This document shows positions 1 to 52,221 of a stretch of DNA of 52,221 bases, one piece after another. Origin of the DNA: a virus (taxonomy: Duplodnaviria; Caudoviricetes); the IMG/VR virus record IMGVR_UViG_3300024186_000001, positions 1-52,221 of that record; one strand, written 5' to 3'. Below the pieces are notes generated by a model. It did no database searches. It saw only the letters and a program-made list of their open reading frames with translations, and was not told where the DNA came from. Numbering within the stretch: the stretch's first letter is position 1; each line of letters begins with the position of its first letter. The translations under genes and the position numbers were made by a program.

Positions 1-127
1 GCTCAAGCACGCCGTTCATCCATGCCCGGATGTACCGCCGCAAGAACCGCACGTTTGGCGAGGGCATGTACAAGGCGATGGGTGCGTGCGACGAACTCTG
101 GAACTGGTTTAATTATCTGGAGGCCAC
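1..127. repeat. 127-bp direct terminal repeat (copy 1), circular-assembly overlap
   Basis: 1-127 is identical to 52095-52221, and the repeat falls inside the portal reading frame. Confidence 0.97.
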
Positions 128-1034
128 GCTTGCAGAGCGCGCTGCAAACGGGACGTGGGGCATCGACCGCAACGCCATTGAGCAACGCTGGCTCAACCAG
201 TTCCAAGGCAACTGGACTGACCTTCTCGACAGCGGCGTGGTCCCGCTTGAATCGGGGAACACAATCTCTCAGGCCATGCAATACTTCGGCCCGGACCCTG
301 AATCGTTGCAGGCCATTCGCGCGGCCAAGGATTCTCTAATGTCCATCATGGACACGTTCACGGGAATCAACGCGACGGTAGAGGGCAATGCCCCTGTGAG
401 CGGCACGGCGACGGGAGACAGTCTGCGAGCGAGGGCGGCAAGCAACATCATCGCCCTGCACAGCGCGAGATTCGGAGAGTTGTTCGTAAAGCCGTATCTC
501 ATTCAGTGCGCCCGTCTCGTGCGTGACTACTCAGCTGACCAAGAGATTGTTCCGATCAGCAACCATGCGGACATCAACCGGCTTGCTGATTATGACGAGG
601 AAACGTCCGAGCAGCTTTACACAGCCAACGCAGAGAAAAGAGAGTTGGCAATGCCGTTCCTCAAGCTGTTTGAGTTGAGGTCGTTCAGCGGCGACTTCGC
701 TGTTGAGCTACAGTCCGTGTCGAATGATGGAGGCCGCGCGATGCGCTCTCAGGGACTCAGCGAAAGCATTGGTCTGGCTGGTCAGCTTTCTCAGCAAATG
801 CCGGGGCGCGCGAACTTCGAGAGGTTCCTCATTCAGTTCATGCGCCTCAAGGGCGTCGAGAACCCGGAGCAGTTTTTCTACACGCCACAGCAGCAGGAGG
901 CGAACATGATGCAGAACGCTTCTATGCAGCAGATGTCGGGGGGCGGCGGCGGTGAACAGGACACAAGCACTCAGGGCATGGGCACGCCAGCAGCGCCCCC
1001 GAAGAACTACAATCCGATGGCGGAGCAGATGTAA
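1..1034 (+). CDS. Portal protein, C-terminal part (gene starts at 50930 and crosses the join; about 732 aa in total)
   Basis: ATG 30 corresponds to 52124, in frame with ATG 50930. Directly follows the terminase large subunit. Podovirus-portal-like motifs (PFIHARMYRRKNRTFGEG, TATG, Q/M-rich tail). Confidence 0.88.
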   Translation, partial: SSTPFIHARMYRRKNRTFGEGMYKAMGACDELWNWFNYLEATLAERAANGTWGIDRNAIEQRWLNQFQGNWTDLLDSGVVPLESGNTISQAMQYFGPDPESLQAIRAAKDSLMSIMDTFTGINATVEGNAPVSGTATGDSLRARAASNIIALHSARFGELFVKPYLIQCARLVRDYSADQEIVPISNHADINRLADYDEETSEQLYTANAEKRELAMPFLKLFELRSFSGDFAVELQSVSNDGGRAMRSQGLSESIGLAGQLSQQMPGRANFERFLIQFMRLKGVENPEQFFYTPQQQEANMMQNASMQQMSGGGGGEQDTSTQGMGTPAAPPKNYNPMAEQM

Positions 1035-1483
1035 TGGAACTCGAACCGGGACAGATTCGCGCCTACGCTCTTTCGCTCCAACTCGAACACGTTGGCGAGA
1101 ATCCGATCTGGACAGAGGCGATGAAGTGGATTGCCGAACAGAAGGACAGGGCGGAGAAGTCCGCGATCAATGCGCTGCGTCCGCCGCAATCCTGTCCATC
1201 GGATGCTCAATACCATCGCGGCGTGTGCGACGCTTACACGAATCTGGAAGCAAAACTACTGTCGGCTATCGAAGCCGAGCTAGGAGCATCGTTCCGTGAA
1301 TCTCAGGCTAAGGCCGCTGCCGGGAAGCAAGATAACAACAATTCTGGTGAGCAAGAGAGTGGAGAAGGTAGGCGACAGCGGTTTGGTGACGGAGGCGCTG
1401 CCGAGGGCAAAGAGCCGGGAGTGCGATCATTGTCACGGAGATTCCACGAACTGTCGCAGATGCAGAGGAACGGGGCGGATTGA
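1034..1483 (+). CDS. Hypothetical head-module protein (149 aa)
   Basis: TAATG coupling to the portal stop; helical N-terminal 90 aa with YHRG motif; 3' part overlaps the next gene by 188 nt. Confidence 0.7.
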   Translation: MELEPGQIRAYALSLQLEHVGENPIWTEAMKWIAEQKDRAEKSAINALRPPQSCPSDAQYHRGVCDAYTNLEAKLLSAIEAELGASFRESQAKAAAGKQDNNNSGEQESGEGRRQRFGDGGAAEGKEPGVRSLSRRFHELSQMQRNGAD

Positions 1484-2102
1484 AGTAGATTCGTCGCGTG
1501 ACGAAGTATTCAACGGCATGGTGTTGTGCCCCGATGGATTCGGCGGCGACATGAATCGCGGCGACTTCGTGTGCTTCAACGGTTCTGGCGATTTCACTGG
1601 CGACACGATGCTATGGAACTACCGGCTGGATATTTCACTCGGCGTTGTTGGCGAGCCGCTTCGCGTGTGGAACGGTCGCCACTTCGTTTCAACAGATATC
1701 GGCGATTGCGTGCTGTTCGCACATCGCGCTTGCGTGCTTGCTAGGCTCGACGATGAAGGGCCGTCGTATGACGAGCGCGAGCCTGCGTCCGTCCGCTCGA
1801 ATCCGCCTAGCGATCTGCCAGAGTCGCCGTGGCAGGTGTTAGACAATCGCGTTGTGGTTCTCATGCGACCGCGCGACACCGAAGGCAAGGCGGGCTCAAT
1901 CGTGGTTCCAGACGTGTATCGCAACACGTCGGATTGTGGTCATGTTCTTGCTGTTGGTCCGAAGGTAAAGGGGCTCACTCGCGGTGATTTTGTGTTGACG
2001 TGTTCGTGTCCAGAGAATGAGTTGCTGCGCGACGGTCAACGCTTCTGCATCGTGAAGCCTTGGGAAATACACTGCATCGGAGATATTTATGAATCCAAGT
2101 AA
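1296..2102 (+). CDS. GroES/Cpn10-like co-chaperonin, probably two tandem GroES domains with an inserted DnaJ-type Zn finger
   Basis: C-terminal VLDNRVVV...KAGSIVVPD...GHVLAVGPKVKGLTRGDFVL matches GroES. N-terminal MNLRLRPL...GMVLCPDGFGGDMNRGDFVCF resembles a second copy, interrupted by CDHC..CRRCRGTG. AGGAG lies upstream of the GTG. Confidence 0.78.
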   Translation: MNLRLRPLPGSKITTILVSKRVEKVGDSGLVTEALPRAKSRECDHCHGDSTNCRRCRGTGRIEVDSSRDEVFNGMVLCPDGFGGDMNRGDFVCFNGSGDFTGDTMLWNYRLDISLGVVGEPLRVWNGRHFVSTDIGDCVLFAHRACVLARLDDEGPSYDEREPASVRSNPPSDLPESPWQVLDNRVVVLMRPRDTEGKAGSIVVPDVYRNTSDCGHVLAVGPKVKGLTRGDFVLTCSCPENELLRDGQRFCIVKPWEIHCIGDIYESK

Positions 2103-3033
2103 TGCGCCGGAACAAGAGGTCCAGCCAGAGCAGCCGGACCCGAATGCGCTGGAGCAGGAAGCGCCAGCCGAAGAAGAAGTTGCCGCCGAAGGTGGCGCTG
2201 ATGATGCGCCCGGTGAACCAGAACAAGAGCCAGCAGCCGAGCAGGTTGTTCCTCCCGAGCAGCGCATGGCGCGCATTGAGGAAATGGTGGCCGAGATTCA
2301 CAAGCGGCCCATGCCCGCGCCCCCACCGCAGCCTTCGCAACCGCAGCAGAACGACGACACCTACGGCGACCCAGACCTTCGCAATATCAAGGCGAAGTTC
2401 ATGCAATCGCAGCAGGCAAGCGCGAAGCTGGCGGAGCAGATGGACTCTGATGATTTCGAGGCCCTGCCACCATCCAAGCGACGTGCGGTTGAGGCCCAAT
2501 ACAACTTCCATGTTTCGCGCGCGCAGCAAATGTACGCGGACTTTTGGGACAAGCAGCCAGTAGTTGCCGAGCGCGTTGTTCGTTCTGCGAACAGCAACGC
2601 CGCGTATCAGGAGACTGCTGGTTTCGCTCAGTTCCTCATTCACCACAACCCGGCGCTCAAGGGACGCGAGGCCGAGATTTACAAGTTCACTGTCGATAAC
2701 GGCGGGCCTTCAAACATCACGCCCTACTTCGCCGATGCGGCGTCGCTGGCCGCTGGCGTATTGAAGGCACTCGGCGGCGCGAAGAAAACAACTGCCGCTG
2801 TCGTGAAAAAGACTCAGACGAAGCAGCCGCCAGCGCCGATTGCAGGTGGCGGACTCGGCTCTCAATCGCGCGGAATCGAGAGGCCGACAGCGCAGCCGAA
2901 CGGAAGCAAGCTGACCGCGCAGGAATCGAAAGTTCTTGAGGGCGCTTTCATCGACCCGAACGACAAGCGTTACACCGTATCCCAACTGCGCGCCATCGCC
3001 GCAGAATTGAAGGAGCCAGCCCGTGCCAAGTGA
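2089..3033 (+). CDS. Putative capsid scaffolding protein
   Basis: Acidic E/Q/P-rich N-terminus, helical middle and basic C-terminus; lies between portal and capsid genes. Confidence 0.7.
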   Translation: MNPSNAPEQEVQPEQPDPNALEQEAPAEEEVAAEGGADDAPGEPEQEPAAEQVVPPEQRMARIEEMVAEIHKRPMPAPPPQPSQPQQNDDTYGDPDLRNIKAKFMQSQQASAKLAEQMDSDDFEALPPSKRRAVEAQYNFHVSRAQQMYADFWDKQPVVAERVVRSANSNAAYQETAGFAQFLIHHNPALKGREAEIYKFTVDNGGPSNITPYFADAASLAAGVLKALGGAKKTTAAVVKKTQTKQPPAPIAGGGLGSQSRGIERPTAQPNGSKLTAQESKVLEGAFIDPNDKRYTVSQLRAIAAELKEPARAK

Positions 3034-3616
3034 TACTCTCGAAACGGCAGCAATGCCATCGACGCTCCCTGCTCCAGCCAAGGGCAAGAAGTCGCTGGAG
3101 GCTGCGCCTGTTGAGGCCGCAGATGATTTCGCGGACCTCGTTACAGACGACAAGAGCGTTGACGCGCTTTATCAGCATCGCATGGAGGAACTCGCGATTT
3201 CAGGTCGCAAGATGCAGGGCGGCGGAATCGGCGCGGAGTTGTCGCTTCCCACCGGACTCGACAATGCGAAAAAGGTTTTCATGTGGGCGCCGCCAAACGC
3301 TCGCGGCCTTTTCCCTGTTACTCCCAAGACGGACCCGGACGTGCCGAAGCAGTATTTCACGCCGGGAAATCCGCCATCTATTCGCGTCATGCTGCAACAG
3401 GGCGGCGGCGAAATGCAGTTGTGGTGGGTGTATCGCGAGGACCGCAACGCCGCCATCGCGCACAACAACGCACACTTCGACAAGCTGGCGGGCGGACTAT
3501 ACGCGGGCTATGACAAGGATGCGGAACGCCAAGCATTCGGCATTCGCTACGATCGCATGAAGAACGCGCAGGACAAGTCCTCGATTTCGGTTCCGGTTTC
3601 TGCGCCACTCGAATAG
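3023..3616 (+). CDS. Hypothetical head-module protein (197 aa)
   Basis: AAGGAG RBS, GTG start overlapping the scaffold end. Confidence 0.75.
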   Translation: MPSDTLETAAMPSTLPAPAKGKKSLEAAPVEAADDFADLVTDDKSVDALYQHRMEELAISGRKMQGGGIGAELSLPTGLDNAKKVFMWAPPNARGLFPVTPKTDPDVPKQYFTPGNPPSIRVMLQQGGGEMQLWWVYREDRNAAIAHNNAHFDKLAGGLYAGYDKDAERQAFGIRYDRMKNAQDKSSISVPVSAPLE

Positions 3617-3662
3617 TTGAAAGTTTTTCTTGACGTGTGCGGTAATCCGCACACCTTAGCAT
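3612..3662 (+). promoter_or_regulatory. Putative promoter upstream of the capsid operon, with a palindrome
   Basis: TTGACG at 3630-3635, then GTGTGCGG-TAAT-CCGCACAC at 3635-3654; upstream AATAGTTGAAAGTT is shared with 43672. Confidence 0.5.
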
Positions 3663-3683
3663 CCCTCCAAGGAGAAAGAACCG

Positions 3684-4295
3684 ATGGCCCTCACAACTCC
3701 AGCACTCGGACAGGCAAGCGCAAGGCCGCTCAACCCGGTCCCCTTCGTAGAGTCGCCGCTTTACTTTGCGGCCAAGTCCACACGCCAGCCGGTTCCGTCC
3801 TCTGGTCGTGACGGTAACGTTATGCGCGGCGTGTTCCTCCAGAGCATTACGGGCGGTTACGACCGCGCAAGCACTGGCGACACGATTACTGGTTACTCAG
3901 CCGACACGTTCGGCTCGGACGGTCTTTCCGACCATCAGCAATACATTCCAGACGACGCCGCCGGTTACGTTGACGTGTTCCTGATTTCGACCGGCGTAGG
4001 CGGCCAGCAGTTCGAGATCACCGAGGACGCGACAGATCAGGCCGGGTCTCTGGCGCAGTATGCCATCGACCAGAGCGTTGACATTTCCGCCGTGTTCGTG
4101 GACATCGCCAACGGCACAGACCGTGGGACCGACGAATCCAACAAGTTCGTCGTCGCGGTTCCACAGGCCCTCCAGTTCGCGGACAGTTCAAGCGCAAGCA
4201 CAAGCACGGGCCAGCTTCGCCTCGTCGGTTTGAAGCAGGACCCCGGCAACAACACCGCGCCCTACATCTACATCGCAGTGGTTGTGAACGCATAA
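3684..4295 (+). CDS. Putative capsid decoration/cement protein
   Basis: AAGGAG RBS; beta-rich, S/T/G-rich; immediately before the major capsid gene; C-terminal LRLVGLKQDPGN..VVVN. Confidence 0.6.
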   Translation: MALTTPALGQASARPLNPVPFVESPLYFAAKSTRQPVPSSGRDGNVMRGVFLQSITGGYDRASTGDTITGYSADTFGSDGLSDHQQYIPDDAAGYVDVFLISTGVGGQQFEITEDATDQAGSLAQYAIDQSVDISAVFVDIANGTDRGTDESNKFVVAVPQALQFADSSSASTSTGQLRLVGLKQDPGNNTAPYIYIAVVVNA

Positions 4296-4322
4296 CTCGG
4301 CCAACCCAAGGAGCCACGCACA

Positions 4323-5303
4323 ATGTCGTCTTTCGATTCTGCCCTGATTGACCTCGCTACCTACCCGGCTGCGAAGCTGCTGCGTCCGCTCAAGTCTCTG
4401 GCCGAGAACACGGTCAACGACAAGAGTTACGACATGTTCGCCACGCGCCGCAAGGTCGCGGGCAAGTTCGCAACCGACATTGAAATGGCGGTTCCGGGGA
4501 TGCTGTCGCGCATGGAGCGTGGCTCGCTTCACCCGACTGTCACGACCGGCGTGGAATACACCAAGCAGTTTCAGGCGATGCCTGTCGGCGGCAAGGTGGA
4601 GCTTTACGAGCAGGATGTTCGCTACGCCGCTCAGGGACTTCCGGGCTTGATTGAAAGCACCCGCAACGCGCTCCCCACGTCGCTCAAGTTCTGGCTGGAA
4701 GTCGCGTTCATCGCCCCCGTCATCTACGGCTTACAGGGGATTACGAACCCGGCAGGCAGCGCGCCGTTCCTCGATACGCTTACGGGCGACGGCAAGAAGT
4801 GGTTTGCCGACAATCACACGTTCAAGTCAACGAACACGCTGACTGTCAGCAACATCCCGACAACGGACCTTCTGGCGAACTCGGCGGCGATCAACACGCT
4901 CCGCACGATTGCGCGCTCGATGCAGAACAACAGCGGGTTCTACCTGAATCTCGACCTCACGGAAATCATGTGCAGCAAGGACATGACGACGGCGCTCAAG
5001 CAGGTCATGCATTCGGAGTTCACGCCCGAGAACAACACGAACGCGCGCAACATCGCTCTCGAAGCGGCCCCGAACATCAAGATTCACGAGAACTCGCTTC
5101 TCCCGGCACAGTCGTTCTACACGCAGACCAACGCGCCGTCCGAGACGAAGTTGCAGTACGTCATCGGTCTGGAGCCGCAGGTTGACGACGAGTTCATCAA
5201 GGACCCGCGCAAGCGCGTTTACTACCTCTACACGGAACTGAACTTCCAGCCAGCAGATCAGGGCTGGATGAGCATGATTCCGAATCGGGCGAAGATTTCC
5301 TAA
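4323..5303 (+). CDS. Major capsid protein (HK97 fold, Mu gpT-like family)
   Basis: 326 aa, strong RBS and codon bias; GDGKKWFADNH motif typical of gpT-like capsid proteins; synteny. Confidence 0.85.
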   Translation: MSSFDSALIDLATYPAAKLLRPLKSLAENTVNDKSYDMFATRRKVAGKFATDIEMAVPGMLSRMERGSLHPTVTTGVEYTKQFQAMPVGGKVELYEQDVRYAAQGLPGLIESTRNALPTSLKFWLEVAFIAPVIYGLQGITNPAGSAPFLDTLTGDGKKWFADNHTFKSTNTLTVSNIPTTDLLANSAAINTLRTIARSMQNNSGFYLNLDLTEIMCSKDMTTALKQVMHSEFTPENNTNARNIALEAAPNIKIHENSLLPAQSFYTQTNAPSETKLQYVIGLEPQVDDEFIKDPRKRVYYLYTELNFQPADQGWMSMIPNRAKIS

Positions 5304-5318
5304 CCGGAGGACAGTGAT

Positions 5319-6119
5319 GTGGCGGTCGTGCTTGCGAACTATGCGTTCACGAACAACCTCTGGAGCTTCCTAAACAAAGCTTCTGGTCGTATTGGTGACG
5401 CCAAGGAATCGCTGGCATTCTCGCTGTCCACTGGTCCTGACGTGGATGGCGACCAGCAGCTTGTGGACATCGTCAATGAACTGCACAATGCGGTTCTTGA
5501 CGAAGTCCCGGCTCTGTCGCTCAAGGAAACCGACGTTCAAGTAGCGGCGGGGCAGACGAACTACCCGATTCCAGAGGACTTGTTTCGCAGCGCGATCATC
5601 AGCATCTTCGTGTCTGGAACCAACGACGTGATGGCTGGTGCGGATCTTCGGTATCTGACGCCGCAGGCTTGGAGGACGATGGGGCCGGGAATGCTCAACG
5701 GGTACGCATCATTCACCTACCCACCGGCCTATACCGTTTCCGACGATCAGACAGAGTTCATCATGCTTCTTCCGTATCAGGCGTTTCAGGTGACGGTGCG
5801 CTATCGGTATAAGCCGCACCTGTTCACCGTGGCTGAAATGGACGACCCGGACAGCGAGGAGTTCTTTTCGATACCCGACGAGTTCATTGACGTTCTGGTC
5901 CTGAGAATGGCGCAGAGGATGGCGCAGACGAAGAAGGATTGGGACAGCGCGGACAGACTCGAAGCGGAGTACGAAAAGAAGCTGCGCGTCATGCAACAGA
6001 GGCTTGCGTTCGTGGACGCCTCTAACAACAGTGCCGTGCTGACTTACGGCGGTGGACCGAACGTAGCGAATTACCCGTCAAGGTTTGGCAACAGAGGCAG
6101 CGCATTTCGCAGGTGGTGA
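5319..6119 (+). CDS. Head-tail adaptor (tail tubular A / P22 gp4-like)
   Basis: GGAGG RBS; AAGQTNYPIPED, YPPAYT and IPDEFIDVLV patterns of podovirus adaptors; follows the capsid gene. Confidence 0.72.
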   Translation: MAVVLANYAFTNNLWSFLNKASGRIGDAKESLAFSLSTGPDVDGDQQLVDIVNELHNAVLDEVPALSLKETDVQVAAGQTNYPIPEDLFRSAIISIFVSGTNDVMAGADLRYLTPQAWRTMGPGMLNGYASFTYPPAYTVSDDQTEFIMLLPYQAFQVTVRYRYKPHLFTVAEMDDPDSEEFFSIPDEFIDVLVLRMAQRMAQTKKDWDSADRLEAEYEKKLRVMQQRLAFVDASNNSAVLTYGGGPNVANYPSRFGNRGSAFRRW

Positions 6120-6141
6120 CACTCACACAGGAGAGCAGGAT

Positions 6142-6996
6142 ATGAAGCGCATTCTTACTTCACTAGCAGTCGTGTTGTTCATGCTGGCCGTCTCGGCAGG
6201 AATGGCGCAGCCGTATCCCGACAACCGCACTGTTTCTGGAAGCACGACCCCGCAGGCTCGTCAAGGGCGTGTCACCGACAAGAGTACCCTCAGTAGCTCG
6301 ACGACTGGCTTTCAGTACGGGGCTCCGGGCCAGCAGATGTTTCTTTATTCCATCTATAAGCCAGGCACTGCCGACAACGACTACTACAAGGCAGCAACGG
6401 CCACCGGCACAAGCACGGCGACCGTAACATACACGCCTACCATTACAAAGTGCCCTGTCGATGGGCAGGGGACAGTTGTTGCTCGCAACTTGACGGCGAC
6501 TCTGAATGCCACAACCACAGAGACACTGACACTGACGTTTGCTGGGCAGGATATTCAGGGTCGAGATATCAGCGAGCCTGTTGCGTGGACTAGCGGACAG
6601 TCTGGAATCAAGGCGACGGCTCAGGCGTTCGCGTCTATCAAATCAGCGACGTTGACCAAGACCGGAACCATCGCGAGCGGCAAAACAATCTCCATTGGAT
6701 TCGGGAACGTGTTTGGTTTGCCGTACCCGTTCTACTCAGACCTGTATTCCAAGGCGCTGTACGACGACGATGGCGCGGATTACCCGAACACAACCATGTC
6801 GTCAGACGTGACATTCGTTGCTGGCGACCCGACCGCATCAAATGTTGACCAACTGGGCACTGTGCAGCTTGGCGCTGACAACGCAACGGGCAACAAGACC
6901 CCAAATGGAACTCGCGCCTATGCCGTTCTTTACTGCGTAACAGACACGCTCGGACAGGTTGGAAGCAGCGGCAACGACTTCATCTACGAACCATAA
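6142..6996 (+). CDS. Virion-type beta-rich protein with an N-terminal Sec signal peptide
   Basis: AGGAG/AGGA before ATG 6142; MKRILTSLAVVLFMLAVSAGMA-QP signal; T/S/G-rich mature part. Confidence 0.7.
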   Translation: MKRILTSLAVVLFMLAVSAGMAQPYPDNRTVSGSTTPQARQGRVTDKSTLSSSTTGFQYGAPGQQMFLYSIYKPGTADNDYYKAATATGTSTATVTYTPTITKCPVDGQGTVVARNLTATLNATTTETLTLTFAGQDIQGRDISEPVAWTSGQSGIKATAQAFASIKSATLTKTGTIASGKTISIGFGNVFGLPYPFYSDLYSKALYDDDGADYPNTTMSSDVTFVAGDPTASNVDQLGTVQLGADNATGNKTPNGTRAYAVLYCVTDTLGQVGSSGNDFIYEP

Positions 6997-7005
6997 GGAT
7001 CAGCC

Positions 7006-7569
7006 ATGTCTCTCGTTCCACTTGAAGCCGGTTCACTGCTGTTCACGTCGGATACCAAGGTTACATCTGTCCCGACGAAAACCGAGACGTTGACGAACCC
7101 GCTACTGACGAGTGGGTTGACGACGACCGGCTGCATCGTATTCACCAACGAGCAGCAAAAGTTCGTGAGCATTCGGCCAACGGCGACTGTCGCGGCGAAG
7201 GTCGCGGTGTTCTACATTTACAAGTGGATTCACCGCACGCTGCCCGCCACATCAACTCTCGCGGTTAGGACTGTTTGGATTCCGGTGTTGCTAGGTGCGG
7301 TAACTTGCACGAGTGGAACGACGGCGGGCGTTTCTGGTGGCCTGATTGGAACAGGGCGTCTGTGGGCGGGGTCGATTGTGCTTGTGGCTGGCAGCGACAC
7401 CAACTCGATTCAGATCGCGTCGAACACGTCGAACAATCCGGGCGAGTTCATGGTCAACACGTTCTACAGCGACGGGATTCAGATAGTCGCCTACAACGCC
7501 GCGAACGACTCAAACTGGAATGCGGTTTACCAGTTGTTCGATACGCCGCCCATCCCCGAGGGGCAATAG
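7006..7569 (+). CDS. Putative virion structural protein (187 aa)
   Basis: AAGGA RBS; T/S/G-rich beta protein in the tail module. Confidence 0.7.
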   Translation: MSLVPLEAGSLLFTSDTKVTSVPTKTETLTNPLLTSGLTTTGCIVFTNEQQKFVSIRPTATVAAKVAVFYIYKWIHRTLPATSTLAVRTVWIPVLLGAVTCTSGTTAGVSGGLIGTGRLWAGSIVLVAGSDTNSIQIASNTSNNPGEFMVNTFYSDGIQIVAYNAANDSNWNAVYQLFDTPPIPEGQ

Positions 7570-7573
7570 ACCA

Positions 7574-8392
7574 ATGGGCATTGGCATCTGGCCGGGTAAT
7601 CAGACAGGCCCACAGGGCGAGAAGGGCGACACTGGCGCGACCGGAGCAACGGGCGCGACCGGCCCCGGCTATCTAGCGACTTCCGCGACATCGTTTGCCA
7701 TCGGCACGGGCTCCAAGGCGTTCACGACGCAGGCGGGGCTCGCGTATGTCGCTGGTGACTACGCTCGCGCAATTAGTAGGGCCGACCCTACGAACTACAT
7801 GGAAGGCTCGCTGACATCGTATTCCGGTACGACGTGGACGCTGAATTCGACAATTACGGGCGGAAGCGGGACGCACACCGATTGGGATTTGACGCTGTTT
7901 GGGAAGCCGGGTGCTACTGGCGCAACGGGTCCGAGCGGAGCCGTCAACGGCTGGATTGATGTGTCGGCGGACGCTCTAGGCGTTATCCAGCTTGCCGATG
8001 CTACGGTTTGGAGCATCGGTGACGGCAATATCATTACCGACGCCAACGGTCTCGCCATTACGATTCCACTATACGCTCAGGCGGGGTCCATTCTCGACAA
8101 GGTTCGCGTGAACTGGTTTGGTGTCTTTGATACTGGTGTCACAACGAGCGACATTTCCATCGACGTGCTTTCTCGCGTCATCGCTGCGGGAACTGATACA
8201 TGGACCGTAGTTGAGAACTTCACGCAGGCGGGAACCAATGTTGACGTGTTGACTGAAAAGACGCTGGCGTCTCCGCTGACGCTCGCTGCTGGTTCTGTCT
8301 ACGCGCTGCGCGTTACGACAGCGAATGTTACTGGTGGCGGCGAGGTTACGATTTACACGCTCGGCCAGCACTACACGACGCGATTCTCGTAA
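7574..8392 (+). CDS. Tail fibre-like protein with collagen-like GXY repeats
   Basis: GPQGEKGDTGATGATGATGPG and GATGATGPSG; ATS..IGTGSK.FT fibre domain; start placed at ATG 7574. Confidence 0.75.
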   Translation: MGIGIWPGNQTGPQGEKGDTGATGATGATGPGYLATSATSFAIGTGSKAFTTQAGLAYVAGDYARAISRADPTNYMEGSLTSYSGTTWTLNSTITGGSGTHTDWDLTLFGKPGATGATGPSGAVNGWIDVSADALGVIQLADATVWSIGDGNIITDANGLAITIPLYAQAGSILDKVRVNWFGVFDTGVTTSDISIDVLSRVIAAGTDTWTVVENFTQAGTNVDVLTEKTLASPLTLAAGSVYALRVTTANVTGGGEVTIYTLGQHYTTRFS

Positions 8393-8406
8393 CGAGGTAA
8401 TGACGT

Positions 8407-10035
8407 GTGGCCGGTGAAATCTCCTTCTCTGAGTTCCCGCCACCGCTGACGCGCGGTGATCGCAGCCAGTGCGGTTCCTTCGACGCGCGCAATTTGACTT
8501 ATGGCCCTTCGCGCACTGAGGGCGGCGCTCCATCGAATATCTCTCCGCGTCCCGGTACGCGCCAGCTAACGATTCTTCCAACCTCCAAGCCGGTCACGTC
8601 CACAACGCCGCCAACGCTGCTGCTCGACTCTGTGCATCTTCTCAAGCGCGTTGGGGGCCAACCGTTCTTCACCGTCTCGCGCAGGGATGGAAACCCGAAC
8701 CAGCCCGGATACGGAACTGTGTTGATGATTGGAGCCATCGCAGCCGTGGGAGGCAGCGGCGGATTCTCACCAGCAGAGCCGCCGACAATTCCGGTGCCGG
8801 TCCCAACGTGGGAGTTCAACGCCTCGACGCCGTTCATCCCCGAGGATGCTCCGGCTGAATGGGCGCAAGTCATCAACAGCGTGTTCACGGCAGACCCAAG
8901 CACGCTCGCAATCACGCAGCGCACGGCTCAGTTCGACAGCGTGCAATCGTTCGGAGCGGACGCTGCGGGCAACGTGTGGTATGCGCCAGCGACGGACAAT
9001 GGCGGCGGGTCTTGGACCGTGAACTTTCACTATCGAGACATGGACGGTGTTGATCACGGGCCACTTGGAAGCGGGCTCACGTTCGCAGACGGCTTCTATC
9101 AGATGATGGTCGCCGCGCGCCCGACAGACAGCGGCCTGTGGCTGATGGTGCAATCGAACGGTGGCGCTGGGCGTCTGTTTGACTTGTACGACTTGAACAC
9201 TGGCGACGGTGCCGCGACGATTGGGAATGTTATTGATACCGCGTCCGCCGTGTTCTCGTCGAACGGCGGCATGACGCTCATGCCAGACGGCGACTTGATG
9301 TTCGTGGGTGGCAACAGCAGCGATCACGAAACGAAGGCGTGGAAGATCGAGCCTCAGACTGGTGCGGTGCGCGCGAACTACCCTGTGGCTCTCATGCTGG
9401 GCGGCGGCATTCTAGGAATGGAGACTCCGTTCTCGCGCGTGGCCGCGTTGAAGGACGGGCGTGTGCTGATGGCTGCGTCCACGAAGGACGAGGGCATGGA
9501 CTCGTTTGCTGGTATCGTGGCTTACACGTTCGATGATGCTGGCGTTGTCGGCAATCCAGACACGTTCGTTGACCTCACAGCGTTGGTTTCAACTGACGGA
9601 TGGCTGACGACCTATAATCGCATTTGGTTCTCGCCTGCGTGGGACACGCTGACGCCGGACGCGGAGACTGGCAAGATGGTCGTGGTCGCTGGTGGTACGC
9701 TCACGTCACCCGGCGATTGGGCCATCAGCCATTCGTCGAACGGCACACTGACAGACATTACCGCCAACGTATTCAGCTATGGCGACGGCAAGATGTTCAC
9801 GTCAGACCAGACATCTGGCAACGTGCCTCTTTGGGCGAATACAGGGTCATTGTATCTCGGAATGAAGGACGGCAGCGCGGACAAGCCCTCTATCGTGGAA
9901 CTGAGCGCATCTACGGGCGCGGTGACTCGCTCGACCGTTGCCGACTCTTTGGCCGAGGAAGGCGCGCTACTCCTCAACTGCTTCGTGAACTACGACCCGG
10001 CGAACAGCTATCTTGCTACTCAGGTGGTGGGATAG
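8407..10035 (+). CDS. Tail protein: nozzle-like N-terminus fused to a beta-propeller-like domain
   Basis: GAGGT RBS; N-terminal ARNL..ISPRPG; GGSGG/Pro linker; the remainder is paralogous to 10038-11213. Confidence 0.65.
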   Translation: MAGEISFSEFPPPLTRGDRSQCGSFDARNLTYGPSRTEGGAPSNISPRPGTRQLTILPTSKPVTSTTPPTLLLDSVHLLKRVGGQPFFTVSRRDGNPNQPGYGTVLMIGAIAAVGGSGGFSPAEPPTIPVPVPTWEFNASTPFIPEDAPAEWAQVINSVFTADPSTLAITQRTAQFDSVQSFGADAAGNVWYAPATDNGGGSWTVNFHYRDMDGVDHGPLGSGLTFADGFYQMMVAARPTDSGLWLMVQSNGGAGRLFDLYDLNTGDGAATIGNVIDTASAVFSSNGGMTLMPDGDLMFVGGNSSDHETKAWKIEPQTGAVRANYPVALMLGGGILGMETPFSRVAALKDGRVLMAASTKDEGMDSFAGIVAYTFDDAGVVGNPDTFVDLTALVSTDGWLTTYNRIWFSPAWDTLTPDAETGKMVVVAGGTLTSPGDWAISHSSNGTLTDITANVFSYGDGKMFTSDQTSGNVPLWANTGSLYLGMKDGSADKPSIVELSASTGAVTRSTVADSLAEEGALLLNCFVNYDPANSYLATQVVG

Positions 10036-10037
10036 CC

Positions 10038-11213
10038 ATGTCACAGCCTCTCTACGAATACAACGTTGCAGAATCAGAGTTCTCGTCCATCAGCGAGGAC
10101 AGCGGAACCGCCATTGTCGGAACCGACGTGGAGGCTTACTGCTGGATGACGGTCACTGTCGGCGACCCGCCAGCGATTCCGATTACATCGGTTGCCTTCC
10201 AGCGCGTGAAAAGTGGCGTGATTGAGACAGTGGATATCCTTGATGGAAGCTGGTCTGCTGCGTCTCCGAACACCGTCGTACTTGGGAACGAATCTGGAAT
10301 CTTCATCGCGTTCTTCACCATCGCGGGAAGCACGGTCAACGTCGCGCTCTACAAGCTCATCCCTGAGGATGGATTGAAGCTGATAGACGCGAGCGTTGTC
10401 ACCTACTCGACGGGGACCAGCGACGGCATTTGCGGCATGACGTGGTGCGGCGACACGCAGACGGACCCTGACCTCGCAATCCTGATGCACCACAACGGCA
10501 CGGTGAAGATTTACAAGGTGGACCCCGCGAACGGCAACGTGCGCGGCGGGTATCCGCAGACACTCACCTATCCGGGCAGCGGCGCAATCGTCGTGCGCGA
10601 CACGACAAGCATCGCGTACTGCCGTGACGGGTTCATCTACTTCTTCGCCTACGTTGGTCCGTCATCTGCCGTCACGAAGGCTGGCATTGTCGGATATAAG
10701 TTGGGCGTGGCGAGCATCGCAGATTCACACGTTCTTGTGGACCTCACGACGCCGACCAACTCGTTCGGATTCACGTCGGTTGATTGGGGCGTGGTGAACG
10801 ACGAAATGGGCGACTGGTCGCACATCGTGACGTTCAACTGCAACCCTCTCGACGTGCGCGAGAGGCAGGTCCTCATTAGCGAAATCACGGGCTCGACTGT
10901 GACCGTGGACGTTGACGCAGCGTTTCTGCGACCAGCAACGGCGACGGGGAAGCCAGCGTTCGGCGCGCGAGGTATGGATGAAGGGTTCGTGTATGTGGGC
11001 GGCATCTATTATGACGACGGCGACCCGGACAATATCGTGTCCAATCCCGCGCTGTTTCAGTTCTCGACGGCTGGCGCTCTGGCAGATACGATTCTTTCGG
11101 AAGATGTCACGAGCGATGGGTTGACGTGGCGCTCGCCGGGGCAAACGGGCCAAGGCTTTGTCGATCCTAGCGGCGCGTGGGCGCGAACGCAGCTTAGGAG
11201 CCTCCCGAAATAA
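10038..11213 (+). CDS. Beta-propeller-like tail protein, paralog of the C-terminal part of 8407-10035
   Basis: Start placed at ATG 10038 after GGTGG; KIYKVDPANGNVRGGYP versus AWKIEPQTGAVRANYP. Confidence 0.7.
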   Translation: MSQPLYEYNVAESEFSSISEDSGTAIVGTDVEAYCWMTVTVGDPPAIPITSVAFQRVKSGVIETVDILDGSWSAASPNTVVLGNESGIFIAFFTIAGSTVNVALYKLIPEDGLKLIDASVVTYSTGTSDGICGMTWCGDTQTDPDLAILMHHNGTVKIYKVDPANGNVRGGYPQTLTYPGSGAIVVRDTTSIAYCRDGFIYFFAYVGPSSAVTKAGIVGYKLGVASIADSHVLVDLTTPTNSFGFTSVDWGVVNDEMGDWSHIVTFNCNPLDVRERQVLISEITGSTVTVDVDAAFLRPATATGKPAFGARGMDEGFVYVGGIYYDDGDPDNIVSNPALFQFSTAGALADTILSEDVTSDGLTWRSPGQTGQGFVDPSGAWARTQLRSLPK

Positions 11214-13750
11214 TGGCTGCTCACGACCTCGTTGAAATAATCCACGTCGGCTACCGCGACAGCCTTTACGTTGAGTCGCAGAGGCTCGCGACAGACGGGC
11301 ATCCGATTGTCGTCGCTCCGGCGAACGGCTCTGCGGTCGCTGGCGTTGTTGCACTGACAGGGGATTACCAAACAGTTTGGCTTTCGTGGCAGGACACGGG
11401 CGGCAACGTCAAGCCGCTCACCATCCCGATTCCCTACTTTGAAATCGCTGTGCCCGACGAAGGATTCGACCCGTCTGTGGAGACGCTCGCGGCCTCTCCC
11501 ATCGGCCCCGGCATCAATGTCAGCGTGCAGGCCGTCACGCGATACTACTCGTTCGGCTGGGTAGCTGATGCGCTCAACCTCGGCATTGACGACGCCTATC
11601 AGCCCATTGGCCGCGTCATGCAATTCGTGTATCAGCAGGCTCCTCCCGGCGCGGAAACCTCAGACTGGCGCGGCGTCGTCACGCTCTCGAACGATACGGT
11701 CGTTCCGCTCAAGCAAGTGAAGTGGACGATTGATGCAAACGCATTCACGGCTCCGACGAACGTTCCGGGCGTGGCGACATGGAAGCTGGCGATGTATGTG
11801 TTCACCACGCTCCCGAAGAACGTACTCGAATTGAACGCTCAGGGCGGTGCGTACATCGGCGAAGTGGACCCCGTTGCTGGCGGTGTCATCATCGACTCGG
11901 GCCAGAGCGCCAACACGTTCTACCCTGAAATGTATATCAACGCCAGCGAGTCGCGCACCGTGTTCTCGTTCGGCAACCAGTTTGTGTGGGCGGGCGGAAG
12001 CGATAGGTGGCAGTCGCAGCTTCTCAAGGCGAGCGACGGCTCGTATCCGCAGGTAATGACTCCGCTCGACGATGACGACGACCCTATTCTCTACGAGTTG
12101 TGGGTCCGCAAGAACGGGTCAACGACGGACCCCGCAATCGACCCCATTGATGAGGGCGAGGATTACGAGTGGCCGCAGGCGGTCATCGGCAAGCGCATCT
12201 ACATCGCTGGCCGCGACGACGTGTGCATCATCGAGGGCATACTGCCAAGCACGGACACTAGCGACAGCGGCGAATACACAATCCTTCGTTTGGCCGCTCC
12301 GCTTGTGAGCGCAATCTCTACGCCCGTGGACTTCCGCATCAGCGGTCAGAGCATGGTGAAGATTGGGCACCCGGACGTTCGCATGAGCGAGAAGGTGCCA
12401 GCATCGCTGCAACTCGACGCCACGGGGTTCATCAACAATCCGATCACGGGCGGGATGGCGGACGCGGAGCAGCTTTACTTCATCGTGTGTTCCAACAACG
12501 AAATGGCGAAGGTCATCAACGCGCCGACAGCGTTCGCGGCTACTGGCAACCTTGAAGGCGTTACGCCGCCGTATTTCCTGAGCGTCTCGACGGACGTTGG
12601 ATGCGTCTCGCAGCAGGCGCTCATTCGCGGCGCATCGAAATATATTATGGGATTCAGCGACGGTCGCGGCCCGTGGATATTCGATGGGTCGTCACCGCGC
12701 TTGCTGGACGAGGCGCGCAACCTCGCGCAGTTCTATGATGGACTCACTGAGGGCCAGAAGGCGAACGCGAGCGGCGCGTTCTCGTCACGCCTGAATCTTG
12801 CGATGTGGTGCTTCCCGAACATCAACGGCGACCTGTCCGCGCAGATGCACTTCAATGCGTGGGGGCAGGGAAAGATTCTCGTGTTCGACTTCAACACCAG
12901 CACGCTCTCGTGGTTTGAAATGATTGGCTACTCTGTGCAGGCGCTCACAACGATTCAGCAGTACGAGAAGCTCGACGACTACGACCATGTTGGCGACACC
13001 ATCATTGGGGCGTTGCAGGATGGCAGCATCGTTGAGTTCAACGAACTGCTGTTCGGCGACCTGTCCACGGACCCTGAGAATAACAAGGTCATGGGGGGCA
13101 CGGTGACGGAGAAGGCAGATACCGACACGGTGCTTACGATTCTATTCCAGCATCGCATCAACGAAATCGCGGTGTTCTTTGGGCAGATGTCGGAGTGGAT
13201 TGAGAACGCGATGGTTGTTATCATTGGCCGCGACCCTTCGTATCCAAGAGACTCGACATTCAGCGCGCGCCTCGGTGCTAGTGTACCGCTTACTCAGGTT
13301 GTGCAACCGGGGAACATCATCAAGCTCGCGTCAACGTGGAACGAAGTGCAGGTCGGTGACATCGTGTGCATCGCGCCGATTCGTATGTTGTTCACTGGCA
13401 GCGACTTGCGCAGCATCAAGACCTACTCTGCGATTCAGAGCGTGGACAATGTGGCGGCGGACTTGCCAATTGTGACACCACAGGATGAGCCGCCCGCAGA
13501 GGAAAACGGAACGCTGTGGCTGGATTGGAGATTCCGAGTTACGGTGCTGAGTGGCGGGAACACAACGACGCCGCAGAGCAATTCCAAGAGCGTTGCGACC
13601 GTGCTGCGCGGAGCCTCGTTGCAGCAGCAGAGTTCGTTCGCGCTCAGGCCGAACGTGGCTGGCAAGAGCGTGCGTGTGCAGATAGACTCGTTCGTGCCGC
13701 CTGACAAGGGACTGACGATTGACCAAGTTGATTTCACCGCGAGGGGATGA
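11213..13750 (+). CDS. Tail nozzle / tail tubular B / packaged-DNA stabilisation protein
   Basis: 845 aa; DVGCVSQQAL, GPWIFDG and ILVFDFNTSTLSWF propeller motifs; TAATG coupling. Confidence 0.7.
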   Translation: MAAHDLVEIIHVGYRDSLYVESQRLATDGHPIVVAPANGSAVAGVVALTGDYQTVWLSWQDTGGNVKPLTIPIPYFEIAVPDEGFDPSVETLAASPIGPGINVSVQAVTRYYSFGWVADALNLGIDDAYQPIGRVMQFVYQQAPPGAETSDWRGVVTLSNDTVVPLKQVKWTIDANAFTAPTNVPGVATWKLAMYVFTTLPKNVLELNAQGGAYIGEVDPVAGGVIIDSGQSANTFYPEMYINASESRTVFSFGNQFVWAGGSDRWQSQLLKASDGSYPQVMTPLDDDDDPILYELWVRKNGSTTDPAIDPIDEGEDYEWPQAVIGKRIYIAGRDDVCIIEGILPSTDTSDSGEYTILRLAAPLVSAISTPVDFRISGQSMVKIGHPDVRMSEKVPASLQLDATGFINNPITGGMADAEQLYFIVCSNNEMAKVINAPTAFAATGNLEGVTPPYFLSVSTDVGCVSQQALIRGASKYIMGFSDGRGPWIFDGSSPRLLDEARNLAQFYDGLTEGQKANASGAFSSRLNLAMWCFPNINGDLSAQMHFNAWGQGKILVFDFNTSTLSWFEMIGYSVQALTTIQQYEKLDDYDHVGDTIIGALQDGSIVEFNELLFGDLSTDPENNKVMGGTVTEKADTDTVLTILFQHRINEIAVFFGQMSEWIENAMVVIIGRDPSYPRDSTFSARLGASVPLTQVVQPGNIIKLASTWNEVQVGDIVCIAPIRMLFTGSDLRSIKTYSAIQSVDNVAADLPIVTPQDEPPAEENGTLWLDWRFRVTVLSGGNTTTPQSNSKSVATVLRGASLQQQSSFALRPNVAGKSVRVQIDSFVPPDKGLTIDQVDFTARG

Positions 13751-14481
13751 CGATGGCCGCAGACACAAACGCAGACATTGTAGTAGACAAGTCGGCGCAA
13801 CTGCCGTCCGGTGACATCGTGCGCGATGCCTTCACGGGGAACAAGGGCAGCGCCGAAAAGATGTGGATTTGGTTCTTCTCACTTTCCGCGTTGCTCACGG
13901 CGACGATTGCGAAGGTGAACGCGATTACGACCACCCCAGCGATTCAGAATATCGTGAACCCGCAGACCGGCGTGCTGAATGGATGGGTTGCAATTTCGGC
14001 TGCTGACTGCAATCCGGCAGCGGCGACGACGAACGTTGCGGCATGGACAACGGTAATCGAAACAGGAGAAGCGTTCTCTGCCCTCACCGTTACGCCCTCC
14101 GCTGGAACCGCGCAGATGTTCGTGCCGATTCGCGCGGGGAAGGGAACGATTCTCGACGCCATCAACGTGAAGTGGAAGGCGAAGGACAACGATGGTGGTA
14201 CGAACCCCGTTACCCTCGAAGCCGTGATTGTCGGCGAGGATTTGACAGATACGAGCGGTGCTGGATTTCAGCCTATTGGCGGGAACACGGTCCCCATCGG
14301 ATACAACGGTACGAGCGACACGGTTCGATTCGATGGCTTCACATTGAATCTTCCGGTGACGTTGCAGGAACATTGGCGGTATGCGGTGCTGCTCTACTTC
14401 ACAACGGGACTCGCAAACACGAACGGGTGGGACGTGGGTTTCTACGGGGCTGAGATTCATTACACCAAGCGTTTCATCTGA
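13747..14481 (+). CDS. Tail-associated protein with a C-terminal domain paralogous to the 7574 fibre
   Basis: ATGA overlap; shares NGW..S, IL(D)..(V).W and HYT.RF termini. Confidence 0.72.
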   Translation: MTMAADTNADIVVDKSAQLPSGDIVRDAFTGNKGSAEKMWIWFFSLSALLTATIAKVNAITTTPAIQNIVNPQTGVLNGWVAISAADCNPAAATTNVAAWTTVIETGEAFSALTVTPSAGTAQMFVPIRAGKGTILDAINVKWKAKDNDGGTNPVTLEAVIVGEDLTDTSGAGFQPIGGNTVPIGYNGTSDTVRFDGFTLNLPVTLQEHWRYAVLLYFTTGLANTNGWDVGFYGAEIHYTKRFI

Positions 14482-14548
14482 AACACCGCTTGATTTTGGA
14501 ATCGCTCGCGCCATGAATCACGCGCGATAGGCTAGGAGACTCGCACCA

Positions 14549-15730
14549 ATGAACATCACGTCGCCGATGATGAACCAGTCGGGCCAGTTTCGCGGGAACG
14601 CGCGACCGGGCCTTGGCGCGGGGCCGAAGCCTATGCCCGTTGGCCCCAAGCCAGCGCAGCCGATGGGTGGAGGCGGCGGGTTCTTTTCGATGCCTCGCGG
14701 CAACAGCGCGTTTGGGCTCGCTGGTGGTAACGGTGCCCCGCAGCGCATGGGTGGCGATGCTGGACTCCAGAAGCCGGGAATGCAGCCTTATCTTGGCGGG
14801 GCAACTCAGGCTGGCGGATTGAACACCGGTGGCGCTCCGCTCATGGGCAGGATGCCGATGCCGCCGCCGCTCAAGCCGTTGCAGGGTCCGGCTCAGGCAA
14901 TGCCCGGTGGTGGCGCGCTCAACACGCAGCCGCCTTCGCCAGCGCCCGGTTGGAATCCAAACTTCAACCCCATCGGCCAGCAGTGGCAGCAGCCTAGCCC
15001 TTCGCAGATGGGTGGTGGGCCGACGGGGGGCTCGTATGGGCCACCGGCACAGATGCAGGCACCGCCGCCGTCTCCGTTTGCCGCTCCTACTGGTGCGGGT
15101 GCTTATAGCCCGATGGGGGCTGGCGCTCACACTGCGAATCAGGGCGGCGATATGCCCGCGAGTCCATTCGGCCCCGGCATGATGGAGGCACCGCAGCAGA
15201 CGAAGGGTATGGAGGGACCGACTGGCGTTGGTGGTGGCGTGCCTCCGTTGAACACTCCCGGTGGCCCAACTGGCGGAATGTATGGACCGCCCGCGCAGGC
15301 ACCAGCGCCGATGCCAGCACCGCCGCCCTACGACCCAAGCTGGCAGGGGCATTGGGGCGACAAGGAGTGGAACAAGCGCCCGACTCAGCAGATGCCGCCC
15401 GCTGGTCCGGGTGGGACGCCGCCGGGGCAGCAGGCAGGTGGTTCGTCAAGCAGCCCGTTCGGAGCAAATGACCCTCGTTCGGCACCGGGCTATCACCCTA
15501 CGCCGCCTCCAATGATGGGCAAGCCTGCTGCGGAATACGACCAACTCAGGCAAAATCGCCTGCAACAGCACAAAGATAATCAGGTCATTTACGACAACAC
15601 TGGCTACCCGTGGAGGCGTGGTGATTGGGAGAAATACTCATACGGTAATCATGTGTATGATGCGCAGCGCAAAAAGGCAGAACAAATCCACGGTTCGTGG
15701 TTTTACAACCAACTGCACAAGACTCCATAA
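14549..15730 (+). CDS. Pro/Gly/Met/Gln-rich low-complexity protein (putative internal virion protein)
   Basis: AGGAG RBS; 393 aa; about 330 aa of low complexity, then a W/Y-rich C-terminal domain. Confidence 0.72.
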   Translation: MNITSPMMNQSGQFRGNARPGLGAGPKPMPVGPKPAQPMGGGGGFFSMPRGNSAFGLAGGNGAPQRMGGDAGLQKPGMQPYLGGATQAGGLNTGGAPLMGRMPMPPPLKPLQGPAQAMPGGGALNTQPPSPAPGWNPNFNPIGQQWQQPSPSQMGGGPTGGSYGPPAQMQAPPPSPFAAPTGAGAYSPMGAGAHTANQGGDMPASPFGPGMMEAPQQTKGMEGPTGVGGGVPPLNTPGGPTGGMYGPPAQAPAPMPAPPPYDPSWQGHWGDKEWNKRPTQQMPPAGPGGTPPGQQAGGSSSSPFGANDPRSAPGYHPTPPPMMGKPAAEYDQLRQNRLQQHKDNQVIYDNTGYPWRRGDWEKYSYGNHVYDAQRKKAEQIHGSWFYNQLHKTP

Positions 15731-17475
15731 TGCCAACAGCCCCCCCCACCACAGGCGGATTTTGGGGACAGTATCCGCCAAAGTCTCCGACGCCCCCGCC
15801 CGTCTATCATCCACCGGGCACGACGGGGCAGTATGTCCCGCCGCCGCACTACACAGACGGCCCGCCGCCGGGGTATCCTCGCGTTCCGGGCGCTCCTACC
15901 TATCCGACTGGCGGCACGGGTGGTGGCACCTATGGCAGCGGGAGCGGCGGTGGCGTTCCGCAACAGTGGAACCCCGCGCCTCCTCCAACGCCTTACCGTC
16001 CGGGCACGCCGTACCAGCCCGGTCCAAGCTACCAGCCTTCCGCTCCCGGCCCCGGCTACACTCCGGGTACGCCGTACCATGCGCCTGCCGCTGGCACGCC
16101 GTACACTCCGGGGGCTCAGTGGCAACCAACCGCCGCTGGGCCAGCGTACACTCCCGGCCCTCAGTTTAGGCCGCAAGCTGGACAGGACTACACTGCTGGC
16201 CCTCAGTGGCGTCCAGATCGCGCTACTAACTACAACTTCGGCAAGAGCATCGGCCAGTTCGGACAGGTTTACAACACGTTCGGGCAGGACCGCGCCGCCT
16301 TCATCGCGGAGAAGGAGAACGCTGCGAGGCTGGCAGAAGCCGCCGCTCGCTACGGAGACACGCTTACGAATCAGGCGCAAGAAGCTGCTGGCCGTGACGT
16401 GAACAACTACATGGCCGCTGGTGGTCGCCGGTTCGGTGCCGCTGGTGCGTTGCTGGCTGGGGGCGCGTCGAACGCGACCATGACGCCTGCGCTTGCCCAA
16501 GCAGCCGGTATCCGCATGGGCGGCGAGAACGATGCCTTCCAAGGTCGCCTCGCGGCCACGCAGGGCCAGTTGGGGGCCACGCAGGGTCAGCTTGGGGCGA
16601 CTCAGGGCTTGCTCGGCGCGCAGTCGGCTGATGCCGCGAATCAGCTTGCCGTAACTGGCATGAACAACCAGTTCGGCGGGCAGGCGTTCCAGATGGGGCA
16701 GCAGGACCGCCAGTTTGGTGCTGGACTCAATCAGCAGAACGTGGCGATGGCGAACCAGTACGGGGCGATGGGACACCAGATGGGCCAGCAAGATCGCCAG
16801 TACGGTGCCGATGACGCCTACCGCAAATGGCAGGCTGAGAACCAAATGGGGTATCAGGGCGCGGCGCTTGGACAGGCAGACCGGCAGTATGGAAACGACG
16901 CTTCCTATCGCAACGCTCAGATGGCGAACCAGAACGCGCAGTTTGGGGCATCGCTCGGCCAGAACGACCGCCAGTACGGGGCAGACAACGCCTATCGCAC
17001 ATGGCTCTCGCAGAACCAACTCGGTTTGCAGGGCGCGCAGATGGGAATGCAGGACAAGCAGTTCGGCGCGAACTTCAATCAGCAGAACCAGCAGTTCGCT
17101 TCCAACGACGCCTTCCGCCAGTGGCAGCAGGCGAACCAGTTTGGGTTGCAGGGCGCTGAGTTCGGGGCGAACAACCAGTATCGGAACACGCAGCAGTCAC
17201 TCGACGAGAAGTACCGCCGGGACGCGATGGCGCAGCAGCAGCAGCAGTTCATGGCGGAAATGCAACTCAAGTTGAAGCAGGCTGGCGTGCAGGCCCCGTG
17301 GTGGGCACTTAGCGAGCAGCAACTCCTACAGTTGGGTATCGACCCGATCGCAGTGGCCTTCTACAAACGGATGCAGGTGCCAACGAGCGATGGCGTTCCT
17401 CAGTTCCAGCCCAACGACCCTTGGGGGTCTAGCTGGCAGTATTCGCACACCGCTGGCTGGCCGGGAGGCGTCTAA
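15730..17475 (+). CDS. Putative DNA ejection/pilot protein with Pro-Tyr repeats and Q/N/G 29-aa repeats
   Basis: TAATG coupling at both ends; repeats are visible in the translation; located in the internal-protein block. Confidence 0.72.
   Translation: MPTAPPTTGGFWGQYPPKSPTPPPVYHPPGTTGQYVPPPHYTDGPPPGYPRVPGAPTYPTGGTGGGTYGSGSGGGVPQQWNPAPPPTPYRPGTPYQPGPSYQPSAPGPGYTPGTPYHAPAAGTPYTPGAQWQPTAAGPAYTPGPQFRPQAGQDYTAGPQWRPDRATNYNFGKSIGQFGQVYNTFGQDRAAFIAEKENAARLAEAAARYGDTLTNQAQEAAGRDVNNYMAAGGRRFGAAGALLAGGASNATMTPALAQAAGIRMGGENDAFQGRLAATQGQLGATQGQLGATQGLLGAQSADAANQLAVTGMNNQFGGQAFQMGQQDRQFGAGLNQQNVAMANQYGAMGHQMGQQDRQYGADDAYRKWQAENQMGYQGAALGQADRQYGNDASYRNAQMANQNAQFGASLGQNDRQYGADNAYRTWLSQNQLGLQGAQMGMQDKQFGANFNQQNQQFASNDAFRQWQQANQFGLQGAEFGANNQYRNTQQSLDEKYRRDAMAQQQQQFMAEMQLKLKQAGVQAPWWALSEQQLLQLGIDPIAVAFYKRMQVPTSDGVPQFQPNDPWGSSWQYSHTAGWPGGV
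16555..16617 (+). repeat. 3 x 21-bp coding tandem repeat (ATQGQLG)
   Basis: gccacgcagggccagttgggg / gccacgcagggtcagcttggg / gcgactcagggcttgctcggc. Confidence 0.85.
16696..17090 (+). repeat. 87-bp (29-aa) degenerate coding repeat, 4 full units plus a partial unit
   Basis: G(Q/M)xD(R/K)Q(F/Y)G begins at 16696, 16783, 16870, 16957 and 17044. Confidence 0.85.
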
Positions 17476-18836
17476 TGGCTTGGAATCCATACGAGTTCGG
17501 TGGCTCATCGCAGGCCGGATACGATCCCGTTAGCCAGTGGGGGATGCCTACGACGGCAATGGCGCTCTCGCAGCGCAGGCCGTTTACGCGGGACATGGGC
17601 GCTCAGGTGATGCGCGGTGCGCCAGACACTGGCCTTGGTGCTGACACCATGAGCCGATTCAATGACTTCCTGAATCCGCCGCCGACAGGTCCGTTGAACG
17701 TGCCTAATCCTTGGGACAACCAAGAGAGCGTGACTGATATGCAGCCGCCAGATTGGGCCGACCCTACGGCTGGATACGGGATGCAATTCGACCCAAGCCA
17801 GTTTGCGCACGCACAGGCGTCGCCCCAGATGCACGAGCCAATGCCCCCGCCACAGTTCGGGAGTTCACCGCATGACTTTGGTGGACCGCTGGAGCCGATG
17901 GGCGGCGCAGAGTCTCCGTTCGATTACTCGCAGAATCCTGTCATCGGTGGATTTAGCGGGAACTACGCCGCTGACCATCTTGAGGACATGAACTCTGGCG
18001 AGCCTGTTCCGCCCGTGGACTACGGCAACGGTGGCTACACTGACGTTGGCACGATGCAATTCGGCGACAGCCCTGTGATTGGCGTAGTCGAAAAGACGGC
18101 TGGCCGCGAGGAGCGCATCAAGAAGGCCGATGAAGGCTACGCGAAGCAGCAGGCAGAGGACGAGCGCGCGCAGTTGATTCACGACGCGGAAGGCTACGCT
18201 CAGAAAGCAGCCAACGCGAAGTCGAAAGAGGAAGCAGCCGCCTACGGAACAATCTCTGGGAACCTGTTGAAGCTCGCGGACAACAAGGACAATCAGGCGT
18301 TGCAGGTCGCGGCGCTGCGGGCGGAAACGGAAATGAAGAAACGCGCCTCCATTGAGAGCGAGGGCGACAAGAACCGCGATGAACGCAAGGCTCGCGCGGC
18401 AGACACTCGTAGCTGGCGCGAAGCAGACACCGCCCTTCGCAAAGAAATGGCAGAGACGCGGGATGCAACCACGCGCGCCGGGATTGCCAATCGTGCTATC
18501 TCTGACAACGGCGCGTTCGGGACTCTTGCGATTATGACAGCCCGCGCAATGGCAAGCGGTGCTTCCACGCCAGCAGAAAAGAAGAAGGCTCAGGACGAAG
18601 TTGCGATGATGGAGAAGCGCCGTAGCGAACTGATGGACGTTGCTGGAAGCGTTGCGGCTCCGGCTGCTGGTGGGCGTAAGGCCGTTATCTCTGGTGGCCC
18701 CAAGCCGCTTCCTCCCGGCGTGACGAAAGAGGCGGCGCTTGCAGATGCGCGGAAGAAGATTGCCGAAGGTAAGTCTCGCGCTGCCGTTCAAGCAGTCTTG
18801 GCCGACTACGGGTTGTCGCTCGACGGCGAGGAGTAA
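17475..18836 (+). CDS. Putative internal virion/ejection protein (453 aa)
   Basis: GGAGG RBS; acidic disordered N-half, charged coiled-coil C-half and a small helical C-terminal module. Confidence 0.7.
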   Translation: MAWNPYEFGGSSQAGYDPVSQWGMPTTAMALSQRRPFTRDMGAQVMRGAPDTGLGADTMSRFNDFLNPPPTGPLNVPNPWDNQESVTDMQPPDWADPTAGYGMQFDPSQFAHAQASPQMHEPMPPPQFGSSPHDFGGPLEPMGGAESPFDYSQNPVIGGFSGNYAADHLEDMNSGEPVPPVDYGNGGYTDVGTMQFGDSPVIGVVEKTAGREERIKKADEGYAKQQAEDERAQLIHDAEGYAQKAANAKSKEEAAAYGTISGNLLKLADNKDNQALQVAALRAETEMKKRASIESEGDKNRDERKARAADTRSWREADTALRKEMAETRDATTRAGIANRAISDNGAFGTLAIMTARAMASGASTPAEKKKAQDEVAMMEKRRSELMDVAGSVAAPAAGGRKAVISGGPKPLPPGVTKEAALADARKKIAEGKSRAAVQAVLADYGLSLDGEE

Positions 18837-18842
18837 CGCGCC

Positions 18843-21800
18843 GTGGGCACTGGCCTGTTCGACAATCTCCCCGACGACTCTCCAGCGACCGGACTCTTTG
18901 ACAGCCTAGAGCCGGAACCTGCTGGCACGGGGCTGTTCGATTCTCTCGAATCTCCCGAGGACGCTGGCCTCCGCCGCCAAGCTGCGGTGAAGGCGATGCC
19001 TTCCGTGCAGGCAGCGCACGAGCGCACAGTCGAATCGTCGCCTAGCCTCCCGCACTGGAACACGCCCAACCCGTATTGGACCCACTTCGCCGAGGGCGTC
19101 GCCGCTCAGGGCGTGGACCGCGAACTCGCTGCGCAGTATCCGACCGGCCAGCAGCCTATCGACGTTACCAAGATTCAGAACCCTGTCGGGCGCGGCATGG
19201 CGGAAGTAGGCGCTGACATCGCTGGCGCGCTTCCGGGGCCGCTCGGCTCGTCTGCGCAGAAGGTCTTTCGCACGTCGCTCGACGAACCGGGCGCGGGCCA
19301 GCGTTGGGGCAAGCCGGTCCAGTCGCTCGTCAAGGGCATCGGTGAGTTCGCCGCTGGCGCTGCCGCTGGCGGTGTCCCCGGCCTGTTTGCTACAGGCGCG
19401 CTCGAATCCTTGGGCGAGACTGGCGTGCCATTCACGGGGCAAGGCGCTGCCGAGGACACCAAGACCATCGGCAAGGCGGCGGCGATGGGCACCGTGGCGG
19501 CGTTCGTGCTCCCGGCACTCAACGCCTTTGCGCAGAAGGTTGGCGGCAAGGCGTTCGACGCTGTGGCCCCGAAGATCGCGCAGTCCCTCGCGGAGAGTCC
19601 GTCCGCTCGCAAGGTTGCGCGGGAGTTGGCGGCTGTAGGCATTGCTGACATTCCTGCAACGCTCGGGTTCCTTGAGGCTCAGGGCGTGAAGTGGCGGGAC
19701 TACTACAAATATCCGGCGGGAAGCCCTGAGCGGGACGAGTTGAACCGGCAGATTGCCTTGGCGTTCGGCGGTTCCGTGGGCGCTAGGGTCGGATTGGGGC
19801 TTGGCGAGGCGCTGACACACGCTGCGCGCTCCAAAGCCAGCAGCGAGGCAGGAAACGCGGTTCCTGAGGCTTCTGTGGAGCCTCCTATCCCAACCGAAGG
19901 AGTCGGCGCTAATGCCACTCAAGAAGTCGTCCAGCCAGCAGGCATTCCGGCAGAACGTCCGGGCGGAAATGTCAGCGGGGAAACCGCAGAAGCAGGCGGT
20001 GGCGATAGCCTACTCCCAGAAGCGGGCGGCGCAGCGGGGGCACCAGAAGAAGGGGCGGTAACTCTCGACTCCACGGTTGATTGGGGGCCGCGCACAGAGA
20101 CGGTTCGCAAGGCTATCGAGGATGCTCAGGCGGCAGGACATACGCCTGAGACGTTCGAGAGGGCTGCGCCTGCAATCGTGCGGGCGATGGGCGGCCCAGA
20201 GAATCTTGCGCGACTGTGGGACGCCGCGCAGGGCGTGATTGACGATACGCCGAAGGTCGCGGAGCAGGCCCCGGAAGTTTCACGTGAAACTATTTCTGAG
20301 CCTCCCGCGCCTGAGCCGGTTGCGCCAGAGCCCGAAGTCGTCGCTACGCACGAGCCCCAGCCGCTCGCAGAGACGGACGCGCCGGTTGTGTCCCGCCTCG
20401 CCAATCGCGCGAACGCTGCCATCGGCAAGCCCGAGAACATGCACCACGTCATCACGGACTGGCGGCAGGCAATTGAGGAAACGGCTGGCAGGGATGCATC
20501 GGAAGCCGAGAACGATGTTGTGAAGGCGCTCCAGCGGTCCATCCGTGCGGAGAACGCCAATCCCGGAGCCTCGCGTCTCGCCAAGGCGAAGCAGTGGCTC
20601 GACAACCGCTCGGAGCAGGATGTCGCTCGCAAGGCGCTGACCTTCTACATCGAAGCCTACGACGGCAACATGGACTATCTCAAGAACATGCTCGCCACCG
20701 CAGAGAACACGCGCTCTACCACGGCGCGGTCCTTCATCCAGCAGATTGCCAGCAGCGGCCCCAAGTTCATCGCTGAGAGTCGTCTTGGTCGCACGACGAA
20801 CGACGAGGCCATTGAAGCCATCAAGTACGCGATAGACAACCCGGCGAAGCTGGCAGACGCGGCGGCGAAGTATCGGGAAATCACGGGCGAGAAACTTGGC
20901 CGTCTGCGGTCGCACGGATTCAATGTTGCAGAGGCTCCGAACTTCGTGCCGCGCGAGATTGATTTCACTGAGGGGCCGCTCGCCGCCTACATCGAAGGCG
21001 CTGCCGGTGGGGATGCGTCCACGGGCGCGAAGCACCGCATGAACCGCAAGTTCTCCCGGCTGATTGATACCATCGCGGCAGAGAACAAGCCTCTCAGTAT
21101 TGACGCCATCAAGAACCTTTCCTCCTACGTTCGCGCGAGTGAAATGGGTGTCCGCACGCGCCAGTGGCAGAACAAGCTGTTTGACATCGCAGACCCCGAG
21201 ACGGGCGAAGCCATCGTAAAGGCTCCAACCTACGAGACGCGGCGCGATGAGAAGGGCTCGCAATACATCAAGCCCGAACCGGGCTACAAACTCGCGTCGT
21301 TTCCTGACGGCCAGCAAGTGTTGGTGAATGACGCATTCGCCGGGCTCATTGACACCCTCACAAAGCCGGACTCGCTGGCTAACATGCCATCGATGCGTCG
21401 CCTCATGCAGACGAACGGGACGCTCAAGAACATCATGCTTATTTTCGATACGTTCCACGGCGCGCGCGGGGCATTCATGGGGACGATGGCTCGCTTATCT
21501 GGATTGAAACTTCCAAGTCTTGCCGAACCAGTGCGAGTGAAGGCTCTTTCCAAGACCTCGTTTGGCGAGCTACGCGGCCAGTTGGAGCGTGGCGAAATCA
21601 CGCCGGAGCAGCACGGCGAAATGGTGGCCGACAAGCGCATCCTAAATATCATGCAGGAAAACGGCGTAAAGACAGGCCGCATTTCTGACGCCCTCCACAC
21701 GGAGTGGGTTCGCAAGGTACCAGTTCTAGGGTCCGTCAACAAGTTCGTGTTCGATGAGTTGTTCCCCGCCGTCATGTCTGACATTAGTTTGCTAGAGTTC

Positions 21801-22922
21801 AAGCGCCAGCGCTCGCAGTTCCCCGAACTGTCGGACGGCCAAGTGGCTCGCAAGGTTGGCCGCGAAGTGAATACGCTGTTTGGCAACCGTGGCTTGCAGG
21901 GCGTCATGCGGAACAAGACGTTTGCGAACATGATGCGCCTCATGTTCCTCGCACCCTCATGGAACGAGGGGCTCATCATGTCGGAACTTGGCGGTGCGAA
22001 AGACATCGCTGGCGCGGGCCTCGACATGGTGCGAGGTCGCAAGGTAGCGATGGGGCTACTCGGGCGCAAGATGGCGACCACGGCTGCGTCGCTGTTCGTC
22101 ATTACGCAACTCATCAATCTTGCGACGCGCAAGAAGCCGACTTGGGAGAATCCAGAGGAGACGACTGGCGCGAAGATGTCCGCATGGATTCCCGGCAAGG
22201 ACGGCACTCCCGGCTTCTTCTTCAACCCGCTCACGCTCACGGCAGAGACGTTCCACGTTCTGATGAATAGCTACGAGCGTTCGGGGAACACCTACCAGCC
22301 TGTTCTCGACTACGCGAAGTCGCGCGCGTCTGCGCTCACCAAACCACTGTGGACGCTGGCGACTGGCAACACGCCGTCTGGTCGCAAGATTCGGCCAGAG
22401 GAACGGTGGAAATCGGCAGCGGTCGCGGCCATCCCTTCACCCATCGGACTCGACGCACTCATCAACGCGGGGCGCGGCATGGAACAGTATCCGGGCGCGA
22501 ACCAGCGCCAGTTGATGCAGAGCGTCGGCATGAAGGTTGAAATGGCCCCGTCGCCGGAGCAGCGCATTGGCAGGCTCGCGCACATCTACAACGCTGCGCA
22601 CGGCAAGGAAGCACCCGGCGAGTTCTATCCGGGCAAGTTCGACCCGCTAATGACTGCGCTGCGCGAGAAGAACACGCAGGCGGCGCTCGACGAAATGAAG
22701 CGGCTGCGCGAGACGACTTCCATCAGGGACATCGCGGACCACTTCAAGGAGTGGCCGCAGCGCGCGTTCACTGGCTCGAAGCGCGACGAGACGATGTTCC
22801 TTGCGAGCCTGACGCCGGAGCAACGGCAGCAGTATTTCGAGGCGAAGCGCACGCGCATGATGCTCGCGGCTCAGGGGATTCGGATTCTGTCGGCGTCGAA
22901 CGCGATGCCTACTAGTCCTTGA
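18843..22922 (+). CDS. Large internal virion/ejection protein (1359 aa)
   Basis: GAGGAG RBS; Ala-rich and helical; largest gene, at the end of the structural block; triple GLFD(N/S)L at the N-terminus. Confidence 0.75.
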   Translation: MGTGLFDNLPDDSPATGLFDSLEPEPAGTGLFDSLESPEDAGLRRQAAVKAMPSVQAAHERTVESSPSLPHWNTPNPYWTHFAEGVAAQGVDRELAAQYPTGQQPIDVTKIQNPVGRGMAEVGADIAGALPGPLGSSAQKVFRTSLDEPGAGQRWGKPVQSLVKGIGEFAAGAAAGGVPGLFATGALESLGETGVPFTGQGAAEDTKTIGKAAAMGTVAAFVLPALNAFAQKVGGKAFDAVAPKIAQSLAESPSARKVARELAAVGIADIPATLGFLEAQGVKWRDYYKYPAGSPERDELNRQIALAFGGSVGARVGLGLGEALTHAARSKASSEAGNAVPEASVEPPIPTEGVGANATQEVVQPAGIPAERPGGNVSGETAEAGGGDSLLPEAGGAAGAPEEGAVTLDSTVDWGPRTETVRKAIEDAQAAGHTPETFERAAPAIVRAMGGPENLARLWDAAQGVIDDTPKVAEQAPEVSRETISEPPAPEPVAPEPEVVATHEPQPLAETDAPVVSRLANRANAAIGKPENMHHVITDWRQAIEETAGRDASEAENDVVKALQRSIRAENANPGASRLAKAKQWLDNRSEQDVARKALTFYIEAYDGNMDYLKNMLATAENTRSTTARSFIQQIASSGPKFIAESRLGRTTNDEAIEAIKYAIDNPAKLADAAAKYREITGEKLGRLRSHGFNVAEAPNFVPREIDFTEGPLAAYIEGAAGGDASTGAKHRMNRKFSRLIDTIAAENKPLSIDAIKNLSSYVRASEMGVRTRQWQNKLFDIADPETGEAIVKAPTYETRRDEKGSQYIKPEPGYKLASFPDGQQVLVNDAFAGLIDTLTKPDSLANMPSMRRLMQTNGTLKNIMLIFDTFHGARGAFMGTMARLSGLKLPSLAEPVRVKALSKTSFGELRGQLERGEITPEQHGEMVADKRILNIMQENGVKTGRISDALHTEWVRKVPVLGSVNKFVFDELFPAVMSDISLLEFKRQRSQFPELSDGQVARKVGREVNTLFGNRGLQGVMRNKTFANMMRLMFLAPSWNEGLIMSELGGAKDIAGAGLDMVRGRKVAMGLLGRKMATTAASLFVITQLINLATRKKPTWENPEETTGAKMSAWIPGKDGTPGFFFNPLTLTAETFHVLMNSYERSGNTYQPVLDYAKSRASALTKPLWTLATGNTPSGRKIRPEERWKSAAVAAIPSPIGLDALINAGRGMEQYPGANQRQLMQSVGMKVEMAPSPEQRIGRLAHIYNAAHGKEAPGEFYPGKFDPLMTALREKNTQAALDEMKRLRETTSIRDIADHFKEWPQRAFTGSKRDETMFLASLTPEQRQQYFEAKRTRMMLAAQGIRILSASNAMPTSP

Positions 22923-22979
22923 CTCTCGCTCGCGATTTCGGACCATGCGACATTCTCTCGCACGGAAGGGGTGATACCG

Positions 22980-23051
22980 ATGGCTGGAAAGAAATACAAA
23001 GGCCAAGGCCAGTCGCTCGTGAAGGTCGGCACCAAGGGCGATAAGAAGTGA
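22980..23051 (+). CDS. 23-aa basic micropeptide MAGKKYKGQGQSLVKVGTKGDKK
   Basis: GGAAGGGG upstream; its stop overlaps GTG 23048 (GTGA); below the ORF-track cutoff. Confidence 0.5.
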   Translation: MAGKKYKGQGQSLVKVGTKGDKK

Positions 23052-23662
23052 CTCCAACACGAATCGAGGTGGTCCAAGTGTCTCTGCAACGCTCGCGGTT
23101 CCCTTCTCTAAGCGCCCGACTCGCTCTCGGGATTCTCTTGATCGCGGGCGTTGCAGCCCTCGGCGGGTGTTCGCTGCTCGACGATCCTAAACCGAAATCC
23201 GATTTCCAGTTACGCCGCTGGGGAGTTGACGACACTGGCGCGGCGGCGCTCGCGGCTGAAATGCTTTCGCCCTCGCAATGGTCGCAGCTTACGATCATCA
23301 AGGACGAAGAGTTTGATACGTCGTCTGGCATGGAGCTTCTCAAGAAGAGCCATGTGTTCGTGACGACTCAGGCCGACGTTGCCGTGCAGGAAGTGGCGCT
23401 GACTCGCGCGATGCAGACACGGGTATTTGCCGGTGACGTGACAAAGGGAGTTGTAGCCCTAGCCGAGCTTTACGGAGCCATGCAGTCCGGTGGCGTGGGC
23501 GCTGTGATTCCAGCCGTGCAGGCAGTAATGGCTTCAATGAGCAAGCCCGACCAAGAGACGACTGGTGCGGCGCTTCAATCGCTGGTCGAAAACCCGGATT
23601 TGACAACCGCCGAAAAAGAGAAGAAGATTCGCGCATACCTCGCACTACACGGAGACCACTAA
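23048..23662 (+). CDS. Predicted lipoprotein (start may be GTG 23078)
   Basis: RLALGILLIAGVAALGG-C lipobox; GAGGTGG before 23078. Confidence 0.7.
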   Translation: MTPTRIEVVQVSLQRSRFPSLSARLALGILLIAGVAALGGCSLLDDPKPKSDFQLRRWGVDDTGAAALAAEMLSPSQWSQLTIIKDEEFDTSSGMELLKKSHVFVTTQADVAVQEVALTRAMQTRVFAGDVTKGVVALAELYGAMQSGGVGAVIPAVQAVMASMSKPDQETTGAALQSLVENPDLTTAEKEKKIRAYLALHGDH

Positions 23663-23847
23663 TGGCTGGCAAGATGCCTCACCTTCCGAAGATGTCAGCG
23701 CCCACCAAGGACGAACTGACGGCCCCTATTCCCGCCGCAGAACCGCTGCCTGACACGCCGCCCGCGCCTACAGATGCAGACCGCATTGCCCTACTCGAAC
23801 GCAAGGTCGCGTACATCGAGAAGCTCAACGGTCATGTCGAAACGTGA
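23662..23847 (+). CDS. Small Pro-rich protein with a C-terminal coiled coil
   Basis: GGAG RBS, TAATG coupling; DRIALLERKV. Confidence 0.65.
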   Translation: MAGKMPHLPKMSAPTKDELTAPIPAAEPLPDTPPAPTDADRIALLERKVAYIEKLNGHVET

Positions 23848-24029
23848 GTTTTCGAGCGCACTGGGGGACGCGGACGTGGAGTGACGAGCCGGAGGCTGCT
23901 GCGAAGCCGCCTGCCACGCTCGACGCGAAGAAGCCTGAGCCAGTAAAGCCGGACACCAAGCCAGATACACTAGGCACCAAGATCAAGCGCGCGGTGAGCG
24001 CGTTCAAAGGAACAAAGGGCACGCCATGA
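23844..24029 (+). CDS. Small K/P-rich hypothetical protein
   Basis: GTGA and ATGA overlaps at its two ends. Confidence 0.6.
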   Translation: MSFRAHWGTRTWSDEPEAAAKPPATLDAKKPEPVKPDTKPDTLGTKIKRAVSAFKGTKGTP

Positions 24030-24289
24030 ATCCAGACCTTACTTGGAAGCAGGCACTTACCCCAGCGAAAGTTTTTGCTTATCTTACTACGGTGGCAATC
24101 GGTGTTGGTGGATGGTTGCTCACTCAGCCGAAGCACGAATCGCTCGGCTGGCTCGTTCTCACACTGGCTGGCGGTGGTAACATCGGCGGCAGCATCGCGG
24201 CCCACGTCTCCGGCCTCAACAAGGGCTTTGCGCAGGGCTCAGGTGCGACACCAATTCCAGTGGACAAGCCCAATGCCCCAACACCCTGA
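24026..24289 (+). CDS. Holin-like small protein with two hydrophobic segments
   Basis: VFAYLTTVAIGVGGWLL and LGWLVLTLAGGGNIGGSIAA. Confidence 0.5.
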   Translation: MNPDLTWKQALTPAKVFAYLTTVAIGVGGWLLTQPKHESLGWLVLTLAGGGNIGGSIAAHVSGLNKGFAQGSGATPIPVDKPNAPTP

Positions 24290-24668
24290 GTCGTCCGTCG
24301 GCGAGCATTCACAGCCCTATGGCCGTGGCCCCGAATACAACACCAACATCCTAGACCTCAAGAACTCCGTCGAGGGACTGCAAAAGCAGTTCGGCGGATT
24401 CTCTACGAAGCTGGACCGGCTCTACACGCTCTTGCATGGTGACGATGCTGATGCCACTGATGGCGGATTGAAGCAGCGCGTGAACCAGATTGAGCGTACG
24501 TTCGACCCACACCTTAGCGGTAAAGTTGCTGCGATGGAGAAGGCGCTTGCCGAGCAGAAGAAGCGCACCACACAGGTCTGGCTCGTGGTGCTGCCAATGC
24601 TTCTCACCGGCGTGTTCGCCATCGCCAAGTTCGCGTTCGACGCCTACGTCAAGGGGCTGGCTCACTAG
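24273..24668 (+). CDS. Coiled-coil protein with a C-terminal TM helix (lysis-cassette type)
   Basis: Start placed at ATG 24273; LHGDD..GLKQRV..IE pattern, then VWLVVLPMLLTGVFAIA. Confidence 0.6.
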   Translation: MPQHPESSVGEHSQPYGRGPEYNTNILDLKNSVEGLQKQFGGFSTKLDRLYTLLHGDDADATDGGLKQRVNQIERTFDPHLSGKVAAMEKALAEQKKRTTQVWLVVLPMLLTGVFAIAKFAFDAYVKGLAH

Positions 24669-24909
24669 CAGGCTCCGAGGGCGCTGCACTCGCGGAAGTA
24701 AACTCGTCGAACAGCTTGTCCACGGCTGCGTTGGGCGCGTAGATGGGTTCGCCGTATCGTCTGTCATTCACCACAACCATCACGCCGTCCTTCTCCAGCA
24801 CAACGAGCGCGTGGCCTGAGCCGGTGACTGGCTTGGGCGGCTTGCTAGGCACGGCCTCGATTGTCGAGCCGTTCGCCATTACGATGCGGTCATTCGGTTT
24901 AGCGTTCAC
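24649..24909 (-). CDS. Hypothetical protein (last gene of the early arm)
   Basis: GGAGA RBS; converges with the late arm. Confidence 0.6.
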   Translation of the reverse strand: MNAKPNDRIVMANGSTIEAVPSKPPKPVTGSGHALVVLEKDGVMVVVNDRRYGEPIYAPNAAVDKLFDEFTSASAAPSEPASEPAP

Positions 24910-25175
24910 GTCTTATCTCCCTCTGCCTGCGCGCCGGGGCGGGCTTCTATTGCAAACGTCGTCTTGCGATCAATGCCATCAGTGAGGTCGCCAACATCGA
25001 CGCGATACGCTTGAAGAAACGGCGCCAACATCTGCGCTGCCTCGGCGACGGTCAGCGAGCGCGACACGCGGCCTGTGCCGTGGCAGAGCGTGCAATTTCT
25101 CCTACGACCATACTTATCGCACTCTCCGCACTTCTCCGTGACCTCGAACCTGACCTCGCGCGCGTCGTCTGTCAT
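24906..25175 (-). CDS. Small DnaJ-type Zn-finger protein
   Basis: GGGAGG RBS before ATG 25175; CGEC..CTLCHGTG. Confidence 0.65.
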   Translation of the reverse strand: MTDDAREVRFEVTEKCGECDKYGRRRNCTLCHGTGRVSRSLTVAEAAQMLAPFLQAYRVDVGDLTDGIDRKTTFAIEARPGAQAEGDKT

Positions 25176-25492
25176 AGTGGATGCCTCCCAATGGCCTTGC
25201 GCTTCTCGTTGATGAAATCGCGTTGCGATTGCGACATGATTAGCTGGCGACCGTCGAGAGCGCGCTCCAACGACTCGTCGGAACACCACTCGGGATGGCA
25301 GGCGGCGACCGCGCACTCAGACATCGAAATAAGGCTACGATTCGGGATGACGCGCCCCGGCTCCGATGCCTGCTTGCGCATCAAGTCCTTGAACGCCGTA
25401 ATAGATTCGATGGACGGCACGGTAGAATCTTCGGTGCGATGCTCGCTCGTGAACTCGGGGACCTCTCGCGCGGCTGCGTTCGCGTCACTCAT
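25172..25492 (-). CDS. Hypothetical protein
   Basis: Coupled ORF, start placed at MSDAN. Confidence 0.55.
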   Translation of the reverse strand: MSDANAAAREVPEFTSEHRTEDSTVPSIESITAFKDLMRKQASEPGRVIPNRSLISMSECAVAACHPEWCSDESLERALDGRQLIMSQSQRDFINEKRKAIGRHPL

Positions 25493-25679
25493 GGCCTTGT
25501 GCCTTTCTGCGCGCGAGTTCCGCGTCAATCTTCTCCACCGTCGCGCGCACTTTTCCGGCACCGCGTTCGCAAGTCAGGATGAACGTCTTGGTGCCGCTCA
25601 TTTCCATGTACTTCACAGCGAAGCGCAGAGAGTCGATATGCACGACCCGAATCAAGTCCCTTGGAACGGATGACTTCAT
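25485..25679 (-). CDS. Hypothetical protein
   Basis: GGAGG RBS, start placed at MKSSV. Confidence 0.55.
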   Translation of the reverse strand: MKSSVPRDLIRVVHIDSLRFAVKYMEMSGTKTFILTCERGAGKVRATVEKIDAELARRKAQGHE

Positions 25680-26209
25680 GGCGTCCCCTCCTTCGCGGCG
25701 GCGGCGCGCGAGATCGCGGCGTGCAAAATCTCTGCCGCGTGTCGGCGTCGAGCGTCGTCTAATGGGCCATTCTCGACCTTGACTTCCGGGTAGAGAGCTT
25801 CGGCAAGACATTGAATGGCAACCTCTCTCAGCACGGTGACGCTCTGCGCGCTCGCGGCGGGCGGCGAGAGCACATTGCTCCACGCATCGGGCCGTGCTTG
25901 GTCGAGCAGGCGAACGAAGTCGGCGAGTGGCACGTCTAAATCAACGCGACCCTCGAAGCATCGATTGTTTTTGCAGTCAACATTTTCATCGAAAGCGGCA
26001 CCGTTGCAGACGGGGCACGTCTGGCTCATTGTAACCGTCGCCGTCTCTCGCGTCACCATATCATCCTTCCGCTCCTGCTCGCGCTCGGAAAGCAAATCCG
26101 AAATCGCGGCCTGCATCGCCTCGCACGCGTTCCGATGGTCGAGAAAACTCTCGATGTTGGTGTCCGCGAATTCCTGATATTCAGCGATTCTCTCCGGCGC
26201 GATGGTCAT
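25676..26209 (-). CDS. Zn-finger protein (CPVC..C....C)
   Basis: Start placed at MTIAP; segment similar to 24906-25175. Confidence 0.6.
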   Translation of the reverse strand: MTIAPERIAEYQEFADTNIESFLDHRNACEAMQAAISDLLSEREQERKDDMVTRETATVTMSQTCPVCNGAAFDENVDCKNNRCFEGRVDLDVPLADFVRLLDQARPDAWSNVLSPPAASAQSVTVLREVAIQCLAEALYPEVKVENGPLDDARRRHAAEILHAAISRAAAAKEGTP

Positions 26210-26550
26210 TTGCCGCTTCCTTTCGCGCCTGTGATTTTGCTCGTGACATCGAACGAGTGCAGTATGGCCTCGGAAACCTTGTCGCATTGCGCGTTCGTGA
26301 ATCCTTGCTGGCCGATACGCATAATCGTCGAGAGTCCAACGACCATCCGAAGATAGTCGTGTTGCTCCGCCTTCCCCTCAGCGCGTGCGAGGCGTCCATA
26401 CTCGCGCACCTTTTTATTGATAGGCCCACGACAACAGAGGCCACCAACAGTAGCGGCGTAATCGAGGGTTTTGCCAAGAGCGCGCAGTGCTTTTCTTGCC
26501 GTGGCGCGCGGCGCGGGCTTGCTGGTTCGCTTCGTGGGGCGCTTGGTCAT
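26206..26550 (-). CDS. Hypothetical basic protein
   Basis: GGAGG RBS, ATGA coupling. Confidence 0.6.
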   Translation of the reverse strand: MTKRPTKRTSKPAPRATARKALRALGKTLDYAATVGGLCCRGPINKKVREYGRLARAEGKAEQHDYLRMVVGLSTIMRIGQQGFTNAQCDKVSEAILHSFDVTSKITGAKGSGK

Positions 26551-26690
26551 TTGTTCATCCTCCCGAATCCGCCGAATTGTCCACGACGCGCTTCCGCGAC
26601 TACTGCGAACACCGCCCGGAGAATGTGGAATGCGAGCCAGCCGATTGCGAAATAGACGACGTGGCCTACCGTCAATGGTTCGTGCATCAT
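26547..26690 (-). CDS. Small membrane protein
   Basis: AGGAG RBS; VVYFAIGWLAFHILRAVFAVVA. Confidence 0.55.
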   Translation of the reverse strand: MMHEPLTVGHVVYFAIGWLAFHILRAVFAVVAEARRGQFGGFGRMNK

Positions 26691-27316
26691 GGCTTCTCCT
26701 TCCGCGCGCTCGCGGCCTTGGCTTTCGCTTCTGCTAGTTCCTTCGACGAAATGCTTGCGCATGTGGCCGCGAACTCGCGCACAGGTTCATCGTCCGAGCA
26801 AACGTGTAAGTCCCACCCAGATTTCACGCATTCGACGCACGCCTCCAACGCAACCGCCTCGCTGACCATCGGCACAGGCTCGCTCGCCTGCGCTGGCGGC
26901 GAGAGCGCGAGCCGGGACATCACTCTCGCGACAATTTCGGGGGCCATTCGCTTATACACGTCCTGCACGAATCCATCACCAGCGAGATTGTGCTTCTCCG
27001 CCAAATCAATCAGCATGTCGGAATTGGCGCCCGCGACACCAATAAGTTCACCGGCAACTTGCGTGCAGGCGAACGAGATGAGCGATGATTCGATACACAC
27101 CCGCTCCACGTCCACCGCGCGGGCCTCGGCTGCGCTAGCTCGTCGCTGCTCAAGGTCGCGTTCCTCGCGTGCGCGGTTTATTAGCCCACGCAACCTCGAT
27201 TCTTCGGCACGGGCGCGGCGAGCCTCGGCGAACAAATCGTTCGCGTCCTTGGTCACAGTAATTGCGCCACGGTCCTCTATTTCGCCGAACTGTTCATCCG
27301 TCATTCTGTCACTCAT
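26687..27316 (-). CDS. Hypothetical protein with a coiled coil
   Basis: Coupled ORF, 209 aa. Confidence 0.6.
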   Translation of the reverse strand: MSDRMTDEQFGEIEDRGAITVTKDANDLFAEARRARAEESRLRGLINRAREERDLEQRRASAAEARAVDVERVCIESSLISFACTQVAGELIGVAGANSDMLIDLAEKHNLAGDGFVQDVYKRMAPEIVARVMSRLALSPPAQASEPVPMVSEAVALEACVECVKSGWDLHVCSDDEPVREFAATCASISSKELAEAKAKAASARKEKP

Positions 27317-27767
27317 CGGCGCGGCCTTTCTCGCGGATTGAAACCAGCAGCACGAGGCGCAGGAGCGCGGTTACTAGACAGTCATCTTCGTTCGACACGC
27401 TACCTACATCGCGAATACACGCCAACAATAACACAGATGGCGGTTCGTCATCGGTTGCCGTTACAGAAACCATGCGGACGTTGTTTTTTATGCACCACAA
27501 CAAAGCATAGCCGCACAGTAGTTCGTCGGAGGCTTGTATTTCCGGGCTCGAAAATCCAGCCTCCCGCAAAGCGAAGACTTCATCGCGGCCGCAACCACTG
27601 TCGCCTTCGAGTATCTGGCCAGAAAGATTCCTCCATCCGAATCCTGCGACTGTGCGCAATTCAAATCCCATCGCGATCATCGCTTCCCATCGCAGTTCAT
27701 TTCCCGCAAGCTCGCGCGCGCGCTCGGCGGTTAGGTGGTTACTTGTCATTGGAAGTTTTCTCCACAT
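27309..27767 (-). CDS. Hypothetical protein
   Basis: Coupled ORF; the start may be MTSNH. Confidence 0.55.
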   Translation of the reverse strand: MWRKLPMTSNHLTAERARELAGNELRWEAMIAMGFELRTVAGFGWRNLSGQILEGDSGCGRDEVFALREAGFSSPEIQASDELLCGYALLWCIKNNVRMVSVTATDDEPPSVLLLACIRDVGSVSNEDDCLVTALLRLVLLVSIREKGRADE

Positions 27768-27951
27768 CGAAATGTAGATGTGTTACCGGGTAAGTCCCGC
27801 GTTGAAGTTGCAGCGCGAGAACTTCGTCGGCCAATCGGTCGAGCTTGCGGCCCATCAGGTCGAGGCGCTCGCCGATGACGATGTTCCAGATGCCGAGGAA
27901 CAGGACTAGCAGCGCGAGAACGTCGAACGAGATTTGCTCAGTGAGGGTCAT
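27739..27951 (-). CDS. Small membrane protein
   Basis: AAGGAG RBS; VLALLVLFLGIWNIVIG. Confidence 0.6.
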   Translation of the reverse strand: MTLTEQISFDVLALLVLFLGIWNIVIGERLDLMGRKLDRLADEVLALQLQRGTYPVTHLHFDVEKTSNDK

Positions 27952-28339
27952 AGCCGTTCTCCTTTTCCGCTTTCGCCTGCTCGCGCCGCGCGAAGGCCGC
28001 GAGGCAGGCTTTACCGAACGGTGTTGCCTTCATATTCCCCCCTCGTGGCCCATACTCAAGAAAGTCGTCAGAGCAAGAGTCCTCCGCCTCGTCATCGCCC
28101 CTAAGCGCCGCATCGATTAGGCCACCAGCGAACGCCATCAGCTTCTCAAGTTCCCAGGCGTCCTCGCGGGCGGGCGCGGCGAAGGTGAGCGAGTTCGCAA
28201 TTCCCTCTGCGGCGACATCTATGTCGTGCTCTGGCAAGCCGATTGCCGTTAGGGAAATACTGCGAATACCTCGACGTACGATGTCGATTACTTGTCTGCG
28301 TGTGAGCGCGACGACCGGCTCAGGCGCGGGGTGCGGCAT
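27938..28339 (-). CDS. Hypothetical protein
   Basis: Coupled ORF, start placed at MPHPA. Confidence 0.55.
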   Translation of the reverse strand: MPHPAPEPVVALTRRQVIDIVRRGIRSISLTAIGLPEHDIDVAAEGIANSLTFAAPAREDAWELEKLMAFAGGLIDAALRGDDEAEDSCSDDFLEYGPRGGNMKATPFGKACLAAFARREQAKAEKENGYDPH

Positions 28340-28556
28340 TGGATGCTCTTTTCTGCCTCTCGGCAATCTTGCGGTCTAGTGTGCGAAGTAGCTTGATGAA
28401 TCCACGGGTGCGACGACGAATGGCTTGCGCCTCTTTGTTTCTTCTCAGTCCGCTCCACGATGGTCCATCCCACGCTTCGGTGTATGATTCCTCGTGTAGG
28501 ATGGCACTCGAAATGGCGCTGCGAACAAGAGCAGCCTCTGTCGCGGAGATAATCAT
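28320..28556 (-). CDS. Hypothetical protein
   Basis: ATGA coupling. Confidence 0.55.
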   Translation of the reverse strand: MIISATEAALVRSAISSAILHEESYTEAWDGPSWSGLRRNKEAQAIRRRTRGFIKLLRTLDRKIAERQKRASNAAPRA

Positions 28557-28906
28557 TTCGCGGTTGCCTTCTCGCGCGCGGCCAGCAGCAACTCTAGCGA
28601 CTTGGTATCGGGAACCGGAAACTTCCCGCCGCCAAGGAACCTAAGTCCGTCTGAGTAGAGCATGAGCCAGCACTCTTTCTTGTGGTCGAAATAGATAGCT
28701 CCATCCGTGGAACGATCAGGGTCGAATGCCCTTGTGTTCCAAAGCGCCATGCCCCACGCGATCAATTCCGCCTCGTCCGCGCGCCGCGACGCAGAGGCGA
28801 GGGCGGAGAGGATAGCTCCCGCCTCTGCTGTCAACTCAGCCTCGCCAACGTCGCGCGAGCCGAGCGATAGCTTGATGATGTTCGGATAATGCGTAGTCTC
28901 GCTCAT
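28553..28906 (-). CDS. Hypothetical protein
   Basis: GGAGG RBS, ATGA coupling. Confidence 0.6.
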   Translation of the reverse strand: MSETTHYPNIIKLSLGSRDVGEAELTAEAGAILSALASASRRADEAELIAWGMALWNTRAFDPDRSTDGAIYFDHKKECWLMLYSDGLRFLGGGKFPVPDTKSLELLLAAREKATAK

Positions 28907-29352
28907 CGCGCCGCCTCCCCGCTGCGGAGTGGAAGCGCGCGAAGCTCGTCGGCGAGGTCCAATAACTCTGCGTCGTCAGTCATATTCGTGGCACTGTTCC
29001 CAAGAGGATACTCAAGTCGCTGCGCGCACCGTTCGCGCAAGTCCTCCAGCGCCGCCGTCTCCGCAGCCGCGTGCAGCGGGGCCGTTGCGAGTGCGAGCAG
29101 GGATTCGGCGAACAGTTGAGCGGCGATGATGTCGTCAAACGGGATAGCAACGGCTCCTTTGCAGAGGCCATGAACGCGATGGTTCTTGAGAGAGCCGTAG
29201 TTCTTCGGATTTATCATTACGCCCGAGGCGCCGTCCATATAATCCCAATCCGAGTGTGCGTCATGCAGCCACTCCATACACGGCTTCTCGCCAGCCGCCG
29301 CGCGCGACTCCGCAGAGGCCGCGAGAGATTGCAAGTCAGTTGATGAGGTCAC
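28903..29352 (-). CDS. Hypothetical protein
   Basis: Fills the gap in the coupled operon. Confidence 0.55.
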   Translation of the reverse strand: MTSSTDLQSLAASAESRAAAGEKPCMEWLHDAHSDWDYMDGASGVMINPKNYGSLKNHRVHGLCKGAVAIPFDDIIAAQLFAESLLALATAPLHAAAETAALEDLRERCAQRLEYPLGNSATNMTDDAELLDLADELRALPLRSGEAAR

Positions 29353-29860
29353 GTTCGATGCCCATGTCTCGATTGGATGCCCTGAGTTCCTTCAACTCTC
29401 CCGCGAGGCGCGCGACCTCGGATTCGAGAGCAATCCGCTCGTGGTCAGCCTTGATATACTTGCCCTGCATGTTCCGCATCCCCTCGTAGTCCTTGTTGCC
29501 CGCGATGCGTAGTTGCTCGTTCTCGGCGACGTAGAACTTGAGCGATGCCTCGGCGGCAAGGCGGCGCGCGTCGCAGGCGAGGAGAACCTGTGTCAGTTCC
29601 GGGATTGGCTGAACGCACGTTTCGATGAGCCATTCGGCCATATCAATGGAGATACCGTGCTTCTTGTGCAAGGCGGGCAGCGCGCCCACGGCCAGCGAGG
29701 CGAGCACCGCGCGCGCTACGGCAACAGCCGCCTCGCGAAAACAGTCGTTGCCAGAGAACTGGTGCGAATCACTCGCGGCACGATACGCGTCGATGGCGAT
29801 CTTGCCGAGCGCGTCCGGCGCAAGCGGCAGCGGGAGGGGCGTGGGCTCAGAAGTAGTCAT
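29336..29860 (-). CDS. Hypothetical coiled-coil protein
   Basis: AGGA RBS, start placed at MTTSE. Confidence 0.55.
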   Translation of the reverse strand: MTTSEPTPLPLPLAPDALGKIAIDAYRAASDSHQFSGNDCFREAAVAVARAVLASLAVGALPALHKKHGISIDMAEWLIETCVQPIPELTQVLLACDARRLAAEASLKFYVAENEQLRIAGNKDYEGMRNMQGKYIKADHERIALESEVARLAGELKELRASNRDMGIERDLIN

Positions 29861-30188
29861 TGGATTTCTTCCTGAACTCGAATCGTTCGTCACACTCCAG
29901 CGCCTCGTTCCTGTCGCCCTCCGTGAAGAAGTCCTCGGGCATCAGCGCCATCAGCTTCTTCTTCAACTCCTCGATGCTCTCCTCGATGTCCTCCGCGCGC
30001 CAGTCGTTGTCAGGGAATAGCTGCCACTGCGCACGGAGGTTGGCGATGCGGGTCTTGATGCTCTCGCGCTTGGCGGCGTCGGCCTCGCTGCGCTTCATGT
30101 CGTCGATCATGGGCTGGAACCTGTCGAGGTTAGGGGTGGAAAACATCGCGGCTAGGTGGTGCGTGATCGGGTTAAAGTGCGGCGTCAT
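29847..30188 (-). CDS. Hypothetical protein
   Basis: GGAGG upstream; strong codon bias. Confidence 0.65.
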   Translation of the reverse strand: MTPHFNPITHHLAAMFSTPNLDRFQPMIDDMKRSEADAAKRESIKTRIANLRAQWQLFPDNDWRAEDIEESIEELKKKLMALMPEDFFTEGDRNEALECDERFEFRKKSNDYF

Positions 30189-30262
30189 GGCTGGCTCGCC
30201 TCCGGGCGCGCGGGATTGGGTGCAGGGCCAGCGCGTGATTAGCGCACCGGCCCCATTACAAA

Positions 30263-30859
30263 CTAGAACGGAAGCCGATCTTCATTCGCGGCGCTCGCCG
30301 CCAGTGGCGGCGGCGCTGGCGCTGGTGCCTTCGGCGGCGGACCACCCACAGCGTTCGCCCCGCCAAGCGTCGCGCGCAGCTTCGAGTCAAACTGCGCGGC
30401 CATCTTCTTCACCGTGTCAGCGTCGGCCTTCTGGAGCGCACCGCCGGTCAGCTTCGCCGGGTCAGTGTTGCCAGCGGCCATGCGCTTCACGCGGCGATTG
30501 GTCTGGCCGTTGTAAGTCTCGTCCTCGACCAAGAAGATTGCCTCGACGCCGTGAACTTCAAGACCGGCGAGGGCCGCGATGGACTTCCCATCCCAACCGA
30601 TAGTCGCCATGATCTCGCGACACGAAATCTCGTTTGGGTTGCCGTCCTTCTTGACGAGGAACAGGAAGTGGCGGATTTCGCTCTGCTCGTCCGTCACGTC
30701 ATACCACGTCCCCGCGTTCTGTCCTTCGGCGGGCGGCTCGAAATACTGAGTGATTGAAAACTGAATCGCGTACTGAGGCAGGTTGTTCTTGGGATGCACA
30801 GAGAGTGCCCCCTCGATGATCGTGCCCTTGTGGATGCCAGTGCGTGCGCAGAAAGCCAT
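30263..30859 (-). CDS. DUF669/GP2.5-like single-stranded DNA-binding protein
   Basis: Follows the Sak4-like ATPase; VEDETYNGQ beta motif; Pro/Ala linker and EDRLPF tail. Confidence 0.75.
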   Translation of the reverse strand: MAFCARTGIHKGTIIEGALSVHPKNNLPQYAIQFSITQYFEPPAEGQNAGTWYDVTDEQSEIRHFLFLVKKDGNPNEISCREIMATIGWDGKSIAALAGLEVHGVEAIFLVEDETYNGQTNRRVKRMAAGNTDPAKLTGGALQKADADTVKKMAAQFDSKLRATLGGANAVGGPPPKAPAPAPPPLAASAANEDRLPF

Positions 30860-30860
30860 G

Positions 30861-31739
30861 TTACTTTCCTCCTTTGAGGACGATGGGCCAGAGCGATGCG
30901 TCGCCTTCGATCACTTCCATTGGTTCGCGCAGGCTTCTGGATTTTGCCATACAGTGTGGCGCTTCGGTTGGATACAAAGTACGAGTCCCTGACCCGGTTG
31001 CCTTCCCTGACTTGTCATCCACGACCACATCGTAGCCGATGAAGAACAAGTTGTCGCACATTTCCTTGAGCTTCAAACGGATGGACGCCTTACCGCTGAC
31101 CGGCGATTGCAGGCGAGGCTCCCACCGCTTCCAATCGCGGCCCTGCGGGTTTGGCGCGTCCGTCACGCAGTCGTGCGAGATACACACTACAAGGCGTCCG
31201 GCGTCCGCGTGCTGGTCGAGCAACGTGAACAGCGGCAGGAACGTCTCATAAACGTGCTGGTAGCCCTTGCCGTAGCCATAGTTCTCAACGCTGGTGGCGC
31301 GCTTGCCTGTCTCCGTGGTGATTGTGGCGAGCGTGTGCGCGACGGCGTATTCCTCCGCGCGGCTCAGGTCGTCGATCACGATGCTCTTGACGCCTTCCCA
31401 TAGAGAGTCATTCGAGAGCGCCGCGATTAGATGCGCCCACGAACGAATGCGAATGCGCGTCACGTCCATTTCATCGGTACCCTTGTCGAGCGCGAGGAAC
31501 ACAACCGGCTTGGGCGCGGTGGCGGCGAGCGTGCTTTTGCCAATGCCGCCGCCTCCGTAGATGCAGACGACCTTGCCGCTTCGCTTCACGCCTGATTCGA
31601 CCTCGAACGTCATCGGCTGGCCGTTCGCGGGCGCGGGTGCCCCTGCCATGCGTCCTGCTGGCGGTGGCGGTGCCTTCGGAAGCGCCGGGGCCTTTGGTGC
31701 GGGCGCGGGCGCTGGTGCGGCTACTGCTGTGTCACTCAT
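30861..31739 (-). CDS. AAA_24 / Sak4-like recombination ATPase
   Basis: IYGGGGIGKST Walker A, IVIDDLS Walker B, YGYGKGY, CISH, AKSR. Confidence 0.88.
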   Translation of the reverse strand: MSDTAVAAPAPAPAPKAPALPKAPPPPAGRMAGAPAPANGQPMTFEVESGVKRSGKVVCIYGGGGIGKSTLAATAPKPVVFLALDKGTDEMDVTRIRIRSWAHLIAALSNDSLWEGVKSIVIDDLSRAEEYAVAHTLATITTETGKRATSVENYGYGKGYQHVYETFLPLFTLLDQHADAGRLVVCISHDCVTDAPNPQGRDWKRWEPRLQSPVSGKASIRLKLKEMCDNLFFIGYDVVVDDKSGKATGSGTRTLYPTEAPHCMAKSRSLREPMEVIEGDASLWPIVLKGGK

Positions 31740-32770
31740 GGCGACACCTCCTGTGGGGTAGTGGTGAGTTCCGGGTGCTTGTCCTCGATGATGATGTAGC
31801 CCTGTGGCGGCAGGCTCCCCGACTCGTGAACATAGCCAGTCGTACAGAGTTCAAAGAAGGGGCACTTGCCGGGGCGAAGGCAGGCTTGGGTGTTACGATA
31901 CCACCGCTCGTTCTTGCGGGCTTCGTGGATGGTGCGCTGCGTGTCCCACAACTCTTGCTCAAACTCGCGTAGGTCGTGCGAGGCGCGGGGAACTTCATTG
32001 CGGGCAAAGTAGAAGTCCGGTCGCTGCGTGCAATCGTCGAGCAGGCGCGCGCCGAACATCTGCGGTGTCTCGCGCTCCAAGTCGGCGGGCACCACAACGT
32101 CAATGCCGTAATACTTGCCGGAGTCGCGCAGCACCGCTACGTCGGCCTTGGAGAGCTTGCGAGGATTGATTGCGGGCTTGCGGACCACATCGTACACACA
32201 AGTCACGACATCCCACCCGCTCATCTTGGCCCCGAGCATTTCGAGAGACACCTGTTGATCCATGCGCAGACGAAGCCAATAATCAGACTGAGGCGAAATG
32301 TCCTCGCTCGACGTTTTGTGTTCCATGACGGCGAGCCTGCCATCGGCGAGGCGCACGATCTTGTCGATTTTGCCGGACACGTTGAACACGGGCGTTGCGG
32401 CCCCGGTTTCCGGGTTGATGATGCGACCGCTGAACACTAGCTCAGAGTCCAGCACTTCGACCTGAGACTCGGACCAGCGCCAAGCGTATCCGAGAAGGAG
32501 CGTCGCAACCGTGAAGCGTTCGACCTCCCACTCCGTCTTGTCCGCGCCTTCGGGTAGTTCGCGTTCGTACTTTGCACAGGCAGATTCAAAGACGGCCTGC
32601 GGTGTCGCGCCGCGAGCGAGTTCGTCGAGTCCTTCATGGAAAACAGAGCCAAGGCGCAAAGGCTTCGACTCGCGCGCAGAACGCAATCCGAGTTCCTGCT
32701 GGAAAAAATATCTACGGGGGCACGCCTTGTAGGTGGACATGCTGGAGTTAGTGAGAATGTTGTCGCTCAT
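31736..32770 (-). CDS. PD-(D/E)XK exonuclease (RecB/Cas4-like)
   Basis: Start placed at MSDNILTNSS; CPRR, GSVFHE, GKIDKI..MEHKT, QVSLE, C-terminal Cys cluster. Confidence 0.88.
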   Translation of the reverse strand: MSDNILTNSSMSTYKACPRRYFFQQELGLRSARESKPLRLGSVFHEGLDELARGATPQAVFESACAKYERELPEGADKTEWEVERFTVATLLLGYAWRWSESQVEVLDSELVFSGRIINPETGAATPVFNVSGKIDKIVRLADGRLAVMEHKTSSEDISPQSDYWLRLRMDQQVSLEMLGAKMSGWDVVTCVYDVVRKPAINPRKLSKADVAVLRDSGKYYGIDVVVPADLERETPQMFGARLLDDCTQRPDFYFARNEVPRASHDLREFEQELWDTQRTIHEARKNERWYRNTQACLRPGKCPFFELCTTGYVHESGSLPPQGYIIIEDKHPELTTTPQEVSP

Positions 32771-33078
32771 GTCCGCTTCGCCCCCTTCGCCGCCTTGCGC
32801 TTCGCTGACCGCAACTCTCGGCTGGTTAGCTGCCTGAGTTTGCGCCCAACGGCCTCGCGCTGCTGAATCTTCCGCCACGCCTTCACCAGCATGAGCGCGG
32901 TCGGCAACGTCACCGTGCGCGTCCCGCTTTTCCACCGGCTCAATACGCTTGGGTCGGTGTCCGCGAGTTGCGCGATGCGCCGGAAGGTTCCCGGCGTTGA
33001 ATCGCACGCCTTGAACATGGCGGCGATTTCTGCTTCGATGGGGTGTTGGTTTGTGTTCATGGCTGATGGTTGTGTCAT
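32767..33078 (-). CDS. XRE/Cro-like HTH protein (start may be 33060)
   Basis: FRRIAQLADTDPSVLSRWKSG; TTGACA on the - strand at 33092-33097. Confidence 0.75.
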   Translation of the reverse strand: MTQPSAMNTNQHPIEAEIAAMFKACDSTPGTFRRIAQLADTDPSVLSRWKSGTRTVTLPTALMLVKAWRKIQQREAVGRKLRQLTSRELRSAKRKAAKGAKRT

Positions 33079-33140
33079 GGCTTGTTGGCCGTGTCAAGTG
33101 GCATCTTGCGATTTATTTCGCAACCGCGCGCCGCGGTGGG

Positions 33141-34031
33141 TCAGAGGCCTTCAACGATTGTCTCCCGCTTGTCAGCAACGTCCGCCAACTGCTCTTTAGT
33201 CGTTTCTTCGCGATCAAGTGCCTCGTCCCACCTACCCTCGTCGCGCACGCCTTCTACGAATCGCCGAACGAGGCCAGATAGAAGTTTCGGCTCCAGCGCA
33301 TCTAGCTCCCACGACTTCTCTCCGAACTCTGCGAGGTAACCGTTGAACCGTGCATCGGTAGCCTTCGCGGGATTTGGTGGCGGCGAATACTTGTCCACCT
33401 GCTCTCGGTTGAGGGCGAGCCGTTGAAGTTCCACGCCGCCCATGAACAGCGCCAGCCGCTCGCGTATGTCTCGGGTCATGTCGATGCCGCTTGGGTCGTG
33501 GTCGCCGAAGTGCAAGACGATAGGCTCTTGCCCACGGTCCTTGATGCGCTCAAGACGCTGGCCCGCCGCCCACATCTCGGACTGCGACGTGTAACCACGA
33601 CAAGCAAACATTGGAACGTCTAACTCGTCGCAGATTCTTTGGAACACGCCCGCAAGGGCCTCCTTCTCAATCCACACTTCAACGCGACATGGCTGAGAGT
33701 CCCACTTGTCCAAGCGAAATTGCTTGGCGCATGAGCGCACGATCTCGGGCGCGCTTTCCCAATGAGAGAGCGAGTGCAGGTTGCGTGTGCGGTCCTCGAT
33801 GGCATCCCAATCAATCAGGCCAGCGAGCCTTCCGTCGTTGATTAGTGAGCCTAGATTTTTGTATTCTTTGAGGCTGTTCGCTATCAAGTCGCGTGACACA
33901 AACTGATAGTAAAGCTGGCGCAATGTGAGACTGTAGCCCTGCGCATCATACTCTGCAATGATGGCGTTGGCCGTCTCGATTGTCCTTATGGACTCTGCCC
34001 GGAACTTCTTGGGGACGTATTCGATCTTCAT
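33141..34031 (-). CDS. Topoisomerase VI subunit A/Spo11-like Toprim-domain protein
   Basis: LTLRQLYYQ, VEVWIEKEAL, CRGY, LHFGDHDPSG, WELDAL. Confidence 0.78.
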   Translation of the reverse strand: MKIEYVPKKFRAESIRTIETANAIIAEYDAQGYSLTLRQLYYQFVSRDLIANSLKEYKNLGSLINDGRLAGLIDWDAIEDRTRNLHSLSHWESAPEIVRSCAKQFRLDKWDSQPCRVEVWIEKEALAGVFQRICDELDVPMFACRGYTSQSEMWAAGQRLERIKDRGQEPIVLHFGDHDPSGIDMTRDIRERLALFMGGVELQRLALNREQVDKYSPPPNPAKATDARFNGYLAEFGEKSWELDALEPKLLSGLVRRFVEGVRDEGRWDEALDREETTKEQLADVADKRETIVEGL

Positions 34032-34315
34032 GCCTCTGCCTCCATTTCGTTGTCCACGTCGTACATGCTCGCGCCCGTGGCCGCTGGCAGGATGAGCGCG
34101 ATGCCAGCGTCAGCGAGGATGCGCTTAAGCAGCGCATTTTCCTTGGCGATCTCGGCTTTGTCGCGGGTGAGCGCCTGAATCTGATGCGCAGCCGCCTCCG
34201 GGTCGTTGCGAAAACGGCGCGCGTTCGCCTTCTCGCGGTCTGCCTTGCGGCGGTTTGCTGCTCTCGCCTTCGCGCCGCTGCGGGTGTCGGGGTTGAGAAT
34301 GTCGCCGTGCCTCAT
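34028..34315 (-). CDS. Hypothetical basic coiled-coil protein
   Basis: GGAGG RBS, start placed at MRHGD. Confidence 0.6.
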   Translation of the reverse strand: MRHGDILNPDTRSGAKARAANRRKADREKANARRFRNDPEAAAHQIQALTRDKAEIAKENALLKRILADAGIALILPAATGASMYDVDNEMEAEA

Positions 34316-34728
34316 GGCGTCGCCTCCAAGGCTATTCTGCTTACGCTCTCCGAATAGTAGCCGTTGGATTCTCCGAGCCAGCGCACCGTCACGCTGCCTT
34401 TGGATGTGCCGAACTTGTAGAACGTCCAAGTCCAGCTATCGGGATACGGTGGCGGCGGTTCTCCTCCCTTTGACGACACTTCTTCGGCCTCTACAAGCGG
34501 CGAGCCTTGCAGGTCAGACAACTCTCCGCAGATGTCCTCGATATTCACGGACTCGCAACAGTCTTGCGAATGATAGAATCGGAACCCCGAGCCGTCGGCG
34601 CGCAGGAACTCTAGCGCATCGTCATTGTTGCTGCGCCAAGAATCCTCGCGCTCCTCGCGCGGCCTCAGTGCGACGACTCGCTCGAACGTCTGCCCAATCA
34701 TGTCATCAAAAACACGAACGTCGCTCAT
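34312..34728 (-). CDS. Conserved phage protein with an H.QDCCE motif (DUF7448-like)
   Basis: AAGGAGG RBS; FYHSQDCCESV, TWTFYKFGT.KG.V..RWLGESNGYYSE. Confidence 0.75.
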   Translation of the reverse strand: MSDVRVFDDMIGQTFERVVALRPREEREDSWRSNNDDALEFLRADGSGFRFYHSQDCCESVNIEDICGELSDLQGSPLVEAEEVSSKGGEPPPPYPDSWTWTFYKFGTSKGSVTVRWLGESNGYYSESVSRIALEATP

Positions 34729-34877
34729 GGCAACCTCCTTTGGCTCTTGGTCGAATGTCCCGCCGCGCGTGACTTGCGGCGCATCTGTGCGCGATTGTGG
34801 GCGCGCGCCGCGCTGCCGATGACGCACAGCGCGAACGCGAGAAGGGCGTATGCGATGATTGCTTGGGATGGTGACAT
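34725..34877 (-). CDS. Small membrane peptide
   Basis: IIAYALLAFALCVIG; coupled at both ends. Confidence 0.5.
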   Translation of the reverse strand: MSPSQAIIAYALLAFALCVIGSAARAHNRAQMRRKSRAAGHSTKSQRRLP

Positions 34878-35665
34878 CACTCGGCTCCGTTCTCGATGCG
34901 GTTGCAAACGCGTGCAAGAGCATCAGCGCCACCCTGAAAGTAGTGCTTGGAAAACTCGTTGGTCGCACCTTTGACCTCGGCATTGCACGAGTCGAACTCA
35001 CGGAATGCGCCAGAGAGGCACCGCTCGCGCTCCTTGGCGACCGCCTCGCGCACGGCAAGATCGCGGGCACGCATTGATTCTTCCAGCGTAACGCAAGGGA
35101 CGGACGCGACCTTGTTTATCGCAGCCTTCGCCTCGCCGCGCTCGCGCTCGGCTGACTCCGCACGGGCCTTCAAATCTTCGCAGCCTTGGTGCAGCACTTG
35201 GATTTCGGCTTTCCTGTCCTCCGCGACTATGAACCAGTCTGTTGCCCCAGCGACTGCGTTCGTCGCCGCGAGCGAGGGCGATGCCGTTTCCGCGTTCTCA
35301 ATCGACCGCGCGGCTGCGTTCAGGCGCGCGCAATGACGGTCTGCGTCGAACGCTGTCGCCATGTCAGAACTCCACACCGTCACGCCTAGATGGTGAGTGT
35401 CCACTATTTGCCACCCTTCGAGCGTGCGCTGCACTTCAAACCTCGGCTTGGCCTCTTGCGCCTGCTGCGGCTCGCGCGCGGCGGATTCGAGCGCAAGAAT
35501 GCGCTTCTCTATCGCTGGCTCCATGACGAAGATTGGCGCGTCGATCTTTGCTTCGAGCACCTTCAACCGCGCCTCGAAGCCATCGCCTCTCTTGGTGGTT
35601 CCTTGCGCGTGTCCTTCGAGAAACGCCAAACGGCATTCAGTTGTTGCGTTGTTGGTCGTGTCCAT
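34877..35665 (-). CDS. Hypothetical coiled-coil protein
   Basis: GAGG RBS; 262 aa. Confidence 0.65.
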   Translation of the reverse strand: MDTTNNATTECRLAFLEGHAQGTTKRGDGFEARLKVLEAKIDAPIFVMEPAIEKRILALESAAREPQQAQEAKPRFEVQRTLEGWQIVDTHHLGVTVWSSDMATAFDADRHCARLNAAARSIENAETASPSLAATNAVAGATDWFIVAEDRKAEIQVLHQGCEDLKARAESAERERGEAKAAINKVASVPCVTLEESMRARDLAVREAVAKERERCLSGAFREFDSCNAEVKGATNEFSKHYFQGGADALARVCNRIENGAE

Positions 35666-35692
35666 GTCACGCCTCGCTTTCGTGGTCGATGG

Positions 35693-36538
35693 TCAGCTTC
35701 GTGGTGTGGGTTCCGGCGTGCGGCTATGCCCGCCGAATGGGCCAGCCTGCACGATCGGATCGGTCGGATGGAAGTAGTGGTTTCGCAGCCTGTAGATGTT
35801 CACGCCGCCCTCGAATGTGTAGTTGTGCCAGTTTTCGGGCTTCCACTCTAGTTGGCCGTCTCCTTTGCGAAGCTCGCTCATCGCACAATCCCATCGCTGC
35901 TCTGGCGACAGCTCGTCCCACCAGTGTTCAGATACTTCGTCGAGCGGCCATCCGACGCGCCTGCACGCGAGTCGCCAGCTTGGGAACGAGTCGGACACGC
36001 TGTAGTGCATGACAACCGGCTCGGAGTCGTCGGTCTCCAAGAAATCAGCGACTTCCTCCCACTCGTATGTCGCGTTCCCATTCCACTTTCTGAGGATGCC
36101 AGCGGAGACACCTTCGCGCACAATCGCCGCGAGCCATTTCCTGTTCTGTCCATCCACCCATGCGTGTATCTCGCACTGGGCGTGTAACCTCGCCAGAAAC
36201 TTGATTGCATCGGATCCAGCAACCATCGCCGTGTTAAGGAGGACGCTCCAAGGGCTGTGTCTCTTATCGTCGCCGCGAGAGTACACAGAGACATCATCGT
36301 TCTCTCGCAGGCCGTGCCGCGAAAACCAGAAGGCGATGGCGTCCGCCGGGTCGTGTCGCTTGAATAATTCCGCGTGCGCTGAGTCGGGGAGAGCCAGCTT
36401 CAACCACCCATCATCCTTGCGGACATCGCTAAGGGCACCGCGAAGAATCTCGCGAGTGACCGACTCGGCGTAGTGCCTGGCCGATCCCGATAGCAGAACG
36501 AGGCTATGGTTGCGCGTAGAGAATGCAACATAGCTCAT
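35693..36538 (-). CDS. Hypothetical Trp-rich protein (281 aa)
   Basis: AAGGAGG RBS; ARLHAQCEIHAWVDG. Confidence 0.7.
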   Translation of the reverse strand: MSYVAFSTRNHSLVLLSGSARHYAESVTREILRGALSDVRKDDGWLKLALPDSAHAELFKRHDPADAIAFWFSRHGLRENDDVSVYSRGDDKRHSPWSVLLNTAMVAGSDAIKFLARLHAQCEIHAWVDGQNRKWLAAIVREGVSAGILRKWNGNATYEWEEVADFLETDDSEPVVMHYSVSDSFPSWRLACRRVGWPLDEVSEHWWDELSPEQRWDCAMSELRKGDGQLEWKPENWHNYTFEGGVNIYRLRNHYFHPTDPIVQAGPFGGHSRTPEPTPRS

Positions 36539-36990
36539 GGCAACTTGACCTCCTTCGTCTCCCGCTCGTCGCCCGCGAAGTCGCTGGTCGCCCGCTCCAG
36601 CGCCGCCCGCTGCGATGCGTCGGGGTCCGCGCTCTGCATCGCGGCCATGCCCTGAAAGCGGCGTTCGTGCGGAGGGTCCAGCGCATCCTTCGCCGCCTCG
36701 CGCGCTGCGTCTCGGTCAACCCATGCCGCGCGCTCGCCGTCTGGCTCAAGCACTCTCAGGCAATGACGCATGTTGTCCGCGACCGCCTTTTTCGCGCGCT
36801 CCTGTGCGGCCTCGATGCTGACGGCCTCGCCCCACGCGAAGTCCAGTCCCGTGCAGTTGACGGACCACCGCCAGATTGCGCTACCCGATTCGAGGCGCAC
36901 GTCGAGCCAGTAGCCCGCGATGGTGGCGAGCGACTTGCACGCATCGCCCTGCCAGTCTTGGGAGAACAAGAGCTTGAGTTCGTCGCTCAT
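36535..36990 (-). CDS. Hypothetical protein
   Basis: GGAGG RBS, start placed at MSDEL. Confidence 0.6.
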   Translation of the reverse strand: MSDELKLLFSQDWQGDACKSLATIAGYWLDVRLESGSAIWRWSVNCTGLDFAWGEAVSIEAAQERAKKAVADNMRHCLRVLEPDGERAAWVDRDAAREAAKDALDPPHERRFQGMAAMQSADPDASQRAALERATSDFAGDERETKEVKLP

Positions 36991-37250
36991 GGCTTCGCCT
37001 CCCGCTGGCGGTCTCGCTCTGCAATGAACGCGTCCGCTGCCGCGAAAGATGGCGCTGCAATCTCGCCAAAACCCTCGCGGCAAACGTCGTCCTTGGTGAC
37101 AGCGCGAACGTAGATTTCCAGTGCCAGCCGCTCACGCTCGGAAATCATCGGCATGGGCACCCACCAATGCGTGACTGGCGGAACTGCTGGCGTCTGGCCT
37201 TCGCCAAGATACGGCGGGAGATTGAATGGTCTGCGGTTGTCGTCGTTCAC
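36987..37250 (-). CDS. Hypothetical protein
   Basis: GGAGG RBS, GTG start; SFAAADAFIAER motif. Confidence 0.55.
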   Translation of the reverse strand: MNDDNRRPFNLPPYLGEGQTPAVPPVTHWWVPMPMISERERLALEIYVRAVTKDDVCREGFGEIAAPSFAAADAFIAERDRQREAKP

Positions 37251-37642
37251 GGCTTCGCCTCCGCCAGCGCGAGCGTCGCGCGTGCTTTGTCCGCTGCGAT
37301 GTTGAATGCGCTCATCGGTGCATGGCCTCCAAGTCGGTGCTGGCCGTCGGGATGCGGGCAAAGCGAGACGAACATTCTGAGCGCCTCCACGAGTGGCTCG
37401 TGCGCGTTCGCCGCCCGCACGAGATACTCGGACACGTCGCGGCGCTCTGGCAATGCGACCGTATAGCCGCCGCCGTCGTTCGCGTGCCGCTCCTGATGCT
37501 TGAACAGTCGCGGGCGCGAACCGTCTGCCGCTTGAAACGTGATGCCGTGGCCGTCGTAGCTGAACGGCGTGTGCCCGCCCGCCGCGCTCGCGGCTGCCGC
37601 CTGCTCGCGCAATCTATCTACCGCGTGTTTGATGCCTCGCAT
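37247..37642 (-). CDS. Hypothetical protein
   Basis: GAGGT RBS, start placed at MRGIK; YLVRAANAHEPLVEAL motif. Confidence 0.6.
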   Translation of the reverse strand: MRGIKHAVDRLREQAAAASAAGGHTPFSYDGHGITFQAADGSRPRLFKHQERHANDGGGYTVALPERRDVSEYLVRAANAHEPLVEALRMFVSLCPHPDGQHRLGGHAPMSAFNIAADKARATLALAEAKP

Positions 37643-37706
37643 AACCGACCTCTTTCTCGCCTCGCGGCGGCTGTCTGTGCTGCTGCTACGCCTGCGACTT
37701 CGCCAT

Positions 37707-37892
37707 TTATCTACAGATTTCTGACCAGTCCTGCTTGGCCTTTGTCGCAACTTCGTCTATGCCGTCTGTGCCAGCTTCCTCAGCAATTAGCGCAAGAATT
37801 GTCAAAGCCCGGTCGTAAATATCCATTTCGCGGAGTGGCACAATCCCGTGTTCTTTGAATTCGCGCTGCTCTTCTTTCGTGCGTCGTGCCAT
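37707..37892 (-). CDS. Hypothetical protein
   Basis: AAGGAG RBS, start placed at MARRT. Confidence 0.55.
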   Translation of the reverse strand: MARRTKEEQREFKEHGIVPLREMDIYDRALTILALIAEEAGTDGIDEVATKAKQDWSEICR

Positions 37893-37998
37893 TGTCGGCT
37901 CCTTTTGATTGTGCTGCGTGCCTCTGTTGCACTCTGCGCTCGCGCGCATTGCACCGCCGCTTGCGATCAACCGCGAGCGTGGACGCAACGGGTGTTAG

Positions 37999-38487
37999 CT
38001 AGTCAAGAATCAGTGGAACGGACTCCGCGATTGTCTCCGCGTCCGCCGCGCTCTTGCGCGCTTCCTCCAGCCGGGTCTTGGCCTGTTCGAGTTCCTTTGT
38101 GCGACGCCACAAGATTCCTTCGCAGTCCACCGCGACGCCGCGCAGATGGTCCGCGACGTATGCCCGCGCCAATGCTGGCGACGAAAAGAACTCGCGTTGC
38201 GGCGTGGTGCGCTCGCCCCAACAGTAGTCGTGCGGCGAGCCGATCTCAACTTTCGGGTCGATGTCGTCGAGCCTCTTGCCCTCGTAGGTCTTGAGGCTCG
38301 CGCGCTGCGTAACCTTACGAATGCGGAGTTGCGCACCGTTCGGCAGACTTGTGCCGTTTGCGCGGGAAACAAACTCCAGAACGTAGAACGTCCGCTCCTT
38401 CGTCGTGCTGATCTTGCGCTCCTTGAGTATCCGCGCGGCCTCCTGCAACTGCGCTTCCGTCAACGTGACTGCCTGTGTCTCTGGCAT
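37999..38487 (-). CDS. Hypothetical protein
   Basis: AGGA RBS; 162 aa. Confidence 0.65.
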   Translation of the reverse strand: MPETQAVTLTEAQLQEAARILKERKISTTKERTFYVLEFVSRANGTSLPNGAQLRIRKVTQRASLKTYEGKRLDDIDPKVEIGSPHDYCWGERTTPQREFFSSPALARAYVADHLRGVAVDCEGILWRRTKELEQAKTRLEEARKSAADAETIAESVPLILD

Positions 38488-38620
38488 GGTTCGACCATCC
38501 TAGAGGATTGAACTTCGTACTTCGCCTGCGTGCTTCTGGCGACTCCCGCCGCCACTCCCGCGCGCCCGCGCCTTGCATGATGATACGTGAGCAGGGCCCC
38601 GACGCGCGGGGGTCGGGGCG

Positions 38621-38932
38621 TTAGCCTTGTATCGCCTCCCACTTTGCCCTGAGTCGTGCCGCCTCCTTGCGATAAACACGAGGGCGCATTCCGTGATCCG
38701 CCAAACCATCCAAGAATTGCGCATAGTTCAAATCGGCCTCGCGCTGGCCGCGCCGCTGTTCTTCGAGCGACCGCTCGCCTCGATAGCCCGTGATCCCGTT
38801 CGCCGCATTGAAAGCGGCTATCTTTTCTTCTAGGCGGGCCTGTGCGGCCTTACGTGCCCGCTTGCTCATGCTGCCAGACGGGCTGGATAAAGCGTGAATC
38901 TCTCCGGCGATGTGGGCGGGATAGCCAGCCAT
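38621..38932 (-). CDS. Hypothetical basic protein
   Basis: AAGGAG RBS, start placed at MAGYP. Confidence 0.6.
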   Translation of the reverse strand: MAGYPAHIAGEIHALSSPSGSMSKRARKAAQARLEEKIAAFNAANGITGYRGERSLEEQRRGQREADLNYAQFLDGLADHGMRPRVYRKEAARLRAKWEAIQG

Positions 38933-38937
38933 TGTCG

Positions 38938-39198
38938 TCACTCCTTCACAGCCGCAACGAACACCTCGCCGAACCATTCGCCCTTCTCAGGCCAGAACCA
39001 GCGAAGCGTGGCGCACCATTGCCTCGTTGACTTCAACGTGCCCTCGGCGGCGATTACCGGCAACTTATCGTGGTTGCGCGCGATCCACTCGTCGCGCGCG
39101 GCCTTTGCCTCTGCCAGCGTCGGGAAAACGGGCATGGGGTGAGGGACGTAATGATAAGTGACATCGTGAGGCTTATCTACTGTTGGCGCTTCCGTCAT
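38938..39198 (-). CDS. Hypothetical protein
   Basis: GAGGTGG RBS, start placed at MTEAP. Confidence 0.6.
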   Translation of the reverse strand: MTEAPTVDKPHDVTYHYVPHPMPVFPTLAEAKAARDEWIARNHDKLPVIAAEGTLKSTRQWCATLRWFWPEKGEWFGEVFVAAVKE

Positions 39199-39602
39199 GG
39201 CTTCCACCTCTGCCGCGCTCGCGGTCTTTCTGGCCCTGCCACTGCTGGAGCTTCGCTTGAATCGCCAATGCCGCGCCCCCGGATAGGCTGGCGCGGGGTT
39301 GGAGGCTCTAGCCCTTGTAAAATCCGGTTTTCTCCCGATGGGTTTCGAGTGCCAGTCTGCCTTCTTCGGTAATGGCGTATGAGTATTCCCATGTTTGCTC
39401 TTTGATCCAGCCGCGTTTTTTCCATCGCGCGTAAAGTGCTGGCGCAACCGGGGCCGCTGAAAGTTACATGATGCTTGAGCGTTTCGGACCACGACTCCTT
39501 GAGGCCATCGGGCGCGCACCAGAAACACTCTAGCTTCCCGGCTGCGTTGCGTCGCGTGTGGTCGTCTATCACCGTTAGAAACTCGTGTTGTTTCTGGTTC
39601 AT
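39195..39602 (-). CDS. Hypothetical protein
   Basis: GGAGG RBS, start placed at MNQKQ. Confidence 0.55.
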   Translation of the reverse strand: MNQKQHEFLTVIDDHTRRNAAGKLECFWCAPDGLKESWSETLKHHVTFSGPGCASTLRAMEKTRLDQRANMGILIRHYRRRQTGTRNPSGENRILQGLEPPTPRQPIRGRGIGDSSEAPAVAGPERPRARQRWKP

Positions 39603-39820
39603 GTGGCCGCGACCTCCAGCCCTGCCTCGCGCATCATGCCCGCGATGTCCACGGCGTTCCTGCATTCAACCGCAATCGCGCCGTTTGTCTCCTGCCAGCT
39701 TTCCCAAAACAGATTCGCGTCGCACCACTCGCGCCCCGTGTCCGTGACCGGCTCGATCAGCGCGAGGGAGCCGAAATCGTCAATCCGCACGTCTGCTTGG
39801 CCTTTCGTTGTCGCATTCAT
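39599..39820 (-). CDS. Small acidic hypothetical protein
   Basis: AAGGA RBS, start placed at MNATT. Confidence 0.6.
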   Translation of the reverse strand: MNATTKGQADVRIDDFGSLALIEPVTDTGREWCDANLFWESWQETNGAIAVECRNAVDIAGMMREAGLEVAAT

Positions 39821-39919
39821 CGCTTCACGTCCTTTGCTGCTGATTTGCGGTCCAACGTCCTGCGCCGCAATCGCACGGCGCACCTTGCGAGCGCGCCGGC
39901 CGGTTCCGGGGCCGGGAGG

Positions 39920-40165
39920 CTAGTCCCAATTCTCCACGTCGTTGCAGGCGTCCTTGGCCGATTCGAGCGCGCTCACCAAGTCGTCAAGCTCGCTCAGGTT
40001 CCCGCTTGCGGCCTCGCCAACTTCCCCCTCTTGCCACTTCTCGCTTTTGCCATCAAAGCGGTCTTGCGCGGCGTCCTTGATCGCCTCAATTTCGTTGAAG
40101 AGGTCTTCGGCCTGAGAAGTGGCCTTCTTGATCGCCTCTTGCTCTTTCGAGGTCCAAAATCCCAT
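39920..40165 (-). CDS. Small, highly acidic helical protein
   Basis: AGGTG RBS, start placed at MGFWT; D/E-rich. Confidence 0.65.
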   Translation of the reverse strand: MGFWTSKEQEAIKKATSQAEDLFNEIEAIKDAAQDRFDGKSEKWQEGEVGEAASGNLSELDDLVSALESAKDACNDVENWD

Positions 40166-40277
40166 GATTGCACCTGTCCCGGCTTTCGCCGCCCGACTTG
40201 TGGTCCTGCCGACTGCGCCACAAACCTTGTCACGCGCGCTACGTTGCCCGTGGCAAGGCTTTCGCCGCATTCGTGAG

Positions 40278-40646
40278 TCAACCGCCAGCGCGAGCCTTGC
40301 GAGAGGCACGGCGAATCTTACCGGCCAATACTGACGCCATCATCGTTGCGCCGTTGCGCTCTGCCGCCGCGAGCTTGTTCGTGAGAGCGTCGAGCGTGGC
40401 GCCCTCTAGCACCGGATCATAGAACCAGCGCCAGCGCCCACCCTCTTTCCAAGTCGCACCGTATGTTTCGCCATCGTCGCCCTTGATGGTCAACTCCCGG
40501 CGAGCGTTTCGCGCCACTTGCAAGGCCTCGAGCATATCCGCCCCGGTCCCGTGAGTCTGCCGAGTCTTGCCGTTCGCCCAACGCTCGCTGGCAACGTAGC
40601 GAGGCACGGGGGATTGTGTAGCTTGCGACCGCCGCGCGTCACTCAT
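40278..40646 (-). CDS. Hypothetical protein
   Basis: ATGA coupling, start placed at MSDAR. Confidence 0.55.
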   Translation of the reverse strand: MSDARRSQATQSPVPRYVASERWANGKTRQTHGTGADMLEALQVARNARRELTIKGDDGETYGATWKEGGRWRWFYDPVLEGATLDALTNKLAAAERNGATMMASVLAGKIRRASRKARAGG

Positions 40647-40855
40647 TGGACACCGCCAGACTGCGAGATTGCTACTTGCCACGCATCGCGTTTGGCGCGC
40701 GCCGCATCTAGATCATCGGCGACGCATGAAAAGAGCCTTCCGTCCCAATCGCGGAAATCGTATTGAACGCGTGTCCCCTTCCGCGAGTTCGGATAAATCT
40801 CGAATCGTTCCTCGCCCGGTTCACACGTTGAGCAACCGCGCACGTCTGATTTCAT
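40643..40855 (-). CDS. Small CxxC protein
   Basis: AAGGA RBS; GCSTCEPGEE..QYDFRD.DG.LFSCVA. Confidence 0.65.
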   Translation of the reverse strand: MKSDVRGCSTCEPGEERFEIYPNSRKGTRVQYDFRDWDGRLFSCVADDLDAARAKRDAWQVAISQSGGVQ

Positions 40856-40954
40856 CGCTCGCACCATCCTTGTAAAGTTGGGCGCCGTCTAACTCGCCCA
40901 GCTCCTCGCGCGAACAAGGCCATGAAGCCAAGGCCGCGCGCAGGGCTGGAAGGG

Positions 40955-41173
40955 CTAGGCGTTGACGTGATACAGCCGCCCGTCCACCGCGCGAAGGCCA
41001 GCCGCCTTGACCGCTTCGGCGCCAGACACACCAGCGTTCAGCACCTCGGCCAGTGCCTGCGCGCCACCCTGAGACTCGACGGGGCATGACGCGTATTCAT
41101 CCGGCCCGGTAACTTCCCAGCCCCAGCCGTAACGAGTCCTGACTTGATACTGCTCCGCGATTGTCTTGCTCAT
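40955..41173 (-). CDS. Hypothetical protein
   Basis: GGAG RBS, start placed at MSKTI. Confidence 0.6.
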   Translation of the reverse strand: MSKTIAEQYQVRTRYGWGWEVTGPDEYASCPVESQGGAQALAEVLNAGVSGAEAVKAAGLRAVDGRLYHVNA

Positions 41174-41272
41174 GGCTTGCACGCTCCGATTGGATTTGGT
41201 CGCCGCACTACCGCCAGCGCCAGCTTGCCGCATCCTCGACGCTCTGAGGGCACGGCAGGCTCGCGCGGGAGG

Positions 41273-41524
41273 CTACAGGCTCGCGTTGAGTCCGCGACCG
41301 CGATTAGACCGGGTTAGCTCTGCCCATGAGTAACCATGCGCGACACACACCCACGGACTGCCGTTGCCAGTAGAAACCGCCAAACTAACGTGCAAAGCAC
41401 CGCTTCGGGTGTCCCGAACAACAATTGCCTTCTGTCCGTTCGCAAAGCGCGTGTTTACCGCCGAGACGACATATGCACCGAAACATTGCGCCAGCTTTAT
41501 TTGGGGCCTCGTCTTTGGGATCAT
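41273..41524 (-). CDS. First gene of the early arm, hypothetical
   Basis: AGGTG RBS, start placed at MIPKT. Confidence 0.55.
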   Translation of the reverse strand: MIPKTRPQIKLAQCFGAYVVSAVNTRFANGQKAIVVRDTRSGALHVSLAVSTGNGSPWVCVAHGYSWAELTRSNRGRGLNASL

Positions 41525-41593
41525 CGTTCGCACCTGTCTTTCGAGAGTCGCTCGCTTCGGTGAGCGTGCAAAAGTGATTGCGTGCCCCGTGCC

Positions 41594-41794
41594 AACCGTG
41601 ATTCCACGGTTCGAGGGAGGCAACTCCCCTGTTTTCAGCACTCTCCGCGAACCGTGATTTCACGGTTGCTGTTTATTCACGTTGCATCCCTGCACCATCG
41701 TTGCGTCGCTGCAACGTCGCGCGTTGCACGCTTGCAACGTTTGCCTGTCGGTTTGTAAGGTTTGCAGAATCGTGCCAACCGTGCAAATACGGTT
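41594..41794. promoter_or_regulatory. Divergent control region with two families of triplicated palindromes
   Basis: AACCGTG-N4-YACGGTT at 41594, 41650 and 41777; GTTGCR-N4-TGCAMC at 41681, 41700 and 41723. Confidence 0.8.
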
Positions 41795-42112
41795 CGTTGC
41801 TTGCCCGTGCCCTGTGTGCCCTCGCCTATCGCCCAGCCTGCGCTTGCGTTGATCGTGGCGTGTCGCTCGTGGCCAGCGTCGCGTTCATCAGTGGCCACAT
41901 CAGCGTCGCGCAGGATTCGTCTCCGTGCCCGCGCACGCTCGCCCGCGCACAGAGTGGCAACCGCGCGCGCGATATGCGAACCGGGTGCAAGGGAGGGGTG
42001 CGAGGTAGCAACCAAAACCCTAGGGCCTCCACTTGATATGATTGACACGGGTCAGGCGGGGGAGGCATTCTCTTTGCGCATTGACCAACCCCCGGTACGC
42101 ACGAGAACAACA

Positions 42113-42655
42113 ATGATTAGGATACGCGAACTCGGCGAAGTTGAAAGAGCGATGCTGGCAACCGAAACAATCAAGCGGCGATTTTGGGACTTGGTAAAGC
42201 GCGAATCGGAAGACGATTGCTGGAACTACGGCGGAGAAATACACAAAGAATACGGACGTTTTGCTCTTAATGGCTCCAAGTGGCCAGCACATCGAGTCGC
42301 TTTTTTCTTGGCTGGAAACGAGCTATTGACCGGATTGCAGTTGGACCATACCTGCCGAAACAAACGATGCGTGAACCCGAGTCATCTTGAGCAGGTTGAG
42401 AGCAGGGAGAACACTCTGCGCGGGATATCCGCATCTGCCATGAATGCTAGGAAAACTCATTGTATTCACGGGCATCCGTTGTCAGGCGCGAACCTGAGAT
42501 TGAGGACGGGACCATCAAGGGGCAAGTATCCTGAACGTGAATGCCGTACATGCGCGCGCGAACGGAACCGTAGAAAGATGGCGCGCAAGAGGCAGAAGCG
42601 AATGGGCTCTGAGAGCCGCGAGCGTTCCGAAGCGCCGTTAGACGTGAAGCGGTAG
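42113..42655 (+). CDS. HNH endonuclease (HNH_3-type) with a C-terminal Zn domain
   Basis: CWNY, AHRVAF, LDHTCRNKRCVNPSHL, KTHCIHGH..CRTC; start uncertain. Confidence 0.88.
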   Translation: MIRIRELGEVERAMLATETIKRRFWDLVKRESEDDCWNYGGEIHKEYGRFALNGSKWPAHRVAFFLAGNELLTGLQLDHTCRNKRCVNPSHLEQVESRENTLRGISASAMNARKTHCIHGHPLSGANLRLRTGPSRGKYPERECRTCARERNRRKMARKRQKRMGSESRERSEAPLDVKR

Positions 42656-42819
42656 AAATACTGACCGTGTCAAGCGTGTAAATCTTGTGGTCGGATGCTG
42701 TCAAGAGATGCTTTCCAACGGGCCGAAATCCTGATGTGCGATAGTCGTGGTAGTAAATAGACGTTCACTCATTCTACGTGTGTCGTTGAAAATAAAGATT
42801 AGAGATTGGAGAGCCTACG

Positions 42820-43239
42820 ATGGCTGATACCGTGATGGAATATGTCTCCTTCAGCGACCACCCTGCTTGCAGACGGAAGTGGGCGAGACGGACGCCTCGT
42901 GTGCGGCAGACGGCCTCTAGGGACTCGAAGAACCGGGTGCGGCGATTCAGGGTGGCAGTTGACCTGAGCGAGAACGAGATCAGGGCGATGGGGGAGTTTG
43001 CGGCGATGGTGAGCGACGCGGAGGGTGTTGTGATTCCTGTGGGGCGGCTGCTGGCGATTGCTGGGCTTGCGTGGATGGGAATAAGACAGGAGTTCCCTGT
43101 GAGCAAGAGCCCTAGGTGGGCGAAGTGGGGACAGAGGTTCATCGCGAGCGGGCCGGTGAACGAGCGAGATAGACTGCTGATGAAAGGGAAGATGGAGGAG
43201 AGACTGAGGGCCGAGGACGTGAGGCTGGAGGACTTGTAG
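42820..43239 (+). CDS. Hypothetical basic protein (G-rich coding strand)
   Basis: GGAGAG RBS; 139 aa. Confidence 0.55.
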   Translation: MADTVMEYVSFSDHPACRRKWARRTPRVRQTASRDSKNRVRRFRVAVDLSENEIRAMGEFAAMVSDAEGVVIPVGRLLAIAGLAWMGIRQEFPVSKSPRWAKWGQRFIASGPVNERDRLLMKGKMEERLRAEDVRLEDL

Positions 43240-43402
43240 CCTCGCGCGCACACACGCGCGGGAGGGATGTACGCGAGAATCGGGTTGACGCCTGCGCGTT
43301 GGGCGGGGAGGGTGGCGGCGTTCGGCGAATGGCGGCAGGAGTCCGGCCATTGCTTTTCTGCTGGGTATCCCCCAGGCCGTTCCAAGATAGTTCGGACTCC
43401 GT

Positions 43403-43478
43403 GCGGTGGTAGCTCAACTGGTAGAGCCTCGGTCTTCCAAGCCGACTGTTGTGGGTTCGATTCCCACTCGCCGCTCCA
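43403..43478 (+). tRNA. tRNA-Gly (anticodon UCC) with encoded CCA
   Basis: Acceptor GCGGTGG/TCGCCGC, D arm GCTC/GAGC, anticodon stem TCGGT/GCCGA with CT-TCC-AA loop, T arm GTGGG-TTCGATT-CCCAC, U73, CCA. Confidence 0.95.
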
Positions 43479-43486
43479 AGTTTCCT

Positions 43487-43525
43487 CCGGCCCCTAGCCT
43501 TCACTGGCGGGGGCCGGTTTCTTTT
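43487..43525 (+). terminator. Rho-independent terminator after the tRNA
   Basis: CCGGCCCC..GGGGCCGG stem followed by TTTCTTTT. Confidence 0.85.
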
Positions 43526-43671
43526 GCTCGCGCCCTCTCCGGGTGCCCGCAACATTTCAAGCGTTTGTAATCCTTTGAAATGTTTTGAAGTCGTTTAAAG
43601 GTTTGGGCGCGAACCGGTGTCGCGGCGTCACCGGTTGAGTCGTTTCCGCCCGAGTCACCGCCTGCGGGCGA

Positions 43672-43733
43672 AATAGTTGAAAGTTACATCTTGACGCCGC
43701 AGCAATAATACTCCTATGTTCCGCGCATAGGAG
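43672..43733 (+). promoter_or_regulatory. Promoter of the replication operon, with an inverted repeat over the RBS
   Basis: TTGACG 43691-43696, TATGTT 43715-43720; CTCCTATG-N7-CATAGGAG 43711-43733. Confidence 0.6.
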
Positions 43734-43744
43734 ATAAACAGCCG

Positions 43745-43963
43745 ATGGATACGAATGAAAACGCAGTTCCTCTGACGGACAAGGGGCAGGCTGGCGCACC
43801 GCTAAAGCCGCTCACGTTCCTCACGACTCCCGAGAAGTTCCGGGCCGTGAGGATCGCCGCCGCCGTCGATGAGAAGTCGATGAGCGAGTTCGTGCGCGAG
43901 GCGGTTGACGAGAAGCTGGCTGTTCGTGAGGACTCGCCAGCATACAGCAACGCCAAGCCGTGA
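43745..43963 (+). CDS. Ribbon-helix-helix (CopG-like) regulator
   Basis: LTFLTTPEKFRAVRIAAAVDEKSMSEFVREAV. Confidence 0.75.
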   Translation: MDTNENAVPLTDKGQAGAPLKPLTFLTTPEKFRAVRIAAAVDEKSMSEFVREAVDEKLAVREDSPAYSNAKP

Positions 43964-45006
43964 GCTACGTCCACTACGATCAGGTTCGCCAGTTTAGCGG
44001 GGCCAAGGGGCCAGCGCGGTTGGTGTTCTTTGTCATCGCCTCCTACATGGACGACGAGTCGAAGTGCTGGCCGTCTCTGGCGACGATTGCCCGCGACGCC
44101 TTCATGGGTCGCACTCAGACGGTGGAGGCGATTGGCAAACTCGTAGAGTCTGGCGAGGTTCGCTTGCTCCGCTCCAAGGGCGGAAGAAGCGAATCCGGCT
44201 CTGGATGTTCCAACGTCTATCAGCTTACCGGGCAATGGAACGTGCCGGAAATCCGAACCGTTCGGAAACCCGAACCCATCGGAATCCCGAACCGTTCGGA
44301 AACCCGACTGCCTAACGTGCCGGAAAAACCGAAAGAACGTGCCGGAAATCCGGCAACAATCCATCAAGAACCATCAGTTGAACCACCAATACAAACCCCC
44401 TGTATCCCCCTAGCCGAAGAACCACATTCAAAAGCCGCAGTTCCGCCTTTGGAAGAAACCGCTCACGCCGCCTCGCCTGTCCCGTCGCCAGCCGAGTGTC
44501 TTGAAGCGATGAAGGTCGAGTGGCGGGCGAACGGGTTGCACAAGACCGAACGCTCGTCTCAGGGTTGGTCTGGCAACAAGATTGAGAAGCAAGTTGCCGA
44601 GGTCGTGAAGGAGGCCGGTGGGATTCAGCGGTTGCAGATCGCGATTCGGGCCTATGCCCAAAAGCTGAAATCGTCGGATGGGTGGCAGAAGGGCGCGCAG
44701 CAGTTCTCGACGTTCTTTGGTCCGGGCAAGGCGACGTGGAAAGAATACGTTGCTGAGGACGATACGTCTGCCGCACTTGGCACCCACGAGGCCCACGAAC
44801 AGTGGTGCCGGTGGTTTTACTCCATGACACAAGAGCAGCAGGAAGCCTATTGGGAAAGCCTGCCGTCGGCGAACCCGATGCCAGAAAAGAGCGACAAGCC
44901 ACGTTCCGTGTTTCCGCTCGTGAACAAGACTGCGATGAACAAGACGCGCGAGAGGCTTGGGCTCCCGCTTCGAGACTACGATTCTCTGGAGCAAGCTGCC
45001 CAATGA
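43960..45006 (+). CDS. Replication initiator (N-terminal winged HTH, lambda O-like organisation)
   Basis: CWPSLATIA..SNVYQL; internal iterons; upstream of DnaB. Confidence 0.82.
   Translation: MSYVHYDQVRQFSGAKGPARLVFFVIASYMDDESKCWPSLATIARDAFMGRTQTVEAIGKLVESGEVRLLRSKGGRSESGSGCSNVYQLTGQWNVPEIRTVRKPEPIGIPNRSETRLPNVPEKPKERAGNPATIHQEPSVEPPIQTPCIPLAEEPHSKAAVPPLEETAHAASPVPSPAECLEAMKVEWRANGLHKTERSSQGWSGNKIEKQVAEVVKEAGGIQRLQIAIRAYAQKLKSSDGWQKGAQQFSTFFGPGKATWKEYVAEDDTSAALGTHEAHEQWCRWFYSMTQEQQEAYWESLPSANPMPEKSDKPRSVFPLVNKTAMNKTRERLGLPLRDYDSLEQAAQ
44238..44351 (+). repeat. Six 17-bp iterons (probable replication origin)
   Basis: GAACGTGCCGGAAATCC, GAACCGTTCGGAAACCC, GAACCCATCGGAATCCC and GAACCGTTCGGAAACCC in tandem at 44238-44305, plus copies at 44313 and 44335. 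Confidence 0.85.
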
Positions 45007-46445
45007 CAACGAACCCACCGCCGATGCCGCACAATCTGGAGGCCGAGAGGAATGTTCTTGGCGCGGTCCTGTTGGACAACGACCTGCTCGGTGGTCTTGG
45101 CGGGATTCATTTGGAGGCTAAGGATTTTTACGTTGAAGCGCACGGTGAGATTTTTTCCACGATGGAGGAACTTTACAAGGCCGGTTCCTCGATAGACCCG
45201 ATTCTGCTGTGCAACGCTCTGAGGGGTCGCGGGAAATTGGAGGCGTGCGGGGGCCATGCAAACATCGTGGAGTTGGAGGCTGGAACACTGACTGTTGGCG
45301 CGGCGCTGGAACACGGGAAAATCATTAAGGACGCAGCGACGCGGCGCAGATTCATTATCGCTGGTGCCTCGATGGTGAAAGCTGCGTCTGGAGAGCAGGC
45401 TCCGATTGCGCAGTTGTCGCTGCTTGCCTCGGAAGCCGCTGGCCTTGGGCGCTTCGCGCTGAATGGAACGAGTAGTCCGGGGCGTCGCGTTGTTGACGCT
45501 GTTCGTTCAAAGAGCAGGCCGCTCCTGCACCCCTTCCAATTCGACGAACTGAATCGAATCGTGCCGGGAATCATGGTCGGGGATTTCAGCGTCGTCAGTG
45601 GGCCGCCAACCAGCGGCAAGACCTCGCTGTGCGTGAACAGTTCCTTGTTTTGGGGGCGTGGATTCAGGGAGTGGAACGAGACGATGCGACAGGAAGGCGA
45701 AATGAAGCGGTGCGGAATCTTCATTAGCCGGGAGGAAAGCGCCGATTCTATTTCTCAGTCGTTCCTTCAAATCATGGCTGGCGTGTCGAAGATTACGATT
45801 CTCAAGGGCATCGCCACTGACGCCGAACTCGACAGGCTTGATCGCGCCGCAACAGAACTAGATGACCTTCCGCTCATCATCGACGACGCGCCAGACGTGC
45901 AGGGGCAGTTGTCGCTCGAATATCTGCGAATGAGAATCATGGATTGCAGGGCGAAGGGAATGGAGCCGCAGTTCGCCGTGTGGGACAGCAACGAGCGCAT
46001 GGGTCCGGCGAAGCCTCCGGCGAGGGGAATGGAGTATTCCGTGCCGAAAGAACTGGCGCACGGTTGCAAGGAGTTCGCGCGGCAGATGGGCGTTCATCTT
46101 CAAGTGATCGCCCAAGAGGAACATGGCGGGAACGCGATGACGAGCAACAGCGGACGCGACGCGCGCCCCCGTGGTGGGCAGTCATGGTTCGATGCTGCCG
46201 ACTTGTTTCTGCGCGTGAACAATCCGACGTGGAAGGACAAGAGTGCCTTTCAAGGTCAAGTGACTGTTCCAGTGGAAGTTGAAGTGAAGAAGTCTCGAAT
46301 GGGAGGCGGGCATGGAGCCATGACGATCATGGTGAATCAGGCGACGCGAGAGTGGAAGGCGAAGGAGATAGTTGGTGTACCAGATGGCGCGCGTTTTGTG
46401 GGTGGCGGAAAACAATCCGACTGGACGAACGAGAGGGAGCGATGA
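45003..46445 (+). CDS. dnaB: Replicative DnaB-like helicase
   Basis: PHNLEAERNVLGAVL N-domain; SGPPTSGKTS; LIIDD; DAADL; KKSRMG; start placed at ATG 45003. Confidence 0.88.
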   Translation: MTTNPPPMPHNLEAERNVLGAVLLDNDLLGGLGGIHLEAKDFYVEAHGEIFSTMEELYKAGSSIDPILLCNALRGRGKLEACGGHANIVELEAGTLTVGAALEHGKIIKDAATRRRFIIAGASMVKAASGEQAPIAQLSLLASEAAGLGRFALNGTSSPGRRVVDAVRSKSRPLLHPFQFDELNRIVPGIMVGDFSVVSGPPTSGKTSLCVNSSLFWGRGFREWNETMRQEGEMKRCGIFISREESADSISQSFLQIMAGVSKITILKGIATDAELDRLDRAATELDDLPLIIDDAPDVQGQLSLEYLRMRIMDCRAKGMEPQFAVWDSNERMGPAKPPARGMEYSVPKELAHGCKEFARQMGVHLQVIAQEEHGGNAMTSNSGRDARPRGGQSWFDAADLFLRVNNPTWKDKSAFQGQVTVPVEVEVKKSRMGGGHGAMTIMVNQATREWKAKEIVGVPDGARFVGGGKQSDWTNERER

Positions 46446-46774
46446 GCGCAAAAACGCTGGAGCCGTCGGTAAGCGAATCTCTTGCGCACGTTCGCGCGAT
46501 TTTCGAGAGGCAGAGCAAGAACAGGTTGCGCGTGATGTTGGTTTCCAAGAGACACATTGCGGTGCTGCTCGAAGAAGTTGAGCGGTCACAGCGTGCAGCA
46601 TCATCCCCATTCCCCGCAGCGGAGTCGCACGAACAACTCGAACTCAGGAATCACCGGGCTAAGGAGGCCCATGCAAATGCTGACTCAGGAACAGCAGGCG
46701 ACGAATGCGGTCACACAGGAGCATATTCATACCGTGCAGAAGTATATGCTCGCGTGCGTGCAGCAGTTGATTGA
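46442..46774 (+). CDS. Hypothetical protein
   Basis: GAGGGAG RBS, ATGA coupling. Confidence 0.5.
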   Translation: MSAKTLEPSVSESLAHVRAIFERQSKNRLRVMLVSKRHIAVLLEEVERSQRAASSPFPAAESHEQLELRNHRAKEAHANADSGTAGDECGHTGAYSYRAEVYARVRAAVD

Positions 46775-47147
46775 ACGCGCGCACAAGCACGACCGCAGCA
46801 AGCTCGAATCGCCAGAGGTAGAAACCTTTACTGAAATGACGCCGAAGCTCGCGGCCTGCACCTACGGCTCACCAGAGTATCAGGGATTCTTGGCGCAGAT
46901 GAAGCCCGCGCTTGACCATCACTACGGGCACAATCGCCACCACCCCGAACATTTCGCGGAGGGCGTGAACGAAATGAACCTGCTCGACTTGATCGAAATG
47001 TTCTGCGACTGGAAGGCCGCGACGGAGCGCCACAACGACGGCAACATCCGCAAGAGCATCGAGAAGAACGCGGACAGGTTTGGGATGTCTCCGCAGCTTT
47101 GCCAGATTCTCGACAACACAATCGAAGTGCTGGAAGCGGCACGATGA
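46671..47147 (+). CDS. DUF5662-like His-rich HD-type protein
   Basis: AAGGAGG RBS; KHDRSK, HHYGHNRHHPEHF, EMFCDW. Confidence 0.8.
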   Translation: MQMLTQEQQATNAVTQEHIHTVQKYMLACVQQLIERAHKHDRSKLESPEVETFTEMTPKLAACTYGSPEYQGFLAQMKPALDHHYGHNRHHPEHFAEGVNEMNLLDLIEMFCDWKAATERHNDGNIRKSIEKNADRFGMSPQLCQILDNTIEVLEAAR

Positions 47148-47383
47148 GCGCCGACCGCAGCATCGCAGACAAGAAGGACCAGTTGATCGTGGACCCCTCG
47201 GCGCAAGAGCCGGTGAAGCACGGGCGCAGGCTGCTCATCCCGCTCGACGAGGAGGAAGTGCGCGCGCTCGTCTGGTGGCACAACACGGGCGTCAGCCGTA
47301 GATTCGAGCCGGGGCAGTCAGACCGCATTGCTCAGTTGCAGCACCTTCTCTCGACCGCCGCCGCGAAGGAGGAGCAGCCATGA
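47144..47383 (+). CDS. Hypothetical protein
   Basis: ATGA coupling. Confidence 0.55.
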   Translation: MSADRSIADKKDQLIVDPSAQEPVKHGRRLLIPLDEEEVRALVWWHNTGVSRRFEPGQSDRIAQLQHLLSTAAAKEEQP

Positions 47384-47631
47384 ACAGCGCAGACCGGAAG
47401 GACATGGGCGACGCAATCGAGGCGACCATGACGAGCATGAAAGAAACGCTGGCGCTCGACACGGTTCTCGTCATCGTCAGCTATGTTGGCGAGGATGGGC
47501 GTACACACACCCACGCTAATTCGTGGGGGAACGATTACGCTGTCTATGGAACGGCGATTTGGTGGATGCACGACAACGGGCCTGAGCAGCGTCCGGCGAT
47601 TACAGAGGGGGACGATGACGATGGCTCGTAA
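47380..47631 (+). CDS. Hypothetical protein
   Basis: GGAGGAG RBS. Confidence 0.6.
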   Translation: MNSADRKDMGDAIEATMTSMKETLALDTVLVIVSYVGEDGRTHTHANSWGNDYAVYGTAIWWMHDNGPEQRPAITEGDDDDGS

Positions 47632-48202
47632 TCGCAAGCGCGGTTGCAGAGGCCACGGCGGGCGAAAGTATGCGCAGCAACCACCAACTCCAATCAAGGA
47701 GCGCGAAAGCGTGAGCATCAAGTTCGAGGTCCACGGGATTCCGGTCGCTAAAGGTTCGCGTCGTGCGTTCGTCAACAAGGCCACTGGCAAGGCGTTCACC
47801 GCCCCGTCGTCCGACAAGGAGAAGCCGTGGCAGAACACGGTCGCTCAGTGCGCGCTCGTTGCGCGTTCGCAATGCGGACTCATTGAGCCGATGCGCGGCC
47901 CCGTGCGTCTCGCGCTCTCGTTCACCTTCATGCGCCCCAAGTCGCACATGGGCAGCGGCAAGAACTCGAACGTCGTGAAGGCGTCGCATCTGTCGTCGTG
48001 GCACACGGGCAAACCCGATACGGACAAGCTCATTCGCGCAATCCTTGACGCAATGACGGGCATCATCTACGCAGATGACTCGCAGGTTGCCGTGGTCTGT
48101 GCATCGAAGCAGTGGGTCACGGACGGCCCCGGCGTAACCATCGAAGTAGGATCGCCGAGCGAGTGCTGGTCGAACGAGGTTCTTGGAAAGGTGGTGGTCT
48201 GA
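47615..48202 (+). CDS. rusA: RusA-family Holliday junction resolvase
   Basis: GIPVAKGS, KPDTDKLIRAILDAMTG..DDSQV. Confidence 0.9.
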   Translation: MTMARNRKRGCRGHGGRKYAQQPPTPIKERESVSIKFEVHGIPVAKGSRRAFVNKATGKAFTAPSSDKEKPWQNTVAQCALVARSQCGLIEPMRGPVRLALSFTFMRPKSHMGSGKNSNVVKASHLSSWHTGKPDTDKLIRAILDAMTGIIYADDSQVAVVCASKQWVTDGPGVTIEVGSPSECWSNEVLGKVVV

Positions 48203-48432
48203 TGAAAGGCTGGATTCGTGTAACAGCCGGACACCATGACTTTTCGGATGGCGGGTGTGTGTTCATCAAGGAACATCCGGTAAACATCCCCACGGTATTT
48301 ATTGTAAGCGTTAGTGATGCGACAATGGAGAGTGGTGTGGCTTCGTCGATTATGCTTCTATCGCGCTACTCGTGGCTTGTCGCCGAATCCAACGACGAAG
48401 TTTTGCGACTAATCGAGGAGGCAAATCAGTGA
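48202..48432 (+). CDS. Small hypothetical protein (FlbD-like pattern)
   Basis: TGATG coupling; WLVAESNDEVLRLI. Confidence 0.55.
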   Translation: MKGWIRVTAGHHDFSDGGCVFIKEHPVNIPTVFIVSVSDATMESGVASSIMLLSRYSWLVAESNDEVLRLIEEANQ

Positions 48433-48524
48433 AGAGCCCCGACGACGACGCGACGTGGACCCTCACCGGCATCGCCATCATCTTCATCCTCTGCGCGATT
48501 GCGTGGCTGGCGGTGCATCCGTGA
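48429..48524 (+). CDS. 31-aa membrane micropeptide
   Basis: GAGGAGG RBS; GTGA overlaps at both ends; WTLTGIAIIFILCAIAWLAV. Confidence 0.55.
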   Translation: MKSPDDDATWTLTGIAIIFILCAIAWLAVHP

Positions 48525-48895
48525 GCTATGACGTTCTCAGAGCGTGCGAAATAGCCGCGCTCGCCGGACAATACGCCTTCATGGATAAACCGCAGAGCGC
48601 GGTTCACATCGCGGCGTGCCACCTGTTCGACTTGCCAGTGTCGCCGAATCCAAGCACCCAAGCGATCAACAGTCTCGAACTGAGCAGGGCCAAGGAAATC
48701 GCGTTGCTGGCAATCGCCGAAACAAGAGAAAGGTTGAGCCATGAAGCAAAAGAACAATCAGCAGAGCGACGAGGAGATCGAGGAGAAGGACAAGAGCCAG
48801 CAGCTAATGGAGCAGATGCAGAACTCCGCGCGCCGGTTCTTGGACCTGAAAGACCCGGAAGCGATGTACCGGCTTCTGCACCAGTCAACGAGTGA
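48521..48895 (+). CDS. Hypothetical protein
   Basis: GTG 48521 coupled to the upstream stop; overlaps the next gene by 155 nt. Confidence 0.45.
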   Translation: MSYDVLRACEIAALAGQYAFMDKPQSAVHIAACHLFDLPVSPNPSTQAINSLELSRAKEIALLAIAETRERLSHEAKEQSAERRGDRGEGQEPAANGADAELRAPVLGPERPGSDVPASAPVNE

Positions 48896-49325
48896 GTTTA
48901 TCAAGCTGGCGTGCGACGGCGCGAAGCCCGCAGACATCCGGCAGATTCCAACCGTGGTCGCTGAGCATCAGACGCTCATGGACGTTTACTGCAAGGATGT
49001 GACGGCGAAAAGGAAGCTGCGCGACCACCCGGATTTCCCCCGCGTCGTTGTCGAAAAGACTGAGGCGCTGGACCCTGCCATCAAAGAGAAGCGCGAGGAA
49101 ATCGAGCGCAAGAGGCTGGAGATCAAGGCGCTCAACAAGGCGAAGTGGAAGCTCGCGCAAAAGCAGGTGGACAAAGCGAAGGAGAGCAAGAGAGAGGCGA
49201 ATCAAGTCGCATCGGAGAAGCGCAACGGGACCACAGTTGTAGTCGGAGCGCGCGAGCCACGCGCGCCAGAGTTCAACCCCGCGTCGATGGTTGACCAATT
49301 CGACATGGCACCGACAGTCGAATGA
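48741..49325 (+). CDS. Putative terminase small subunit (by position)
   Basis: Helical charged 194-aa protein, ATGA-coupled to the large subunit; no diagnostic motif. Confidence 0.5.
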   Translation: MKQKNNQQSDEEIEEKDKSQQLMEQMQNSARRFLDLKDPEAMYRLLHQSTSEFIKLACDGAKPADIRQIPTVVAEHQTLMDVYCKDVTAKRKLRDHPDFPRVVVEKTEALDPAIKEKREEIERKRLEIKALNKAKWKLAQKQVDKAKESKREANQVASEKRNGTTVVVGAREPRAPEFNPASMVDQFDMAPTVE

Positions 49326-50929
49326 GAGGGTCCATTGAGCGCCTCATCAAGCGCGAGCAGGCCCTCGTTGTTAAGAACGAGGTCGTTGGCGAGGCGTGGC
49401 CGTCTGATTGGGTTTACTATCCCATCAAGACGCCGACGCCTACGCAGGTTCGGTTCGTCGCCGACAAGACCCGCAACTTGGGAATCGGCGGGGCGATGCG
49501 TGGCGGCAAGACGCGCCCGTGCATCTGGAAGCTCTGGCAATACTGCATCGACTATCCCGGCATTCGCATCGCCATCGTCCGATTGGAACTGGACGCGGCG
49601 GAGCGTTTCATCCTTGAGGATATGCGCGTCGATAACTTGATGAAGAAGCCTGTGTACGACATGAAGTGCGAGTATCGAAAGAGCAAGGGCTTCGTCGGGT
49701 TCACGTTCTCCAACGGCTCAATCATCATGGCGATTAGTGGCAAGGAGGCGCACCGCATTCAGGGCGGCACGTTCGATGTCATTCTCCTTGAAGAAGCCCC
49801 GCAACTTGGAATGGCGACGCTGGAAATGGTGTATCGCCAATCGAGCGGCACCGTCCTTGCCAAGATGAAGAACTACCCCAATCAGATTATCTGGAACGGG
49901 AATCAGGAACCGGGCTACTTCAAGGAAGAATACGCGCTACCGTATGAGCGCGGAGAGGACTTGTCAGCCAAGGCGCGGGCGTTCTATCCCGTGAGCGTGA
50001 ACGACAACCCCTCCAACTCCGAGGAATGGAAGCGCGACAACTTCGCCATGCTAAAGGCGAAGCATGGTGAGGAAAACGCGAAGCGCATTATCGATGGTAG
50101 CTGGCGCATCAACTCAAATCGCATTTTCCCGTACATCGTGGACGACATGCGCCTCCCGATTGGGCAGCGCGACATCATCACATGGGAGGAGTTCTCTGAC
50201 GTTTATGGAGGGCTGCGCGAGAACACGGACTTTTGCGTGGGCATGGACCCCGGAATCAGTGTGCCGACAGCGGCGGAGTTGTTCGTTATCGCCGAGAACA
50301 CCATCGTATTCTTCAACGAGTTCTACGAAAAATTGCGCGGACAGGCCAACCCGTTCGGCTACCTTGTCGAGAAGGTTCGGCGCTTGGGGCTGCCATCGCA
50401 GCGCAGGCCCATGTGGATTCCAGACCCAACGATGAATCGCAACAGGGCTCAGGGCGTTCGCATCGACGCAGCCAACCCGTTCAACATCATGCAGAAACTT
50501 GGATGCACGATGTTCCAGCTTGGGAAAAGCGACATTCAGAACGATGTCGAGTTCATGCGAAAGCTGTTGGTCCTGCGCCGCGTTAAGTTTGTGGAGGGCC
50601 GCTGCAAGCAACTTCTCGCGCAAATAGACGATTACGAGACGGGCAGCGGCGAGATTTACGATGGCAAGCAAACCGAAATAGATATGCCGCACCCGAAGTG
50701 CGCTGACCATGCCATCGACGCCGCGAAATACGGTATGAAATACGCCGCCTTGCGTCTGGACCTGAGCGATTGCGAGATTGATGTTGCCGAAGCGCCGAAG
50801 CCCGAAAAGGAAAATCCACTTGATGAATCGAGGCATGAGCGTGATTTCATCGCTCGGCGACAGGCGAAGCTCGACCGTCGATTTAGCCCGACACGGCGCA
50901 TGAAGGGCCTGCCAGCGAGGATTGCATAA
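49322..50929 (+). CDS. terL: Terminase large subunit
   Basis: GGAMRGGKT Walker A, ILLEEA Walker B, VGMDPG nuclease, DHAIDAAKY. Confidence 0.93.
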   Translation: MRGSIERLIKREQALVVKNEVVGEAWPSDWVYYPIKTPTPTQVRFVADKTRNLGIGGAMRGGKTRPCIWKLWQYCIDYPGIRIAIVRLELDAAERFILEDMRVDNLMKKPVYDMKCEYRKSKGFVGFTFSNGSIIMAISGKEAHRIQGGTFDVILLEEAPQLGMATLEMVYRQSSGTVLAKMKNYPNQIIWNGNQEPGYFKEEYALPYERGEDLSAKARAFYPVSVNDNPSNSEEWKRDNFAMLKAKHGEENAKRIIDGSWRINSNRIFPYIVDDMRLPIGQRDIITWEEFSDVYGGLRENTDFCVGMDPGISVPTAAELFVIAENTIVFFNEFYEKLRGQANPFGYLVEKVRRLGLPSQRRPMWIPDPTMNRNRAQGVRIDAANPFNIMQKLGCTMFQLGKSDIQNDVEFMRKLLVLRRVKFVEGRCKQLLAQIDDYETGSGEIYDGKQTEIDMPHPKCADHAIDAAKYGMKYAALRLDLSDCEIDVAEAPKPEKENPLDESRHERDFIARRQAKLDRRFSPTRRMKGLPARIA

Positions 50930-52221
50930 ATGTCCAAGACCGGCTTCGACAAATACCCAACGCTCCCGAATCAGCTTCCATCGACTCTCCGCGATCTTGC
51001 GAGCGAGCCGCCAGAGACGGTCGATTCAGAAATTGAATCAGTGATAGTTGGGTATGTGCTGGCGCGCGATCAGGACGCCAAGGCGCGCAGTCAGGACAGG
51101 CGTTCGATCATTCGGCAAATCTACCGCGCTAGGTTCGCCGAGCATGAGGCCCCCGCTGGCGATGCCAACATCAAGACGTATCAGGTTCCCGTGGTTGGAT
51201 GGAAGGCCAACACGCTTGCCGAGCGCGTGGTCATGGACATCTGCCCCGACCCGCAATCGATGGACTTCTTCTCGTACTCCGCAGACCCAAGCTCCTACAC
51301 CACGCTCGACCCGGAATCGATCTACACCGTAGCACAGTCGATGCTTGGCTTTGAGATTCTGATGCGCGGGATTCTGCGCAAGAACAACACCTATGATGAA
51401 ATGATGTGGGCCGCTCAGGACTACACATTCACGGGCAACTCGGTTGCGGTTCTTGAGTGGAAGCAGACCATCGGTGAGCGCGCGAAGAAGCCCGAGGAGA
51501 TTGTGCAGGAGGTCATGGAGGATTTGAGCGAGGATGACATCTACGGCGATGGCGAGATTGAGCCGCCCGACGAGTCGGTTGTTTACCTCGCCGAGAATGG
51601 ACCGCGCTTGCAGGTCATCGACCAGCGTAATCTATTCCCCTCGTCGTTCCAGTGTGACGGCGGCGTGCCCGAACTGGATTGGGTAACTCTCTATTCGACG
51701 ACAACGTGGCGTCACATTGTTGAGAACCGCGTCCGCATGGACAACGGCCAGAAGTGTGGGTCGTATGAAAACTGGAACGCCCTGCGCCCATCAATGGAGC
51801 GCCCTGTTCCTGAAATCTATTGGGATGACTTCGACTACAGTTACGAGGCGGCGACACCTCGCACCGACGAGCGCTACTGGAATCTTGTTAATCGCCTGCC
51901 TGTCACGACGTACATCGGATGCTGGAATTGGGAGAACCTTCAAGTGGGAGGCGAGTTCCCCGACGCTGGCATGGTGAACGCCCTCCTCAAGAAGTTCGGC
52001 AACAACCCCAAGTCCTGCAAGCGTCGTCGTTGGTGGATTATCGAAGTCGTGGACGGCAGGCTCATTCGCTTCCAGCCCTACCCGTACTTCAACGGCTCAA
52101 GCACGCCGTTCATCCATGCCCGGATGTACCGCCGCAAGAACCGCACGTTTGGCGAGGGCATGTACAAGGCGATGGGTGCGTGCGACGAACTCTGGAACTG
52201 GTTTAATTATCTGGAGGCCAC
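50930..52221 (+). CDS. Portal protein, N-terminal part (continues to 1034)
   Basis: ATG immediately after the terL stop; MSKTGFDKYP...DYTFTGNSVAVLEW...; in frame with 30-1034. Confidence 0.88.
   Translation, partial: MSKTGFDKYPTLPNQLPSTLRDLASEPPETVDSEIESVIVGYVLARDQDAKARSQDRRSIIRQIYRARFAEHEAPAGDANIKTYQVPVVGWKANTLAERVVMDICPDPQSMDFFSYSADPSSYTTLDPESIYTVAQSMLGFEILMRGILRKNNTYDEMMWAAQDYTFTGNSVAVLEWKQTIGERAKKPEEIVQEVMEDLSEDDIYGDGEIEPPDESVVYLAENGPRLQVIDQRNLFPSSFQCDGGVPELDWVTLYSTTTWRHIVENRVRMDNGQKCGSYENWNALRPSMERPVPEIYWDDFDYSYEAATPRTDERYWNLVNRLPVTTYIGCWNWENLQVGGEFPDAGMVNALLKKFGNNPKSCKRRRWWIIEVVDGRLIRFQPYPYFNGSSTPFIHARMYRRKNRTFGEGMYKAMGACDELWNWFNYLEA
52095..52221. repeat. 127-bp direct terminal repeat (copy 2)
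   Basis: Identical to 1-127. Confidence 0.97.

Follow-up and report, generated by a model that had tools for sequence, protein, structure and literature searches.

A phage head-cluster protein with a Cpn10 domain, an inserted zinc knuckle and a probable second GroES-like domain

The window (the whole stretch of phage DNA that was analysed, 52,221 nucleotides) carries within its head gene cluster a gene for a co-chaperonin-like protein of 268 residues, and we regard it as an even call that this protein bears two GroES-type domains on one chain and serves as a lid for the GroEL of the host. As judged by sequence comparison, its C-terminal part is a diverged, roofless Cpn10 domain with a normal mobile loop, whereas the 155 N-terminal residues are probably a second GroES-like barrel with two insertions, a Trp-rich segment and, between the mobile loop and the barrel core, a zinc knuckle (Table 1). 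The knuckle is a single Cys4 unit made of two DnaJ-type CxxCxGxG motifs; it is conserved in the family and is predicted to bind zinc.

Table 1. Features of the GroES-like gene and its neighbours in the window
Feature	Residues	Position	Strand	Basis or remark
Shine-Dalgarno AGGAG		1282..1286	+	9 nt upstream of GTG 1296; position -14 relative to start
Gene for two-domain GroES-like protein with zinc knuckle (second domain probable)		1296..2102	+	268 aa + stop, GTG start; ORF list
N-terminal strand (M.L.L[RK]P.PGS[RK]...[VI]L[VI]) and mobile-loop-like segment (..SGLVTEA..)	1-42	1296..1421	+	conserved with P0013, P0016
Zinc knuckle (zinc binding predicted), two CxxCxGxG-type motifs (C43, C46, C53, C56)	43-60	1422..1475	+	motif scan and conservation
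N-half core (G74.V76 ... G89-D90.V92) and family-specific Trp-rich insert	61-156	1476..1763	+	hhalign, family alignment
Acidic, Pro/Ser-rich linker	157-180	1764..1835	+	poorly conserved, length variable in family; no family match
Cpn10/GroES domain with mobile loop (..GSIVVPD..), without roof hairpin	181-261	1836..2078	+	Pfam, PDB profile, alignment
Upstream ORF, 149 aa		1034..1483	+	between portal and GroES-like gene; 188-nt overlap with the latter
Downstream ORF, 314 aa, acidic, Pro/Gln-rich; putative scaffold by position		2089..3033	+	14-nt overlap with gene end

The ORF is real and the 268-residue form is its translated product. ORF analysis finds the frame open from position 1284, so that 1296 is the earliest possible start, and the spacing between AGGAG and GTG 1296 is that found at the starts of other phage genes, head genes among them, at 3684, 4323 and 18843. 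No Shine-Dalgarno sequence at usable spacing was found for ATG 1518 or for the other internal start candidates. P0013 (277 aa) and P0016 (279 aa) align with the protein from residue 1. The public collection nevertheless calls the gene as a protein of 194 residues (P0001) that starts at M75 (ATG 1518) and leaves out the zinc motif, because the overlapping 149-residue ORF is called there as a gene (P0019). Were this call correct, the short ORF would be the real gene over 1296-1483 and the zinc motif would be an artefact of an untranslated frame. Beyond the listing of P0001 and P0019 as called genes, the poor codon statistics of the 1296 frame in 1390-1450 speak for such a view; across the whole overlap, codon and GC3 statistics are ambiguous between the frames. 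Against it, proteins of just 28-29% identity (P0013 and P0016) keep both motifs and the 20-residue N-terminus, AGGAG stands at the right spacing for GTG 1296 and not for ATG 1518, and the strict motif is absent from 200 of 200 shuffled windows. Moreover, near-identical relatives are called with three different starts (as proteins of 183, 240 and 279 residues, and likewise of 223, 263 and 277 residues), which makes gene callers unreliable for this family. P0019 has no homologues and matches no Pfam or PHROG family. A start at 1518, already contradicted by the pattern of conservation, is thus scarcely credible, and the concern attached to the original prediction, that the true start might lie 3' of the zinc finger, is rejected on the strength of the AGGAG at GTG 1296 and the conserved N-terminus and motif. 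A frameshift fusion of the ORF at 1034 to the 1296 frame was dropped, since it needs a +1/-2 shift and since the relatives start at the same Met.

The C-terminal domain passes the Pfam Cpn10 model (PF00166) narrowly, with E 1.1e-4 and 22.5 bits against a cut-off of 21.1, over model positions 4-92 of 93; a six-frame search places Cpn10 at 1836-2078 with 24.8 bits, and PHROG 3188 ('co-chaperonin GroES') matches at E 1e-4. The family profile matches GroES in the PDB (8wuw, E 6.8e-7) as well as the Cpn11, Cpn20 and Cpn23 chains of 7ekq (Cpn20, E 1.8e-5), and the nearest matches of the protein outside its family are seven single-domain or multi-domain GroES proteins. The C-half aligns with short viral-type GroES and lacks the 10-residue roof insert of P0008. 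GroES binds GroEL through a Gly-Gly/Ser-hydrophobic tripeptide in its mobile loop. This tripeptide lies before the barrel core in the C-half, where '..GKAGSIVVPDVYRNTSD..' is aligned to GroES '..SAGGIVIPDSAKEKS..'. The assignment of the C-terminal 90 or so residues to GroES, made at the outset by eye, is therefore borne out by Pfam and PHROG. In the relatives, the C-halves of P0013 and P0016 miss Pfam Cpn10 at E<=1 and that of P0004 falls under the cut-off. AlphaFold2 gave a pLDDT of 25-42 on the C-half, though Pfam recognises the domain.

The likeness of the N-half to GroES is found at the level of profiles, and AlphaFold2 twice gave no usable model, and for these reasons we grade a second GroES fold as probable. 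With a four-sequence profile of the N-half as query and GroES plus the family C-halves as target, hhalign in local mode placed residues 68-99 on GroES 38-69 (E 7.4e-5, score 30.95, probability 62%), a score reached by none of 150 shuffles (10.3 +- 2.1). In global mode, in which residues 1-42 are aligned to the first strand and mobile loop of GroES, the score was 22.4 against 2.6 +- 2.1 for the shuffles (P 2.9e-4), and again none of 150 reached it. The match runs colinearly through about 90 columns, the knuckle forming an insertion, and its significant core is about 30 residues long. When the target was restricted to nine outside GroES domains, the local match had E 0.0017, a score of 24.0 and a probability of 16%; as a control, 43 segments from proteins of the same phage scored at most 20.3. 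HHsuite probabilities are modest in both modes (62%, 50% and 16% local; 18%, 8% and 3% global). Among single sequences, the N-half of P0013 aligns with GroES in the same register as the profile (score 21.8, E 0.0037), those of P0016 (17.1) and P0004 (12.2) fail or align in other registers, and that of the window protein gives no signal (score 12.8, E 0.16, different register). Pfam Cpn10 is found in one place only of the 268-residue protein at E<=10, the N-half being undetected by the family model. The original prediction of a diverged second GroES thus stands for the four-sequence profile, but not for the N-half of the window protein alone nor for the Pfam model.

Further, weaker signals come from the N-half, and those from Pfam in the relatives are colinear. 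Residues 17-35 of P0013 meet Cpn10 profile positions 9-27 at a sub-threshold E of 0.19, residues 80-106 of P0016 meet positions 42-66 of ADH_N, a GroES-like fold, at E 0.046, and the language-model (Atlas) neighbours of residues 1-160 alone are viral Cpn10 clusters (0.84, with 171 shared features), which is below 0.9 and taken as a lead only. The Trp-rich insert has invariant W107, L111, L115, G119, W125 and G127 in the family alignment. AlphaFold2 reached a mean pLDDT of 32.8 on the whole protein (4-row alignment) and of 36.5 on residues 1-156 (6-row alignment), and complex predictions of N-half with C-half and Zn scored 0.00, 0.37 and 0.01 against a mark of 0.32, which is evidence neither way. 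In an attempt to deepen the N-half alignment with GroES sequences, MAFFT placed these on the C-halves of the relatives and not on the N-half.

The motif pair CDHCHG-x4-CRRCRGTG is the sole strict CxxCxG..CxxCxGxG match in the six frames of the window. As predicted, it directly follows the mobile-loop-like segment of the N-half, where it is both translated and conserved: the pair is kept in P0002/P0013 and P0003/P0016, and the four cysteines are present in all three family lineages with a known N-half, P0004 as called beginning downstream of the knuckle. Residues 41-60 are also the only part to which AlphaFold2 gave some confidence (pLDDT 60-78). Membership of the DnaJ cysteine-rich domain family (PF00684) takes four CxxCxGxG repeats, two zinc centres and more than 32.7 bits. 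The window protein has two motifs and 13.9 bits (E 0.066), and P0013 and P0016, with 20.1 and 20.5 bits (E 8e-4 and 6e-4), likewise fall below the cut-off. The family profile matches the DnaJ Cys-rich domain in the PDB (1exk) at E 0.0011, and weak anti-TRAP matches (PF15777; PDB 3lcz) lie at E 0.017-0.6. With two motifs in place of four, one zinc site is predicted, and not two; two consecutive motifs that build one Cys4 site are the arrangement of anti-TRAP. The knuckle would accordingly work like one zinc centre of DnaJ or anti-TRAP and is not a member of the DnaJ Cys-rich domain family, so that of the zinc finger originally called DnaJ-type the motif pair holds, but the domain proper does not. 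A Pfam scan of the 268-residue protein (E<=1) reported no J domain. The count of 13 cysteines is confirmed; relatives carry 5-6 in total, and only those of the knuckle are conserved. The suggestion that the protein senses redox is weak, because 9 of its 13 cysteines are not conserved.

The family is tiny, the window protein being joined by three clusters. Two of the relatives, P0013 and P0016, are full length and retain the N-terminus and the motif pair. No relative was found by tblastn against phage records, in viral contigs (queries: the window protein, A1, P0016 and P0013), in metagenome contigs (P0016 and A3) or in genome contigs (P0013), and a word-index search with A1 yielded P0002 and the protein of the window itself, and nothing else. 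Other proteins, metagenomic and uncharacterised, combine similar parts. Three Cpn10 stretches occur in P0009 (307 aa) and two in P0008; as P0009 shows, proteins with several Cpn10 domains are not unique to chloroplasts. P0011 (177 aa) has one strong Cpn10 (E 1.4e-18) preceded by DnaJ-type motifs, so that a layout of zinc module plus one GroES exists. All three match the C-half of the window protein and not its N-half; their Cpn10 domains are canonical (E 1e-18 to 1e-49), and in none of them does a knuckle interrupt a GroES-like domain. By tblastn against phages, P0011 found GroES parts only, in 11 of 11 records. Three loci in viral contigs (L003-L005), taken up as P0011-like, were rejected; they have a small zinc ribbon in common with it and no GroES.

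The terminase, the portal, the GroES-like gene and a probable capsid gene share a strand, and their ends overlap or abut. The GroES-like gene was originally placed between portal and scaffold: the portal does lie upstream, but the 149-residue ORF intervenes, and the downstream ORF matches no Pfam or PHROG family, so that it is labelled scaffold only by a guess based on its position and composition. Assignment of the capsid gene (4323-5303) is weak (Pfam Mu gpT, E 0.05; PHROG, E 0.01-0.02), with no match in the PDB and none by tblastn in phages. The link of the GroES-like gene to the head module rests on one genome. The complete phage encodes no Cpn60/GroEL.

Made alongside the head proteins, the GroES-like protein would cap GroEL, replacing host GroES or mixed with it; it is the chaperonin of the host that we infer to be capped, since the phage has none of its own. 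The folding chamber could thus be tailored for the capsid or portal protein of the phage, as with T4 gp31. The knuckle would about triple the length of the GroEL-binding loop of the N-domain, which would bring it to the rim between lid and GroEL; from there it might raise the lid or make contact with GroEL or with substrate. Capture of substrate by the zinc module and a redirection of GroEL, as first proposed, are conjectural. With two domains per chain, a sevenfold ring is not tiled by whole subunits. A hybrid lid of seven domains on host GroEL might arise from three tandem chains together with a single GroES subunit of the host, or from four chains of which one domain is not used. In it, zinc-stiffened mobile loops of the N-domains, of about threefold length, would act as struts that lift the roofless lid and enlarge or vent the chamber for a capsid or portal protein that GroEL-GroES is too small to hold; we hold this elaboration to be improbable. 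In such a hybrid lid, by analogy with the DnaJ zinc centre, the knuckle might hold unfolded substrate, and Hsp40-like and Hsp10-like elements would be united in one viral protein.

Two other explanations bear on the nature of the protein. Only the C-terminal domain might be GroES, the N-terminal 155 residues having another fold that shares a G.V...GD.V hairpin motif and forming a knuckle-stabilised adaptor by which a heptameric GroES ring would be anchored to a head protein, to the outside of GroEL or to unfolded substrate. Pfam sees one Cpn10 domain only, the single-sequence N-half has no GroES signal and is 60 residues longer than GroES, its conserved Trp-rich block has no GroES counterpart, and P0011, of unrelated architecture, has zinc motifs N-terminal to one Cpn10, all of which would suit an adaptor. 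The profile-level likeness, colinear and above 150 of 150 shuffles, argues the other way, as does the N-terminus, where a GroES-like '[KR]P' first strand is followed by a G-[GS]-hydrophobic loop; the Atlas neighbours of the N-half lead in the same direction. We think an adaptor somewhat unlikely.

A co-chaperonin role would fall altogether if the protein acted in head assembly or structure (as an accessory of scaffold or portal, or as a minor head protein), with small GroES-like beta-barrels put to another use and no encounter with GroEL. Its gene stands directly after the portal and before the scaffold-like ORF, which in many phages is the place of a protease or minor head protein; its Cpn10 score is barely above the cut-off, with the C-halves of the relatives below; and the GroES-like fold occurs in non-chaperones, ADH_N matching at E ~0.05. 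However, the C-half retains a mobile-loop signature aligned with GroES 'GGIV.PD', the best PDB, PHROGs and Atlas matches are all co-chaperonins, and the seven nearest matches outside the family are GroES proteins. We think this alternative quite improbable.

The predicted lid for host GroEL can be set beside known systems. T4 gp31 has a longer GroEL-binding loop (22 vs 16 residues), no roof and a larger chamber, according to the introduction of PMC6318259. Like gp31 and phage Cpn10 (PHROG 3188), the 268-residue protein is a phage-encoded putative lid made with head proteins by a phage without its own GroEL; like gp31 it lacks the roof hairpin and would have a longer GroEL-binding loop. Unlike them, it would have two domains per chain instead of one, with a knuckle inside the loop of the N-domain, and its 268 residues compare with about 95-111; the function of gp31 is proven by experiment, whereas the present protein is known from its sequence alone. 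The words tandem, fusion, fused and zinc are absent from main-text passages of a study of virioplankton GroES (Marine et al., 2017; PMC5649160). Cpn20 is a tandem Cpn10 that a review terms 'chloroplast-specific' (PMC5780408). With chloroplast and apicoplast Cpn20 (Cpn21; Chlamydomonas CPN20/CPN23, PDB 7ekq) our protein shares a head-to-tail pair of Cpn10-like domains, the first of them probable only, and the same sevenfold mismatch. Its N-domain is far more diverged, with two insertions, and it is of viral origin; since the Cpn20 of 7ekq is matched by the C-half only, the duplication would be independent and the protein not an orthologue of Cpn20. With the DnaJ Cys-rich domain (PF00684; 1exk) and anti-TRAP (PF15777; 3lcz) it shares the type of motif, but the knuckle has half the motifs of the former, scores below the Pfam cut-off for either and is embedded in another domain instead of free-standing. 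A partial DnaJ module of two CXXCXGXG motifs lies between the domains of the DNA polymerase of HMO-2011-type phages, as described in PMC9038755; the likeness is one of description only, the carrier there being a polymerase and here a co-chaperonin-like protein. In our search of the literature, which covered main texts, no phage GroES that is tandem or carries zinc, and no zinc knuckle within one, was described, in agreement with the initial impression that the architecture was undescribed.

That a virus can retune the folding machine of its host is classically illustrated by the GroES lids that phages encode, T4 gp31 among them, and tandem Cpn10 has so far been treated as a plastid speciality. 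What we did not find described is the rare combination, in one protein of a phage head cluster, of a Cpn10 domain, a probable altered GroES-like N-domain and an inserted conserved knuckle. Its present value is limited by the very small size of the family and by a fold of the N-half that is probable only. As a practical warning, the zinc module stays hidden when automatic gene calling cuts members of this family short, which it does at one internal start or another. If the reading is true, a viral tandem with a knuckle in its GroEL-binding loop would be a natural experiment on how lid geometry and loop length relate to chamber size and substrate range, and it would also probe how subunits with two domains are accommodated in a ring of sevenfold symmetry.

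The C-terminal part of the 268-aa GroES-like protein reads in profile searches as a diverged, roofless Cpn10 domain. PF00166 matches residues 181-261 with E 1.1e-4 and a score of 22.5 bits, above its cut-off of 21.1, a six-frame search of the window places Cpn10 at 1836-2078 (24.8 bits), and PHROG 3188, 'co-chaperonin GroES', matches the protein with E 1e-4, confirming the GroES-like C-terminus of the original prediction. Solved GroES chains match a profile of the family described below (E 6.8e-7), as do the chains of Cpn11, Cpn20 and Cpn23 in 7ekq. The loop '..GSIVVPD..' aligns to GroES '..GGIVIPD..', and in the same alignment the domain lacks the roof-hairpin insert seen in P0008, a canonical metagenomic GroES-type protein. 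Among 1.84 billion representatives, searched exhaustively, no more than three clusters proved related (P0002, P0003 and P0004; E 1e-9 to 4e-9, 30-32% identity). With the window protein and clusters of 5, 4 and 1 members, the family is very small, and the searches made of isolated phages, IMG/VR, JGI metagenome contigs and GTDB genomes added no relative.

In the public collection, where the contig measures 52,235 bp as against 52,221 for the window record, the gene is called as a 194-aa protein from M75 (ATG 1518), which leaves out the zinc motif. The 268-aa form, which starts at a GTG in a frame that opens at 1284, is almost certainly the gene product. An AGGAG lies at -14 before GTG 1296, with identical signal and spacing at the starts 3684, 4323 and 18843, and no AGGAG was found at usable spacing before ATG 1518 or the other internal start candidates. 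P0002 and P0003 have CxxCxGxG-x6-CxxCxGxG at the position matching the motif of the window protein, and the longest cluster members, P0013 (277 aa) and P0016 (279 aa), keep the motif and share its N-terminus (M.L.L[RK]P.P[GR]S[RK]..[GT][VI]L[VI]). The 194-aa call, with its start at M75, is thus overturned, and with it the possibility that translation begins downstream of the zinc finger. Start calling is unreliable for the family, since near-identical members have been called with starts up to 96 residues apart (183/240/279 aa and 223/263/277 aa). The upstream 149-aa ORF, also called in the public collection, begins on the final base of the portal stop codon and shares 188 nt with the GroES-like gene; Pfam, PHROG and the protein collection offer it no homologue or family. 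Codon scores indicate coding over its first ~40 codons, and its tail is of low complexity; codon statistics in the overlap favour neither frame decisively.

The DnaJ-type motif pair, CDHCHG-x4-CRRCRGTG, occupies residues 43-60 (nt 1422-1475), as had been described from the sequence. Six-frame translation of the window contains the strict motif once, and 200 shuffled windows do not contain it at all; loose CxxC...CxxC pairs number 5, against 0.6 expected from shuffles. The other four loose pairs lie at 43029 (+), 25130 (-), 29461 (+) and 41754 (+); the last adjoins the HNH gene and some of the remaining three may fall in non-coding frames. Pfam DnaJ_CXXCXGXG scores stay below the cut-off of 32.7 bits throughout (window protein 13.9, P0013 20.1, P0016 20.5), and the family profile matches the DnaJ cysteine-rich domain 1exk with E 0.0011 and, weakly, the zinc sites of anti-TRAP and the Q antiterminator. 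Because it has two motifs and not four, the knuckle could form one Cys4 site, as against two in DnaJ, which is the arrangement of anti-TRAP. It is also the sole region that AlphaFold2 modelled with some confidence, as a hairpin (pLDDT 60-78). Alignment of the family identifies a conserved Cys4 knuckle: the window protein has 13 cysteines and its relatives 5-6 in total, and the four knuckle cysteines are the only conserved ones. Cysteine richness thus does not characterise the family, and the suggestion that the module senses redox finds no support.

Whether the N-half (residues 1-156) is a second GroES domain was examined by hhalign of a four-sequence N-half profile against GroES sequences and the C-halves of the family. 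Locally, residues 68-99 align to GroES 38-69 (E 7.4e-5, probability 62%, score 30.95), pairing 'G.V.....GD.V.F' of the N-half with 'G.VlAVG....GD.V.F' of GroES; column shuffles score 10.3+-2.1 (maximum 16.9), none of 150 attaining the observed value. Globally, the two profiles align colinearly over 90 columns, with the first strand and loop, the knuckle as an insertion and then the core (score 22.4 against 2.6+-2.1 for shuffles; 0/150 attain it). Restricting the comparison to nine outside GroES domains gives a local score of 24.0 (E 0.0017, probability 16%), and the family's own C-halves give 29.9 (E 1.6e-4, probability 50%); 43 control segments of 156 aa taken from other proteins of the phage give 10.2+-2.4 (maximum 20.3). 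Sub-threshold Pfam signals fall in an order colinear with this alignment: P0013 residues 17-35 resemble Cpn10 positions 9-27 (E 0.19), and P0016 residues 80-106 resemble ADH_N positions 42-66 (E 0.046), a region that the C-half of the window protein also matches. As a lead only, residues 1-160 by themselves have as language-model neighbours the viral Cpn10 clusters to which the whole protein also lies closest (0.84, 171 shared features).

Against a second domain stand the single-sequence results. The N-half of the window protein by itself gives no GroES signal (score 12.8, E 0.16, in another register), nor do those of P0016 (17.1) and P0004 (12.2), and Pfam Cpn10 finds one domain only in the six-frame search of the window; P0013 is the sole single sequence to reproduce the register (21.8, E 0.0037). 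AlphaFold2 says nothing on either fold (mean pLDDT 32.8 and 36.5 in two runs), because the C-half is also poorly modelled. Weighing the colinear profile similarity against these negatives, we lean towards a GroES-like fold for the N-half; the anatomy first proposed, a tandem GroES with an inserted zinc finger, is essentially right, with the second domain probable at the level of profiles and not visible in the single sequence. If GroES-like, the N-half would have insertions at two places: a knuckle region of ~30 residues between mobile loop and core, and a ~30-residue block with W107, L111, L115, G119, W125 and G127 invariant in the family alignment.

The gene lies inside the head-gene operon of a phage that, in this one genome, lacks GroEL: a search of the window found no Cpn60. 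The record (52,221 bp, G+C 59.8%) is a complete virus record classed as having direct terminal repeats, although it is seemingly cut within the portal gene. Database searches with its proteins found no close relative among isolated phages. Large structural ORFs in 8407-22922 (+) have no Pfam or PHROG family, and the tail module is essentially unannotatable using these libraries. The HTH_36 and DnaB-type helicase ORFs overlap by ~200 nt as listed.

Features of the phage genome around and beyond the GroES-like gene
Feature	Position	Strand	Remarks
Large terminase	49322-50929		PHROG 979 E 8e-8; 23-24% identity to Gordonia phage terminases
Portal	50930-52219 and 3-1034	+	Directly after terminase; exits window 3' end; an ORF with its C-terminal part enters at 5' end; SU10_portal E 1.2e-5 (below cut-off), PHROG 332 E 2.4e-11, PHROG 1216 E 3e-4
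149-aa ORF	1034-1483	+	First downstream of portal
GroES-like gene	1296-2102	+	Second downstream of portal
314-aa ORF	2089-3033	+	Acidic, Pro/Gln-rich; no family
Two further ORFs	between 2089-3033 and 4323-5303	+	
Weakly capsid-like ORF	4323-5303	+	Mu gpT E 0.05; PHROG E 0.01-0.02
845-aa structural ORF	11213-13750	+	No Pfam/PHROG family
1359-aa structural ORF	18843-22922	+	No Pfam/PHROG family
Replication/recombination module	30861-33097; 41762-42655; 43960-46445	-; +; +	AAA_24 E 5.5e-26; PD-(D/E)XK nuclease E 4e-19; HNH endonuclease E 1.7e-6; HTH_36; DnaB-type helicase E 1e-22
tRNA-Gly (TCC)	43403-43478	+	Sole tRNA

Phages with a single-domain GroES are well known (PHROG 3188). One study of viral GroES uses none of the words tandem, fusion, fused or zinc in its main text (PMC5649160); another source calls tandem Cpn10 chloroplast-specific (PMC5780408). 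Multi-domain and zinc-linked GroES proteins do exist outside plastids, since the uncharacterised metagenomic proteins P0009 (307 aa) and P0008 (150 aa) have three and two Cpn10 stretches, and P0011 (177 aa, on a 92.5-kb contig), likewise uncharacterised, has a single strong Cpn10 preceded by two DnaJ-type CxxCxGxG motifs and another zinc ribbon. Two viral-contig ORFs (L003, 4562-5044; L005, 7932-8270) have in common with P0011 only a small zinc ribbon (KCELCGEPMPQGEEMF..), which in them adjoins unrelated sequence, and they lack a GroES domain. This ribbon has the appearance of a mobile module. Like the knuckle described here, the DnaJ module inserted in HMO-2011-type phage DNA polymerases has two motifs (PMC9038755). 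In full-text literature searches, supplements aside, neither a tandem GroES from a phage nor a GroES domain containing a zinc knuckle came up.

By analogy with T4 gp31, it is a reasonable inference that the protein would cap host GroEL during head assembly. According to one account, gp31 shares only 14% identity with GroES, has loops of 22 residues instead of 16 and lacks roof loops, and its chamber is larger, which suits the capsid protein (PMC6318259). Both halves of the window protein align without a roof insert. Since the N-domain loop and knuckle together span ~50 residues, the knuckle would sit at the rim between lid and GroEL. Whole chains of two domains each cannot fill a sevenfold ring. 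Entry 7ekq contains one Cpn11, two Cpn20 and one Cpn23 chain; the Cpn20 and Cpn23 chains have two domains each, so the domains add up to seven. Mixed rings may thus be one answer to the mismatch, in this case possibly with host GroES.
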